Part shown: piece after piece, positions 1 to 64,000 of the stretch
How the letters are laid out: each line of letters opens with the position of its first letter
How positions within the stretch are numbered: the first letter of the stretch is position 1
Source of the DNA: Marsupella aquatica
Lineage: Eukaryota > Plantae > Marchantiophyta
Direction of reading: 5' to 3'
Assembly (NCBI GenBank): GCA_973895155.1
Contig: OZ316893.1
Span: forward strand, 21,374,955-21,438,954
DNA length: 64,000 bases
Notes under the pieces: generated by a model
What the model saw: the letters and a program-made list of their open reading frames with translations, nothing else
Databases searched by the model: none
Told to the model about the DNA's origin: nothing
Made by a program: the position numbers and the translations under genes

Positions 1-2946
1 GGGCACCATAAACTGCTAGTAAGCATATTAATATTGCTGATAGTTAGCAGTAAGATCATACTACCTAGATCACAATGTTCAATTGTTCACAGGCTTTAGA
101 GTTTATAATTTTTAATGAAAATTCGTACTTTATATTTCAATGTAAAAATTTATTCTTAACTCTCCGACCACAATGTTTGGCTTCAAGACATCATAGAAAA
201 CAGTCTGTTACAGAGCAAACATTTAGGCATTTAAATAACTTGGATGACAATAGCAGGGTTTTATACAATTCTCCATTGCAATTTAGTTAAAAATTGCTTA
301 TCAAAAGTTACACTCAAGAGCCTACAGTCTAGACTGAACCTCTAGACCATGCTATAGGTGGGGGCAAGTTTAAAAGTGAGGCAACAGGTGGGGAAGGCAA
401 CAGTGTGCCTGAGCAAAGCTTGGGTACTCAGGCTAGTCATGTAAAATGCAAAGCTCTCCACGTGTACATGCAATCATGCATACTTGAAAGATTCACACTG
501 TTTCATCGAAAGGCCATTTAGGGTGACACTGAATAGCTGATGGAAAGGGATATATAGGGGGTAACGAGGTAATAGCATTCAAGGTGGTGATTTATGGACT
601 CCCCAGATTTTTTTTTGATTTGTGTGCTTCATTTATTCTCTGTAAACGAAAGACGTGGTGTACAATTTATGTCACACAGTTGTAGCTATCACAAGGAAAC
701 TCGGGAAAGAGAAAAGAAAACTCGAAAGGAGGAGAACACGAAAGGGTGACGAACGAAAAAGAAGAAAGATCGCACGAACGAGCGACAGCGAATATCTCAC
801 TGGAGAAAGACGGGCGGAAACTTTTCCAGTGTAGTTACGGTGTCACGAGATATATTACACTGTATTAAGCCATATTACAGCGTATTACGCCATATTAAAG
901 TGTCAGAGACGTAACACCTCGTGTAAGAATAGCGCTGTGTCAGCCCCTGCGCTGTACAGCAGAGAGTACCAGATTCTACGCCCCTGTCACAGATATCACT
1001 GCGTAACTTGTCCTCCTCGTGTACCATCCCTCTCAATTTCCTCGCTCGACCTTCTCTCACGAGCCAATCTCCACGAGCAAATCTCCACGAGCAAATCGCC
1101 ATAGTTGTCTGTCTGCTGTCTCCTCCTGGCTCCCTGGTCGAAGGAGGAGCACCACCGCTGCCGAAAGGGAGGGGAAAGGAAAGGGAAGGGAAACTGCAGG
1201 AGAGTAGAAGACTGCGGTATGGGAGCTTCTCAATTGTCGAGGTGTGCGCGAGTGATGAGTAACTTTGTGGCGTGGGGAGACAGGTGACTGAATCAGCAGC
1301 TTGCTCTTCGTGGACCGCATGCATGCAGTCACGCACTCCAGTCCAATCCGCGGGATTGATCCGCCGATATCTTCGGTAGCGCCATCGGATCTCGTTCTAT
1401 TTTTGAGTTGCTCTCCTTCCCTTCTTATTACCGAGAAAAGTATTGTCTCTCTTCCATCCGAGGAAAGCGTCGATGGTTTCTTCGCGCTGCGTTCTCAGCT
1501 GCCGGGCTCCTCGGGATGTAGAACGAGAAGAATTATGAGGTTGGAGCAGCGGTCGCGGTTGTGATTCGTTCATTTTTGTCAGAGGAGCGGGTACATCTGG
1601 CTGTCATTTTTTGTTGAGCGCGGTTACGATTGCGGATGCGGAAATTATTATCATTCTTATTGGCAGAGGTGAGTATACTTCCGTTTTGCTTGTCTGCGTG
1701 TGTTGATCGCCTCAGTTTGTTGTGGTCCTCTGAGTGCGGGCAGGGGGCGGGAGATCGTTATACTTAATCGGATCTGCGGCAGGCCGTCTTGTGAAACAGA
1801 AGCGTAGTGAATGAATTTATATCCAAGGTTATATATAGGGTACGAACTGACGCGCTTCATGTCTTTGGCGTCGGATAGAGTAGTTGACGAGTAAGTGATG
1901 AGAAGGAATTGATTCTGTTTTCAGTTATGTGGATTCTACATAGTGGTGACAAAGAGAGCTGCGAAAATCCGATGGTGACGTTTCCAATGTAAGGATTTGC
2001 AGAACGCCGTACCAGAGGAAAATTTCTGTAATTTTTGATGTGACCCACATGCCCGCTGCTTTGAGCCTACTTCCACCTGGATCTGGAGTGAGGTCGATCG
2101 CTGCGGTGAAGGCATGATAATTGACATACATGGTCCCAGTACTTCGACAGTATCTTTAATATGAGACGGAATAGATGAGATTTGCTGTCTCCCTACTTCT
2201 GTGGTGTGCTGTTGTCGACCTCATCGGAACTTCGATGCCCACTGTGCTATCTCTGTGGATTACAACTTCTTTTCGCCCAGGAGAGCGGACTTAGGATGCA
2301 AAGAAGGATATAATGATGTCACTCTCGTCGTGATTCAGTCTCCTTGTCATGTTCATTGTCGATCCTTGGCATCACAGCCTCTGTCACAAGCCCTGAACTG
2401 TTCTAGCGTTGTTGATTGGGTGCAGGGTGATTGATGTCTCTTGAGGCTCATCGGCGACAAGTAGGGCAGAATTATTGAGGAATTAGGAAGGAAAGGGGGA
2501 CCGCCACGAGGAAACAAGGTAACTGTGGGGATTGGATGGGGATGACCCTGTGAGGCATACGCATGGCTGGTGCAAGCCTTTTTGACTCTCGATTCCATGC
2601 AGTAGGAAGGATTCTGCCACAGCCGCAAGCTACGTCATTGTGCAGTTCTATTAGAAGGAATCCGACTGAAATCCATTTTTCTCCCAGATTGCAGTGGGAT
2701 TTCTCTCGATTCTGGTTCCTGGGTCCGAGCAGTTGAAAAGTTGGTTTCTCTTGCAACTGTTCGACTTCTTCAGCTACTTTAGAGCTTTGTCTCTTCAGGA
2801 ATATGCACTCCACATGTCTCAATGTCCCGACCAGCACTGAAGGTGGAGATCGACGAGGTTAGTGGCGCTGAGTTGTCCTAGTCTGGGCGGAAGCTGGATT
2901 CTTGGAAGAAGTCGAGGAACCGCTTTTATTGTGAATGAAGTATGTA

Positions 2947-5900
2947 ATGGCCGAGAGACAGGATGTCAGTGATCTGGACCCGGGTAGAGTGCCGACTCAA
3001 CTCCCTCAAACAACTGAACAAAAAGCTCGGGCAGCAGTGGCGGCAGCCGCAGCGGTTCGCCCGCGCCCATCCATTGTTGTCTCGTCCAACGAACGGGGCG
3101 CTAACAACAAAGATCATGGATGGCGGAGACAAATACAGAAAGCCCTGCATTGGGGCCCTAATACGCGAGAGCGCGAAAGAAGGAATTTGTTCAATCCTGA
3201 AGTATTGACTCGCCAAAAACGTCAATGGAGTGAAATGCAATTGCGAACTTTGGTAACCTCATAGCTCTGGCTCTCAAATGTAGAAATGCGTTGACTTTAT
3301 TTACCTTCTTGTTTTGGTGTTCCATTTTTTGTGGATGACTGGGTTTGTTTTTTTACCAAGTACGTGCTCTGGTGTGGAAAGTTTATTTGCTCTGACTCCT
3401 TTAGATATTTTTCAATGGCGGCCGGTCATCTTTCTTTTTCTGTCCTTCGTCGTCAGTTTGGTACTCTCCCTTTCACTCCCGTCGTCTGTGTATCACTCTG
3501 ACGCTGTGGGTAGTACTTCTGACGTCTGTGTATCACTCTGACGCTGTGGGTAGTACATCTGACAGGAGAAAAAGCAGTTGAAGCTGGAACGGCCTTGCTT
3601 CTTTGAGCATTTTGTAGTGGTAGGGTTGCATCCCAGCGCAAATGTGGAGGCGACAGAGGTTGCTTTTGCTAAGAAGAAGGCTTGGCAAAGGCACCCGGAG
3701 AGAGCCGAGTGGCTTGGAAATGATGCTGCAAAGAACCGAGGCAGAGGCCCAACTCAACCCACTTTGCAGCCTCAGGTGCCGGTTTCATCCTTGTACCCTG
3801 GCAGAATTCGGGGTGGAACTTTAGATCCGTACTTTGAGGGTTGCTGATTTTTGGGAATAACATTCGAAATGTTGATGCCTTCGGTTTGCAGGTACTGTTT
3901 AAGTATCCCCCGGGAAAGCGCCTTCCATTGAAAAGCAAGGATCTTCCGGCATTCTGCTTTCCGAGCGGAGTTGAGGTGACTATTGCCTGCACTGGATAAC
4001 ATTTGGGGTGCCTTGTTAGCAGAGTGTCACAGACCGGGATTTACCCAGTTTTAATCCATATAAAAAGTAAACGTACTTGGAAAATCCTGCTTACCGTTTG
4101 TCAATCAAGCTGTTAATCTCTTAGTGAATTGCGATTCTCTTTGAACATGTTTAAGTATATCTGGCTCATGATTACACTATCTGTTTTTCTCTTATGCAGG
4201 CCCGTCTTATGGAGCGGACTCCCTCGATGAGCGATCTCAACGAGATAATGTACGGTCAGGTACGTCACTTAATTGTAGGAATGAAGTGACGGGGTTTACC
4301 TTAACCTGGCGTTTTACTACCCAGATGATTTTGGGTTTACCCTGTTCTGTGGAACGGACTCTCTCGTTCTGCTAGTCATTGGATGTTTGGAGTCTAAATG
4401 CATGTCCATGTTAATGAGTCCAGTATGGAAATACTACGGTCCTTCGGAAGCTTCGAGATATCGCTTGAACTCGGTCGTTCATTCCATTGCTGCAGACGTT
4501 GTAATGAACACATTTTATTTCGTGTTTCTTCTTGCAGAGCCATCAAAAGAGGGATGATCAATCGTTCATTTTTCTATTGAAGGTGCGGTGAATGTGATAG
4601 ATGACCAATCGTTCATTTACCTCCTGGTGAATGTGATAGAAGACACTATACTACACTGCAATGAATGACTTAGGCTACAGAACTTAATTTCTTAGAGTGA
4701 CAGTTAGCTATTTCCTGAATCCAATGGACATCGCTATCTTTTTGTTTGGAGTTCTGGAATCCGAACTGTGATAGAGTACGGGAGTCATCTTTAGTTGCAG
4801 TCTAAAGTCTTTGTACTGACTCCTACAAAATGTGTTACAGGTTGCTGACAATGTGACACTATATGGAGTATGTGTGCTTGTCCCTGAAATTGTCCAGCGG
4901 TTACCTGGCATTTTAGCTATGAATACAGCAGTGTCACCTCCTCAGTCCCCACCAAGCCGATTCCTAGTCTCAGCTCCTCGCTGCTATTGCTTTCTGACAA
5001 GGATGCCATTTTTCAATCTTCATTTCGAAGTTCTAAACAGGTATATTATCCTGCCTATCCTTCAGACTAAAATGCACATCACGATGGGTCAGCTGGGCTA
5101 TGGGATTGCCATAATGAAGGTCCTCAAACTTTGCTATGTTGCGCGTCAGCATGCGTAATTCTAACGCATGAGAATCAATGATTATATCTAGCATCGGAAG
5201 TATTTCTGATTATGGACCAAATTATCGGCAACTGATTTGCGATTGGTCGTGTGTTTCGTGGAACAGCATAATTGCTCAGGAGCGCCTGGATAGAATAACA
5301 CAATGTGTCAGTGAAATGGCATTAGCAGAACATTTGATTTCACCGATGGTGAAAGTAGGAAGCAAAGGAAATGGTAAAGTTCCGTCTGAAAATAATGAGG
5401 ATGACCCAGACGGGTGGATGGATTCTGCTATCCCAGTTGATAGTGTTATAGGAGCGACGGCAGCTGCGGCAGGTCTAATATCAGAAAAGGAAGTGGTATC
5501 CTTTTCTTCGAAGGGTTCAGGTCCGCCGTCACCCTGTAGTCTAGATGTTTCGTCTCCCCTAGGAGTGGGCGAAGCTGTTGAAGATGTTTCTCAAGGAAAC
5601 AAAGTTTTGCAAGGCGAGGAAGTTTCGTCCGAGGACCAAGGAAAGGAGTCGCTTGCTCCTGTTGTAGAGCCCGAAGTTACTGAGAATGGCGATCATGGGA
5701 CTACCAATGGGATAGTCCCAGGCCCATCCGACAAGCAGCAAAGAGTCTTGGGTCACGAGAGGATGGAAAGTTCAGATTCTGTCTACAGGTGAGAATTTTT
5801 CTCAAGGTCAAAATCTTTCTTGCGCTGTTTTAACCGGACTGAGCGCTGGTGCAGTCCAGTGTCAATGGTAGACTGAGGGAAGGTCGCTTACGACGTGTTG

Positions 5901-8900
5901 TTCAAGTTTTAAAGAATTGAAGTTTAGGTGAGCAAAAAATTGTCAGCATTGTTGGGAGAATTGCTCCTGATGTTGGACTAAATGCTCTTATTATGTACCG
6001 GGATGTATTCAATTTGCCGAATCTTATACAGCCTTCGGATCGATATTGTCTTCCAAGCATCAACGGTGATGAGTGTGAATCGTTCATCTCCACTAAGTTA
6101 TTTTCAATTAATATTTTACCTTGTATACCAGCAGCGTTTTCGAGAGTTCTGTGAAGAGCAATGAATCGGATGATGATGTGGGTGACGAAGAAATATCGCC
6201 TACATCGGAAGATGACATTTATGGTTCCCGGTCTGTTCTGGCTTGGGCTGAAGTAAGTGCTATTAGCTTGAAGTGTCGGTATGCTCACCCTTGGAAATTA
6301 GCAGGTACATTTGGATGAGTGCATGCGGTCAGTTTGTATATTTTCTGCAGATCACACTTTCTCTACGTAGTTAAGCCTGAGGTTATTTAGCAAAGTACCA
6401 ACTACACTGTCTCAAGTATTCTTAGGTAGAAGGTAGGCATACCAGTTCTCCCCATTCATACAAAATGAGTTGAACGGAGTTGGCCAACCCGTTATTTTCA
6501 AAAGACGCAACATTGGGCTAACAAATTCGGAGCCTGTCGTAAGGTCAATTTGTTACTCTATATGGCTGCTCCTAGTTCCCTGGGTTCGGCTCGCTTATTT
6601 GGATAGTAGAAGGTTTAGGCAAGTGTAACTTTTTTCCTTAGCTTATTTAGCTTATTTTTTGTTCATTTGGCGAAGCAGTGACTGAGGTCTGGAGTGTTTT
6701 GGCCACGGCATTAATCTTTGATTACGGATCAATAGTGTAATTTCTTAAATGTTGCAGGAGGGACTTGTAAAAGTGGTCATGGAACTCACGAAGTACTTTC
6801 ACTTTGTCTATTAATGCAGGCCAACAACAATGATTCTTTGCGAATTGTATGTGCATACCACCGGACACCTGTCCCTGGAAGAGGGTCAAGCATTGTCTTT
6901 CAACCCTTAGAACATTTACAGCCAATGCAGTTTTCCAGACGTAAAGACCTTCCACTGTCAATGATGGGGTCAAGAATTGTTGATCTTGATGTATGTCGCA
7001 CAAGCCTGGAGGTGGCCGAGGTGATTATAAACTTCTTACTTCTATCCTAAAAGGATTTCGACATTCTACTAGCTGTCAAGTACCACTTGTAGCAAAGCCG
7101 TCAGCTGTCATGGTGTACATAGTTCATTGAAATCTCCTGGATATTGATTTGACATGTGAATTTCTTGGTCCTTTTCTACAGGTTCAAGCAGCTGTAATGG
7201 CAGGGGAAGAAGCTATGGCGATCTCAATATGGGCAACAGCTACCCTTTGTCGAGCTTTGTCTCTGGAAAACGTATGACACATGTTTCTCAACATTTCTTT
7301 ATACTCATTGCAGGGTCTGTTGCCAAAGAACACTGTGACTTGAGTAAAGTCTGTCTGGGCATGGAAAGCACGTATTTGCAGAAAAAGCAGTCGCAGTACG
7401 CAGATCTGATTCACAATTCTGCCGGGCCACAAGTCTGGCATATCCGTGCTTCCTTTAAATGCCCGTTGCCAGCTGCAATTAGACCTCTTGATAAGGGAAT
7501 TAGAAATATATTATATTAATGTTTATGTCCTCCAATTCGTGACATGAAAACGAAAATAAGTCTTTTGCTCGAAGAGTCTGAATATAGGAACTGAACAGAC
7601 TCAACTGTCTAGCGGTTTTTGACAATATATCAGATTTAACTTGCTAAGAAGCTCATCAAGCAAATTCTGCGTCTGCAGGTAATGACAGTTTTTGCGGGAG
7701 CTTTGTTAGAGAAGCAGATGGTCGTGATCTGCCCAAATTTGGTAGGATTTCTTGAAATAACTTGCTGTTCTCGAATAACTGAAGTGTGCCATCGTAGGCT
7801 GTTTGGCTAGCTTAGTACATCTTCTTATTCCAGAATTTGGAGCTTTCAAGTAGCTGCAATCAAGCTGTTAGTGATGAAATGGCTCTTTCATAAGCAGCTT
7901 CATGTCAGGTCAAGCAACGAAATACTATAGAAATTCCATATTCGCAGGCAACACAAGTGAGATCTCCAAGAAGATGATAAAGTGTGTTTTTTTCGTCTCA
8001 ACAGGGTGTCTTATCTGCAATAGTGATGGCATTGATTCCCATGGTTCGACCGTATGAATGGCAAAGTCTGTTGCTTCCGGTAAGCTGTTGTCATGTTTTT
8101 GAGGAGTTTCATTATTGTCTTAGAAATTTCTATGGGATGAAACTTGATTGAAGTTTAAATGTGAAGTCGCTTTAAATCAAAGAAGTGAGTTACGGAACTA
8201 TTAACGCGACGTATAAATAGGTTAACGTCCAGTTCCTTACAGTTGATTTGCATTGTGGCTCAGATTTTACCCAACAAAATGCTTGACTTTCTGGAGGCGC
8301 CTGTCCCTTTTATTGTGAGTGAAGTTGACATTTCTGATGGCATATTTACGAATGGTTTTACTGGAACGTGTCTCTATTGTTGTGAGCACGTGTGATCCAG
8401 AGAGTCAAATCGGGTCAGCGTCGGAAAAAAAATGCTTGCTTAGCACTGCAACAGGATTGAAGTTGGAACTGTGGGAGGTCTACTACTTCTCCCGACCTTG
8501 GTTTCTCAGATGGGTACTCTTGAATTGTGCCACAGGTTGGTGTCCAATACAAGACTCCAGACGTTCGAGCAAAGTCTGCCAATCTAACGCGGGTGAATGT
8601 TTACAAAGACAAGGTCAGTAAAGTGATTAAAGTGTGCAGATTCTCGTCTGGTTTAGGCGATTTAAAGACAAGGTGCTCTTAGAATAGTCGACTGGCCAAT
8701 TCGCATTTGTTCTCGAATTCCATTAATCAAGTTGTCTCTCAAATTTGTGGAAGCCCTCGTTGTCAGTGAAATTCAATTCTTTGACCAAGGAATTTGGTGT
8801 GCCACTCTTTGAGAATTAAATATTAGTGTGAATGCTTTTGAAGGGAATATTCTTATCAGGATCGTACCGACTGACCTCGTCAACTCGTCTTACAGGTGAC

Positions 8901-10087
8901 CTCGACCTCTATGCCACCGTTACCTCGATATAAAGAACTGGTCTCAACTTTGGAACCTCACTATTCAAAATTAGCTGCCGCGAGCAATGTGGCGAGAAAA
9001 CATCCTATATTCGAGTACAACGATGCTCAGGTATGCACAATGTTTCGGGATCAATTTTCTTCTGTATCTCTCGATTAGAGATCGCTTTCTACTGCCTTTT
9101 TGCTCGTAGTTGTCGCAGTATTCCAGTGAAACCTTAGGTATACTAGATTCATGTTTGTGGAACGATGTTTGAGTTTGGGAGGGGAAATGCTGCATCGAAT
9201 TGCCTGTGAAAGTAGCCTCACAAGCCATCGTATCCAGTAGGACGAGAGTAATTTCTCTTCCACTGTAGTTAGTTTTGGAGCTGCGATGCCAGCTGCTTGG
9301 TTGTTTTGGAATTATGGAAATGGCTTGGCAAGGTTATGTTCGAATACAGATACAAATTTGAAGGTGTTCTTCATGCAGGCAGCAGCAGCGGATGGCTTTC
9401 TGGCAGTTCTTCGAAATTACTTAGAATCCTTATGTATGGATCTGCGGACACATACAATTACGAATGTGCAATCCAATGATGACAAGGTAGTTTTGTGTTT
9501 CATAGAACGGCACTTCTTGTTTGGGATTTTCTGATATTCGGTGCAATCTAATTAGTTGCTGAGTATTTACTCATTTGTCTGCTGATGTGGTTCATTGGAG
9601 TCAATTTGATGTTACTGTTAAGACCATCTTGAACGAGTTTTTTACCACTTACAATTACATCTGGTCTTAAGTAGGATTTAAAGGGATGGCTATGCCAAAA
9701 GCTGGACTTGGTTGTTGGAGGTAGAAAAACCGTTTCAAACCGCTTTGTGGGAGCAACTCGGTTACTGATGGAAACTGTTATTTATTCCAGGTATCCCTTT
9801 TACTGAAAGAAAGTTTTGTAGATTCATTTGGGCATCGAGATCGGCCATTTATGAAGGTACTTTCGACGTGAAATTCTCGAACATTGTAGTACGCTCATGA
9901 CACACTGAAACTAGATATTTTCATTAGGCATTCTTATGTTTCAGCCTTCGACCGATGCTTCTTTCAGAAGCTGAGGCAAACCTTTCTACTAACTATTCCA
10001 TTGGTGGTGTCTATCCAGCTATTTGCAGATACACAACAATTCTCAGTCTACACAGATGCTGTCCTCTCAAGCTATCAACATAGTTAA
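2947..10087 (+). CDS. DENN-domain protein (plant uDENN/DENN, putative Rab GEF), about 18 coding exons
   Basis: Spliced reading frame with approximate exons 2947-3252, 3566-3775, 3892-3975, 4200-4259, 4538-4582, 4841-5040, 5267-5788, 6132-6252, 6820-~7020, 7183-7271, 7679-7741, ~8005-8079, 8264-8314, 8536-8613, 8896-9030, ~9379-9486, 9791-9856, 10019-10087. Motifs typical of plant DENN proteins: FEHFVVVGL, VLFKYPPGK..LPAFCFP.GV, VADNVTLYGVCV, PRCYCFLTR.PFF.LHFEVL, FAGALLEKQMVVICPNLGVLSA, RPYEWQSLLLPILP..MLDFLEAPVPFIVGV, FMKLFADTQQFSVYTD. A long intron-containing 5' UTR probably starts near 1340. Confidence 0.93.
3483..3563. repeat. 40-bp tandem duplication directly upstream of the DENN exon 2 acceptor
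   Basis: cgtctgtgtatcactctgacgctgtgggtagtac(t/a)tctga occurs twice with one mismatch; the acceptor AG at 3564-3565 follows copy 2. Confidence 0.9.
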
Positions 10088-11849
10088 TGGAGACAGTCGC
10101 GCAGTCCTATTACGAGGCTCACTTGTACATTAAATTAGAAATCATTTTTTTTCATAAACCCTTAAAAGGGTGGAATACTCACTAGTTAGGACTCCGCTAC
10201 GGCTACCTCGGGCAATATTTTGCAATATCTCCGGTAAAATAGACGCATTTGTAATGGAGGATGTTCAAGCATTCTACTCTTATTAGGGATCCAAATTTTA
10301 CGGAGTTCCTGAGGTCGCATGGTAGACAAATTTTGCTGGTTTCAGTAGGAGGAAGGGAACTGTCTATAGCTGTTTGGGGACGTTACCTGTGTTGACTCCC
10401 CATTGATGTATCTTCAGATGCAGTGAATTAAATATCGCGACGGTGAATACGCTCCACAAAAGTTGGAGTTTGATGAAGATTTCCATGTGCCAGCGTGTTC
10501 CTATAGTTTCTATTCGCGAGACTCGTTGACTTGTGTTCCTTCTTGGATTGTTTTGGATCCTACTTTTTTTTATGCTCCTCGTGCGGGTGTTTGAATTTGG
10601 AATGAGGTGTATCTGAGATGTCGATCGCAGGACTGAATTGCTTGACTGTTTGCTGGTGAGGAAAACAGCGCTGCGACGTTTTCAGTATGAAGAAAGTTCT
10701 GGAATCATCTTTGGCTTCGGCTGTTGCATTTTGGCTGAAAAATATGTGCGGATTTCTCGGTGAAATGCTTCTCTGCAGACCTGCTGCGAATCCACTCCAA
10801 TGTGTCCTTTTGGAATTGTCGGTGACACAGTGCTGAAGAGTGAATCAGCGTGAAATGTTGCCAAATCTAAGAATTCATCATTCATCATACCTCGGGTAAG
10901 CTTGTCCGAAGCATGAATCTTGATATCGAGATCAAGAAGCCACACTTAGCTCGGCAGAATAGCTGTTCCAGATGCTACCGCTCTCACTACAACCCTCGCC
11001 AAACAAATATCCATTTCAACCCTCCATCTTACCGGAATCCGAGACCGCCATCTCTCCAGGATGAGGAAGATCAATCAAATTCTAGAGACGCAGGACGAAC
11101 TGGAAGCCTGAATGAAGAAATTGATGATTCAAAGCAAATCTCATGGAAGACTCTCCGGATGCACCGAGCTGTGGGTTCTTCCGAAGGATGATTGCACCGT
11201 CAGGGTTCGAGATGTCGAATTTGCGTCGTTTCATATTTTGGAGGACGGTGATCTTCTTCCTTACGCCTAGAACCTGTTAGTATCCCGACTGCAAGTTGGC
11301 TTGCAAGATTTGCACCTCAATAATTGGCCGACTTCCGGCAATTGATTGTCGAAGGAGGAGTCCTACTGTAGATCGTCACCGAGATGGTGGAGAACGGAAA
11401 TAGGAGATTGTGAAGTAGACATTGATAGAATTATGAAACCGAGATCTACTTCACAGGATGGTGACAAATTGTGTACTCCTTTCGTGCTGAATGAGATTGT
11501 GCAATATTTTGTGCACAAACGCTCTATCAATGTGAGAGTATATATAGCTTTTGTATGCTTCCTGCTCGAACCTGATCGAGCCTACCCTAGGCTGGCAAGC
11601 ATTCATGCACAAATTCTGCATACCAGAGTGCTGAGAAACACCTCACTAAAATGCAAAATGAATGGGGAAGAACACATTTTTTCTTCTGTGCGCAGTTTGT
11701 TGTGATATTTATCAATGTCTTTCACTCACTCTGAGCAGAACCCTCAGTCTCTATTTGCTGCTGGCCACATTGTATGGCAGACTGGTGCAAATGCTCTCTA
11801 ATGTTGTTCTCTATCATGCCCTGCACTTCTTGACTGCATGGTACTAAAA

Positions 11850-13070
11850 TGATTGTGGACAGGACTGGGGATTAGCTGGAATAGGAGATATCTCCATTTC
11901 TAAAATCTGAGTCGTGTTTTGAAGTTTTTGCCTGGTATGTATAGAATGAACAGAATGAACAGAAGATGGCTATTCTATTGACGAGTCCCTATTCTATTGA
12001 CATATCTTTGGCCATCATGACCTTAGTGATTTTTCACTTTGTATTTTTCAGCTGAGAATGCCTGGTCAAGATTTAGATAAAATTTTCAGTAAGATTCTCC
12101 TCTATTTTTACTTAAATTGGTGTAAATAAAATCTATTAGGCAAGTGTATTAAGGTCCTATTTCCAGAGCGTTACGGGGAATAACTGTCTAAAATAAAGAA
12201 TGTCTTAGGCCCTTAAGTGGGTTGCCTTATCTATATGATAAAGCGCAATCAAAACCTACTCCTGGGGCCTACTATATAGAGTGAAACCTCTGGATAGTGA
12301 CTCTATGGGTATAATGAAAGTGATGACGCAAACAAAAAGCAGGATAGAGGTAAAGATGAAACAGAAACATAGCATGGAATACTTCTTTATGCAAAGTTTA
12401 TTTCTCCTCATCCTATTTACCTACAAGGAACTGGTAGGAAAAATGAATTTTTCTTCTCATCCCTATTTGCCTTCAAGGAACTGGTAATCAGACTAGTGGT
12501 GGCAAACCCTTCGAGGAAGGTCAACGAGTAACACGGCATTGGCGAAAAAACATACACTTCATTCGGTAGCCGAGGAAGCTTCCTTTGAGTTTCGTGTACC
12601 CACAAGCAGTGTCAAGGGCTAATACAAGTGTACTACGGTTTCTTCCTGTGGGGTTTCAAAACAAAAAAATATTTTATCTTTATCATGTTGTTCTTTGCCC
12701 GCACTTCTCGAATGCAAGGTACTGAATTGATTGTGGACCTGGGGATCAACTGGAAAAGGAAAGATCTCCTTTCTCTAAATTCTGAGTCCTGTTTTGTAGT
12801 TTTTGTCTGGGATGAATAGAATCAACGGAACACGGCTCTTCTACCGCCAAGACCCCATTCAGTTGGCGCGTCGATCTTTGACATTTTTTGCCATGAGGTC
12901 TCCTTTTCATTTCTCGAACCTTGGTGTCAAAACCGTTCTAGCAAGGCGGAAAAGTAAACCCAACTGAGTACAGCATGATCAATGGCAAAAAAGTACACGC
13001 TTCATATGGTACCCGAGGAAGATTCCCAGAGTTTCTTGTGACCAAAAGCGCTGTCAAGGCCAGCTTTCGT
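11850..13070. repeat. Diverged direct duplications upstream of the NB-ARC gene
   Basis: About 11850-12030 resembles about 12728-12895 (tgattgtggac...ctgagtc.tgttttg.agtttttg.ctgg), and about 12500-12620 resembles about 12940-13060 (ccgaggaag...gagtttc.tgt..cc...gc.gtgtcaagg). Confidence 0.7.
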
Positions 13071-13854
13071 GTCTTCAGAGCTAAATTATAGCAGATTGAA
13101 GAAAAAATGAGCTGTTGCATGCGACATCCTCATTTCCTCGGTCTCTCTTCCACCGAAGGATTCAATGGCGTTTTGTCAACTCGTGAAAGTGTGGCTGCTG
13201 ACATACTTGATCTGATGCCTTGCGCACGGGCCCTTTCTGTCGCAGGATGTCCCAATGATTTGCTGGAGCAGGACTCTGATTGATGTGCAACAAGCTCGTA
13301 GCGGGGGTTCGCCGTAGGATCGAGTGATGTGATGCGTTTCTTCGATTCAATCGGTGTGGTGTGTTGCTGCGCGCAGCTACTGGAGGTTTGAGAAAATATC
13401 AAGAGCAGGTCAGCTTTAATGGTAGAGAGAGTAGTGTGATCGAGGGCGTTCGTGAATTTTTGAGAAGGCCATGCCCGGCTTGTTCAAGGATGCGTCTTAG
13501 TGTTCGCCGTCGCCGAGTTGTTCGATGTCCTAAAAGTTCTTGGATTCTGACAACGCACCTATTTGTCAGTTAATTCTGAGGTTCCAAAAGCTGAGGTTTA
13601 TCGTTGATTGTGAGATTCCAAAAGCTGAGGTTTATCGTACCAGAAGCATATCAATCTGTTCTAGAAACTGCCTGCTGCACATCATTAGTGGGTAGGTTGC
13701 TCGTAGTGAAAGCACATCCATTTGCTCCCTAGAAACCGCTTGCTTTGGATTTGGGAGGTAAGAATTTCTTCTACACCGATGCAGTGAAGGGCAGGTGACG
13801 GGTGGAACCAACTCAGAGTCAGATTTGTATCCTTGTTTAAGGCATTTGTCTGCG

Positions 13855-16800
13855 ATGGTAGTTACTTTGGTAGCAGAAGCTGCTTTGGTGGGAAGCATCG
13901 TCTCGACCGCAACATTTATACAAAACTGTACGACAGGGTGGTACGAGGCAGACATTGCCTGGGAGGACTTTCCTGTTAAAGTGAAACATCTTGAGGTCAC
14001 GCATAAATGTTGGAAGGAGCAACTTGAAAGACATGGTTTTACAACAACGTTACCAGTCAGCAAGCTGACGCAGAGTCTGGATGCAGCATGTAAACTACTA
14101 GAAGATGAAAAGGCCAAGCTACGGAAGAGAGGTGAACAAGGAAAAAACTCGAGAAAGATCAACAAGGCCGTGTCCAAAGTGACTGGCGCTCTGTTCCCTG
14201 CTAGTATTGGAGTAGCAATCGACCGCGCTATCAAGGCGTATGATGATTTGCTTGTTTTGTTGAAAACAAAGGTGGAAATAGCAAGTGTACTCGGTAAGAT
14301 AGCACAGTCCCAGCCAAGCTCACTGCCTTACCGCGAAGATGATCGGTACGTCCCTCTGGCTGTGGAGGCAACAGTCCTTGCCGCTTTAGATAATTCTTCC
14401 GGCCCTTTGGTGGTTCTGTTGTTTGGTGAACCTGGGCAAGGGAAGTCAATGTTGGCACACCACACCGGCCTCCTCTACCAGAAAGAGATCGACGAGTGTG
14501 GATCACGGCAAGTAAATCGAAGGGGTCCTCAAGACGAAGAGCGGATTACCAAGGCTCCGTTTGAACTGATCTTATATTTGGACTGCGGTCCAAAGGCTAA
14601 CGCTGATGCCAAGCAAATCGATCTCTTGCAATTCCTTGGTTGTGACCCCAAGAAATGTACATCAGTTGAACATCAACTACAGATACTCCTCAAAGTCCGA
14701 AAGCTCCTGATTGTTTTGGACAATGTTTGCGAAGAAGATTTTCTTCAAAGAATGATTAACGTGTGCGGTGCTGGAGTGAAGCTGTTGGTGACCTCCCAGA
14801 GGGAAGATTTGTGTAATGATTTGAATATACACAGTTACACACCTATTCGGATGGACGACGTTTCGCAAGACGAAGCGTGGAGAATACTCGAATGTCATAT
14901 TGGAAAGTCCACTCCTAAAGACATCAAGGTATATCTAGTCCCCTGAAATTTCATCACGATGATTTCAGCATCATTCATCCTGTATGTTTTTGCTAGTCTT
15001 TCTTGCTCTTTACCTCATTATAGTGTTAATGAATGATAATGAGATATAACGAATTGTCCAATGAGGGCCAGGAAAGAAAGCACGAGGGGAGCTGATATTC
15101 AAACAGCACAAGCATCTGAGTTCATTACCTTTACTTTGATCGTCAATTGCGTTCGTGCAACTTGTAACATGGATGCACATGTTCTTATTTCAGGTAGTCG
15201 AGAGATTGATCGAAGAAGCCCGTGGAAATCCTCTGATACTAGCTCTAATATCTTCAGAGATTGATCCCGGTAGAGCTCATGAGGAAACAGAGTGGCAAAC
15301 AGCATGGAATAACTTAGAACAAATTCTGCGCTCCTCCGAAAGTAAGAAGCTAATTTATGGCAAGCGATATGGAAAGGGCTACTTCTCTGCAATGCAATTA
15401 TCAATTCAGTCCTTAACACTGGGAGCCCGAGATTTGCTTACTTTACTACATTTGTGTGAAGGACCCTCCGTTCCAGAGGAAGTTGTTCAGATTCTACATA
15501 GAAGAAGCAAACCTCGGCTGCATGCATCATCATTCTCAAGACTCAGGATGGAATTAGAGAGTCGAAAACTCGTCACAGTCAGTACTACATCTTCAAGCTC
15601 AGAGAGTCCTTTGAGATCATGGTCATTGCACTCCCTGACAAAACGGTTCATTGAAAATGAAATGGGAGAGAGCAAGACATCAATGTTGAAGTCACTGAAT
15701 GGAGGTTACTGGGAGTTTTACCTTTTCGGCAGCCTAGTTTCAGTGTGCATGTCATTTAGAAAGTACACCATTTGGGAGGTTGGGATTGTGTTTATTGTTG
15801 GTCTACTACTATGTAAATTCACTAGGTTCAAAGCCATGGTCGAGAACTGTTACAGAAAATACTTGTCGTCAGCTGCTCCAAGTCCCTCTTTCTTGGTGGC
15901 TAACAAGACTCTGTTGGTTGGGAATTGGTACCGTTCAAGCTCACATTATCTGTTTGAATTCATTGTGATAGTGGATTTGGCTATTTTCATACTGATATAC
16001 TTGGTCATAACTAAAGAGAGAGTACGAGACTCATTAGCTAAATATTTTTCTGACTTAGGTGGGCCGGCCCTGTATATGCTTCTCACTGTTTTACTTTCAA
16101 AGTATAGTAGAGCGAAGAAATGGAGTTGGGGATGGCGTTGGGAAACTGAGATAGAGACAGTTTTATCTGCAATATACTTGGATGGACGATATAGTGAAAG
16201 GAGGGCTGTGTGCGAAGCGATCGCACATCACCGGGGGAGACTTAACAGCACCATAGTTCAAGCTATCGAACCAGTTACAAGACTACTTGGGCAACCCAAA
16301 AGTGATCGTTGGCCGCAATCTGCGAAGGAATGTGCTGCACGGGTGAGTTCAAGAGCACTTTTAGACTGAATCTCACTACCACGCAAACTTCTGCAAGTAT
16401 GGAGAATTTGTTTCACAATGGATAAGTAAGTGGTATTTTGAGAGAATGCAACATTTTCCTCCCCATACAAACTAACCATGGTGGGCACGTGTCGATTGAG
16501 GCCAGGTGTTTCTAAGTTACATCTGCTTGGATCGGTGGGACGTTGATGGCATCAATCACCTAATTGCCTTGCCGGTTTCAACCCTCCCCATGCTCGAAGC
16601 TTTAGAGAAAATGCTGAATTTGGCAACGGATTGTGATATTGCACTGCAAGACTTGTTGGACGACAGAGTAGATCTCTGCCTGAAAGGAGTTGTGGAATTC
16701 ACGAGAATGTTTGCCTCAGATACAGGAGGCAAAATTGGCCGCTGGCCGCTGCTAGAGGAGCCTTTTAAATTACTTGGTAACAGCAACAATAATGCCGTGC

Positions 16801-17162
16801 GAGATCTCACAGGAAACATTCTGGTGAGATTAGATGAAATCTGTCGATGCACTGGTGATCCATTAATCAGACGAATAGGGGTTAATGGCTCGGTTAATGG
16901 CCGACTACCAACTCTGGCCTCGGATATTGACCAGACTATCCTTGGTGGGGCGGGAAAGTGCATGAAGAATGTCCTTCGACATTTACAGCGGGAGCATGCA
17001 GGGTGCTGTCATCTTCGTGTGAAGTGGATTGAGTCTAAGATCGATTTGATTCTTGAACATGTTTTTTGCACGCATGGTGTACCTTTCTTCAACAGACTCT
17101 CCACGTTGTGCAGTGCTTCTTATTATGATATGTTAATTCGAAGTGAGTGTGTACAATGTTAA
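13855..17162 (+). CDS. Non-canonical NB-ARC (STAND/NLR-like) protein, 959 aa as modelled: helical N-terminal domain, NB-ARC, hydrophobic/TM segment, helical C-terminal domain; no LRR
   Basis: Exons 13855-14928, 15194-16342 and 16506-17162 join in frame through phase-0 GT-AG introns. P-loop GEPGQGKS (14425-14448), Walker B LLIVLDNV, RNBS-B-like KLLVTSQ, RNBS-C-like VSQDEAWRIL, GLPL-like GNPLILAL, MHD-like WSLHSL. Confidence 0.88.
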
Positions 17163-17189
17163 TTAAAACCGAAGTTGGGGATGGGCAGC

Positions 17190-17235
17190 AATGGAGACAT
17201 TGTCCGTCCCCATGGAGACATTGTCCGTCCCCATG
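17190..17235. repeat. 21-bp tandem duplication
   Basis: atggagacattgtccgtcccc occurs twice. Confidence 0.9.
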
Positions 17236-18248
17236 GGTTGCGTAACTGGCCATGGATTCACTCAAGTCATCAGCCGCCTAAAGTCATCAGCCAATTTACA
17301 CTCCAAAGAAGAAGAGACCTATTGCTTTTGGGAAGGACTTTTGGGAAGGACTTTTCACTTTGGTGATGGATGCCCTTACTAGTGAAGAAAAGGGAAGGGA
17401 CCTCATTCTTTGCAGAATTACATTTCACTTTGGTGATGGGTACCGGACTAGTAAAAATGACGAGACCGATTGCTTTTTGGGGACGTTTCACTTTGGTGGT
17501 GGATGCCTTGAGTAGTTTTTTCAGGTATCAAAGCAAGTGCAAACTGTTAGCCTTTTAGTAGACTTGTCCATTATACTCATTTCACATCGAGTATATCCGT
17601 GTATATCAAAGAGCATATAATTGCATTTTAGAGAATTTCAGAATTTCAGTGTCATGTCAATAGTTCACCATATAGGGTGTCTATGCCTCAAAACGGAAAA
17701 CTTACCGAGATCTACACTTCACAATAATTGCATCTTAAAATCATTTGTATTTTTTTCACATCACCAAAAAGATGCAATCAGTGTGCAAGGGTACGTCCTA
17801 AGATTGGAAGTAAGTGGGAGAGTCTAGAGGGTAGGTCTAGTTTTGGAGGGCTCAGTTATGCAAATATGGCACATTAAATGCAACAAAGCTTAGGGTCATT
17901 TGATCCCTTCTAAAGAACGACTTCATTTTTTTAATGGAAAAACATTGAATTCATGTTTATTGAATCCAATTTTGGGCATTGCAAGAAAATGTAGAATTTT
18001 TCCAAGGTGAAATCTGTGAAAGTCCACATAAAAGGAAAAAGTCAGTCATTACAATTGAACTCAAAATTTATCAGTTTCCACTCAAGTTACAGTAGCTACC
18101 ACACAGCTATGCCTCTATGATGGGCAAAATGTAGAGTTTTTAAACCATCTTTGGTGGATTTCAAAACGATTGGGTAAAAAAGTAGTAAGACTTAAAAAAA
18201 ATAAAAATTAGGATGTTTAAGACTTTAAAGCTTTGCACACGTGATTGC

Positions 18249-18452
18249 GGACCCTTACAGTGGACTCGATGGATCCCTTATAGTGGACTCGATGGATCCC
18301 TTATAGTGGACCTCAAGGGTTTACTGTTCACCTAGGCAAATGAACTCTGGCTGGTAGAGCAGGAGCCTTGCTATTATAATGGTTCACCTAGGCAAATGAT
18401 TAGGCAAATGAACTCTGGCTGTTCGAGCAGGAGCCTTGTTGTTATTATAATG
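18249..18452. repeat. Tandem repeat cluster: about three 23-bp units, then duplicated gttcacctaggcaaatga / gcaggagccttg units
   Basis: cccttatagtggactcgatggat repeats with a 23-bp period at 18249-18312. The gttcacctaggcaaatgaac motif recurs inverted at about 52065-52085, indicating a dispersed repeat family. Confidence 0.75.
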
Positions 18453-21400
18453 GCAGCTGTGGTACGAAATCTAGTTTAGAGAAGTTTAGCCAAAGACTTG
18501 GAATGGGGCCATGTCAGAACTGCAGTTAAACTCACCAAAGGACACGAGTTTCTGGTTTAATATTTTGATCTGGTAAGAGTACGGAAGAGATCCAGATGGT
18601 TCAATAGGGGACTATTGAAAGATAGTACGTAAGATAGTACGTAAATTAAAAAAACCATTGTGACATGTGCAGAGGAAAATGTACTGGTTAACTGCCAAGG
18701 ATCCATCCCAGACTACCATGCTAACTTGCTAAGGCCATGAAGTGGGTCAACTTTCAGCAGAGCTTTATAACCTCATAAACTAAGAAGGGGGGCCATTTGA
18801 GCCCGATCAAGGTGCTCTAAAAGAGGATTTTCTTTGGAGCCTGGAGGTCAGGGCCGGAATTTTATGGACCATGGATGTACTTAGGGATGCCAGGATGTAA
18901 GGGATGCCAGCTTGCGCTGGCTGGACTGGACTAGCCAGACCTCAACTGGACCCATCACCCACAAACCCCATCCGGACCCGAGCGGCCATAGGGTGAGCAG
19001 GGCCAGCACATGGCACAGCCCTCACCTGGGCTCTTGTTGACACACTCCACACCTGGATAAGGAGACCTTGTTTGCCACATCAAAGGTCAGTAGTTGTTAA
19101 TGACTTAGTCAAGCCACAGACGTAGGGGAAAAGGGGAAACATTTGATGTTGCTTGTTGAGAGGAAGCTTTGGGTTGAAGGTGGGCAGGCTTTTATGATTA
19201 AATTGACCATATGAAATCTGGTAGACCAGGTAAAGTTATATATCATGGATGGAAGTGTCTCTTAGATAATTATAAAAAAGAAAGTTTAAGAACTCTTAGA
19301 TGAATGAATGCCCAAATGAATGGATACTTGAAAAGGTTCTGGTCTTGATATTTGGCCAAGGTTACTCACGGTGGCTTAAGAGACTATTCCAAATGACTCC
19401 ACTACAACTTAAAAACCATTGGAACCACAGGGACAGATATTGGGTGACTCCAGGACAGGCCCTAGCCTAGGAAACAGAGGGTGCCTGGTGGTATGTGTAA
19501 GGCATAATATATATTTGGATGTGAGGGTTTCTCCATACCATATGTGGCAAACATATTAAACATGGAAAGCAACAGATTAGAGTCTTTTCTGACTCAGATC
19601 TGCCAATCTAATATCTTTTTACTTCACTGTATCAATCAGTACTTGACTAGGAAGAAAATGAAAATTTGAAGAAATTCACGTTGATTGTGGTTTCCACTCA
19701 GTTCACTTGACGAATAAGTAATTACTGACTTGTATATAATCGTTCTTACCAGTTTGCAAGCCACAACTAGTGTAGCTTTCACATGAGTTACAATGATCCT
19801 CAAGCCTATAACCATTCTTGCATGTATTGCAATTTTCACACAAGTGAGTTCAATATGCACCAATGGACATTACATGCTTCTTGTCACCATTGATCAATAA
19901 ATCTGAACAGCTTTTTACTAGCCTGTCCTCCAAACTACCCATTATTGTTAATGTGCCCCCCAAGAAAAATTAATTATCAGCCTGCCTCCCATTTTGTATT
20001 CGGGTTAATATTAACTTGTATAGGGTTCTCATTGCCATGTAGCAAGTTACTATTGGATAGTAAAAAGTTGTAAATATGAATGCCTAAGAATGAGTTATTA
20101 TCTTATTTTGTTGCATCAAATACCAGTCTCTGTTTGAATTTGTCGTCAAAGAATGTGGATCATTTGTGCATCTAAACCAGACATTTCCTTCATGAAAAAG
20201 GACAAGTTAAGACAAAAGTAAAGAATCAATAATTAAACAAAGCAAGGAGAATGTCTACAATATATTAAGGCACGGGGAGACCAAAAAACGATGGAATAGA
20301 GAAATATAATAATGTAAAGAATTGTAAACTTACAAAGAAACTCTTCAAGTCTCTGAATCATTTGAACATTTCTCAGTTGCTCACGATGTCAACTACTCTC
20401 CCATGTGTTCCCTCCTCTTACCTCCTCTTAGTCAACAGAACAACTAAGTGATTTAGCTTTTAACAGGCCTGCCCATGCAAGATGCATGAAGCAACTGCTC
20501 TAATATGCTCTAATATCATAGAATCTAACTATACTTCACTCAACTCATCCCACAAAGGAATGATTGGAACTTACAAAGAAAGAGGTATGCACGGAACTGA
20601 GTCCTAAGTCACAATCCCACTGGAAATAATCCTACTGGTTCTAACAATACATATCCTATCTAATCCTCAACCAGTTAGAGAGAGTTGACTTGCATGCTAA
20701 TGTAATCTAAGGGTGGTTTTACAAGAACTTGGGGGCAGCAATTCCTTTTTTTCTAAGTGACAGAATAGATGCAATCTTAGCCATTCATATGTACGTTGTG
20801 GGAACTGGCCACACTTCACTTTACATGAACTTGGGGGCACAATCAAGGAAAAACATTACCAAACCTAGTCATCTCTCAGTGGGCCCCTTGTGGGTCCCTT
20901 TTTTGGCTGATGTGACAATGTGTGCAAGCTTTTTGGTCAAAAACTTGGAAAACTTGGACCTCCTCTTGAGGTGGTCTAAAAACTAGGAGCAAACGGCAGC
21001 TTCTTTCAAGGAATTGCATTGATTACTTCCAGACCTCACAAATTTTTGCTCAGGCATTTTAACTTTTGTGTAAGGATCAGCTTTGCTTTGGATGGAGAGA
21101 CACTGAATGGCCCCCACTGCCTTGAAAAGCCCCCCTAAGTAAGCTTAAGAAACATTAAGAAACCAAAGCTAACTCGTGGATCTCTCCAGCACAAATATAA
21201 TTCCCTAAAACTTTGCCCACCGAACACCATACTTCCATCTAAATAATCTGATATTGATTTCACCCCTCCATCTCCCCATCTTCACTTTTGAAATCTTCTA
21301 AGTAATTTACTCCACAATCCGGCCTCTATAAGAACTCATCTCACTCTTTAGTAGACAGATCTGATCACCAAAATTCAGGATACTTGATTCTCACAATGGT

Positions 21401-22598
21401 TGCAACAAGTTGGATAATATTGTTGCCCAGAGCCTCAGGACTTGTAGACACAACTCATTCACACAGCTCCTGGTCACTTTTCCGTTTGTTTCAGGAAGTG
21501 CTTGGAATTAATCGCTCGGTATGTTATCAAATTGCCAATCATGCCTTCCACACAAAAGCTGCAATCTCTCTCCTGATCAATCTGCACAATGATTTCCATA
21601 CAGCCCTTCATGAAATCTCATCCCAGTAGGCTGGTGTGGGAAGTGACACTTGGAACAAGTGTCTGGTCAAGAAGTAAATGTGTTATTGCAACTTGCACGT
21701 AAGGTTTATATGTTTCTAGACACTTCACGATCGTCCCTGTACCTAAGGACACTGAAAAACACCATGAGGGAACACTCTTTGAGAGTACTCCAACACATCA
21801 AGCACTTTTTCCTGTCCCGAGCAAATTTACCAACGATATAAGTTTTATTCTTGGCTTCTTCAATGTTTGATGAGGTTGAGCTCTTGCCACAACCCTGAGT
21901 GGTTGTGATTCCTCTGGCTTGGGATGATCCTAGTGGTGATGTTGGGCTCAGATTTGATTTAAAGTGCTTTGTCACTGTTGCTGACCTTGCTTCCTTTGGC
22001 ACCACTAGTGTATGTTGGACTGTTGTTGTCATACTCTCAGTTTGGGATGTTGATGCTAGAGTTGAAAACCCCGCTTCCATGGTTCGTATTGCCGCTTCTG
22101 ACTCTGTTGTTGATCTTTCACTTGCAGCTGTTTCTTTTCTACTCTGTCCTCCTTGTATGGTTTGGGCCTGACTTAATGTTCCCTTGGTGAGGGGTTTCAT
22201 AGATTTATCGTTAAACTTAAAAAAAAGAAAGGAATTGGGACACACTATCTTACTTATAAATGCCCAACTGTAAGCTAGAGTGGTGGCCTAGACCATGGCT
22301 CATTATGTGGATGTAAAACTCATGACTATGATGTATGTCAAATGCATACTTTTTGTCAAAGTATTTATTTGCATTTAAAAATTGGGTTCTATGTTCACAC
22401 AATAACATCTCAGCATAGAAAACAAGATGTGCATTCAAAAGAATATGATACATGTTGTGCATAGAATGAAAGATGTACATACAAACCAATATGATATGTC
22501 ATGAATGATTATTAAATGATGACATGCATGATGATTTTTTTATAAGTGAATAAAATATATATTTTGGTGATATTTTTATTGTACTCCCTAGTATCTCC

Positions 22599-22657
22599 AG
22601 ATAGTAGGGGCTAGTATTTGTAATTCTGGAGATAGTAGGGGCTAGTATTTGTAATTC
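22599..22657. repeat. 31-bp tandem duplication
   Basis: agatagtaggggctagtatttgtaattc occurs twice. Confidence 0.9.
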
Positions 22658-23704
22658 CAAGCAGCTTTAGTGGCTATGTAATTAAATTTATTTTATTGTT
22701 TGCGCCAACAGATAGGGAGGATATTGTAGGGACTGAAGTGCTCTATGCTCCCTCTGATACTGGGACTGTAGAGACTGCAGTGCTCCCTATAACACGGTAG
22801 AGACTGAAGTGCTGTGATATAGCTGGCCACAACCGTCTGCCAAAGTGCCAATGTGCCAATGTGCGCGATTGGAATCCTTCTCGAACTTAATTCAACGCCG
22901 CCAAGTGCCGGCATTCAAGCGTGGAACGGTTCTCACTCCTCACCATTCTCGAGAATCTGGACTGTTTCCCATCCAGAACAGTCGTGGATTTTCTAAGCCA
23001 AAAGCCCAAAAGTCTCGCGGCATTGTGCTGTGATTGTGCTCTGCTGCTGCCCCTCTGGATTTTCGGCCGGCTCTCTCTCTCTTTTACTCAGTCGTCGATA
23101 TACGTACTGCAGTGCTGCGATTCTTCTCGGTTGGCCGTCCACAGAAAGGCAATCGCTCGCAAGGCTGGTGGGTTTCAGTGTCAAAGCAATTCCTGGGTAG
23201 CTGTGGTCTCCTCCTCTGTCGTGCGAAGAATTGTCCCTCTTTGTTGGTGATTCGATGGATTCTCCTCCTGCGGAAAGAGAATTGCTTCCAATCTCACCGA
23301 ATTGAGTCGAGTCCTGCAATCGGAAAGTGTCGGTCCTAGAGAGCGAGCCTGAGGTAGTTTGTGCCGCGATGGAAATGTTTACTACCAAGTGTGTCGTGCC
23401 TTTAGTTTCCTTCGTGTGAATGGCGTTATGTTATGTTTCCAAATCGATCTACTGTCGTCTGGAAAGGCGTCTGGCTGTTTCTTTCGTTTTGGTCCCTCAC
23501 AAACTTTTTTCGCGAAGTTGTTCGACTTTGGGAAGAAGCGAATGGTTGAATGCTACTGACATTACACTTCGGTTGCGAGGACTGGTGAATTCAGAGCGCA
23601 GAGCGAGTGTTCTACACACGGCAACTGACTGACGTGCATAAGGCAATAGGGGTGGTGGCGAACGGAGCGAAGGAGCTAGAGTTGTTGCTTTGAATCAATC
23701 ATTC

Positions 23705-24148
23705 ATGACGATGACTTCGATGAGGGTGATTCTAGTACTTGTGCCGTTTCTTTTGAGCACGGTGCAGCTGGGCCATGGCGCTGTTGTTGTGAACAATACC
23801 TCCGCATTCAACGTGAGTGTGTATGACACGAACACGACCATTATCATTGATACGTTGGAGCCCAACCAGACGACATCTTTCCCGTTGGACACGGCAGGGC
23901 CTGATTTCTTTATAGTCAGGAATCAGAACAAGGTGGCGAACTTCAGCGTACTGGTCAGCGATGGCAGCGAACTGTACCTCTACGGCAAGCGCAAGGTGTC
24001 GTACACAATCTATCCCCCACTTCAACCAGCGCCGACGGCAGCGCCTTCTTCAGCGCCTTCTTCAGCGCCTTCTTCAGCACCTTCTTCAGCGCCTTCTTCA
24101 GCACCCTCTTCAGCACCTTCTTCAGCGCCTTCTTCAGCACCTTCTTAA
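23705..24148 (+). CDS. Small secreted glycoprotein with a beta-rich domain and (SSAP)8 tail, chimeric AGP-like
   Basis: Signal peptide MRVILVLVPFLLSTVQLGHG/A; several N-glycosylation sequons (NNT, NVS, NTT, NQT, NFS); C-terminal PAPTAAP(SSAP)8S with the AP dipeptides typical of arabinogalactan glycomotifs; intronless CDS. Confidence 0.75.
   Translation: MTMTSMRVILVLVPFLLSTVQLGHGAVVVNNTSAFNVSVYDTNTTIIIDTLEPNQTTSFPLDTAGPDFFIVRNQNKVANFSVLVSDGSELYLYGKRKVSYTIYPPLQPAPTAAPSSAPSSAPSSAPSSAPSSAPSSAPSSAPSSAPS
24041..24145 (+). repeat. Coding 12-bp minisatellite, TCTTCAGCRCCY x8
   Basis: Directly visible; encodes the SSAP units. Confidence 0.95.
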
Positions 24149-24808
24149 CATTCACATTCAGGGGGAGTAACGGCTGGTGGATGAGTACCGGCAAGGGCAA
24201 GGTGTTGAACACAATTTCTCCCTCACGTCAACCAGCGCCAACAGTGCTTCAAATTCAGGGGGACCAACGGCTGGTGGATGACTGCACTCCTCCATTTTGC
24301 CCCCGCGCCTTTACTCGAACTTTTAGGTTAGGTAACACAAATTACTTCGATCCATGTCCGCCAATAATCTTCTCATGATTCGAGAAGTGTATGTAGTTGT
24401 GCCATGATGCAAAAGTTGGCTGGATTTCTAGCCGCCTTAATTTGCTTCCCGTCTGTTGAGAGGAAATTCCGGAAAAATTAAGGAAAAATCAACTGGCGGC
24501 AGTCTCGAGGCTCTTCGGGATGTATACTAAGTCCAACCAGCTTGAATGCAGTTAGGGTTTTTAATGATGAGAACTTCATTCCTTCGGTGTTCAACCGGTC
24601 GTGCTGTTGTGCTCGCCAGGCTGCATCTCTTATTCCGAGTGTAGCCTGGACTGGAGTCGTTCGTCCATCACTCATACTTCAATTCGTTCTCGAACGTTCT
24701 TTGCTCCATTAGAACTTCTCTCAATGGCTGCCTTTTTGCTCTCCTATGCTCATTCAACAAGTTTCAGCTGCACGTGCCTTGCTGCTGTGTTGCTTTTGCA
24801 GTAAGAAT

Positions 24809-25720
24809 ATGTCGAGTGAGCTTCGGCGCCCCAATTTGTGTGACATGGAGCTGGACCCCGAGCTGGTTTGGCAACAGTTGATCGTATCAATGCAGCGTGT
24901 AGTGTAGCTTACGGTGGCTGCAATTTGGACGACGGAGGGCACTTTCCAATAGCGAGGATCGTGTACTTGTTGTACAGCCAAGAAATCAAATTGTTCCCGC
25001 TTGATTGTTCGCGACAGATGAGCTCCCGCGAAGTCTTCGGAGACCTCAGAGATTCAATTCAACTCAATCCACGGCGGCAAATTAAATTGCGCAATGCAGA
25101 TCAGTTTGCTGTCCTCGCCTTCTTCAAGTCTGTTTCATGCTCTTGACGTTCATGATTCTACAGCAGCTGTAGCGGCATAGCAGCCACCCACTTTCTTTCT
25201 AGCAGAGGGTACCTGGAGGTAAGATTATGTCCGGGAGTCCATGTTCTGTCAATGCCTCAAGTCCTCAACGTCATGTCAGACGAGCAGTCAACACCATAAA
25301 CAGCATTGCGAGTGGTTCACTGACTGAACGAAGTGCTGCAGTACTACCAATGAACCTAATTTAATTTCTCTCATAGCGTTCCTCTAGCAATTGACGAGGA
25401 GAAGAATCCTAAGATAGTAATTTAGCATTGTTGGAATGATCACCCCGGTAAACTTGCTCCGTAGCCAGCTTCTTTTCCGCACGTGAAATCTGCAGTGACT
25501 GCCACAGCTTCCAATGAGACTTTAATTCATACAAGCGGTGAGCACATCTCAATGTTGTTGTCAAACGCGGGATGACATGAATGCCAGCTTAATCAGGATG
25601 TTGAATTGCCGCGTACGGTTTTATTCACGTGTGGCTCTACCCTCCCGATTAAGGGAATGACTAGGACACGCAGTGCCGGTTCTTTTTTAAACAGTGGACC
25701 GTTGGCGAGAGATATCGTCC
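24809..25720 (+). pseudogene. Possible degenerate F-box gene remnant
   Basis: MELDPELVWQQL and HFPIARIVYL loosely resemble the (M/L)DPxxWxxLP F-box start; many stops and frameshifts follow. Weak similarity judged by eye. Confidence 0.22.
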
Positions 25721-26208
25721 CATAGCTAGTTTCAGAATACAGACGGCCAGGAAAGCACGGTGAGGCAATTAGACTTGGTGAGGACCTTCGATTGGTGAGG
25801 TCAAGATGTGACAGAATTGTATGCAACAACCACGTCCATACCGTCAGCTGTCAAAGCAGGAGAATTCAATTAATGAGATGCTGGCTAAGTCGGAGTACAA
25901 CACTACAATTGGTCCGTCCCAAAGTAGGACAATCTATGGACAGCATTGGACTGGGGGTCGGGCTTGGAATTGACCACGCCGGACTACTACAATCGTAATC
26001 TGGAGTCCGCATAATCGTGGAACTCTGTGTAACCTGTTCTCTCAATGAACGAGGGGAAACAAGCTAGAGCGATTGATCCCACTGTCGTCAAAGCAAAGTC
26101 ACTCTCTTCTGCGCTTTTGCTCACAACGAACCGACATCGCTAATATCAATCATCTCGGTTCGCTTCTGGCTTCCGTTGAAAGGAGAAGGTCGCTTCTTCC
26201 CGACGAGT

Positions 26209-26325
26209 ATTATGCGTTGGAAATCTGACTGAAATCTAGATATTGTTTTCAGGGATCGTTGCCTTGAGAATTATGCATTGGAAATCTGACTGAAATCTAG
26301 ATATTGTTTTCAGGGATCGTTGCCT
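26209..26325. repeat. 61-bp tandem duplication
   Basis: ttatgc.ttggaaatctgactgaaatctagatattgttttcagggatcgttgcct occurs twice. Confidence 0.9.
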
Positions 26326-27009
26326 AGAGAGAATATGGTGAAGTGTTGAATTTTGGAATCGAATTCATTCGAATCGTTTTCCCAACAGAAAAAGTCAGTT
26401 ATCCCCAGAAATCTTACAATCATGTGAATATCAGTCTAGAAATATTTTCTGGGATGTTTGAATGCGGAGGACAGTTATTTCGACACTCCTCCAGTTGGAA
26501 ATCAGTCAAGTAAAATCTGGGCACCTGGAATCGTTTCGTGGAGAATGTGGAGGAACTTTCGATCCTGAAAGTATATATGTATACCAAACTGCCAGAAAAC
26601 AAAAAGCTCCCAACCGGGAGACATGATCCCATTGGCAAAAACACAATCAAGGGAGAAAAAGGAAAAATAAAAAAAAGGAAAAATAAAAAAAGCCAGCAGT
26701 CTGTTCAGACTGCATTCCAACTTCTCCCCATGTCTTGAGACTTGAGAGCATGCCCTTAACTGAGTGTTAAATCTTCAAATCATGCAATGTAATTGCTACC
26801 AGGAAACCTAGTAGAGCTAACAAATGTGTGTATTTTTTTTCCTTGACACCCAAAGCAACCCATCCAAGAGGGGATAGGCCGTCTACTTTGGGGCTGAACC
26901 TTTGTAGGGTAATTACAAGGGGACACACCCGGGGATGGACAGGGACCCATACCAAGCAGGAGAGAGGGTTAAACTAGGTCCCAAACTGGACTAGCCAGAG
27001 AGCCAAGTT

Positions 27010-27265
27010 GCAGTGTGGGTAGACCTTACTTTTTCTGCCCTTAATCAAGTAATGACATTCAAACATTGACTCAGACTTTTATGTGAGAAGATTATGCACC
27101 CAGGTCTCTGGAGAGAGTGTCAAGCTGGGGCCCCAAACAGGAAGCCAGGGGCCTAACCTGCATGTGCATGTGGGTAGACCTTAGTTTTCCTGCCCTTAAT
27201 TAGGTGAAGGCACTCAAACATAGACTCAGAAGATTTACGTGAGAAGAGTAGACACCCAGGGATCC
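27010..27265. repeat. Diverged direct repeat of about 155 bp, probably TE-derived
   Basis: gtgggtagacctta.tttt.ctgcccttaat...ctcaaacat.gactcaga...gtgagaag...cacccagg at about 27015 and about 27170. Confidence 0.7.
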
Positions 27266-27593
27266 TGCAGTTAAACCAGGTCCCCAAAACTGACCACCTA
27301 GTGGCCTAAGTATGTAGTTTAGGTGACTGCAAGTATTGTTACACTAATTATTATGTCCACAGATTAATGTTACTTTGGAATGTAGAGTGAAAAGAAACTA
27401 TCCTTAAAATCGACAAGAATTATGTAAATCTGGACTCACTCACCCAATTTTTACTAAGACTAATACAAAGTGTAAAAGAAAATATTTTGAAAAACACGCA
27501 AGACTTAATGTAACATTGCCCAAAATTATGTGACTAACACTTAATATTGCAAAACACTAATCACAGTGAACAGTTTTTCTGTTCAACTAAACA

Positions 27594-27710
27594 GATGAGT
27601 TCCTTAGCATTCACACAATGCTAAGTGATTACAACTAGTGAAGGCGGTCAAGGTCCCACCTTCACTAGTTGTAATCACTTAGGCATTGTGTGAATGTTAA
27701 GGAACTCGTC
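27594..27710. repeat. Near-perfect inverted repeat (51/52-bp arms, 14-nt loop); hairpin RNA or MITE-like
   Basis: Left arm gatgagttccttagcattcacacaatgctaagtgattacaactagtgaagg (27594-27644) pairs with right arm ccttcactagttgtaatcacttaggcattgtgtgaatgttaaggaactcgtc (27659-27710) with two G:T pairs and a single 1-nt bulge. Confidence 0.92.
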
Positions 27711-28160
27711 AGGGCTCCTGTCTGTAAAGTTAGGGTTTATATGATAGTCACATCACTTAGAGCCATAGCTTGGATGGATCTCTATTAATACCTTTGTACT
27801 AGGATGGCATCCATAATACTCTTTGTATTACAGTCATAATTTAAACTTACTCTAAATTCATATCGTCCATGTTGAAATGCATGTTTTTGTAAATCCTCTA
27901 CGAGCCAAAGTTATGGGATACAGATCTCATCCAAGCTTATAGTTACCCCTCGTCACTGATATTCTCACAATTCTAGTTCAAACCTTCTCCAAGATGGCAA
28001 AACATGGCAAGACAAGGAATCCAAAAATATTGCCCACCAAAAGCTGCAGTAGTTGCATTATAACAAGGCGTCTCAAAAATATGAAAACAAATTGAACCTA
28101 GTGGATGGCCCTCAATGCACTTGGGTGCACAGCAACAATGTATACCCAGCCATCATATAC

Positions 28161-28322
28161 TGGGGTAGTCAAATATGAGTGGGCTCGTGCACTGTATGAG
28201 ATTGAGTTTCCTGCAAATATCTGGACCTCTTTGAATCATCATCTATTGGGGTAGTCAAATATGAGTGGGCTCGCGCAGTGTATGCGATTGAGTTTCCTGC
28301 AAATATCTGGACCACTTTGAAT
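28161..28322. repeat. 86-bp tandem duplication
   Basis: tggggtagtcaaatatgagtgggctcg.gca.tgtatg.gattgagtttcctgcaaatatctggacc at 28161 and 28247. Confidence 0.9.
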
Positions 28323-29702
28323 TCCTGGACGTGAAGGGTGCTCTTCACATTTGGTGCTCGACCAGTCCTTCGCAGTGCCCCAAACCCGCAACTCCCTGGT
28401 AGTGAATTTAGGGAGTGAATTTGAGAGTCCCTAATAATTAAGCTTTTACAAACCTTTTCGTACACACGTAGTAGACAGGAACTAAAGGCAGGATTTTGTG
28501 TCACAAACTCACTATCGGAAAAACCCTTCTAAGCCAGAATAAAAAGCTGACAAGATTCCAAGATTCAACCAGCCAATACCACAGAAAGGAGTCGAAACGC
28601 TTCGACGCTGGGTTGTCATCTCCTGAAATTGCTTGATGATGATCGTATTCCTGTCAACCGATTTGGAGGGTCACATTCTCCATATTCGTGCGTCAACTCT
28701 CACTGATCCACACATCACCCACTCCGTTTCCTCAACAAGGTCGTGAATGTTTTCATAGTGCCCCGCCACTGCAATCACCTTGAAGATGATCTTATCGTGA
28801 GCACCATCTTTTCTGGAAAGATTGCTCCTAGAGAACGCCGATGCAGCTTGAAACTTGGAACTTCGGACAATTGAGCAAGAATGCGAAGCATCAAGCATGG
28901 CATATGTTTCGATCTGATCATCTACTCTACATCGTTCCAGTTTGATCAATCTCATTTGCCATTTACCACCCGTTGACCCGAAACCGTCGGGCACGCAATT
29001 GATTGAGCTGGTTGGAACCCGGGGTGGGAAATGCTGTCAGTTGCTTTGTCTTACTTAGGAGAATGTTCATAAGAGTACACTGTCCACCGCGATCAGTGTG
29101 AGTGTAGACTAAGTAATGTGTCTCACATTGATTTGTGTCCCACTCAATTTTGTCAGGAGGGGAATTTGACTCTTGTGTGACGTAATTTGAAGAGCTTAAT
29201 CTGACACTAATTGCGGTTGAAACTTCAGCCCAAGGGAATCCTCTAGAGGGTGCCCAAGGGAATCTACTCGCTGCTGCAGTTGTCCGTTGCGTCTGTGGCA
29301 GTGCATATTGCTGAGATCAGCGCCAACCAACTTAAATTCATGATAAGATATGGCGGCCATGACGATCGGTCCCTTCGCGATTGCGCAGAATTGAGGTCCC
29401 TTCCCGGGTCCGTTCCTCCCTTCTTTCCATAGCTGGAGATCTGATATTCAATTGTGAACCGTCAACAGACCAAAGACGATTGATCTGGCCTGGACCAAAT
29501 ACACAGGACTCTATCGTCGATTCATGCACCTTCGTAGTCGTCGGGATTTTTCCTGATTCTAGTCGATGAATTGAACCTGGATCGACACTGTCCAGTTGCA
29601 TAAATATGTCACTCTCCTCTACGATGGACGTCTACACAATTGTTCTTGGGCATCCTCTGGACGTATTTCCCTCTGGCAGAGAGACATTGACGACGCTTCA
29701 CG

Positions 29703-30809
29703 ATGAGCGGCCTCCCATTTCTCCTTGGTCTGTGCTTCGTGTTTCTCAGTAGTCATGCCACGGCACTGTCCGAGCACATGACCGCAAAACTTACTTGCCA
29801 TGACTTCGTTTTCAATGTCTCGACGGTCTCATTCAACGATAGTGGCGTCATCCAGCCAGCAGCATCGTATAGCATCAGCGCGACGTACTGTCCTCCTACC
29901 AAGTTCGTTCTACACCGAGCCTCGACAGTCCAACTCCTCATGCACGGAGGGACAGGGAACAAGCTCTATTGGAGCGCATTGGCGCCCGTTGGTTCTATCA
30001 GGCAATACCAGCCCTATTCTTATTCGTACGTGGATTTCGCCAGAGGCGAAGGCTATCACACTATCGCAATTGACAGACTTGGAGCCGGAAATTCGAGCCA
30101 TCCCGATCCCACGCTCGTACGAGCAGGCTTACAGGCTGAACTCACAAACACAATCATCCAACAAATTCGCCGAAAGCTTCTTCCTCTTCAGATTCCTCTC
30201 TGCAAGAAGCTCATCCTCGTTGGCAATTCCTACGGCTCATTCATCGCGAACATCATGCTCGACAGATATCCAGAGGCTGTGGACGCGACTATCCTGACAA
30301 GCTTTGTGCACGTCTCTTCCAGCGCTGTGAGCACGATTATAACACAGCCGTTGGCGCCTGCGAGGACAGTGTTCCCAAGCGAGTTTGGAAACCTCGATCC
30401 TGGGTATCTCACCTTCTCCAACGAGACTAACCAACGACAGTGGTTTTACAGTGGAGTCGGAGATTTCGACCCCGAAGTTGCTGCCACGCAATACAGTCGC
30501 GAGGATGCGCAAGCTGTCGGCGAGATAGATAGCCTCAAAGCCGTGCTGGCCGGCTCGTTCTCCACAGACAAATCTCAGTACGCGGGTCCGTTGGCCGTGA
30601 TGATGGGCAAGGAGGATGAGCCATTTTGCCATGGCGACTGTGGGACGGGCAATTCGAGCTTCATAGCTCTGTCGGAGAAGTTCTGGCCGAATGTCAGCCG
30701 GTACACGGGATTCATGTTGGAGAATACAGGGCATTTGTTGCAGTATCATTTTAGTGCAAGGAAAGGGTTTGAGCTTTTGTATGATTGGTTGGAGACAAGT
30801 GGTTTTTAG
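29703..30809 (+). CDS. Secreted alpha/beta-hydrolase (Abhydrolase_6-like), intronless, 368 aa
   Basis: Signal peptide MSGLPFLLGLCFVFLSSHATA; oxyanion-hole strand TVQLLMHGG; GYHTIAIDRLGAGNSSHPD; nucleophile elbow GNSYG; candidate acid in GKEDEPFC; candidate catalytic His in TGH. Confidence 0.92.
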   Translation: MSGLPFLLGLCFVFLSSHATALSEHMTAKLTCHDFVFNVSTVSFNDSGVIQPAASYSISATYCPPTKFVLHRASTVQLLMHGGTGNKLYWSALAPVGSIRQYQPYSYSYVDFARGEGYHTIAIDRLGAGNSSHPDPTLVRAGLQAELTNTIIQQIRRKLLPLQIPLCKKLILVGNSYGSFIANIMLDRYPEAVDATILTSFVHVSSSAVSTIITQPLAPARTVFPSEFGNLDPGYLTFSNETNQRQWFYSGVGDFDPEVAATQYSREDAQAVGEIDSLKAVLAGSFSTDKSQYAGPLAVMMGKEDEPFCHGDCGTGNSSFIALSEKFWPNVSRYTGFMLENTGHLLQYHFSARKGFELLYDWLETSGF

Positions 30810-32518
30810 GGCTGCTAAGGGTTGAGTTTTGCTGCTCCTCGGCACCCAGATGCTGCAAACGAGACTGTTGGGGTGTTTGTAAGATGAGAGAACACATGAA
30901 CTTTGGCCGGCAGGAAGGGTATTGCTAGGGAGGCAGATTCGTTTGTTTACTTGTCACCAGTATGGTTCTTCATGATTTTTAGAATTTTAGGCTCACTTAG
31001 TGCATTTGTAGGACTCCAGATTTCCAGCTAGCTAGATAGCCAAAAGGAGTGCAAAAATTTGTTGTCCTGAAGAAATTGAAACCCGCCAATGCAAAACTCC
31101 GGAGATCAAACCTTCCCGCGCCACTTGAGACAACATTTTGGCTGGACACTTGTTGACTGCTGGATGGACGGAACGGGCGTGGTTGCGGGCTCAGCTCCGT
31201 CTGGTGCGCCTGGAAGTGCAGGAGGGATGGGCGCGGTGCTCAGCCGAAGAGGGGAATGAGTGTAACACTTGCAATCTGGTGTCTCACATACGAATGTCGC
31301 GGAGGGATGGGCAGTGAGGTACACCTTTTACGGTAACCTCCATTTTTTTTTGGTCAAACAAGCATTGTGACAAAACAAGGAAGTTGGAACTCTTGAGCAA
31401 GCTTGCGGAGCATGGCGACCTGATCATCTACAGGTCCTCTTTCCAGTTTGATCAATCTCATTTGGCATTACCGGTTGTCCCAGAACCTTCGGGCACGCAA
31501 TTAGACCTCGTGGGAAGTAAGTGCTCTCATGGCCGCATTGTGCCTGGTCTAATGTAGGAGAATAGTACACTGTCCACAGCAATTCGTGTGACTGAAGAAT
31601 TAGTGTGACTCACACTAATATATGTGTACGAATTAATTTTTTTTATAAACATATTAATTTCGTATGCCAAAGTGTGCTCCATGGAGAGTCAGGTAGTCTC
31701 GATATTCAACTGCAATCACAGTCTGGACAGTAACTGTAACGCATGTGATTAAGTTGAGTCAATTCTCCAAGTAATTGATTGCTTCCGCAAATGGACTCCT
31801 GGATGTTTAACCGAGAATGCTGGGCTGGAGAATGTTGTCACTTATTCTACTGAAGCGTAATCTTTAAGCACGAAAATTCATGTGACTGACAGTGTCCCTT
31901 AACGTGTCGTGCAATTAGAGTGAAACCAAAACTAGTGTGACTCACGCTATTCGATTCGCGTGAGACGAAAAACCTTTGAGGGCTACGCAATTAGTGACTT
32001 GACACTCAATTGACCCTAACGCCTAAACTAAGGACTAAATTTTGATCCAAGGGGGAGTACTTCAGCCCCGACTAGCTTCAGCGCAATCTGATCCACTCGA
32101 TGGTGCATTGGTGCCATTGTCCGTTGGGTCTGTGGTACTGCATTTTGCTGAGATCAGCGCTAGCAGCTTAAATTCATGATGAGATAGGACGACCATGACA
32201 ATCGATCCCTTGACGAATTTGCAATATTGAGGTCCCTTCCCCAGTCCGTTCCTCACCTTCCTTCCATGACCGGCGATCTAATACACCCTTGTGAACCGTC
32301 GAGTGACCAAAGACGATCGATCTGGCCTGGGCCAAATACACAGGACTTTAGTGTGGATTCATGCACCTGCGCAGTAGTCGAGTCTTTCATGCTTGTAGTC
32401 GATGAATTGAACCTGGATGAACACTGTCCAGTTGCTTAAATATGTCGATCTCCTCTAAAATTATTAATGAATGTCCTCTGAACCTATGTCCTTCAGGCAG
32501 ACCCGTTGACCACGCATC

Positions 32519-33130
32519 ATGCCGATCGAGCGGACTCCCATCCTTTTTTTGGTCTTCTCTTGTTCGTCTGTCTCGGTAATCTTTGCCACGGCACTGTCCG
32601 AGCACTCGATCGCAAAACCTACTTGCCATGACTTCTTTTTCAATGTCTCGACGGTTTCATTCAACGATAGTGGCGTCATCCAGCCATCAGCGTCGTATAG
32701 CATCAGCGCGGTTTACGGTTCTCCTATGGAATTCGTTCTCCACCGAGCCTCGACAGTCCAACCACTCGTGCACGGATGGACATCGAACAAGCTCTATTGG
32801 AGCGCACTGGCACCCGTTGCTTCGATCACAGTATCAGCCCCATTCCTAATCCTATGTGGATTTCGCCAGAGGCGAAGGCTATGACACTATCGCAATTGAT
32901 AGACTCGAAACCGGAAATTCGAGCCGTCCCGATCCCACGCTGGTACGAGTAGGACTAGAGGCTGAGCTCACAAACACGATTATACAGCAAATTCGCCGAA
33001 GGCTCCTTCCTTTTCTTCCTCTCTGCGAGAATCTCATCCTCGTTGGCCATTCCACCGGCTCACCCATCGCGAACCTCATACTCGACAAATATCCGAAGGC
33101 CGTGTACGCAACTATCCTAGAGGGCTTTGT
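32519..33130 (+). pseudogene. Pseudogenised tandem paralogue of the 29703 hydrolase, truncated at the 3' end
   Basis: Collinear with 29703-30309. A 2-nt deletion near 32829 and TAT>TAA near 32848 break the frame; the elbow reads GHSTG; similarity stops abruptly at 33130. The upstream flanks are also duplicated (about 29230-29700 vs 32050-32500, and about 28900-29130 vs 31410-31620). Confidence 0.92.
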
Positions 33131-33885
33131 GAACCAAAATTGTCAAAGGCAGGCCCTCACTAAAACAAGTCAATAATAATAATGAGACCACAAAGTCCCA
33201 ACCCCTCTACTAGGTGGTACCCGAATTATATTTCCCCACGTTGCATGAAAACGGTGTCACCTTCTGAAATGTACACGCACGACCCACAGAAGAGTCGGTG
33301 AAACAAAGAGCCGTCGATCTCTTCAATCGACGTCGGGTGGCTAGCTAACACCGACCCAATACGGCGACAGTGAACCGCGCGGTTCCCTCTATGCGAACGC
33401 GCCGGGCATCTTCTCAGTAACTACTTCTATACCGGCTAGCTTCCCGGCCACGCAAGATTACGTGATCGCCGACGTCCGTATCGACGACTCTGGAGCCCTT
33501 CGGCCTGGACGGAAGCATCTGAGTCGTCATTAATTGTTGCCGAATAACAGACCGTGAAAACATGCCGCCGGGAAGTTCCTCGAAGGCCACGCCGGCCTAC
33601 CTTCACCGGTTGTCCTCGGAGTATGCAGGCTTTCGCTTCCGGAATCACATCCCGACGACTAGATTACATAGAATTCAAGCCGTCAAATTCCTAGATCTAC
33701 GGACAAGATTGTCTAACCTTTTGGGGATTTCTTCATGCCTTAATTAAGAAATCAATATAGAGGGGTTCGTAGTCGTCTGCCACGCTCTCGAGCGAATTGT
33801 ACATTCTGCGTTTCTTCGGGGAAATCGACATTAGTGTTGCGTTTTTCTGTCATCTTTTGGTTCCTGAGGGCGGAGAGAAAGGTGG

Positions 33886-36800
33886 CTTCAATTCGAGAGG
33901 GACCCACACATAGCTCAAAATCAAGATGCTCTGAAGGCGGCTGAAACATTGGTGCAGGAATTTGAGGCTGAGAAAGTCCAGTGGATGGACTACATTCTGC
34001 AGTCCCGGTGGATTGGCGATGGGGAAAAATGCTCCAAGCTTTTCTTCAGAACTTTCAAAGGATTGGCCATGAAAAACGAAATCACTCAACTTTTCACTAA
34101 GGAGAATCTGCTAGTCAGCGATTGGGAGGGGATGGCTGATACTGCCACTACTTTTTTCAAGGATATCTTGGGCCAATCTGCGGGTCCACAGTGGGAACAC
34201 ATTGCAAGGGTTCTGGAGCTGCAAAAAACAAGAATCACAAGGGAGGACCAGGAGATGCTGAATGAGCCTTTCACGTTGGAGGAGCTTGGAAAGGCTGCGG
34301 CAGCGCTGGCGTGCAACAAATGCCCGGGTCCAGATGGGGTACCGGTGGAGTTTTTTGTGGCGCATTGGGACACTGTGGGTCCCTCTCTGCTTGGTGCGCT
34401 TACGCAAGAAATGGCTGAGGGGGTTTTCTCTGATGCGATTACTAGGGGATTCATTGTACTCCTACAGAAGAAGGATGATCAGCGGTACTTGACCAACAAA
34501 AGGCCCATTACTTTGCTGAATGTGGTTTACAAGATTGGCGCGAAGGCCTTTCAGCTACGTCTGATTCCAGTCCTACAAAGGTTCATCTCACCACAGCAAT
34601 TTGCCTTTCTACCAGGTCGGAATATTCACCATTCCTTGATGCTACTCAACGAAATGTTACACCATGCTCACGTCTCTGGCCTGGATTACATTCTGATGAA
34701 AGTAGACGTAACCAAGGCTTTCGACAAACTTGAATGGCCTTTCTTGATGGCTCTCATGGGGAAAGTTGGCTTCGACGGGCTAATCATGAAATTTCTGGGA
34801 GCTACTCATGCCTCAGCATCCTCGGCAGTACTTCTCAATGGGAGAATGGCTTCACCCTTTGGTCTAGCCCGATCGGTCAGACAAGGATGCCCCCTATCAC
34901 CTCTTTTGTTCCTTATTGCAATTGACGCCCTTAGCAGGATGATACAATGGGCGGTCGATAGGGGGACCATTCAGGGTGTCGACATTCAACCTGTACGCGT
35001 ACACAATGTGCACAATTTATATGCAGACGACTTGGCTATGCTCATTCGTGCTTTCATGGAGAATGTTGACAATTGTAAGCAGATCTTGGACCGTTTTGGC
35101 TCAGCATCCGGACTCGTTTGCATCTGGGAGAAAACGCAAGCAGCATTTATTTCCCCACGCAGACTCCCGATTCAATTCAGGCGTTTGCCCTGGAGTTGGG
35201 AGACCGAAGCCACCGCCACTAAGCTCTTAGGAATTCCCGTGGCACAGAGTATCTCTGAAGAACAAATGGTGCTTTCCTTAGCGGAGAAGCTTGAATCCAG
35301 ACTAGACAAGGTCCGTCGGAGTTCGGGGTCCCTTATTGCTCGTGTCACGGTCGCTAACCATTTAGTCATGAGCACTCTTTGGTTTATGCTCACGGTCTGG
35401 ACTGGGCAGCTGCACACCCTGGCTACACTTCAGAAGAAAATCACTGCCTTCGTGTGGGCAGGGCAGAACGAGAAGGCCCGATCGAGGGTTGCCTTTGCTA
35501 CTATCACTCGACCGAAGCGGCTGGGGGGACTAGGACTCATCTCATTGGTGGCGCAATTCAGGGCATTGGCAGGCAATTTCATCACTTGGGCACTGGCCGA
35601 AGGGGATCACCCACTGCGTCGAATTCTACAGCACGAGATTAAACAACTCTCTAAGCAGAAATGGGGAGGGGAGGACTTCTCGTGGGTTTTCTCACACTGC
35701 CACACATTGCCACACAATGGTTCGAAGGTTTGGACCAATGTTTGTACAGGGTGGAACGTCATCAAGAAGAACCTCCGTCCCACACCCCCTGCTCATTTAG
35801 AAGGATGGCGTGATCTTCCTCTTTGAACCCCGCACATCAATCACGTCCATGCTAATGCAGCCAAATGCCATAGCAATCCACAGAGGAAAATCAGGAGGGC
35901 AGGATTTATTTCCATGCAGGATGTCCTTGATGTACAGGGAAGTTTCATCGAATGGGAGACAGGCCCGAATTTGATACTCCCAGGGAATTGCGCCCGTGCC
36001 TACCGCAAGCTTATTGCCAACCTCAGGAGTGTACCAGAACTACATGGCGAGCCTGAGCAACTCGTTCCTATCTTTATGGAAGCCATCATGCCCTGTGGAA
36101 CTCTGTTCATTTGGGAATACCAAATACAGCGGAATCGGGTCACAACCCAATGGCAGAGATTTAATGATACTTCACATCCACGGCAGACCTTCAAGGTGGC
36201 AAATGGACTCCTCTACAAATCAGTCAACTCAACTCCCCCGATCGGTACCGTTCTACACCGGGTTTTGGTGAGATCACACGGTAGAGCTCCCATTCTCAAG
36301 CAGCGGATTGGCAGACCTCTGGGATCCCTTTCACCCCTGCTACAATATGAGTGGAAAGATGGGCTTCCCTTTCTGGACACCCACACTGCACATCTGAGGG
36401 AAATTCAAGGTACAACTTCTGGATCCCTTCACAAAGCGGTGCAGAAATGGGCCATCAGCTTGAACTGGAGACCGGATCCACTTACGCTATGGGCTGATAC
36501 TTGGCTACCTTTTCGGGCTGCTAGTGAAAATTGCTACTTGTGGCAGTTGATTTATAGGATCCCGGCAACACAACATTGGAGATTTCCGCGGCTACCACCC
36601 TCCGATTCCAGCACTTGGTGCACCCGGTGTGGACTGGATCAACAGGAAGACATACTTCACTGCATATGGAGTTGTCATCAGTCTCAGATCATTTGGAGAT
36701 GGGTGGAATGTGTTCTCCAGCTTTGTGCATTCTCTAGCCCGGGCAACTCAATTCACCTTCAGCCCGCACACATTTTTGTTGGAGTGCCACTACCTGATGA

Positions 36801-37113
36801 GTGGGATACACCGGTAAAGCTTTGGCATACCCTACGGGCTATCATTTGTTGGAATGTGTGGAAGGACAGAAGCACACATTTTTTTGAACACATCAGACCT
36901 AACCCACAGGGGGTTATTCGGAAATCCTGGCATCGACTCGGAATTTACCTCCGAAAGGACTGGGCACGACACAGAGTCCGCATTAGGGCTGGCAAGACCA
37001 CCCCAAGAGAGGCCCGAAATGAGATGTCCTTTAACTACGGCACCTGGATAGGCCTGTGGGAGATCCACGATGAAGCTCTCCAAGTTTCACCTGTCCCTCC
37101 ACGTCCCCCGTGA
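33886..37113 (+). pseudogene. LINE ORF2 (RT plus zf-RVT) with a single in-frame stop
   Basis: The frame is open from 33886 to TGA 35824-35826 (probably TGG>TGA in DLPL*), then continues in the same frame through 35914 to 37113. Confidence 0.9.
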
Positions 37114-37451
37114 ATCAGAATCTTATCTCAGGTTTGGAAGTTGCACTGCAGACTGACTGATTGAGCTCTTGCTCTCTCACGGACCCACTGGAAGGAACCC
37201 GGCCGGAACCTGATCACTGGCCAGTCTTTAGGAGTTTGCTGCTCCGGCTGTAGTCTCTAAATTACTTGTTTAGGCGCCTTCCTTTTGGGGGCCAGCTTCT
37301 TCCCTGGTACCGGCCTCCCCGGTCTTAGGGCTTCGACCTTTGGTCCTTTGGGTTGGTGCCTTTTGGGCCCCCTTTTTGTATGTTGACTTTTTGAATGGAA
37401 TTCAATTCGTTCTTTCAAGGCAAAAAAAAAGAACTTTCAAGGCAAAAAAAA
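33886..37451 (+). mobile_element. 5'-truncated LINE (L1-type) retrotransposon with TSD AGAAAGGTGG
   Basis: ORF2 RT motifs KCPGPDG, RPITLLNVVYKI, QFAFLPGR, KVDVTKAFDKLEW, SVRQGCPLSPLLF and LYADDL; C-terminal zinc finger CTRC..EDILHCIWSC; 3' UTR and A9 tail; AGAAAGGTGG at 33876-33885 and 37452-37461. No endonuclease domain or ORF1. Confidence 0.95.
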
Positions 37452-38276
37452 AGAAAGGTGGGTCCGCAGATGTTGCACTCCAAAGATGATCGGGGGTTCA
37501 CTGTGTAGTCGTAGGCAAGATCCCAACGCGGCAGACGATCTGCTCTTTGTATGATTATTGCTGTCGAACGAACAGAACGGTTTGCTTGGTGAAGAATTTC
37601 GGTAGACTTTGTTTGGTTCTTGACGTTTCTGGTGAGAACATAAGTCTGCGTTGAAAGTGGAGTTGGCGGAATCAGTCGGTTTGATTTTTAGGCCCAAGTC
37701 GACTGCAGAAGAGTTTTTGTTTGATTTCTAGGTTTGATTTTAGGCCCGAGTCGACTGTAGAAGAGTTTTCGTTTGATTTTCAAGTTTTGTCCGCCGAAGA
37801 AGTCGTTTCCTCACAGGTTTAGGTACAGTACGTGAATTTCCGTGTCTCCGACGACGGGGTCGTTTCTTTACAGTTTGAATCAGTGATCGATCATCTGTTC
37901 GAGGATGGAGCATTTTGTTTGATGCAAATTTTGATACATTATCGCCGTCTTTCTTTCAACTAATTTTCAAATGCACTTTGTTGGCTGTGAAATAGATTTC
38001 AAGCGAGCGAGCTCGACAATTTGTTGACGATTAGGGCGTTTTATTGGACATGTGATCGGCGCTGATTATTATACATTGAAACAGAGGTGGCCGCAGGAGT
38101 TGGGAACACTCTAAGGGAAGAAGTGTCAGGGAGGTGTTCTTCTAGATCGAAATCCATTTGAGGACATAGAGAAGGACTTTAAGCTCGCTTTTGATAAATC
38201 AAGTGCTGGCCATTAATCACGGAAAGGAGAGCAGAAGAGAAGAGCACGCGGACAGAGAGACTAAAGAGTGTCAAGT

Positions 38277-39540
38277 ATGGTTTCGGAGGTGAGGACAGTT
38301 GAGCTGGTGATCGGTTCAGCCACTGATTTGAAGAAGGTCAAGAAATTCGGGAGCGCGAAGCAGAGATGCTACGCTGTGGCGTACATCTACGCGGCGCAGA
38401 GGCAGGCCACCCATGCTGACGATTCTGGCGGAGTGAACCCAACCTGGAATGCGCCTTTGCCTCTCACATGCTACGAGACCGACCTGTATCCCGACGGCAG
38501 CAGTGGCAGCGGCTGGGCCAACCCATCCTCATCCTCCTCTTCGTCCTCTCGGGCTATCACCATCGACATCTACGCCCGCAGCAGCGGTTATTTCAGCAGT
38601 GGTGACAAGCTCGTCGGCACTGTGGCCGTTCCCCTTCAGTACATCGCTTCTGCAGTGCAAGTGACGAACCTCCAAACGATGACGTTTGATGTGCGCCGGC
38701 CATCGTCCGGCAAGGTTCAGGGCAAGCTCAACCTGATTGCGAAGCTGGGACCAAAACACGCCCTCATCGGAAGCCCTGCACCTCTTCAACAACAAATGCC
38801 GTCCTACGCGTATCATAGGAGCAAGGTCAGTAAAGATCACAGTTCCACTCCTCTTTTCGTCTCATCTCGCCTCTCCCAGAGGACAAAAGAACAACGGATC
38901 AGTCATGAATTGAATTCTGTTAGCTAATGTTCATCAGTCTAATCCTATTCGTTTTGAAAGCTGAGTTTCCCAATACTGGCTGTAGAAATTTGTCAAGGAA
39001 CCTCATGAATTCTTTGCACCTTTTGTGGAACTAATGAAACAAGAAAGTGGTCACCTGGGTCCAGTGTTGTTTAATCGTTCACTTGAGGCGAGGACTGGGT
39101 CCTGTTCTGCATTGGGTATGAACCTTCTTCACATTCTTAGCTTTGGTCCATTTTCTGATAAATGTGGTTATCGCCAGGTGGAGAATTCTCCCATGATGCC
39201 TCCTCTCGTCACAAGCTACAGCACGGCATCGAGGGAACCCTCTGCTCTAGCTGTTTATGATCCTAATCTGAACACTTTTGGCCAGAAAGAGGTGGTCACT
39301 GGGTATCCTGCCTCAGGCTATCAATTTGCTCCTTTGGGGCCACTGCCAGCACCAGGGCAGGGACAGCTACAATTACAGGCACCCTATGTTGTTCAAACAC
39401 CTATGACTCGCCGACAAAAACGACAAGCCCGCCGTGCTCAAAGGGCTGCAGATCCTAGGCGGAGGGCAGTGAGAAGGAAACGCATGAAAATGGGTGCAAT
39501 GATTGTTGGAGGGATCATCTTGGGGTTTATACTTTTGTGA
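38277..39540 (+). CDS. C2-domain protein (SRC2/BAP-like) with Pro/Gln-rich region, basic stretch and C-terminal hydrophobic tail
   Basis: Exons 38277-38825 and 39178-39540. C2 motifs VELVIGSATDLKKV, THADDSGGVNPTWN, DKLVGTVAVPL, FDVRRPSSGKVQGKLNL; tail RRKRMKMGAMIVGGIILGFILL. Confidence 0.9.
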
Positions 39541-41011
39541 GAAGGATGGAAATCAAGACATCTTCTGTTTGGGTGGATTCTTGGAAGTGCTACACCCCAT
39601 CATCCATCACCTTGGCCTGGGTTCCTTGTGAGGACCAAAGGAAGGAGTGCGATATGCAAAGAGTTGGTGACAGAACGGTCTATAGTTTGCTTCTCACAGA
39701 TACTTGTATCATAAGAAAATGAAGATTGTAATTTATATTCAAATGTACTTCTGTGGAATGATACACAATTATGAAACAGAGATACGATAGGAGAGCGCTT
39801 CAAACAGACAAACGAAAGGAGAGCGCTCCTGCATACGATACAAGGCCAATAGAGATGCCAGTTTATGCATTGTTAATAGACGGAATGATTTCAAACGATG
39901 GGATCATTTCACGCTGTCAGTAGATATCTGTATATTTTCATTGGAAAGGGGAGTCCCCCAAGCTTAAGAACATGTAGGGCTGGAGTTCTCTGATCATTCA
40001 GATCTGGTAATCATGCAGTCCATGATAAGTACAGTGGACAATCTGAACGAAAGAAATCTTCGTGTCTAAAGTTGTGATTTGTCTGGTGCCCCTCGGGGCA
40101 GCATTTTATTGTTCACAGACCAAGTATTCTTTCATATTGACTAATCAGTGTTCCCTGAACCCGTCTCTAAAGAGCATATGTTTGAGGTGGTCATATCAGT
40201 TGCATATCAGTTGAGTATTGTGAGATGAAGAAAACAACGCGGTCTAAGGCACAGCACATAACATGTCTTCACAGACTGTGAGTTAACAATAGTTGATTTC
40301 AGAAGGATTCCAACTATCTCTGAAAGCAACTTGTTTGATCTAATAGCCCTTTGGATCAAAGAAGACTCCCTTGCTGGTGGTATTTGATCGTCTAACTTAG
40401 GACAAATTGTTATTGCTTTTTCAGAAGTTGTGGAGACCTGAGAAAAAGAAAACCAGGATGGATTGTCGAAATGCGAGTAATTACTCACATTATTTTGCTA
40501 TATGTGTTTTATAAGCATTTACCCTTTTTGAGGAAGAGCAGCAAAGACATGCACTTTATAAGAGCACTCCCATGGGTGCCCAGTAAACTAACTCGTCATT
40601 GCCTACATTGATGAGGAACTTTTGATGGAGGCAACGGGCCCCTCCCCCCTGTAGTGTACCCCACCAATCATGCCCTAAAAATGTGACTCTTTCGAGCAAC
40701 AATGGAAGCTGGGACCACTGTGCTCCTTATGAGCCATCTGATTAAATCTCCTGTGATGGGTCTCAATGGTTGCATTGGGATGCGGTCAACTGCAGGCCCA
40801 CTCCCCACTCCCTTTTGGAGGGGAGGAGTGGCGTGTTAGGCTCAAAAAAAGGTGGGGCTGGGAGACTCAGTTACCTACAGTGGAGGCCAGTGCAGAAACA
40901 TTTTGGCTCCAAAGGGTAGGACTGGCCTGCTAGGCTTAAAAGAAAGGTGAGGCCATGAGACACAGTTAGAGTGGAGGCATTCCAAGATGCTAACAGGCAT
41001 CCAGGCAGAGC

Positions 41012-41395
41012 AATGGGAGTGCTCTAACAGACACCCAATGCCACAAGCTAACCTAGCGGACACCCTAGTGTCAAAAGGAAAGGAAGTACCACATAAATAA
41101 ATGCAATAATATATCATAAAGCATCTGGGTCTGTTTGGCAGACAGGTGGGAGTGCTCTAAAATCTCTTTGGTAGAGCCGTGGGAGTGCTCTAACATCTCT
41201 TTGGTAGAGCCGTGGGAGTGCTTTAATAGACACCCATTGGCACAGGCTAAGCTAACTGTCAGTCTAGTGTCAAGAGGAAAGAAGTACCATCTAAATGCAA
41301 TGATATACTTTAATAGACACCCAATGGCACAGGCTAAGCTAGCTGAAAACCTATTGTCAAAAGGAAAGAAGCACCACATAAATGCAATGATTTAT
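41012..41395. repeat. Composite tandem repeat (three ~90-bp-type units and 32-bp units), probably TE-derived
   Basis: agacacccaatg.cacag.ctaa.cta...gtcaa..ggaaag.ag.accac at about 41030, 41228 and 41315; gtgggagtgctctaa.atctctttggtagagcc with a 32-bp period at 41146-41223. Confidence 0.8.
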
Positions 41396-42902
41396 CATGA
41401 CGCATGTGGAACCAACAGCTGAATAGCTTCTCATCACTACAGTAGATGTATATTTCCAATGCACAGGTAAGATTGGATGAAACCTCCCTACCCACACCAT
41501 GAATTTTTAGAAAGCAAACGTCAACAATTTGCTCAAGAAGTATTATCACTGGCCCTGATGTTGCAACAATCTTGGAGAGGATGGGGACAGTGTGCATAAG
41601 GTGGCTTTACAAGAAGTATGGGACCATTGCTCTTTTTAGTCCCTCTGAGATTAATCTGGACCATATACTGAGTGGATACAGCTGCAGTTGGCTTTACAAA
41701 GAAAAGGGGTTGGGGGGGCATCCAGGTATACTGAGCTGACATGGCACACATGGGGACATGGTGTTGACTGATCCTACATGGCACATGGGTGCAATGAGAT
41801 GCTGATGTGGAGTGCTTATTAGCTCAAAACATCTCCAAACTTTGGCTTAATCATTCAAGCTGTTTGCTTGCTAGATGTTGATAAGTCCATTTTTACATCG
41901 AGATTCTTAAAATATTTTTGAAATATGCTTTGTGAAAGCAGGATCTTGTTTTTCAAGTCAAAAAATGAAATGTAGAGAAAACATTCAAGGACTTGCACTA
42001 TTATCTGGAACTAGAGTTCCACTCTAGGCAAAACATTTAAGGGCTTGTCATATAAATAATCCGGAAAGATGGTTTTGTTTTAGAATTGCAAACTTAATAG
42101 TCCTTACAGATGTAACATACCGTCATATCCACATCAGACCAAAGTGCTTTGCCACCTTACCCTACAATGCCCAACACTAAAGAGAACCCTACCTAGCAAA
42201 TAAAATCAACCAAACACTATAACACACCCTGGAAGAATATGGAAGGGAGTTCATCTTCATATCTCCTCTGTGGATCCTGGCCAATCGAGGGCTGAGATCA
42301 GCCCTGAGACACGTAAATCTTTCCTGAATTTTTTCCTTGTATTTGTGTACAAGGTTATGAGGCATTACCCCGGGTGAAACCACAGAACCTGGGCCAGCCT
42401 GGCCTGGGAATTATGAAACTTGAATGAGAAACAGAGTAAAGTGCTAGTGACGGGATGAGAATTTTCCTATATTCTGAACTGAATGTAGTGTAAAAATTCA
42501 CTCCACTCTGTAACTCATCCCACTTGGGGATTACAGCCCTTAACCCCCTCATGGGGATGGGTTACCCTACCTAATAACCCCTAGCTAGCAGATAACATCA
42601 TCCACAAATAACACCTCATCTGAAAGAAAATTGACGGGAGTGCCGTACCGGCCGAGCATCTTCATATCTCAGCCGTGGATCGTCGCCGATCGAGGGCGGA
42701 GATCATCCCTTACAAACTATCTCCCGCGAATTTTCGGACTCGGGGCATTTATTGATTATCCTCTATTACGGTACCAGGAACTATTAATTACGATAACTGG
42801 GTTCTTAATCTCGTTCCGCAGAAGTGCGAGCGTCACAATGCGGTGCTAATTCAGTATATAAGTAAATATTAAGTGCGCACTAATCCCGCTTTCGGAGATA
42901 TA

Positions 42903-43012
42903 TCTCTCTCTCTTTGGTTTTCTCGGCAAACAGTTTGTCATCTCTTTCTTTTCTCTCTCTGTGTCTGTCCCTTGTCTGTGGGTCTCTTGTCTGTGGGTCT
43001 CTTGTCTGTGGG
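42903..43012 (+). repeat. CT-rich tract and three 15-bp repeats in the probable 5' UTR of the TRF-like gene
   Basis: tctctctctc tracts; tgtctgtgggtctct repeated. Confidence 0.6.
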
Positions 43013-44442
43013 TATGGCTTCTCCTCTGGATCGTCCTCTGTTCTGATTCGGCACACAGATCAGCAGCAGCTGCCGAGGGAGGAGCATCAATTGAGTACAG
43101 AAGCATGCAGTACTCGGATAACGAAAAATTGGAGCAGTTTTGTCGTCCGTTTCTTTCTCAGGGAGGGAGGTGGAAGCGTGGAGAGGAGGAATTGATTTGT
43201 TGATTGATTGGCTTAGGAAGAGGAAGAGGAAGGGGAGGAGCAGTTGGGAATGAAGAATTGCGGAGCACGAGTGCTCCTTGATTGAGAATTTGATCAGGTT
43301 CGTGGTCTAGGGTGCGGAATTTCATCAGTTTTGGGGTCCCAGAGGCGTTCGGTTGTGGACTTATTAGGTCAAAGGGGCGCTGCATTGATTGGGCCAAATT
43401 AATTCCTCCCCTTCGTGCCTGTGGATTGATTGTCCGGTCTTTTAATCTTCTTGGGGACATCCACTATGCTTTGCTATCTTCCGTTGTTGTCCTTCTGATT
43501 CTCCGCCGCCGGACTTGAACAATAGCTTCTTTTTGGCTATATCCCTTTCTTTTCCACTTTCACTCTTACTTTCGGTGTTCATTCGTGGTCCCCCCCTGTT
43601 TTCTCGCTTCTCGTGCGGGAATTTATGGATTGATTTTCGGACTTGTTGTGTGTTAATCTAATGTTCAGCAATAACAGAATGCGAATTTGCATAATCTTTC
43701 CAACTTTTCCTTTTTAAGAATTTTGGTTTCTTTCTGTTTTTACAAGAAAGTCAGTCCCTTCGCCGTGGATCCATATCTTAGTCCTTTGGCAATTGCAATC
43801 TTTGCTTGTAAAGAAGTGCTAGAGTGCTGAAAGGGACGTTGCCGCTGAGCCCTCTGACTGTGCTCGCTCATCGCATTCGCACTGAGCTCGTCTTCTTGTC
43901 ATAGTAAGTACTTTGACTTGACAGAATGCCAAAGATTCTGGAGAACTAGTTAATGTATCGAAGTCACTGTCCAGTACGATCTCAAATGAAATGGATTCTT
44001 GGTGTGGTTGAAGCGTTCGAGTCTCTGCCTTATCTTGACATCTTGATAATAATATGTTCGATTGGCTTCTGGCCTCCCCTTCACCTACTGTGTTCTTATC
44101 CTGTTGATGAGAACGTGGATCAAAGGTGGGGTCAGTCCAGTAAATACTCTGAGAAGGAGTTAACCAACGGCGAGTGTCCCTGCCCTTTGTGAAAATTACA
44201 ATTCCATTTGATCGTCACTGTGCTTGAACGGAATGCCATCGTGACAGCTTAGCAACGGAGCTCGCATATTGCTCAATACTTTATTTTTTGTTTCAGAATT
44301 TATCATTCTTCTTTGCTCATGGATGCTTCTTGAGTATTACAGCATTATGTTGGGATACATTAAGAATTGACTTTCAGAGAGAGTCGTGAAATGCTTTGGG
44401 TGTCGTTGAGTGTGCAGATCTCATCTATGCTCTTTTCCAGCC

Positions 44443-47400
44443 ATGCTGGATTTAGCTTGCAGCACGGAAGTAGTTGGAAAACTACCAACAAAGTCGGCCG
44501 AAGATGGGGCAGGTTCATTACTTGTGGAGAAGGTTGCACAAGAGGAAATCGTGGATCCACTGTACGAAATGATTAAGGTAGGTCAATCTTATCCCCTAAC
44601 TTGGGCCTTTCAGATTACTTCTTTGGCTTGTGATTATTGGGTTTGATTACTAAGGTCAAGTACAGCTTCACTTTGTACAGCCTACTTTGCTGTAGGAATC
44701 GATTACTTTGAAGCGCTCCCTTTGTTTCATCTTGTAACTTTTTTGCTGTATTTGGTGACAGGATGGTGACGTTGGGACACTGCTGCAATCAACAGAGGAT
44801 GCAGTTACAGAGCCTCACTCGTTAGTCCTTGTTGGATCGGATCCGTCTGGCAGTTATGGAAATGAGGAGCATGAACAAGGATTCATGGACCAAGATTCTG
44901 ATGAGGGTGCCAAGGAGAAAGATGATTCTGCTTGTAAAGATTACACCCTTGCTGATTCTGAGATTAATTAGTGTACTCCAGTTGGATGTATTTTAGGCTC
45001 TTAAGAGCGATATAGCCTAGATTGTCTTGCTTTTCAATCAATGTCAGTTCGTACTTGTGGTTAGAGTTTACTTTTACACATATCGTAGTAGACCCTTGAT
45101 TTCTTAGCTTTGCTCAACAGCACTTGGTGTGTAGGGGAAGTGGGAGGTTATTGACAATGTACGTGTCTTCTCTGTTCCAGTCCTTTCAGAATCAGATGAT
45201 CCGGCGGCTGAGAGGAGTGAACTGATGGCACAGATAAAGGTATGATATCAGCCGAACTCTTCCTAAAACCGCATGGAGTATGAGCTTCGGAATGATTCAG
45301 GAAAAGTTTCTACGAAAGTTGGTTTCTAAGCTTCGTGCACTGTTGAACCTGATGTGACATCTAGTCTCGTGCACGTGTTCCAAGCAGTAATCTTGTATAT
45401 AAGAAGACTAGATTGGGAAAGATTTCGTCTTTGGTCGCCGAGCTTTGTCAGAATTTCAGATGCTGGGTGAGTGAGGCCTACCCGTCGAATCCTTGGTGAG
45501 GAGTAGCAAATGTAATTTGATTGTGATTTTCAAATATGGGCAAATAAGCGAGCAAACCTCCAATGACTTCAGGTTTTGGATGCCATGCTCCGAAAAATTG
45601 AAGCTGAAGAACAGCAGCGTGCGCAATTGGAAGGTCCGGTGGTCGATGCCAATGCTAATGACTTCGCTTCAAGGTCTGTGCACATTGATCATAGCGTTGG
45701 TCATAAAAGACAACGCCGTCCCAACCCAAAATATTTTGACACGGAGATTGACGCTGATTTTCTCGCTCCTGGGAGCTTTCCTTCAGTGGCATGTCTTACG
45801 AACCCTGAAGAAGAACTACCAGGAGCTATGGGCTTCTCCGATTGCCAGTCTCTGCAAATTGTAGGGAATGAACTAAATTATAAGCATGCTCCATCAATAC
45901 CACGTGCCACTGTCCCGAGCTTCTTTGATCATTGCTCTGGCCGTCCAGCAGGCACCCACCGTGCTCGGACTGCACTTGCACAGAAACCTCGTGTGTTCTC
46001 TACTGCCGAGGGTCCTGCAAGGGTTAATGTAAAAAGTGACAGCTACTTAGACAACCTATCAATTAGAGAGCTTCATGAGGCCTACAGAAGGACTTTTGGT
46101 AGAGATACTTCAGTGAAAGACAAGCATTGGTTGAAACGACAAATCTTGACAGGTAAACAGAATGAGTCGAGCATTGGCAAGGAAAACAGTAAAGCTAATG
46201 CCCCTTCACCGGAGACTGCTGTGAAGGTAAGGCTGGAGAAGCGCTCCCCTGCAGAGGTACCACTGTCTAAAGTTGAGAACCTTGGTAGAACTGAAGGGAC
46301 CCTACCCAGTCCTGGTGCTTCACTTGATGCAAAGAAATCTCATTGTAAAACACTCTCACTTGCGTCTCTATCACCTTCAGCTCCACCAAAGTCCTCTCCA
46401 GTTGAAAGTAGACAGGCGCTCAATGCAGTCGGTAATGCCGATGATACTATGGAAGTTCAAAAGAATGAAACCCAAGTTTGCGGTAAGAGACTTCGGAAGC
46501 CCAACCGCAGGTACATTGAGGATGAAGGAGATGAGAGCCTGAGTGCAATGGCCAATGGAAGCCAATCAATATTGAGCACGTTGTTAAGTGCAGGCAGTGG
46601 ACTTCGGCCACGTACACTAAGGCTCTCTTGGAGGAGTGATGAGGAGGTTGCTGGAGATGGGTACAGGAATGGTTCTTTGCGAACCAGTGGCTTACGAGTC
46701 ACAACTAGATCGAGTACTTGTCATGGACGACGAAGCAAGCATGGAAGCAATAGCATGGTCAGTGGACTGGTTGCTCTTGAGATTTGAAAGTATACAAAGT
46801 TTTAGAAAAGCCAAAGGTGCCACACATGTCGATGTTATCGCAATGCAACTTTTAATTGCCTGTCTTTTAAGCTGATTCTCAACTGTTTGGATCCCAGACT
46901 GCATTCCTTTTCAAACCATCTTTTTCAAGAGGCAGTTCAGCATGCGAACTTTTGATGTGATGTGTGGATAAATATTCAGCGAGGATTACTGCACGATAAG
47001 AACGCAATCGATCTCAGCACCGATCTATAGTATCTTGCTTCTACTGACATTATCTTCAGGGTTTGTTGGCCATTAGTGTAGTATCAGCTACTGCCACGCA
47101 AAAAGAATGTTTAGACATCTGTGATTCATGTCATCGCAGAAGCGAAAGACAGAAGGACGAGCAGCAAAGCTTGTGAAAATGGCACATTCAGCTCGAGCGT
47201 CAAGGCTTGATGCGGATGGTACGGTACGCAAAGTGAAATTTAGGCTACCTGCGGCTCCTGGTCAGGATAAGGTAAATAGTTCATCGCAGTAGGATTTCTT
47301 TTTAAGAATGGCTTTGGGATCATCTGATTTTATATTGTAATTTCATACACCAGTCAAATGACAGTTTCTCTTAGGATCAAGCTTGTAAGGTGACCTCAGA

Positions 47401-48485
47401 AGTATCTTTTTAACAGGGTGAGGTGCTGAACGGTGGAGTCGGGGAACAAGTCTCATGCTTGCTGCCAGTATTGACTGATGAGTCTTCTGAAGACTACCAA
47501 ATCCTCAGCTCTCATTATCTCACCAGGCTGGAGGATACTAGTGACCAGGCCGTGGTCACAGTCCCAACAGCTAATGGTGGGACAAGACGCAAACACCACC
47601 GGCCATGGACATTGCGAGAGGTTGTCACTCTCGTGGAAGGGGTAGCCAGGTGTGGAGGTGGGAAGTGGGCAGACATCAAGAAGCTTGCATTTTCTGCGGT
47701 TGGATATCGAACAGCTGTTGACTTGAAGGTTAGATCCTTCTTCTTTTTCAAATTTCAACGCATTCTAATTTTATTTCATACCGATTGGATCAACTTCAAA
47801 CGTCGACCATTTCGAGCTATTGAAACTCAGTTTCAACTTTGTTCATTTAAAGGAGAACATGCTGAATGAAGGTGAATTCTGAAATGGCCTCTGATAACTG
47901 ACAAGCTGCAAACGTATGTCACATTGTTGGATCACCTTCATCGGACTGATAGGATAAGTGGCGAAATCTCTTACGAGCAAGCCGGGCACAACTGCATCCA
48001 CCGAAACAGGTTCCGCTCCACTCATTCCATTCCAAATTCAGTTAAGAAAGACCAACTAAGTATGAAGGATAAATACGCGAAGGGCTAGTTAAGGGCTCTC
48101 TACAAGGATTGAATTTCTGCTCTGCAATCTACTGCTGGACTTGTTAGAGGCTCTAACTCTGGTCAGACCCGGGTAAAAGCTTGATGAGGTTAAGTGATAG
48201 TGCGTTTCAATATGTGGGAGCATCATGGGGCTTTTCTGAAGTCTGGTAGTAAGTCGAGATAGGCATCGCACTTTGTTCTTTAGATTCCCACATGTCATCG
48301 TACTAATAACTTCTAATCGATTTTTCGAGCAGGGTGAAACGCGCAAGAAGCAGTTTTCAGCCTCAATTCCGAGCCATATTCTCGCTAGAGTGCGTGAACT
48401 TGCTGCTCTTAACAATCAAATTATACCAGCCGCCAGTGTTGCAACGAGCGCAAGTAGAAGCGGGCGAACTGTACATAGACGATAG
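44443..48485 (+). CDS. TRF-like (telobox-Myb) protein, similar to the TRFL8 group
   Basis: Approximate exons 44443-44577, 44762-~44933, 45181-45239, 45573-46757, 47139-47271, 47417-47728, 47953-48009, 48333-48485. Motifs LDNLSIRELHEAYRRTFGRDTSVKDKHWLKRQI, KRLRKPNRRYIE, and the Myb RKHHRPWTLREVVTLVEGVARCGGGKWADIKKLAF..VGYRTAVDLKDKWRNLLRAS followed by IPSHILARVRELA. The exon 2 donor is uncertain. Confidence 0.92.
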
Positions 48486-49521
48486 TGACAATGAAATTCT
48501 GTCGCATGTAATTTAATTCCCAGAATCCTGAACTATGTAGATATTAAGGTAGCCAATTTAAATCACACCCGTAAACAAACCAAACAACTACCAATATACA
48601 TGTCCTACATTCTAAAATAGGCCTTTATAAATACTGTAATATAGACTGTTAAGCTCCTCCCGGTGACAATGCTTTAGAATAGGTTTTTTGGCATCCTAGG
48701 GGCTGTCCTTTTTCAGGAATTGTACATTTGATAGTATTGAATATAAACACCCCGCAAATAGCGGGGACAAGGTCACAAGAGTCCTCGGTTCTGAGTAAAG
48801 CTGGCGCACTCCTTGCAGCAGTTCTAATTGCAAAGGGATGGATGCGCACGTCTGGGGACTGGAAAAGTGAAGGCTGAACAGTGAAACTAAAGCTGATGAT
48901 GGCCCACAACCGTCTATAAATTCCTGTCAATTGGTGGTACCAAAGAACGCTGGGTGCATCCAAGTTCCTGCTCGCAAGGAAACATGATGATTGAGATGAG
49001 TAATCAAGACGGTTTGAGAGTTTTACAACTGTGACATAGTAGACTTTTCCAGATTGTGCGGATGGCTCTGAGCAAGTACACTTTGCTATTTGCCTTGTCT
49101 TTGAGATACTGTGCTTGTGAAAGCTTGTATTTCCTGAAGATCAAGGGGATAGAGGACGAGCCCGAGGACACACACCTCGACCCACTTATCTCGCATCTCA
49201 TACTTCACACCACCTCCATCAGGTTTAGTGCATTTACAGAATGAATCCTGGAACGGCATAATCTTATATTGGCGACATATATTGTCTTCTCATCTCTTCC
49301 CTGGCGAAAACCATAATATGCTGTCTGTACTACAGAAAATGAACCCTTAAAATTAGCAGCTTAAGGGTGAGCTTTGGAGCGATACTTTTCTTTCTAAAAT
49401 CAGCAGCTAAAGGTGACCTTTGGAGCGACGTGTGTAGGGGTTTCATTAGGTTCTACTTAGATGTAACGCATCGGAATCTCAGTAAATTCCATTCCAGCCA
49501 TTTTCGTTAGAAGTAGACTCG

Positions 49522-49739
49522 CAACTTTGACAATTCCAACTTTTACGGCACAGAGGACTTTGACACTCAGTTGGGATTACAAATCAAATTATAGGAACTT
49601 GTAGGCGAATGAAACCAAGGGTATGGCGCACAACTTTGACAATTCCAACTTTTACGGCACAGAGGACTTTGACACTCAGTTGGGATTACAAATCAAATTA
49701 TAGGAACTTGTAGGCGAATGAAACCAAGGGTATGGCGCA
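49522..49739. repeat. 109-bp perfect tandem duplication
   Basis: caactttgacaattccaac...gtatggcgca at 49522 and 49631. Confidence 0.93.
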
Positions 49740-50492
49740 CTTCCATTTGTCCTGGTTAAAGCCAACGGAACGGCAAGAGTTTTCCAGTTCATCCAGAGGT
49801 TATATCAAATTGTAACTAATTCAAAAGAATTCGTGAACTCGAACTCTTGATATAGAATTGGACCGTGCAAGAACTCACTCAGAGATGAACAAACCGGTTA
49901 TCTCACCCGAAAGAATTCTCGATTCCAAGAACAGTATATACCTACTGGCTTGGACAAGCTCCGCTCATAGAATGATTTACTTCGAAGTACAATTGCTGAA
50001 ATCTTTCATAAGGCTTCGCACCGCGTCTGCGAACCATGATCAGATAGTGGGGTATAATTCAAAAGATCTGATGAAGACTTAATATCTCGTGTAGTATCTC
50101 TTGAAATCACCAATGGACTAGATTAAGGGTTCAATGCATCACCGCGACAAAAGTGTGGCGTGCTTCATTATGTGGCAATAACCTAGTTTTCAGTAAGTAC
50201 ATCCACTTCCGTCACTCCGACTAAGACGGGTGCACAATTCATGTCCATGCAAACAGGAGTCGTAAGAGACGATACAATACCAAGTCAAGACTTGGCCTTA
50301 CATTATGTCGTGTCCAGCTGCCAGTGGTTATCTCTCAACTACCGACAAAATCATTTGGCTCCCGTGAAATCATGGGTGAGCCTGCTATACCACCGTCAGC
50401 CATGTCTCATGCTTCCATTTACAATCTACTCAAGTCTCAGACTAAAAGTAAGTGGGTAAAAATCCACCAACATGGACGCTGCTGCACTCCGT

Positions 50493-51524
50493 TTACTTCT
50501 CGGAAGAGTTAGGGCCACGCTTCTTTCCGAAGCCAACAACTGAAACAACAGAAAAGCGGCATTAGTAAACCAGACCCTACATGGCTCCCAACTCTGCATC
50601 TAAGCGGGAGACCCTTAAATCCACACAGATAGACTGTAACAGAACAATACAAAACAAACAACTTCATTGGACCTTCTCAGCCACGAGAAGGTTTCCAACC
50701 TAATTTACAATTCACGAACACCAGACCAACAGGTCAAGCAGCGCCCACAGTTTCGACAAATCGCTTCACGCAAATGGCACGAGTGTCAGAAGCCAACCAT
50801 CGTCGACTGATTGATATGCATAGGGCAGAAAAACTCACCGGCCGTCACGAACCGTCTGTTGTATTGGATGCGCTTGTGAGCCCTACCCTTGGGAGTCTTT
50901 TTCTTATCCTGCTTCTGGACCTTGGGCGTCTGGCCCCTGACCTTGCCAGCTCGGGCGAGGGATCCGTGAACCTTACCTATCGTTGTTCAATTACCACCAA
51001 CCAGCGTTAAGGAAACCACCAATAACATCGTCGACACATTTTACAACAAACACCACAACTCAAACATCTCCGTCACGAACTCCATCAGACAAACTGAAGA
51101 CTCGGTAATATCACCATTAGCAGTGCCGCCGACACCAACGAAACCCCCGCACAATAAGAAAGACACTAAGAAGAAGGAACGACCAGAACGCATACGTCTA
51201 GGAACCAAAACGGAAAGCAGGGACAAATCCGACAGAAAGAACGACACCAACGAAACCCCCGCACAATAAGAAAGACACTAAGAAGAAGGAACGACCAGAA
51301 CGCATACGTCTAGGAACCAAAACGGAAAGCAGGGACAAATCCGACAGAAAGAACGACACCAACAACGAAAGACCAGAACCCATTTCTAGAAACGGAAACG
51401 AAACGCATCTCCAGAGAAACCCCACCGAAAGAAAGTGGGCGACAGGGCAAGACGAGAATCGATATTTCCACGAGCGGAAAAAAATAGACAAACACGAAAA
51501 GCCGGAGACAGAGCACTCACTCAT
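50493..51524 (-). CDS. RPS30: 40S ribosomal protein S30 (eS30), 62 aa
   Basis: Exons 51524-51521 (ATGA|gtgagt), 50976-50839 and 50539-50493 total 189 nt and give [62 protein letters not shown]. Confidence 0.97.
51131..51363. repeat. 112-bp perfect tandem duplication in RPS30 intron 1
   Basis: gacaccaacgaaacccccgcac...gacagaaagaac at 51131 and 51243. Confidence 0.93.
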
Positions 51525-51688
51525 GGTGGAAGGTAGGCGTCGAACGGGGGGGCAGAATTCGAGTCGAGGAAGTAGAATCGAATCGAGCGAGCGCAGCGCA
51601 GCGGAAGGAAGAAAGCTGAGAGCACGAAGAAATGAGCGAGAAAGGGCGATGTCGAGCGAGAGTCGAGAGTGATAACTCCGGAACGTCG

Positions 51689-51696
51689 AAACCCTA
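51689..51696 (+). promoter_or_regulatory. Telo-box AAACCCTA in the RPS30 proximal promoter (second copy at 52205-52212)
   Basis: Exact motif about 165 bp upstream of the RPS30 ATG; telo-boxes are established elements of plant ribosomal-protein promoters. Confidence 0.65.
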
Positions 51697-54600
51697 GAAG
51701 TCTGTCACCCTTCTTCCTTGTTACGGGGCTCCCCATTCGACGGCCTGGATCGGCTCCTCTGATATCTACGGCAAGACGGCAAAGTGAGGGCAGATACCAT
51801 GAAACCCCGAGTGGCCAACCATGTACCCCCAAATGGACAAAATGTAGAACAAAACCAATACTCGCCATGTATAAGGTGAAGTCGTGTACACTCACCTTAT
51901 ATATTCACTCTTCTTTCACATTGCACTCACTTTTCTCTTCTATGCCGTGCCAATTAGTTCCACATTTTCAAAATTAATGGTAATTATGTGTAACCTGTAG
52001 CTTTTGAAAGGCAGGTGTGGTGTAACATGCAGGTATAAAATGGCCCTGCCCCTAATAGTCCAATGTTCATTTGCCTAGGTGAACAATAGACCTTCCTAGA
52101 GTCTCTCACACTCACTTCCCTGACCCTCATACCCTAAAATCAGTTTTTGGTGATTTTTTCTAAATGATTTAATTATAGATGTGTTAAGTCAAGAAAGTCA
52201 ATGAAAACCCTAGAAGTCTGACACTGTTTTATGGTTAGCTTATTCCCTTCTAGAGGGCTCACCCAGTTTCACCATTCCATGGCAAAAATAGCAAACTCAG
52301 CGCAGATCTAGTGGAACCTAGAGTGGCCAATGATGTACACTATGATAGAGCTGGTACATCAATTCCTTCTAGCACGATAACCTTAACAGAGCTGATTAAT
52401 ATCACAATACTGAGCTTTACTAGGTTGCCATCTTGTTTTGTCAAAATACATACTTTGCGACTTATTTTACTTAATTCTTAACTTCAATAGTACTTTGCAA
52501 TCTGTTTTCCACCATTGGTTAGCCAGACTACTGAGGTCAGCTTAGTGTGACACCATAGTGGTCATTTTGCACCTTTTTTAATCAAACTGTTGAAACTCTC
52601 CTCAATCCTAATTGGTCTAGGATAAAGCCTGGCTAGTTTTGATTTTTATATATGTTTGCTGCATACACTATGGAATACTCACATCCAAACCTTCTGCCAG
52701 ATCCCATATACTATGTTGTCATACCTCATAAGCTCATAACTCCTCTGAATGTCACATCCAAACATTTTAATTTAGTTATCATACATCTATATATCACCAT
52801 GGCGCCCTTTGTTTGATTAGATGACCCGACTGATATGCTCTGTGCATCTAAGCCTGTAGCCCCTTGTTTGTTTCCATCCAAAGGCTATCGCCTATCATAT
52901 ATGAAGGACCATGACATCCTTACTCTATTTGGTTGTATCACCTGGTATTTGTCCCTGATTGTGGACAGACACACAGATTGACTGAAGGGAAGGAACTATG
53001 GTTAGTCCTAGAGCCCTCACTAGCTCAAGAATACTACCTACTTGTTTTTCTTTTGTTATAAGCTGAGATGGGATCTTCAATCAAACCTTTAAGCTAGCAG
53101 AAATGGGATCCAAAATGCTCTTTGTGAGAAAAAGCTTTGTTCCTCTAAATCCATATCATCCTAGTTGTAATGCATGTTTCCATAGAACTCATGCAAACTG
53201 ACAAATCCTGATCCAAGAAAAAGGTTTGAGATGGAGAAATCATGAATTATAATCTCATGTGCATTTGGGTCACGATGGTTTGGATACTAGAGATTTTCTT
53301 CCAGCTTACAACCTCGCTCAAGAGTCATCACAACACATCCAATCCGCACATCCAACCTGCCTTGTTAATTACTAGCGGATGCCCCTTGCCTTCCTTGCCA
53401 ATGCATGCAGCCACACAAGAGAGTTGTCTCACGCCCCTAAGTATTCTCTACCTACCTGTTGAATTATGACGTCTTTCTTCATGACGATACAATCATGACT
53501 CATACCATGCTCACGTAGTCGTCACAATCCATACGTGGTTCACCTCTTCTCCAAGGCTATGTCCACACAAACATAACAACTTTATTTCAAGAGTCATCGA
53601 ACACACAAGCTCTCTCTCTCTTCTTCAAGTTGCTTCGTTACAATGAGAAAGCACCATGTACCAGTGGTTTACACTAGCCCTGGTATATGCAAGGTCACAC
53701 ACGACTAACCTAACCTCAGCTAAGTCCCTAATTGTGGTTAAGCTAATTGCCGTAACCTATGAGTCACAAGACTAAGAGCAATCCTTAACACTACCTACCT
53801 GTGTCGGTTTTGGGTATAGGTACCCACTTGCTTAAGGTTGTTCGAGCTTTCCTTGGGAGTGTGGCATGAGTTACTTCAGCACCGCAGTGCTTGGTACTCG
53901 GACTGGAGCAATGTAGAGAGTGAGTAGCATGTCATGCACATAGCCATGGATGCATGCATAATCCCATGGGGGCATGGTTAGCTTAACCACTGCCCTACCA
54001 TGAGCGTTTTTGTGTAGCCCAAGTGCAACTTTGGGGGATGGCTTGCAATTGAAAAGCTTGTGCGAACCTAGGTACTGGCCATGGTTTCATCCCAAAAATG
54101 AGATATTTAATCATTTTCTGAGAAAACCAACCTAGGAGTAAATTGCATATCTCCTCTCAACTGCTTCTCTGACTCTGGCACCTCCTCACTGTCAAGCATC
54201 CTCCTGTAACGTCATTGTTTTGGGGGTGGGGGGTCGGACACTCCCACTGGGGGGGGGGGGGTTGGTTCCACGGACCCTGGGGCCCGCTAATGGGCTCAAT
54301 TAGAGTTGGTAGGGGGATAGGCAGCACAAAAGGGTATTACATTAAGTGATTAAAGTGACTTGAGAAGCTGGCCTTCATTTTAGATCTTCTTGGCCAAATA
54401 TTAACCTCTATTTGACTTTCATGATCCTAACCTCTACTTAACATAAGAGAAAGATCATACCAATGCTCTGTAAAAGGTACTGTAGGTACGTCCAATTAAC
54501 AAAGTTAAACAGGAAAACTCCAGCTTGTTGTCGTGTGGTGATGATGGAGCAGTGCTGATCTTAATCTTCTCTCCGATGTTTTCGCTATTCGTCCCCTCTC

Positions 54601-55200
54601 GAGGCACGAATCAAGCTTGTTTGTCATCCTGTCGAGCTCAAACCCTCAATTCCTCACGCCACGTCTGGAGGCTGGCCCACTACCAAGGATCCAGGGCAAA
54701 GGCAAAGGCAAAGGCAAGAGAAGGAGCGATTGGTGCAAAGACAGAGAGATTCCTTCAGACTAGTAGAGCCCACGAGCCCGGATATATGGCTAGTGGCTAG
54801 GCCAGGCCGGTACAGGAAGTCTGATGATTGCTTGCCTCTGTGGATTCCATGAACTTGGGTCGAGTTGCTAATGCTGTCAATAAGGGAGGTGGGTCATCTC
54901 TATTGCTCTCAATCAGTTAGTTCTCCTCGATTGTCAGTCCCTCCTCACACCGAAACAATCGATCAAGCGAAAGCAAGAAAGCAAGCAAGGAAGGAAGGAA
55001 CGAAGGAAGGAAAGATATCTGCTGAAGGAGGAAATTGCAGCATTCCGAGAATAAGGTGGACCTCCCCAATTGTCCTGGGCAATCAGTCGACTTAAGTGGA
55101 GTGGAGTAGCCAAGAAGGGCCACAACTCAAAGAAGAGGGCCTGTTCTGTGCTGGGTCGTCGGAATCTCTTCAATTCGGATCGCCGCAACAGCAAGAAGGG

Positions 55201-58200
55201 ATGGTGGATTCAGGGGAGCCTGTGCCAATCTACACGTCCCTGGAGGATGTGTATGGACAAGGGGTGGGCCTGGTGGCCGCTGAATCTCGGTACAAGAATT
55301 TGAGGCAAAAGTTCCTGGACATTTACGAGCACGAGCCACAGTTATATGCGCGGGCGCCAGGTTTTTATCCATCCTTGATGACTTCATTCACCCCTGTTCG
55401 CTAGGAGAAAGCTTGGTACTGTGGAACTCCATCTGGATCACTGCATGACTTGAAGACAATCAGATGCCAAGTTTCTCAGGGAACTGGTTAATTAGATTGT
55501 AAAAGGCTTTGGTCGGACCGAAAGGTGTGAGAAGACACTTGGAGGACTGGACAGGGGGGTGGATCCATGGTATATTGCAATCTGCGATTGAATGATGGAC
55601 GTATAGAAGTGCTACAAAAATGAGGGGATGCTGAAATTCAGCTAGGGAGCATTCAGGCATGATTTTGAGAAGGAATCTGAAGCCAACTGACTTCTCTGAT
55701 TCTACTATATCTTACTTTGCATCTATTGTGGCCAAAGTTAGCTGCCACCCTCCAGATGGTTTTTGATCAGGATAAGGTTCTCATATTGTTCTCCTAGAAT
55801 TGAATAATGGACAAGCAAAATGTATGGAAGATTGTAGGGGATACTGAATGTCATGGAGGTTGCAGTCTGGCGTGAATTGTGGAATAATTTACAACAAACC
55901 GATTTCCGGATTGCTTGAAGTGAATTTATCCATGAAAGGGTCTGTGCATAGGCTTTAGCCATCAACAATGTGCATAGTGTAGAATATTACGGAGCCACTG
56001 ACCGCTGTCTAAAACTATGCGCAGGGCGAGTAAATTTGATTGGTGAGCACATCGACTACGAAGGATATTCTGTTTTGCCCATGGCTCTGCTGCACGACAC
56101 AATTGTGGCCATTCGCACAGCAGAGCCTAGTGAAAAGCCTCCAAAGTTGCGTGTTGCTAATGTTCAATCGGACAAGTATCGTGACTGTTGCTTTGCAGCA
56201 GATCCTTCCCAGGTGCTGCAACTTGCCTTTCTACTCAAATCTGGACTGATAGTGCCCGTCGAGGTGTAATTGTGTGGATTCCAACTAGAAACTAGTTGCC
56301 AGCATTGCTCTTTGAAGTCATTGATTGCAGAAGTTTTTTGGCTGAACAGGTTTCTGTCACTTGACTTCACAGGAAGTGAACAGGGCCAACCATGTCTGGG
56401 CAAACTACTTCCTCTGCGGGTATTGTTGGTCAACATTGTTCCCCACATTTGATGCTATCTTCAGAGATTAATTATTTTTCACATTACTCCAATGGAAGTC
56501 ATCATAGACGCTGAATTATATGTGCCCAGGTACAAAGGGGTCTTCGAACACCTCCAGGCGAAAGGATTAGCCATCGGAAGTCCTGTTGGACTAGATGTCT
56601 TGGTTGAAGGCAATGTCCCAGTAGGTGAGCTTGTTTCTTTCAAGGTTTTTCAAAGTAAATTTATTCAGTTTAGAATATTGAATTCTTCACTAGGTATCTG
56701 TATTGTTGATTGCACAGAAGGTACTTAAGTTGGTTTTTGCAAGAACATTTGCAAACTTGAAAGAATATAGGTGGGGCGGGTAGAAAGCGAATGGGATATT
56801 ATATGGGAGGACAACTGAACACTCGTTAAACTCAGCACAGCTGCGGCCTTACGCAATCTGTTCCGAATCATTTCATTTCGTATTGCGCTCCGAAGCAGTG
56901 GAACACGATTACCTTTGTTTAGGAATTGACAGTGCAGAGCATCTTCTACTGACTTGCTCTCAAAACATCGTTTCAAATTGTCCCCATTGGAACTTTGTGT
57001 TCAGCATTAACAAATTCATGTCTCGAGTGTCCAGTGTGTTATACGTTAAGCCAACAAAGGTTTCAATGAGAGTTTGCATGCAGGTGCTGGTGTATCGAGT
57101 TCAGCAGCCATAGTTGTCTCATCCGCAATCGCTGTAATGGCGGCTTTTGGTCTCAAATTTTCTAAGGTGTTCCCTCTGTTCCTCCGTCTCTTTCCATGAC
57201 TTAATCACACAGGGGCAGGAGTTTCCAGTTCATCAGCGCTGGTATGCTCATCTGTTGTTGCCATAGTTGGGCTACACAACTTGGAGTTTTCCAAGGTATA
57301 TGATGCTTCATGACATGGTCCCTGTGCAGATAGTCATGTGTGGGTAGCCTCCTTAACTATGCATCTTTTTGCCCATCTCTGTTAGAAGAGAGAAATGCAT
57401 TGCTTCAGAACTAGATACCATGGTCTGAAGATGGAAGGCCCATTATCTAATCGTCTGCCCTACTTCGAGGGGACTTTTGTGGCAGCAAGAAGTGTCCGAG
57501 TTTGCATGCACTTGTGAACGCCATATCGGTACGCAGTCCGGAGGAATGGACCAGGTAGGATTCTTACCCATTACTGGCTGATCTAATTGTACAGGATGCG
57601 TGTCGTTACACGATGTGATACGTATTATGATCCATGTTCTTTGTGTTGGGAACGGTAAAACAATATTGCGATTACCAATTTTGCAAATCAGTAGGTTACA
57701 GAAGTCTTCGCAACTCTGTTGTTTCTCTCCTGTTCAGGAAAAAATTGTGAGCCAGGATTTTGGATTGAAGTTTAATAGCTCTCAGGCTACAAAGTAATCT
57801 CCATTGCAAGGCTGTAGTACAACAAGGAGAAAGATTAAAGTTACGACGGAGTGTTTGGAGCTGTCTTCAGTCTTGACACATGATTATCAAGGCAGGATCT
57901 AATATGTTGGGAAGGTATCTGATGGAAGACTTGTATTCAGGTCCTGAGTGTGGCGACTACAACTTATTAACTTTGATATTGCCAACGTGATTATGGCAGG
58001 CTATATCAGTGATGGCAAAGAAGGGAGTTGCGAAGCTCATTGATTTCGACCCCATTCGAGCAAGTGATGTTGTTTTGCCTTCGAAAGGTGCTTTCGTCAT
58101 AGCAAACTCTTTGACTGTCTCGAGCAAAGCTGTCACTGCTGCCACGAACTACAACAACCGGGTTGTCGAGTGTCGTCTTGCTGCAGTAATCTCCTTACTT

Positions 58201-60374
58201 TTCTGTAGTCATAATATTTTTGAAATGGATCATCAGTTTCGAATTTGGAGATTATGTCCGACCTCGAGAGACTTTCTACTGTGGCTAGTGCTTATGACGT
58301 GCGTCCATATCTTACATTTCAGTCCACAATTTAGTCTTCGCAAAAGTCTCTCCTTCCATATTGCTTGTGAGTTTCCTTCAAATGTTGAAAATTAGGTTTA
58401 ATATGAAGAGCGGTCTCTGGTGGTCTTTTAGATGGTGCTAGCAGTGAAGTTGGGAATGCCGCTCCATGAAGTGCAAACAGTTCAAAATCTCTCGAATGTG
58501 GAAGGCCTGTGTGTTGCTTATGCTGATAATCATGGTGCGTCATCGCCCATTCTCGCTGTTGAGGTACAGTCACGCTCCTTCTGAATTTGGCCTTCTCTTT
58601 TTATATCTAGAAGCGAGTCTAAGCGTTTGGCCTTACATTTGTTTCATTCCTTGAGGAGAGGACCTCATAACACAGCTGTCATTGAATGTAAGTGTTTATT
58701 TTTTCTGCCAGAGGTAGTCTTGTCAGGTAAAGCCACTCCTTTTGCATCACTTTTTAGTGTCCCTTTCATGGCTATCTCCAATTTGTTGAACTGCATGTTA
58801 AGCAACCAGTAACTGAATTCATCCCATGTTCGAAGTCTAGCTACACAAAAACAAGCGTACAGAAGTGACTTCCATAACGCTGCCAGACGTTGACTTGATA
58901 GCTATTTAATGGACTCCAATTGCATCCATGCAGGAGTACCTCCATGAAGAACCTTATACGGCAGAAGAAATCGAAGGAATCGTTCAACAAAGTTTGCAAT
59001 CAATTATGGCAAATTCACCAAGCTCACTGGCGGTTCTTGCTGCTGCAAAGACCTTCAAGCTCTCACAGGTATTTCATTTTCACCCGGGGAGCTATCCCTC
59101 TGACAAGCTTTACACCACTGTTACAATTGAGGGGAACAAAGTGACAGGGTTCCTGTGGGTAGTGCTTTTTGATTCGTGTGTCCATTTTTGGGGCAGGATA
59201 ACTAGACAAGGATGTTTCATATCAGTTGTCAACGAAGTCGTCACAGTTTCTGACATTGTCTGTAACATTCACAATATACTGTGTCTGTGGTGTTAATTTG
59301 CAGAGAGCGAAGCATGTGTACACTGAAGCCCAGCGAGTGTACAAGTTTCGGGAGGCTGTTCTTTCTTCTGCAGAGTCTGTACCTTTCTCCTTCTAATTTA
59401 TTGATAAGAATTAAAGCCATTGATTTATTTTCTTCCAAGATTTTGTCTAGTCTGTTTCCATCCAATTACATGCAAGGTTTGCTAGGATTTATGCTTGTGG
59501 CGGTCATAGGGATTTACAAGTTTTCAATATCTTGAAAATCCGGATTGCGGGCGATTAAGAAGATGGATGTCTCTGATTTGAGATGATACTGTTTGTTCAG
59601 TGATGACAAGAAGCTTCAACAACTTGGAAACCTCATGGATGAGAGTCATGCAAGTTGCAGTAAATTATATGAGTGCAGGTTTGTTCGATTCTCTTCTTTA
59701 CCTCTCATAGAGCGAAGCAAAGTTTACGTTCTCTCCTGGACCCAGGCTTCTTTTCACTGTTTCAGTAAGTTGGCGTCTTGTAGTTCTCTTACCCTGTATG
59801 TCAGGTTGGAGTTCATCTGAAACGAGAGTGCGAGATGTTAATCTAATTTCTACGCTTATTCAAATGGCCTCCCTCAGCTGTCCCGAATTGGAGGAACTTG
59901 TGAAAGTCTGTCGAACCAGTGGAGCCATTGGAGCTCGGCTCACAGGTGCTGGCTGGGGAGGATGTGTCGTTTCCCTCGTGGAGGAAAGTTCGGTTTCTGG
60001 ATTCATAAGTTCTTTAAAGGTAATATTTCATGGTCTTAGATTCGAGCAGCGCATGTTTTTGGGGTTCTCTGAGTGACTTCAGAAAAGGTCACGACGCATA
60101 CTTCATTGGTTGAATAAAACCTGACATTTTCCATGAGGAACTAGCTCGAAGTTGGATGGAAGAAAGTGATGATGTGAGACTACAGAGAAGGGAGGCTTTT
60201 CCTGAAACCATTGCTTCCTATTTTTCTAACATGCAATATGGTGGGACAATTTCGCAGGATGAATTCTATCAATCAAGAATTGATAAACAACTGATAAAGT
60301 CTGAAGATCTGGATTCGTATGTGTTCGCATCCAAACCTTCCGGTGGTGCTGCCGTATTGAAGATCCAATTCTAG
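55201..60374 (+). CDS. GALK: Galactokinase (GHMP kinase family) with a duplicated exon 5
   Basis: Approximate exons 55201-55360, 56025-56212, 56373-56418, 56530-56623, [57084-57166 or 57213-57295], 57486-57554, 58000-58185, 58432-58563, 58934-59068, 59304-~59374, 59601-59678, 59878-60019, 60258-60374. Motifs [117 protein letters not shown]. Confidence 0.97.
57084..57166 (+). other. GALK exon 5A (83 nt), candidate mutually exclusive exon
   Basis: catgcag|GT GCT GGT GTA TCG AGT TCA GCA GCC...TCT AAG|gtgttc, encoding [28 protein letters not shown]. Confidence 0.9.
57213..57295 (+). other. GALK exon 5B (83 nt), candidate mutually exclusive exon
   Basis: cacacag|GG GCA GGA GTT TCC AGT TCA TCA GCG...TCC AAG|gtatat, encoding [28 protein letters not shown]. 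Confidence 0.88.
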
Positions 60375-61278
60375 GTTAGTGGAGACCTTAGTTCAAGATT
60401 TGACGGAGTGGGTGCTTCGATCTCTTGTTCGATTTGACGAGTTCAAATTACTGTTTTCCGTTTCCCCCCAAAATTATATTGTAGGAAGTGGACAGCGTGT
60501 ATCAGGGTAGAAGAAGTTATTTTGCTCATCAATTCATGTAACGTTGCTGGATCACCTTTTCCACTGTTCCAAAAGTAGCAGCATGGGGATTTGTAGATTA
60601 TTTCACACTAATGAAGTCACATTATTTGCAAATGCACTTTCAACGTTACTCTGGCTAGGCAAGTCAATGTCACAGACGCAGTGTCGTACCTCTCAAGCGG
60701 CCCAACTCGTCTGTCATATAAGGGACAATGGTGATAGTCCCAACTTATATTATCTTGACCTCACCAAAATAGCCGCTTTCAAGCAGTTCGTTGAACACTT
60801 TTCTATGAATGTTCACAGTTTAACAGTATACTATGATCAATATCTGGGTGACAAATTTCCAAAGTATTGCTGTATATTAAACGAGGTATTCAAGAAACTT
60901 TGGCAAACTACCAATTGAAACGAAGAATATGCTAAATTCGCCACATGAAACATATTCGATTGTCCTCAAGATTTACTCGAATCATTTCATAGGACAAGAT
61001 AAAAGCAATTGTATTGGTATAGCTGTCAGCTATATCATCAACTAAAAAGTCATATCTTCAATTCTTTTGCTACCAGTTGATATAACGAACATTTGTCGCA
61101 TACTTCTTGAAGTTGGAGATGCAAAGATGAGCATCGCCGGAGTTTAGCTGCTTCTCTGTTGCTTAGACTCATGTGCTCAAACTCTCGTCCGCTACTCGGT
61201 ACGTAGCCACCAAGGGGTCATGTGGACATGGCTGTGAGTTGGTTGTTACTGAGGGTCACATTTCGGAAGACAAGTAGC

Positions 61279-61486
61279 ATGTTACTTTCAGCATGAATAG
61301 TGTGAGGATGCAAAGCTGGTTGACAAGGTGTAAACCTCAATTTAGTAGATACTTGCAGGCACCAGTGTCATTGTTTGGTATAATGTTATTTTCAGCTTGG
61401 ACAGTGTTGAGGATGCAAAGCTGTTTGACAAGGTGTAAACATCAATTTATTGGATACTTGCAGGCACCTGTGTCATTGTTTGGTAT
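61279..61486. repeat. Tandem duplication of about 105 bp between convergent genes
   Basis: tgaggatgcaaagctg.ttgacaaggtgtaaac.tcaattta.t.gatacttgcaggcacc.gtgtcattgtttggtat at 61303 and 61408. Confidence 0.88.
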
Positions 61487-62069
61487 GAACTCGGAAGTTC
61501 AAGTTAAAAAGATCAAACCACAAGTCATAGCTATGCCAAAATTTATTTTACTCATTTCCATCCATTTACACTCTAGGGAGACGAAAATCAATCACTTCAC
61601 ATTTCCTAAGTTGACAATAGAACACATGGATAGCACTTCCAAACACACGTCTCTTCGAAGAAAATGTAATCTGCGCTCTGCGAAGAGTGTCATACGTCAC
61701 CCGCACCTCCATGAGGTAGCAAATGACCTCAAATTTGTCGGGCGAAGAAGAATTTCAAACATGCAGAACAAAGAATATACATAATAAATATTGTACATTG
61801 CCAAATTCGTTCCATGAAGTGGGTTTCTAATAGATTACACATCTCTCCATTTCGACACTCCCCGTTCAAGGTGAGCTCACCTCCCCCTAGGTCGTTTCTA
61901 TATCGCCGCGCAGGCGACTGAATGGACCGCGAGGCGCAGGATTTCTCAGTTTGGGAGTTCGTGCAGCACTCCGAATATATATGCATGATCACGCGCTCGT
62001 CGCAAAGCTTCAATCTTCCAGACTTGACAGCTTCGGAATGCGGATTTGTGTGCGGTGAGTTGCGTGCAC

Positions 62070-63370
62070 TTAAGCTGATGTCGCAGCATGTCCACCCCCT
62101 CCCAGGAAGGGCTCGTTGATAAGATCGGCATCGGTCACAGACCGATGAGCTGCAAAAAACATTGCATGTAGAAGTTTTGAGTTAGAATTTTGATACGCTG
62201 TCTGTGCTTCACAAGAGCTTAGTCTTATAAAAAAAGTCTACAGGTAGATGCGCCAAGTCATCATGCACTCATGCAACACGAGCGGGAACACGAATCCAGT
62301 GAGTGTAGGATACTAACATTTGCCAAGGAATCCCATGACGGAAATTAGAAGCAGGGAAAGTCCCGTAAAGGCCAAGTCTGCTCCAAACGCGATGCTGATG
62401 AGCCCGGTTCCGTATTTGCCAGTCATGGACCAGACAACCAAAGCCAAGATCATTGACGCGACGCCACTCACCAACACCACCGGCCAAGTGACAATTTTCC
62501 TAACTGCGATGGCCATGAATACTTTTATACACCCCTGCAACCATGCAAACAGTCAGCTCAATGGACATACTCGGTACGTGGTATTGCCAGTTGAAGATTG
62601 AAAGCCCATCGGAAAGTTGACCATCCTTTTCTCAAACTTGTCCACATCTGTTCTCCCTCCTACTAGCTAGTATCAAGTCCAATCATGATGCGATGGCCCA
62701 GTCCACTAACTTTCAACTGTAATTAATGCACAACCACAAATAGAACAAACATCAAGCTATCGGCTGGTCCGGAATGGGGGTGGAGGCAAAGAGGTCACCA
62801 TACATGGAGAATAAACCATCCAGCGAGCAGAATTGTGAGATGAGAGGTGGTCGACGGCGGTCTGATCAACATGTAGATACCGGCTGCCAAATGCAAGCCA
62901 CTCAGTAAAAAGAACGCCGTCGTACCAGGGGCACCGCAGATCAAGAGAAACATCAAAAGAGTGACACTCCCGCCGAGAATCAAAAGCCATGCCAGGAGTG
63001 TCTCAACAGCCACTCCGAATACCAGAGGCAGAACGATCGCCAGCGCCCCCACCGCAGCGAACACGATTCCATAGAGACTGTAGTACAGCGTCAGCCGGTC
63101 CAGAGCCTCGTCTGGAATGTGTCCGGACATGGGCCGAATGGGAATCGTGAAATAAAATGTCCTTCCCCTGCTTCCGGCGGCCTGAGAGCGACTCTCTGAG
63201 CCCGCTGGCGGCTGCTCGATGTCTGGAGAAGCTTCGCCATACTCCTCCGTCCGCTCTTCTTTCGTGTCACTCTCCTCCACCTGTTTTCTGCCTTTCTCGC
63301 TCTCCTCACCATCGCCACTCCCTCTCGCACGTACTACTGCATATTTCTCATGCTGCTCTTCTCGCGCCAT
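62070..63370 (-). CDS. HdeD/DUF308-like multi-pass membrane protein with a charged N-terminal extension
   Basis: Exons 63370-62804, 62534-62318 and 62149-62070. About six hydrophobic helices with an HdeD-like pattern: YGIVFAAVGALAIVLP, LLAWLLILGG, SGLHLAAGIYMLIRP, LTILLAGWFILHGCIKVF, WPVVLVSGVASMILAL, LISIAFGADLAFTGLSLL. The start codon is uncertain. Confidence 0.75.
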
Positions 63371-63941
63371 GTCGAGGAGCCGGTCCACTCTTCCTACCAA
63401 ATCCTCCGTGATGACAAAACCTTCCCTTCCCGATCTCGACTCAGACTCGCGAAATTGAACCACCTCAGGCTCACAGGACTCCGAAATTTCAGACTCCAAC
63501 AACCTTCACCATCAATTTCTCCTCACTTTGAGAGCTGAAACACTCTCGAGACCTCTTAATTGAAGCAGAATTCTACCGACATGTCGGTCGATCGCGAGAC
63601 CACCACAGCGAAACTAAATTCGCTTACTCGAACGGCGATTCGACTAGGAAACTATATCCGGCATCCCCAGCAGCGGACCCGCTTCAGATTGAGTACTGCT
63701 CGGATCCGAGGTCGGCGAGGTGCTGAGATTTGGAAGTGCTTGCTCATGGTTTTCTTCGCATGCTGCCCACCGATCGAATTGGAAACAGCTGCCATGCTTC
63801 TCGACGGTATCCCGAACCGTCGCAAAACAGCCGTCGCGGGCGGACGGCGGGATTATCGAATTTCCATTATCTAAAAACGAACAGTCAGCGAAATCTCACC
63901 GTTCGAATCCCGATATCGACGATCGTCCGAGTGTTGTAGTT

Positions 63942-63950
63942 TAGGCCCAA
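63942..63950 (-). promoter_or_regulatory. Site II-like motif TGGGCC upstream of the HdeD-like gene
   Basis: aggcccaat on the + strand, near a plausible TSS region. Confidence 0.3.
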
Positions 63951-64000
63951 TAGGAAACGTGGGTTAAACTCAGGGCCCGGGAGACGAGTCTGGGGACCCG

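What the first reader, a model, noticed from the sequence alone, without database searches (positions are those of the whole stretch)
13855..17162. NLR-like NB-ARC protein with predicted membrane helices in place of LRRs
Seen in sequence: a complete NB-ARC motif series is followed straight after the MHD-like WSLHSL by three to four hydrophobic segments at about 15707-16105 (YWEFYLFGSLVSVCM, IWEVGIVFIVGLLLC, LFEFIVIVDLAIFILIYLVI, PALYMLLTVLLS), several flanked by K/R, and then a helical C-terminal domain. No LxxLxL repeats are present. The N-terminal ~150 aa look like an amphipathic helical bundle starting MVVTLVAEAALVGSIV, loosely reminiscent of MAEPL/MADA-type executioner helices. Established: plant NLRs are soluble NBD-LRR proteins, and TM-bearing STAND proteins are better known from bacteria and fungi. 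Inference: a membrane-anchored immune STAND receptor of possibly undescribed architecture that might sense membrane or luminal cues.
Basis: partly seen in the sequence, partly recalled or inferred. Interest (0 to 1): 0.75.

Follow-up and report, generated by a model that had tools for sequence, protein, structure and literature searches.

The report
Liverwort NB-ARC-ARM receptor with membrane-like insert
This gene belongs to a liverwort family of immune-type ATPase switches that carry armadillo repeats instead of LRRs, and it alone among the 46 relatives compared has an extra ~125-residue hydrophobic stretch, which likely tethers the protein to a membrane but may instead be spliced out as a hidden intron.

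Summary
The 959-aa model (exons 13855-14928, 15194-16342, 16506-17162) and the NB-ARC motifs are confirmed. The protein belongs to a liverwort four-helix-bundle + NB-ARC + ARM/HEAT(+TPR) family (nearest: Calypogeia fissa proteins, 36-39% identical), of the rice RLS1 architecture, so lacking LRRs is a family trait. The hydrophobic stretch does not replace the sensor: it is a private ~125-aa insertion in a normally hydrophilic linker (178 aa against 29-116 aa in 46 relatives), and family homology resumes after it into a shortened, diverged ARM region. Two segments are TM-strength (KD19 1.85, 2.78); the other two are weak. The insert is real DNA in two studies, stop-free (4 of 20,000 shuffles) and has no detected relative. 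But its best GT and AG sites bracket 354 nt in frame, with intron-like composition; removing them gives a 60-aa linker and a soluble 841-aa protein. No RNA run was listed. Best reading: a translated membrane hairpin with both flanking domains cytosolic, possibly an exitron. A luminal sensor is unlikely. New variant of a known kind, one gene, untested.

The parts
13855..14928 (+). Exon 1 (aa 1-358): N-terminal helical domain and nucleotide-binding part of the NB-ARC
   Evidence: M1 invariant in 20 of 20 rows of alignment A2
13855..14301 (+). Predicted four-helix bundle (helices aa 2-25, 34-59, 70-99, 116-149) with hydrophobic first helix; CC/HeLo-like, class not established
   Evidence: AlphaFold2 model; whole-model Foldseek alignments to CC-NLR resistosomes; ESM Atlas leads to fungal SesA/PigL_N clusters at 0.86-0.87, under the 0.9 level
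14425..14448 (+). P-loop (GEPGQGKS), intact
14704..14727 (+). Kinase-2 / Walker B (LLIVLDNV); the second Asp is Asn, as in 4 of 22 relatives aligned
14929..15193 (+). Intron 1 (GT-AG, 265 nt, GC 38%, T 34%)
   Evidence: homology continuous across it; a 4-nt deletion in other alleles
15194..16342 (+). Exon 2 (aa 359-741): ARC1/ARC2 winged helix, the insert, and the start of the family's post-WHD helical region
15620..15637 (+). MHD-position motif WSLHSL; a His not followed by Asp is the family norm
15705..16150 (+). Lineage-specific hydrophobic insertion (~aa 529-677; about 125 aa more than the median relative), no detected homologue
15707..15760 (+). H1 (aa 530-547): weak, amphipathic (KD 0.81)
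15767..15823 (+). H2 (aa 550-568): TM-strength segment (KD19 1.85)
15953..16009 (+). H3 (aa 612-630): strongest TM-like segment (KD19 2.78), with one Glu and one Asp
16052..16102 (+). H4 (aa 645-661): weak, amphipathic (KD 1.06); mostly outside the candidate exitron
15705..16058 (+). Candidate exitron or cryptic intron: GT...AG, 354 nt (118 codons), in frame, stop-free, GC 39%, T 36%
16142..16342 (+). Family-conserved helical region after the linker (aa ~675-741)
   Evidence: BLASTP second HSPs at 28-42% identity; family HMM
16343..16505 (+). Intron 2 (GT-AG, 163 nt); relatives' genomic ORFs leave the alignment at the same place
16506..17162 (+). Exon 3 (aa 742-959): first ~40-60 aa match the family; the rest is a short, diverged tail where relatives have ARM/HEAT repeats

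Best explanation
This is a fast-diverging member of the liverwort four-helix-bundle/NB-ARC/ARM family that has gained a private hydrophobic insertion, which is likely translated and predicted to form a membrane hairpin that would hold the otherwise cytosolic switch on a cell membrane. Shown: family membership, intact P-loop, position and size of the insertion, its open frame, two TM-strength segments, the shortened ARM region. Inferred from structure: the helices after the insert pack back on the winged-helix domain, so the chain would cross the membrane an even number of times (H2+H3, or H1+H2 and H3+H4) and both the NB-ARC and the ARM remnant stay in the cytosol. Inferred by analogy with CC-NLRs and RLS1: an ADP-bound closed state opens on a cue at that membrane (a guarded membrane protein or an effector), oligomerises, and the N-terminal four-helix bundle triggers defence or cell death there. 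The in-frame GT/AG pair may make most of the insert an exitron, giving an anchored 959-aa and a soluble 841-aa form.
For: Family: BLASTP 36-39% identity over aa 9-526 and 30-33% over aa 675-819 to three C. fissa proteins; family HMM 539 bits over aa 7-798 with one long insert state; sister to four C. fissa proteins without the insert, support 97/98. Insert: linker 178 aa against 35-70 in 24 of 24 exon-2 relatives and 29-116 in 22 of 22 longer relatives; best KD19 in their linkers at most 1.61 against 2.78. Coding signal: stop-free in 4 of 20,000 shuffles, 4-14 stops in the other five frames; both hydrophobic peaks reached in 0.3% of stop-free simulations and 0.035% of residue shuffles. Real DNA: an identical contig bridges the whole insert in run X2 and a ~2% divergent allele in X4 keeps the frame with no indel or stop. 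AlphaFold2 models the insert as long helices; structural alignments to Apaf-1 and plant resistosomes run from the WHD to residues 321-337 of exon 2, i.e. past the insert (ranges give first and last residue only).
Against: The best donor (15705) and best acceptor (16058) in the insert's flanks are in the same phase, 354 nt apart; the acceptor outscores 170 of 170 exonic decoy AGs and the donor all but 5 of 129 decoy GTs; removal gives a 60-aa linker, inside the family range (rough matrix from recalled frequencies, which scored the real intron-2 acceptor poorly). Composition of the 354 nt is like intron 1 (GC 39%, T 36%) rather than the flanking exon parts (GC 43-48%, T 21-28%). T-rich non-coding DNA reads as hydrophobic protein: the most hydrophobic window among the 47 hits (2.15, P0039) lies past the exon end, in what I infer is intron read-through. 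No purifying signal: 1 synonymous and 9 non-synonymous differences in the insert, 8 and 17 in the NB part, Fisher p=0.23; absence of stops among 10 changes is expected half the time anyway. H3 holds a Glu and an Asp; the H2-H3 loop has 6 K/R and 1 D/E, which argues against a simple H2+H3 hairpin with that loop outside. Model confidence in the insert is low (block pLDDT 39-73). No dedicated TM predictor was available. Long branch (0.84) and a degenerate ARM tail also fit a decaying paralogue.
Confidence: 0.5

Rival explanations
1. The 354 nt at 15705-16058 are a newly gained, normally spliced intron that happens to be stop-free; the product is a soluble 841-aa NB-ARC-ARM-type protein and the membrane helices are an artefact of translating T-rich DNA.
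For: In-phase best GT and AG, intron-like GC and T content, 60-aa linker after splicing; spliced product has no stop and no window above KD19 1.5 after aa 30; no homologue of the insert in any search; polymorphism not constrained.
Against: Stop-free 118-codon frames are rare (4 of 20,000 shuffles; 5 of 1,318 overlapping test frames in three mostly non-coding parts of the window) and the hydrophobic peaks are a further 0.3% event. Relatives' genomic ORFs run through this linker without an intron. The donor has a weak intron side. About 30 residues after the acceptor are still unlike the family's hydrophilic linker. The finding was picked from a very large scan, which weakens these chance figures.
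Confidence: 0.25
2. The insert is translated but is tolerated baggage or a soluble or peripheral helical appendage in a paralogue under relaxed selection; it does not make a working membrane receptor.
For: Long branch; ARM array cut to 278 aa after the linker against 463-1518 in 15 of 17 long relatives, tail aa 811-959 scoring no better than shuffles on a family profile; pN/pS 0.7-0.8 in the NB part, not different from neutral; two of four segments amphipathic.
Against: P-loop and other motifs, start codon and both introns intact; the length changes listed inside the coding region are one in-frame 12-nt insertion and a 4-nt loss at the stop codon, whereas non-triplet indels occur upstream, in intron 1 and downstream; high pN/pS is also usual for immune receptors under diversifying selection (general knowledge); KD19 2.78 exceeds every window in the 47 hits.
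Confidence: 0.2
3. One reading: the protein crosses the membrane an odd number of times and its C-terminal domain or loop senses luminal or apoplastic cues, signalling to the cytosolic NB-ARC like a receptor.
For: H3 is much stronger than the other segments, so a single crossing cannot be excluded; the C-terminal tail has diverged from the family and is cysteine-rich; an N-x-T sequon at aa 595 survives the K596N allele.
Against: Residues 675-800 keep the family's cytosolic post-WHD sequence and align structurally next to the WHD, which they could not do from the other side of a membrane.
Confidence: 0.05

Closest known systems
Liverwort NB-ARC-ARM/HEAT(-TPR) proteins, e.g. Calypogeia fissa CAM6094346.1, CAM6094350.1, CAM6101934.1; Marchantia paleacea KAG6558008.1; Riccia spp. 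(unnamed products)
   Same: Same N-terminal helical domain, NB-ARC motif variants (VTSQ, NPL, W-x-x-H-S), intron positions around exon 2 and post-WHD region; 34-39% identity over aa 1-526 for the five best; nested among them in the tree.
   Different: None of 46 relatives aligned has the hydrophobic insert; most have 460-1500 aa of ARM/HEAT/TPR repeats where this one has 278 aa.
CC-NB-ARM class, rice RLS1 (PMC10030324, abstract and passages; PMC12512272, passages)
   Same: CC-like domain + NB-ARC + ARM region instead of LRR; RLS1 gain-of-function gives HR-like cell death and gathers at the plasma membrane with its partner RMC.
   Different: The word 'transmembrane' does not occur in the RLS1 paper's main text; orthology to RLS1 was not tested; ARM repeats here are not detectable by Pfam.
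ER-anchored plant NLRs TN13/TNT1, RPP1-WsA (bioRxiv 10.1101/2025.04.25.650432, passages)
   Same: Plant NB-ARC proteins, one of them without LRR (TN13), held on a membrane by their own TM segment.
   Different: TIR type, anchor is N-terminal and single; here it is internal, after the WHD.
Exitrons (PMC4484396, passages)
   Same: Stop-free, often 3n, weaker splice sites, GC lower than exons, can encode TM domains: all fit 15705-16058.
   Different: Exitrons are defined by observed junction reads, which are lacking here.
KAP-family and Tmn/YobI membrane P-loop NTPases (title of Aravind et al. 2004 seen in a reference list; PMC13001434 abstract start); algal NB proteins with predicted TM regions (PMC7145615, passages)
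   Same: P-loop NTPases of defence type with TM helices inserted within the chain.
   Different: Different NTPase families; in KAP proteins the helices lie inside the NTPase domain and are family-wide, here they follow the WHD and are found in one gene.

Membership tests
STAND, NB-ARC (AP-ATPase) class | NB-ARC domain with P-loop, Walker B, GxP/GLPL and winged helix | tested here: met
   Pfam PF00931 above cut-off; motifs; VIA Z 16-17 to NRC2, Apaf-1, CED-4, ZAR1-type chains, rmsd 2.7-3.5 over 174-180 residues
Canonical plant NLR (NB-LRR) | C-terminal LRR domain | tested here: not met
   No Pfam LRR in this protein or in 28 of 47 hits scanned; one LxxLxL only
Liverwort 4-helix/NB-ARC/ARM family | Homology over N-terminal domain, NB-ARC and post-WHD region; placement inside the clade | tested here: met
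   (sister to four C. fissa proteins, 97/98)
Liverwort 4-helix/NB-ARC/ARM family | Recognisable ARM/HEAT repeats at the C-terminus (13 of 14 relatives over 800 aa match ARM/HEAT-type Pfam families at E<=0.01) | tested here: inconclusive
   No Pfam hit on exon 3; hhalign to the family profile E=2.5e-6 over aa 1-177 of exon 3, confident only in the first ~60; tail no better than shuffles by HMMER
CC-NB-ARM clade of RLS1 | NB-ARC phylogeny grouping with RLS1 | not tested
   No RLS1 sequence came from any call; only the architecture was compared
CC(MAEPL) / CC(MADA) NLRs | N-terminal MAEPL or MADA motif by HMM | not testable with these tools
   HMMs not on hand; the N-termini of this protein and its 22 aligned relatives do not begin with either word; motif described in PMC11218826 (passages)
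HeLo/SesA/MLKL/RPW8-like four-helix executioner | Four-helix bundle with hydrophobic first helix, significant profile or fold match | tested here: inconclusive
   Four helices predicted; Atlas scores 0.86-0.87 to SesA/PigL_N-bearing fungal clusters, families on 11-18% of members; no Pfam hit; domain not folded alone
Integral membrane protein | TM helices by HMM or deep-learning predictor and by fractionation | not testable with these tools
   Only hydropathy and shuffles were run: two segments above 1.6
Exitron | In-frame, stop-free GT-AG stretch inside a coding exon | tested here: met
   15705-16058, 354 nt
Exitron | Both spliced and unspliced transcripts observed | not testable with these tools
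   No RNA holder listed
NuoJ / nad6 fragment as source of the insert | Significant similarity to NuoJ | tested here: not met
   NCBIfam E=0.016, 15.5 bits against a cut-off of 95; BLASTP to E. coli NuoJ E=1.1

The most novel reading that the evidence does not exclude
A plant STAND immune receptor that has built a membrane anchor de novo inside the WHD-to-sensor linker and switches it on and off by exitron splicing, so that one gene gives a membrane-integrated and a soluble receptor.
Probability: 0.2. Interest if true: 0.7.

Novelty: new variant of a known kind. Interest (0 to 1): 0.4.

Why it matters
If the insert is translated and spans the membrane, it shows that the linker between the winged helix and the sensor repeats of a plant NB-ARC protein can take a whole membrane hairpin, a site and an architecture that my paper searches did not show for land plants; the anchors I found described are N-terminal. 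It would be a natural case of a receptor relocating by de novo sequence gain, and, if the stretch is an exitron, of localisation controlled by splicing. It also draws attention to an expanded, little-studied NB-ARC-ARM family in liverworts. If the stretch is simply spliced out, the gene is an ordinary, somewhat degenerate family member and the case is a warning about reading T-rich introns as TM helices.

Tried and rejected
No whole genome is held for this window, so paralogues and a source for the insert elsewhere in the genome could not be sought; within the window there is no second copy of the gene or of the insert (best blastn E=0.35). No RNA holder listed; the four runs laid show no joint at either intron and behave as DNA. 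Word-indexed protein searches found nothing: exon 2 against longer proteins (0 of 7,512 candidates), exon 1 against longer proteins (0 of 5,599), insert region at E<=10 (0 of 201); these are weak negatives, since the exhaustive search did find the family. None of the 47 hits has its best stretch in exon-2 residues 180-320; a few BLAST HSPs drift into the insert at 24-32% identity but those rows have short linkers in the alignment. Insert against Pfam, PDB sequences, ESM Atlas, plasmid tblastn (2 records, E 3-9): nothing. Fold searches of the exon-2 model are filled by the winged helix; the insert was not folded alone, so its fold is untested. The one metagenome locus (L001) is a chance match in a bacterial ORF. 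NuoJ origin rejected. No tandem duplication or terminal repeats explain the insert (only short two-copy repeats). No further ARM exon within 10000-24000. Assembly artefact rejected: bridged by contigs of a second study. Earlier findings: two look-ups returned nothing. Four of the 47 hits (P0033, P0041, P0042, P0045: short or repeat-like) were left out of the alignments. No complex prediction was run.
Full report
Gene model. The + strand holds three open frames at 13762-14946, 15140-16369 and 16500-17162. The model is backed by homology: a profile of 22 relatives aligns continuously across both introns, and relatives' genomic ORFs start and end at the same places as exon 2. No genome and no RNA run were available.

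What the protein is. Exon 1 matches Pfam NB-ARC (E=8.5e-10); its model aligns to NRC2, Apaf-1, CED-4 and other NB-ARC structures at Z 16-17 and has four N-terminal helices. An exhaustive search with exon 2 gave 47 proteins at E<=0.001. Of 20 looked up, 15 carry names and all are liverwort proteins (Calypogeia fissa, Marchantia paleacea, Riccia fluitans, R. sorocarpa); 5 are unnamed. Of the 14 scanned relatives over 800 aa, 13 match ARM/HEAT-type families, several also TPR, and none of the 28 scanned matches an LRR family. In a tree of the NB-ARC core of 23 proteins the query is sister to four C. fissa proteins (97/98) on a long branch. That the window comes from a liverwort is my inference from these matches. 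The architecture is that of CC-NB-ARM proteins such as rice RLS1 (PMC10030324, abstract and passages; PMC12512272, passages; PMC8559963, passages, notes ARM-type repeats in Selaginella; PMC9825502, passages, says non-LRR solenoids are rare). Orthology to RLS1 was not tested. So the missing LRRs are a family trait, and the His-Ser at the MHD position and the VTSQ motif are family traits too.

The hydrophobic stretch is an insertion. BLASTP to the best relatives gives two blocks, aa 9-526 and aa 675-810, that lie only 16-30 residues apart in the relatives. Between the MHD-position His and the next conserved motif the query has 178 aa; 24 of 24 exon-2 relatives have 35-70 (median 52.5) and 22 of 22 longer relatives 29-116, hydrophilic, best KD19 at most 1.61 (43 of the 47 hits plus 3 cluster members; 4 short or repeat-like hits left out). 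After the insert the family's helical region resumes and runs into exon 3; only 278 aa remain against 463-1518 in 15 of 17 long relatives, and aa 811-959 score no better than shuffles on a family profile, though hhalign extends a low-confidence match through most of exon 3. The C-terminus is best read as a shortened, diverged ARM region. The insert has no detected relative; a faint NuoJ match failed a direct test.

Is it real and is it coding? It is real DNA: run X2 has one contig identical over 15598-16423 and X4 has a roughly 2% divergent allele bridging both ends; X1 may be the source of the window, and the runs come from two studies. The frame is open in 4 of 20,000 shuffles of the 354-nt core and 0 of 20,000 of the wider stretch, and the other five frames have 4-14 stops. 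Given a stop-free frame of the same composition, both peaks are reached in 0.3% of 20,000 simulations. These figures argue for present or recent translation, with the caveat that the finding was picked out of a very large scan.

The case against. The insert's core is as GC-poor and T-rich as intron 1. With a rough splice matrix (frequencies recalled, and it scored the real intron-2 acceptor badly), the best GT near the left edge (15705) and the best AG near the right edge (16058) are in phase and 354 nt apart; the AG beats 170 of 170 exonic decoys, the GT all but 5 of 129; removal leaves a 60-aa linker and a stop-free 841-aa protein with no TM-strength window after aa 30. Stop-free, 3n, weak sites, lower GC than exons and TM content are the described features of exitrons (PMC4484396, passages). 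Allele differences give no sign of constraint on the insert: 1 synonymous and 9 non-synonymous, against 8 and 17 in the NB part (Fisher p=0.23; one search showed 40 of 125 rows, but the listed differences match the per-contig counts for the X4 contigs used, 14082-16342). None falls in aa 612-630 and those in H2 and H4 are mostly conservative, which is too few to weigh.

How it most likely works. AlphaFold2 builds the insert as long helices at low confidence. Structural alignments of that model to Apaf-1 and plant resistosome chains span from the winged helix to residues 321-337 of exon 2, past the insert, which suggests that the insert loops out of an otherwise normal WHD-plus-helical-domain unit. 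If so, any membrane crossing must be even, and both the NB-ARC and the ARM remnant are cytosolic. The basic H2-H3 loop (6 K/R, 1 D/E) fits a cytosolic loop between two short hairpins better than a luminal loop. I put 0.5 on a translated membrane tether (constitutive or exitron), 0.25 on a normally spliced intron, 0.2 on a translated but non-functional or soluble appendage, 0.05 on a true trans-membrane sensor. The downstream steps (ADP/ATP switch, oligomerisation, cell death through the N-terminal bundle) are inferred from CC-NLRs and RLS1 and untested. The N-terminal bundle is not shown to be MAEPL or MADA type (PMC11218826, passages); the only lead is a sub-threshold likeness to fungal SesA/PigL_N clusters.

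Novelty. Plant NB-ARC proteins with their own TM anchor are known (TN13/TNT1, N-terminal), algal NB proteins have predicted TM regions (PMC7145615, passages), and KAP/Tmn NTPases carry inserted helices (listing and abstract start only). An internal hydrophobic insert between WHD and ARM region did not appear in my searches of the held library (listings only unless stated), which lacks most subscription papers. Verdict: new variant of a known kind, seen in one gene, with an unresolved splicing rival. Interest 0.4.

Noticed in passing
window 29691-30809 (+): Single open frame of 368 aa from Met with a hydrophobic N-terminus (signal-peptide-like) and an alpha/beta hydrolase match (Abhydrolase_6 E=1.9e-12); an intronless secreted-type hydrolase in a liverwort might be checked for microbial origin.
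   Followed up: partly
window 33868-37113 (+): LINE-like retroelement: RVT_1 (E=9.4e-30) in a 652-aa frame followed in the same frame, after one stop at 35824-35826, by a 428-aa frame.
   Followed up: partly
window 16868-16891 region (exon 3): Run X4 carries an in-frame 12-nt insertion behind 16879 that repeats a short local motif, and alleles in X2 and X4 lack 4 nt at the stop codon (17159).
   Followed up: no
window 15497-15597: Cluster of 9 allele differences within 100 nt of the winged-helix region shared by X2 and X4, 6 non-synonymous by position; X2 holds two haplotypes here.
   Followed up: partly
protein P0050 (C. fissa CAM6117780.1): A relative in which an alpha/beta-hydrolase-like domain (Abhydrolase_6 E=0.0036) precedes the NB-ARC-ARM, showing N-terminal domain swapping in this family.
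   Followed up: no
protein P0034 (Riccia sorocarpa KAL3700891.1): The same linker is expanded to 116 aa by an acidic low-complexity stretch, so this site tolerates insertions in other members too.
   Followed up: partly
window 23642-24148 (+), 38265-39540 (+), 45567-47869 (+), 62795-63505 (-): Neighbouring genes: an APSS-repeat protein, a C2-domain protein, a Myb-like (telomere-repeat-binding-like) protein and a DUF308 membrane protein; no second NB-ARC gene in the window.
   Followed up: no
window 17481-17518: Short stretch downstream of the gene that matches several other contigs in all four runs, i.e. a dispersed repeat.
   Followed up: no

Follow-up and report, generated by a model that had tools for sequence, protein, structure and literature searches.

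Two old tandem copies of exon 5, very probably spliced in a mutually exclusive manner, in a galactokinase gene of the liverwort Marsupella aquatica

According to our analysis, the galactokinase gene in a 64,000-nucleotide stretch of Marsupella aquatica DNA (the window, from whose first letter positions are counted unless a locus is named) carries two adjacent copies of exon 5, 5A and 5B, and this duplication is real and old. We regard their mutually exclusive use in M. aquatica as very probable: the gene would splice in either 5A or 5B and yield two galactokinases of full length, distinct only where the ATP loop ends and in the following helix. Taken whole, the explanation that we prefer, namely, one gene, two old copies of exon 5, either-or splicing, and isoforms that differ on the ATP side, is deemed reasonably probable.

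Table 1. Features of the galactokinase gene in the window, and exon-pair loci of algal type from metagenome contigs
Feature	Position	Strand	Description
Galactokinase gene (GALK2/Gal1-type GHMP kinase)	55201..60375	+	13 coding exons per isoform, 500 aa; all introns AG/GT
Constant exon 4	56530..56624	+	Ends with Pro-x of motif II and base 1 of a split Gly codon; donor TAG/GTGAGC (slash, exon end)
Exon 5A	57084..57166	+	83 nt; motif II loop and next helix; Ala8, Ala15; donor AAG/GTGTTC, weak-looking
Spacer intron	57167..57212	+	46 nt, rich in pyrimidines; TGA in frame at 57197; YTRA resembling a branch point, 38 nt from the 5' splice site
Exon 5B	57213..57295	+	83 nt, copy two; Ser8, Val15; donor AAG/GTATAT
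Constant exon 6	57486..57554	+	Phase 0; carries the ERHIG...GGMDQ stretch, including the presumed catalytic Asp
Trebouxia-like loci			Spacer 220-251 nt; best match Trebouxia, 98% on exon 7
Elliptochloris-like loci			Spacer 297-298 nt; best match Elliptochloris
Stichococcus-like loci			Spacers 67 nt and 55-56 nt; best matches Stichococcus-like proteins
Chlorella-like locus			Spacer 99 nt; best match Chlorella

Isoform A is identical at 455 of 500 positions (91%) to the annotated Calypogeia fissa protein P0001, on which PF10509, PF00288, and PF08544 are found, i.e., the galactokinase N-terminal signature and the GHMP N and C domains. The best solved relatives of the enzyme, by sequence as well as by fold, are human GALK2 (2A2C; sequence E value of 1.2e-104, fold E value of 3.1e-47), which ranks first on both counts, and yeast Gal1 (2AJ4). 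Exons 5A and 5B both start in phase 1 and end in phase 0, with AG before and GT after them, and the remaining 11 introns measure 110 to 664 nt. An earlier sequence-only reading had described two 83-nt exons with equal phases, intact AG/GT sites, and a 46-nt spacer, all of which we find again, and the peptides it quoted are right. It had placed the end of exon 4 at 56623, which is actually 56624, so that the junctions are 56624>57084 and 56624>57213. Of motif II, the Pro is encoded by exon 4, and an intron interrupts the codon of the first Gly.

The two copies encode the same residue at 15 of 27 whole codons, 10 of which have changed synonymously and 5 of which are identical; the remaining 12 are altered. 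Nonsynonymous divergence (pN) is 0.31, and synonymous sites are saturated (pS 0.77). Aligned without gaps, 5A and 5B reach a BLOSUM62 score of 73, whereas the runner-up in the window, out of 127,834 positions in six frames, scores 25, so their likeness is not due to chance. A duplication introduced by the assembly was discarded because of the saturation of synonymous sites and because the pair is present in other contigs and species.

Inclusion of 5A alone or of 5B alone gives a protein of 500 amino acids. When both are included, a TAG is met at 57264 (codon 209); when both are skipped, a TGA is met at 57515 (codon 174); and retention of the spacer, although in frame (83 + 46 = 129 nt), leads to the TGA at 57197 (codon 202). 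The frameshift on joint inclusion and the stop within the retained spacer had both been predicted correctly. Many introns lie downstream of these premature stops, and by the established rules of nonsense-mediated decay, RNAs that contain both exons, neither exon, or the spacer would be removed. A reading of the spacer as an exitron or retained intron was rejected because of its in-frame TGA. Adjacent homologous copies, equal phases, canonical sites, and unproductive joint inclusion or skipping, which are among the marks of homologous mutually exclusive exons, are all present. Across all relatives that have the pair, the exons are 83, 86, 89, or 92 nt long, i.e., always 3n+2, and therefore joint inclusion or joint skipping breaks the frame everywhere. 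Frame control is the universal feature of the pair and steric exclusion appears not to be, with spacers that range from 46 to 298 nt.

The threshold for steric blocking known from animal work, of the alpha-tropomyosin type, is about 50 nt. Measured to the upstream 5' splice site, the branch points, which are candidates recognized by sequence, lie at 38 nt in the liverwort and at 48 to 49 nt in Sphagnum. Blocking is plausible in the liverwort, where the spacer would be too short for splicing and 5A could not be joined to 5B, and may perhaps operate in Sphagnum. As a general mechanism it was rejected, since spacers reach 99 to 298 nt in the Chlorella-, Trebouxia-, and Elliptochloris-like loci. 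In both the liverwort and Sphagnum, the donor of 5A (GTGTTC and GTTGCC, respectively) is weak-looking beside that of 5B (GTATAT and GTACTC). No conserved element was found in the spacer, the likeness between the liverwort and Sphagnum spacers being reached by 252 of 2,000 shuffles, and the flanking introns of these two have nothing significant in common. Nor did a search of 56625-57485 for complementary docking/selector sequences give a convincing pair, the best being 10 bp. The mutually exclusive layout put forward by the sequence-only reading is supported by the annotated isoform pairs, tandem loci, pN below pS, and spliced B-type products of Trebouxia and Physcomitrium set out below, but its steric part, which fits the 46-nt spacer of the liverwort, is apparently not the conserved mechanism.

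The search for both exons in relatives located the pair in Ceratodon and Selaginella (as annotation), in Sphagnum-like DNA, and in trebouxiophyte algae. In Ceratodon purpureus, annotated isoforms of the same locus in two strains (KC19_10G123600, P0019/P0146; M758_10G119200, P0143/P0145) differ at 15 positions, all in the exon, and in Selaginella moellendorffii, the annotated isoforms X1 and X2 on two contigs (P0023/P0148 and P0150/P0149) differ at 12, again all in the exon; in both species, these are annotated gene models obtained from cluster look-ups. Among the 15 members listed of the Sphagnum cluster (23 read), 6 have the B exon, 4 have the A exon, and 5 are fragments lacking the motif. 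The Physcomitrium cluster holds the B type only, with one form present on 76 Logan contigs, the longest of which measures 2,924 nt. In Ceratodon, another gene, KC19_7G173000, has the A exon only. It is possible that Physcomitrium, with B only, and this A-only gene (P0275, P0276, and P0009 together) represent a pair resolved after gene duplication. A search restricted by region, with the B exon of Sphagnum as the query, yielded 3 proteins from 14 candidates and nothing new.

Throughout the liverwort, the mosses, and the lycophyte, the order is A and then B, and each exon keeps its own signature, Ala8/Ala15 in four of four A exons and Ser8/Val15 in five of five B exons. That the signatures are kept apart in these lineages points to selection on two different protein sequences rather than on any working copy. 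By leave-one-out scores, land exons are nearest to their own class in other species (A, 4/4; B, 4/4), and the five land B exons form one clade with support of 83/89, which, on 27 columns, is below the level starred by the tool. Since the B exons of liverwort, mosses, and lycophyte cluster together, the land-plant pair probably goes back to a single event in the common ancestor of land plants or earlier. This ancestor lived about 450 to 500 million years ago.

The comparison with the plant galactokinase of AtGALK type gives a single form: seed-plant-type proteins carry one A-like exon sequence, with Ala8 in 90 of 91 proteins whose loop has the GSG form, most of them from named seed plants. Protein sequences from a fern, Psilotum, Spirogloea, Chara, and Klebsormidium are A-like or nearly so. 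From proteins, in which an unannotated B exon would not show, we infer that seed plants retained only one A-like exon. Ser8 is also seen where only one exon type is annotated, namely, in genes of Riccia, Marchantia (MARPO_0046s0013), and Picocystis. Of the two galactokinase paralogs of Marchantia (P0008/P0137 and P0011/P0014), one has Ala8 and one has Ser8, and both have Ala15; the A/B difference has possibly been divided here between duplicate genes.

Selection was assessed exon by exon, as had been suggested for this locus, and pN is below pS for both 5A and 5B in those pairs of relatives that have enough changes, counts in close pairs being small. Between the metagenome loci L017 and L026, pN is 0.02 against a pS of 0.36 for A and 0.10 against 0.37 for B; between the window and Sphagnum, the values are 0.20 against 0.60 for A and 0.27 against 1.0 (saturated) for B. 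These last values bear on the reading of 5B as a silent relic in M. aquatica, with 5A alone in use. Such a reading would agree with the annotation of C. fissa, where both proteins (P0001 and P0121) are modeled with 5A only, but 5B has an intact frame, intact splice sites, the full B signature, and a pN below the saturated pS relative to the Sphagnum B exon, and for these reasons we deem it very unlikely. A further argument against it comes from a close relative, here called organism B (run X3, record 57000-57583), which has six differences in total: none in 5A, one synonymous change in 5B, four in the 46 nt of the spacer, and one in exon 6. The two annotated gene copies of C. fissa, for their part, lie on different long contigs and are 12 residues apart. 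The same run shows 0 substitutions in 618 nt of the introns on either side of the pair (56625-56968, 57000-57083, and 57296-57485), compared with 9 in 320 nt in the next intron; in this one pair of genomes, the unchanged introns may hold conserved splicing elements.

When contigs from metagenomes were scanned for a single motif copy, 36 loci came up, and at 27 of them (16 distinct sequences) a tandem pair is present, each copy behind an AG. These 27 are every intron-bearing locus of the green lineage, the count of 36 also including the intronless high-GC loci L004, L005, L007, L012, L013, L027, and L029 and the single-copy loci L019 and L023. Five of the paired loci are Sphagnum-like, with 83-nt exons and a spacer of 76 to 77 nt. 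The other 22 are intron-rich loci of five trebouxiophyte groups (Table 1), with A exons of 86 nt and B exons of 86, 89, or 92 nt. At L006:1067-1101, the second copy agrees with L024 over 35 nt before turning into unrelated sequence, which is probably due to mis-assembly or a chimeric contig.

Products with either exon were found for Trebouxia as intronless full-length open reading frames on Logan contigs of 2 to 3 kb, one of B type (P0168) and several of A type (P0247-P0250); since the genomic gene is intron-rich, these must be spliced products. P0168 and P0248 differ at 14 positions within the exon and at 4 elsewhere, the A and B products coming from different runs and strains. The algal gene models P0171, P0251, and P0255 (Trebouxia and Elliptochloris among them) join both exons in frame, and we read them as prediction artefacts. 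In Trebouxia, the final 60 nt of the spacer (L003:2535-2594, - strand; also in L011, L030, and L032) are strongly conserved and G+C-rich, and fold as a hairpin of about -20 to -25 kcal/mol, a value computed without a shuffle control. Gene predictors take part of this spacer end as coding and join both exons in doing so.

Ala8 is followed by Ser8 in four of the five algal groups, the Chlorella-like locus having Ala8 in both exons and Ser9 in the second. At this locus (L018:2449-2719, - strand), the second exon, with its Ala8-Ser9, falls in with A-like exons, a hint that a duplication took place separately or more than once. Land and algal B exons are separate in the exon tree, five algal B rows come together (93/86), and the Chlorella B exon stands among A-like rows. 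Approximately unbiased (AU) tests gave p-AU values of 0.263 for one clade of all B exons, 0.184 for one clade of all land exons, and 0.279 for one clade of algal B exons, so that neither the all-B nor the all-land clade is rejected. Algal B exons are nearer than algal A exons to land B exons in only two of five groups. The intron after exon 5 (window 57483-57488, compared with L003, L009, L018, and L026) lies one codon earlier in land plants, in both copies: land plants have an 83-nt exon and a Gln in exon 6, algae have 86 nt, and introns nearby are otherwise at matching positions. We interpret this offset as a 3-nt intron slide or a codon shift. If it preceded the land-plant duplication, one event suffices, whereas two are required if the pair was already present. 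On balance, we lean toward parallel duplications in algae and land plants; a single origin is somewhat less probable yet a serious candidate.

What is swapped is the last part of motif II plus the helix behind it. Motifs I and III are encoded by constant exons, as is the Asp of GGMDQ in exon 6, which we take, from established knowledge of GHMP kinases, to be catalytic. As described in the available part of the source (PMC10910542), motif II of GHMP kinases is the ATP-binding loop, acceptor binding being the task of motifs I and III. In a model of the Sphagnum B isoform (50-row alignment, pLDDT 90.7), the exon spans residues 167-194, with a loop at 163-171 and a helix at 172-187; folding of the A isoform from its single sequence reached a pLDDT of only 35.3. 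As the sugar-binding motifs and the catalytic Asp are constant, a change in the handling of ATP/Mg or in stability is the best guess, and we predict, with modest preference, that the A/B difference lies there rather than in the sugar bound. The change of sugar specificity suggested earlier is less favored, because motif I, motif III, and the catalytic Asp are all outside the exon. Most A/B differences are spread along the helix, where single-exon galactokinases vary too. The presence of Ser8 in genes of a single type, and the apparent sufficiency of B alone in Physcomitrium, speak against a strong functional effect. The literature that we searched contains no paper on residue-level contacts of the motif II loop and none that ties Ser8 or Val15 to kinetics.

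A specificity switch, with 5A giving a galactokinase and 5B a kinase of N-acetylgalactosamine or another sugar, would fit the residue at position 8, which is Ser in human GALK2 (a GalNAc kinase; 2A2C) as in 5B and Ala in yeast Gal1 (2AJ4) as in 5A, as well as the fit of the B-isoform model to 2A2C above other structures and the repetition of the Ala/Ser order in most algal groups. The whole plant protein, the A form included, is however nearest to GALK2, so that this match is not specific to B; the acceptor-binding motifs, as far as the accessible part of PMC10910542 describes them, and the catalytic Asp belong to exons shared by both isoforms; and the B-only protein of Physcomitrium is annotated as its galactokinase. 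We consider a switch of this kind improbable.

The possibility that both exons are used but give nearly equivalent proteins, the pair being a regulatory device in which the splice choice tunes output or in which tissues prefer one exon, draws on the frameshift geometry as the sole universal feature and on the lineages that seem to manage with one type (seed-plant proteins, the Physcomitrium cluster, and the Marchantia paralogs). It is at odds with the fact that liverwort, mosses, and lycophyte all preserve separate signatures for A and B, and we regard it as rather improbable.

A third possibility takes 5B for a sensor or a form of low activity, one that, like yeast Gal3, would bind galactose and ATP and signal rather than turn over. 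Yeast Gal1 and Gal3 (PMC5089864; PDB 2AJ4, 3V2U) are likewise two proteins of the galactokinase family whose functions differ through loop residues, although, as far as the consulted sections of that source go, they come from gene duplication and a two-residue deletion and not from splicing. In our alignment, Gal3 lacks two residues of the motif II loop, B departs from A at the site altered in Gal3, and, according to the same sections, putting the Ser-Ala dipeptide back into Gal3 weakly restores activity (PMC5089864). Against this, 5B carries a substitution and not a deletion, both exons being of full length relative to Gal1 and GALK2; active human GALK2 carries the identical Ser; and the B-only products of Physcomitrium argue for activity. 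We give the sensing form very little credence. Position 8 of GALK2 and Gal1 and the role of the loop in deciding between Gal1 and Gal3 activity, as reported in the available text (PMC5089864), nevertheless keep both the switch of specificity and the sensing form alive beside the preferred change on the ATP side.

Mutually exclusive exons are, to our knowledge, common in animals and very rare in plants; a figure for their rarity in plants was not found in the literature. Homologous mutually exclusive exons are present in animal ketohexokinase (KHK-A/KHK-C). They are also present in animal pyruvate kinase (PKM1/PKM2), according to the accessible portion of PMC11464654. Like these, the galactokinase gene has, in a kinase of sugar metabolism, two similar adjacent exons that are used alternatively and have long been conserved; unlike them, it belongs to green plants and algae, has the GHMP fold, swaps the ATP loop itself, and possibly evolved the pair twice. 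In the green lineage, exons 4 and 5 of Volvox carteri cyn23, of 106 nt each and differing in 13 residues, are two equal-length exons that are mutually exclusive by RT-PCR; cyn23, however, encodes a cyclophilin, and the available part of the report mentions no conservation beyond Volvox (PMC4378016). Plant mutually exclusive exons that alter a protein are also described for Arabidopsis FLM/MAF1, in which the second MAF1 exon is a recent cryptic exon of one clade (PMC3266260), and for Picea DAL19, with alternative first and last exons, i.e., a terminal swap (PMC6243048); going by the accessible sections of these two papers, neither is an internal homologous pair kept across land plants.

In the mostly open literature that we covered, no published description of the galactokinase exon pair was found, and genome-wide splicing tables of mosses, Selaginella, and algae may list the event; both isoforms already stand, unremarked, in the public annotations of Ceratodon and Selaginella. 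Gene models miss or garble the event, with A only in C. fissa and both exons fused in the Trebouxia and Elliptochloris models.

Judged on sequence comparison, the galactokinase pair of plants and algae is a real and ancient homologous mutually exclusive pair, unusual for its lineage, its depth, and its possible convergence. Whether plant alternative splicing makes conserved and functionally distinct proteins is debated, and the pair bears on this question: its two signatures are held in liverwort, mosses, and lycophyte, it recurs in trebouxiophytes, it is seemingly reduced to a single exon in seed plants, and it is perhaps divided between paralogs in Marchantia. The A and B isoforms differ by only 12 to 15 residues, which makes their comparison cheap. 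A farther-reaching proposal, which we hold to be doubtful, is that the pair arose once before the split of chlorophytes and land plants, or twice in parallel with Ala upstream and Ser downstream, and that B does another job (another sugar or Gal3-like sensing) that was lost in seed plants. If true, the pair would be among the oldest, or convergently repeated, protein-changing splice switches in green plants, and a distinct job of B would mean an unknown branch of sugar salvage or signaling in early land plants and lichen-type algae.
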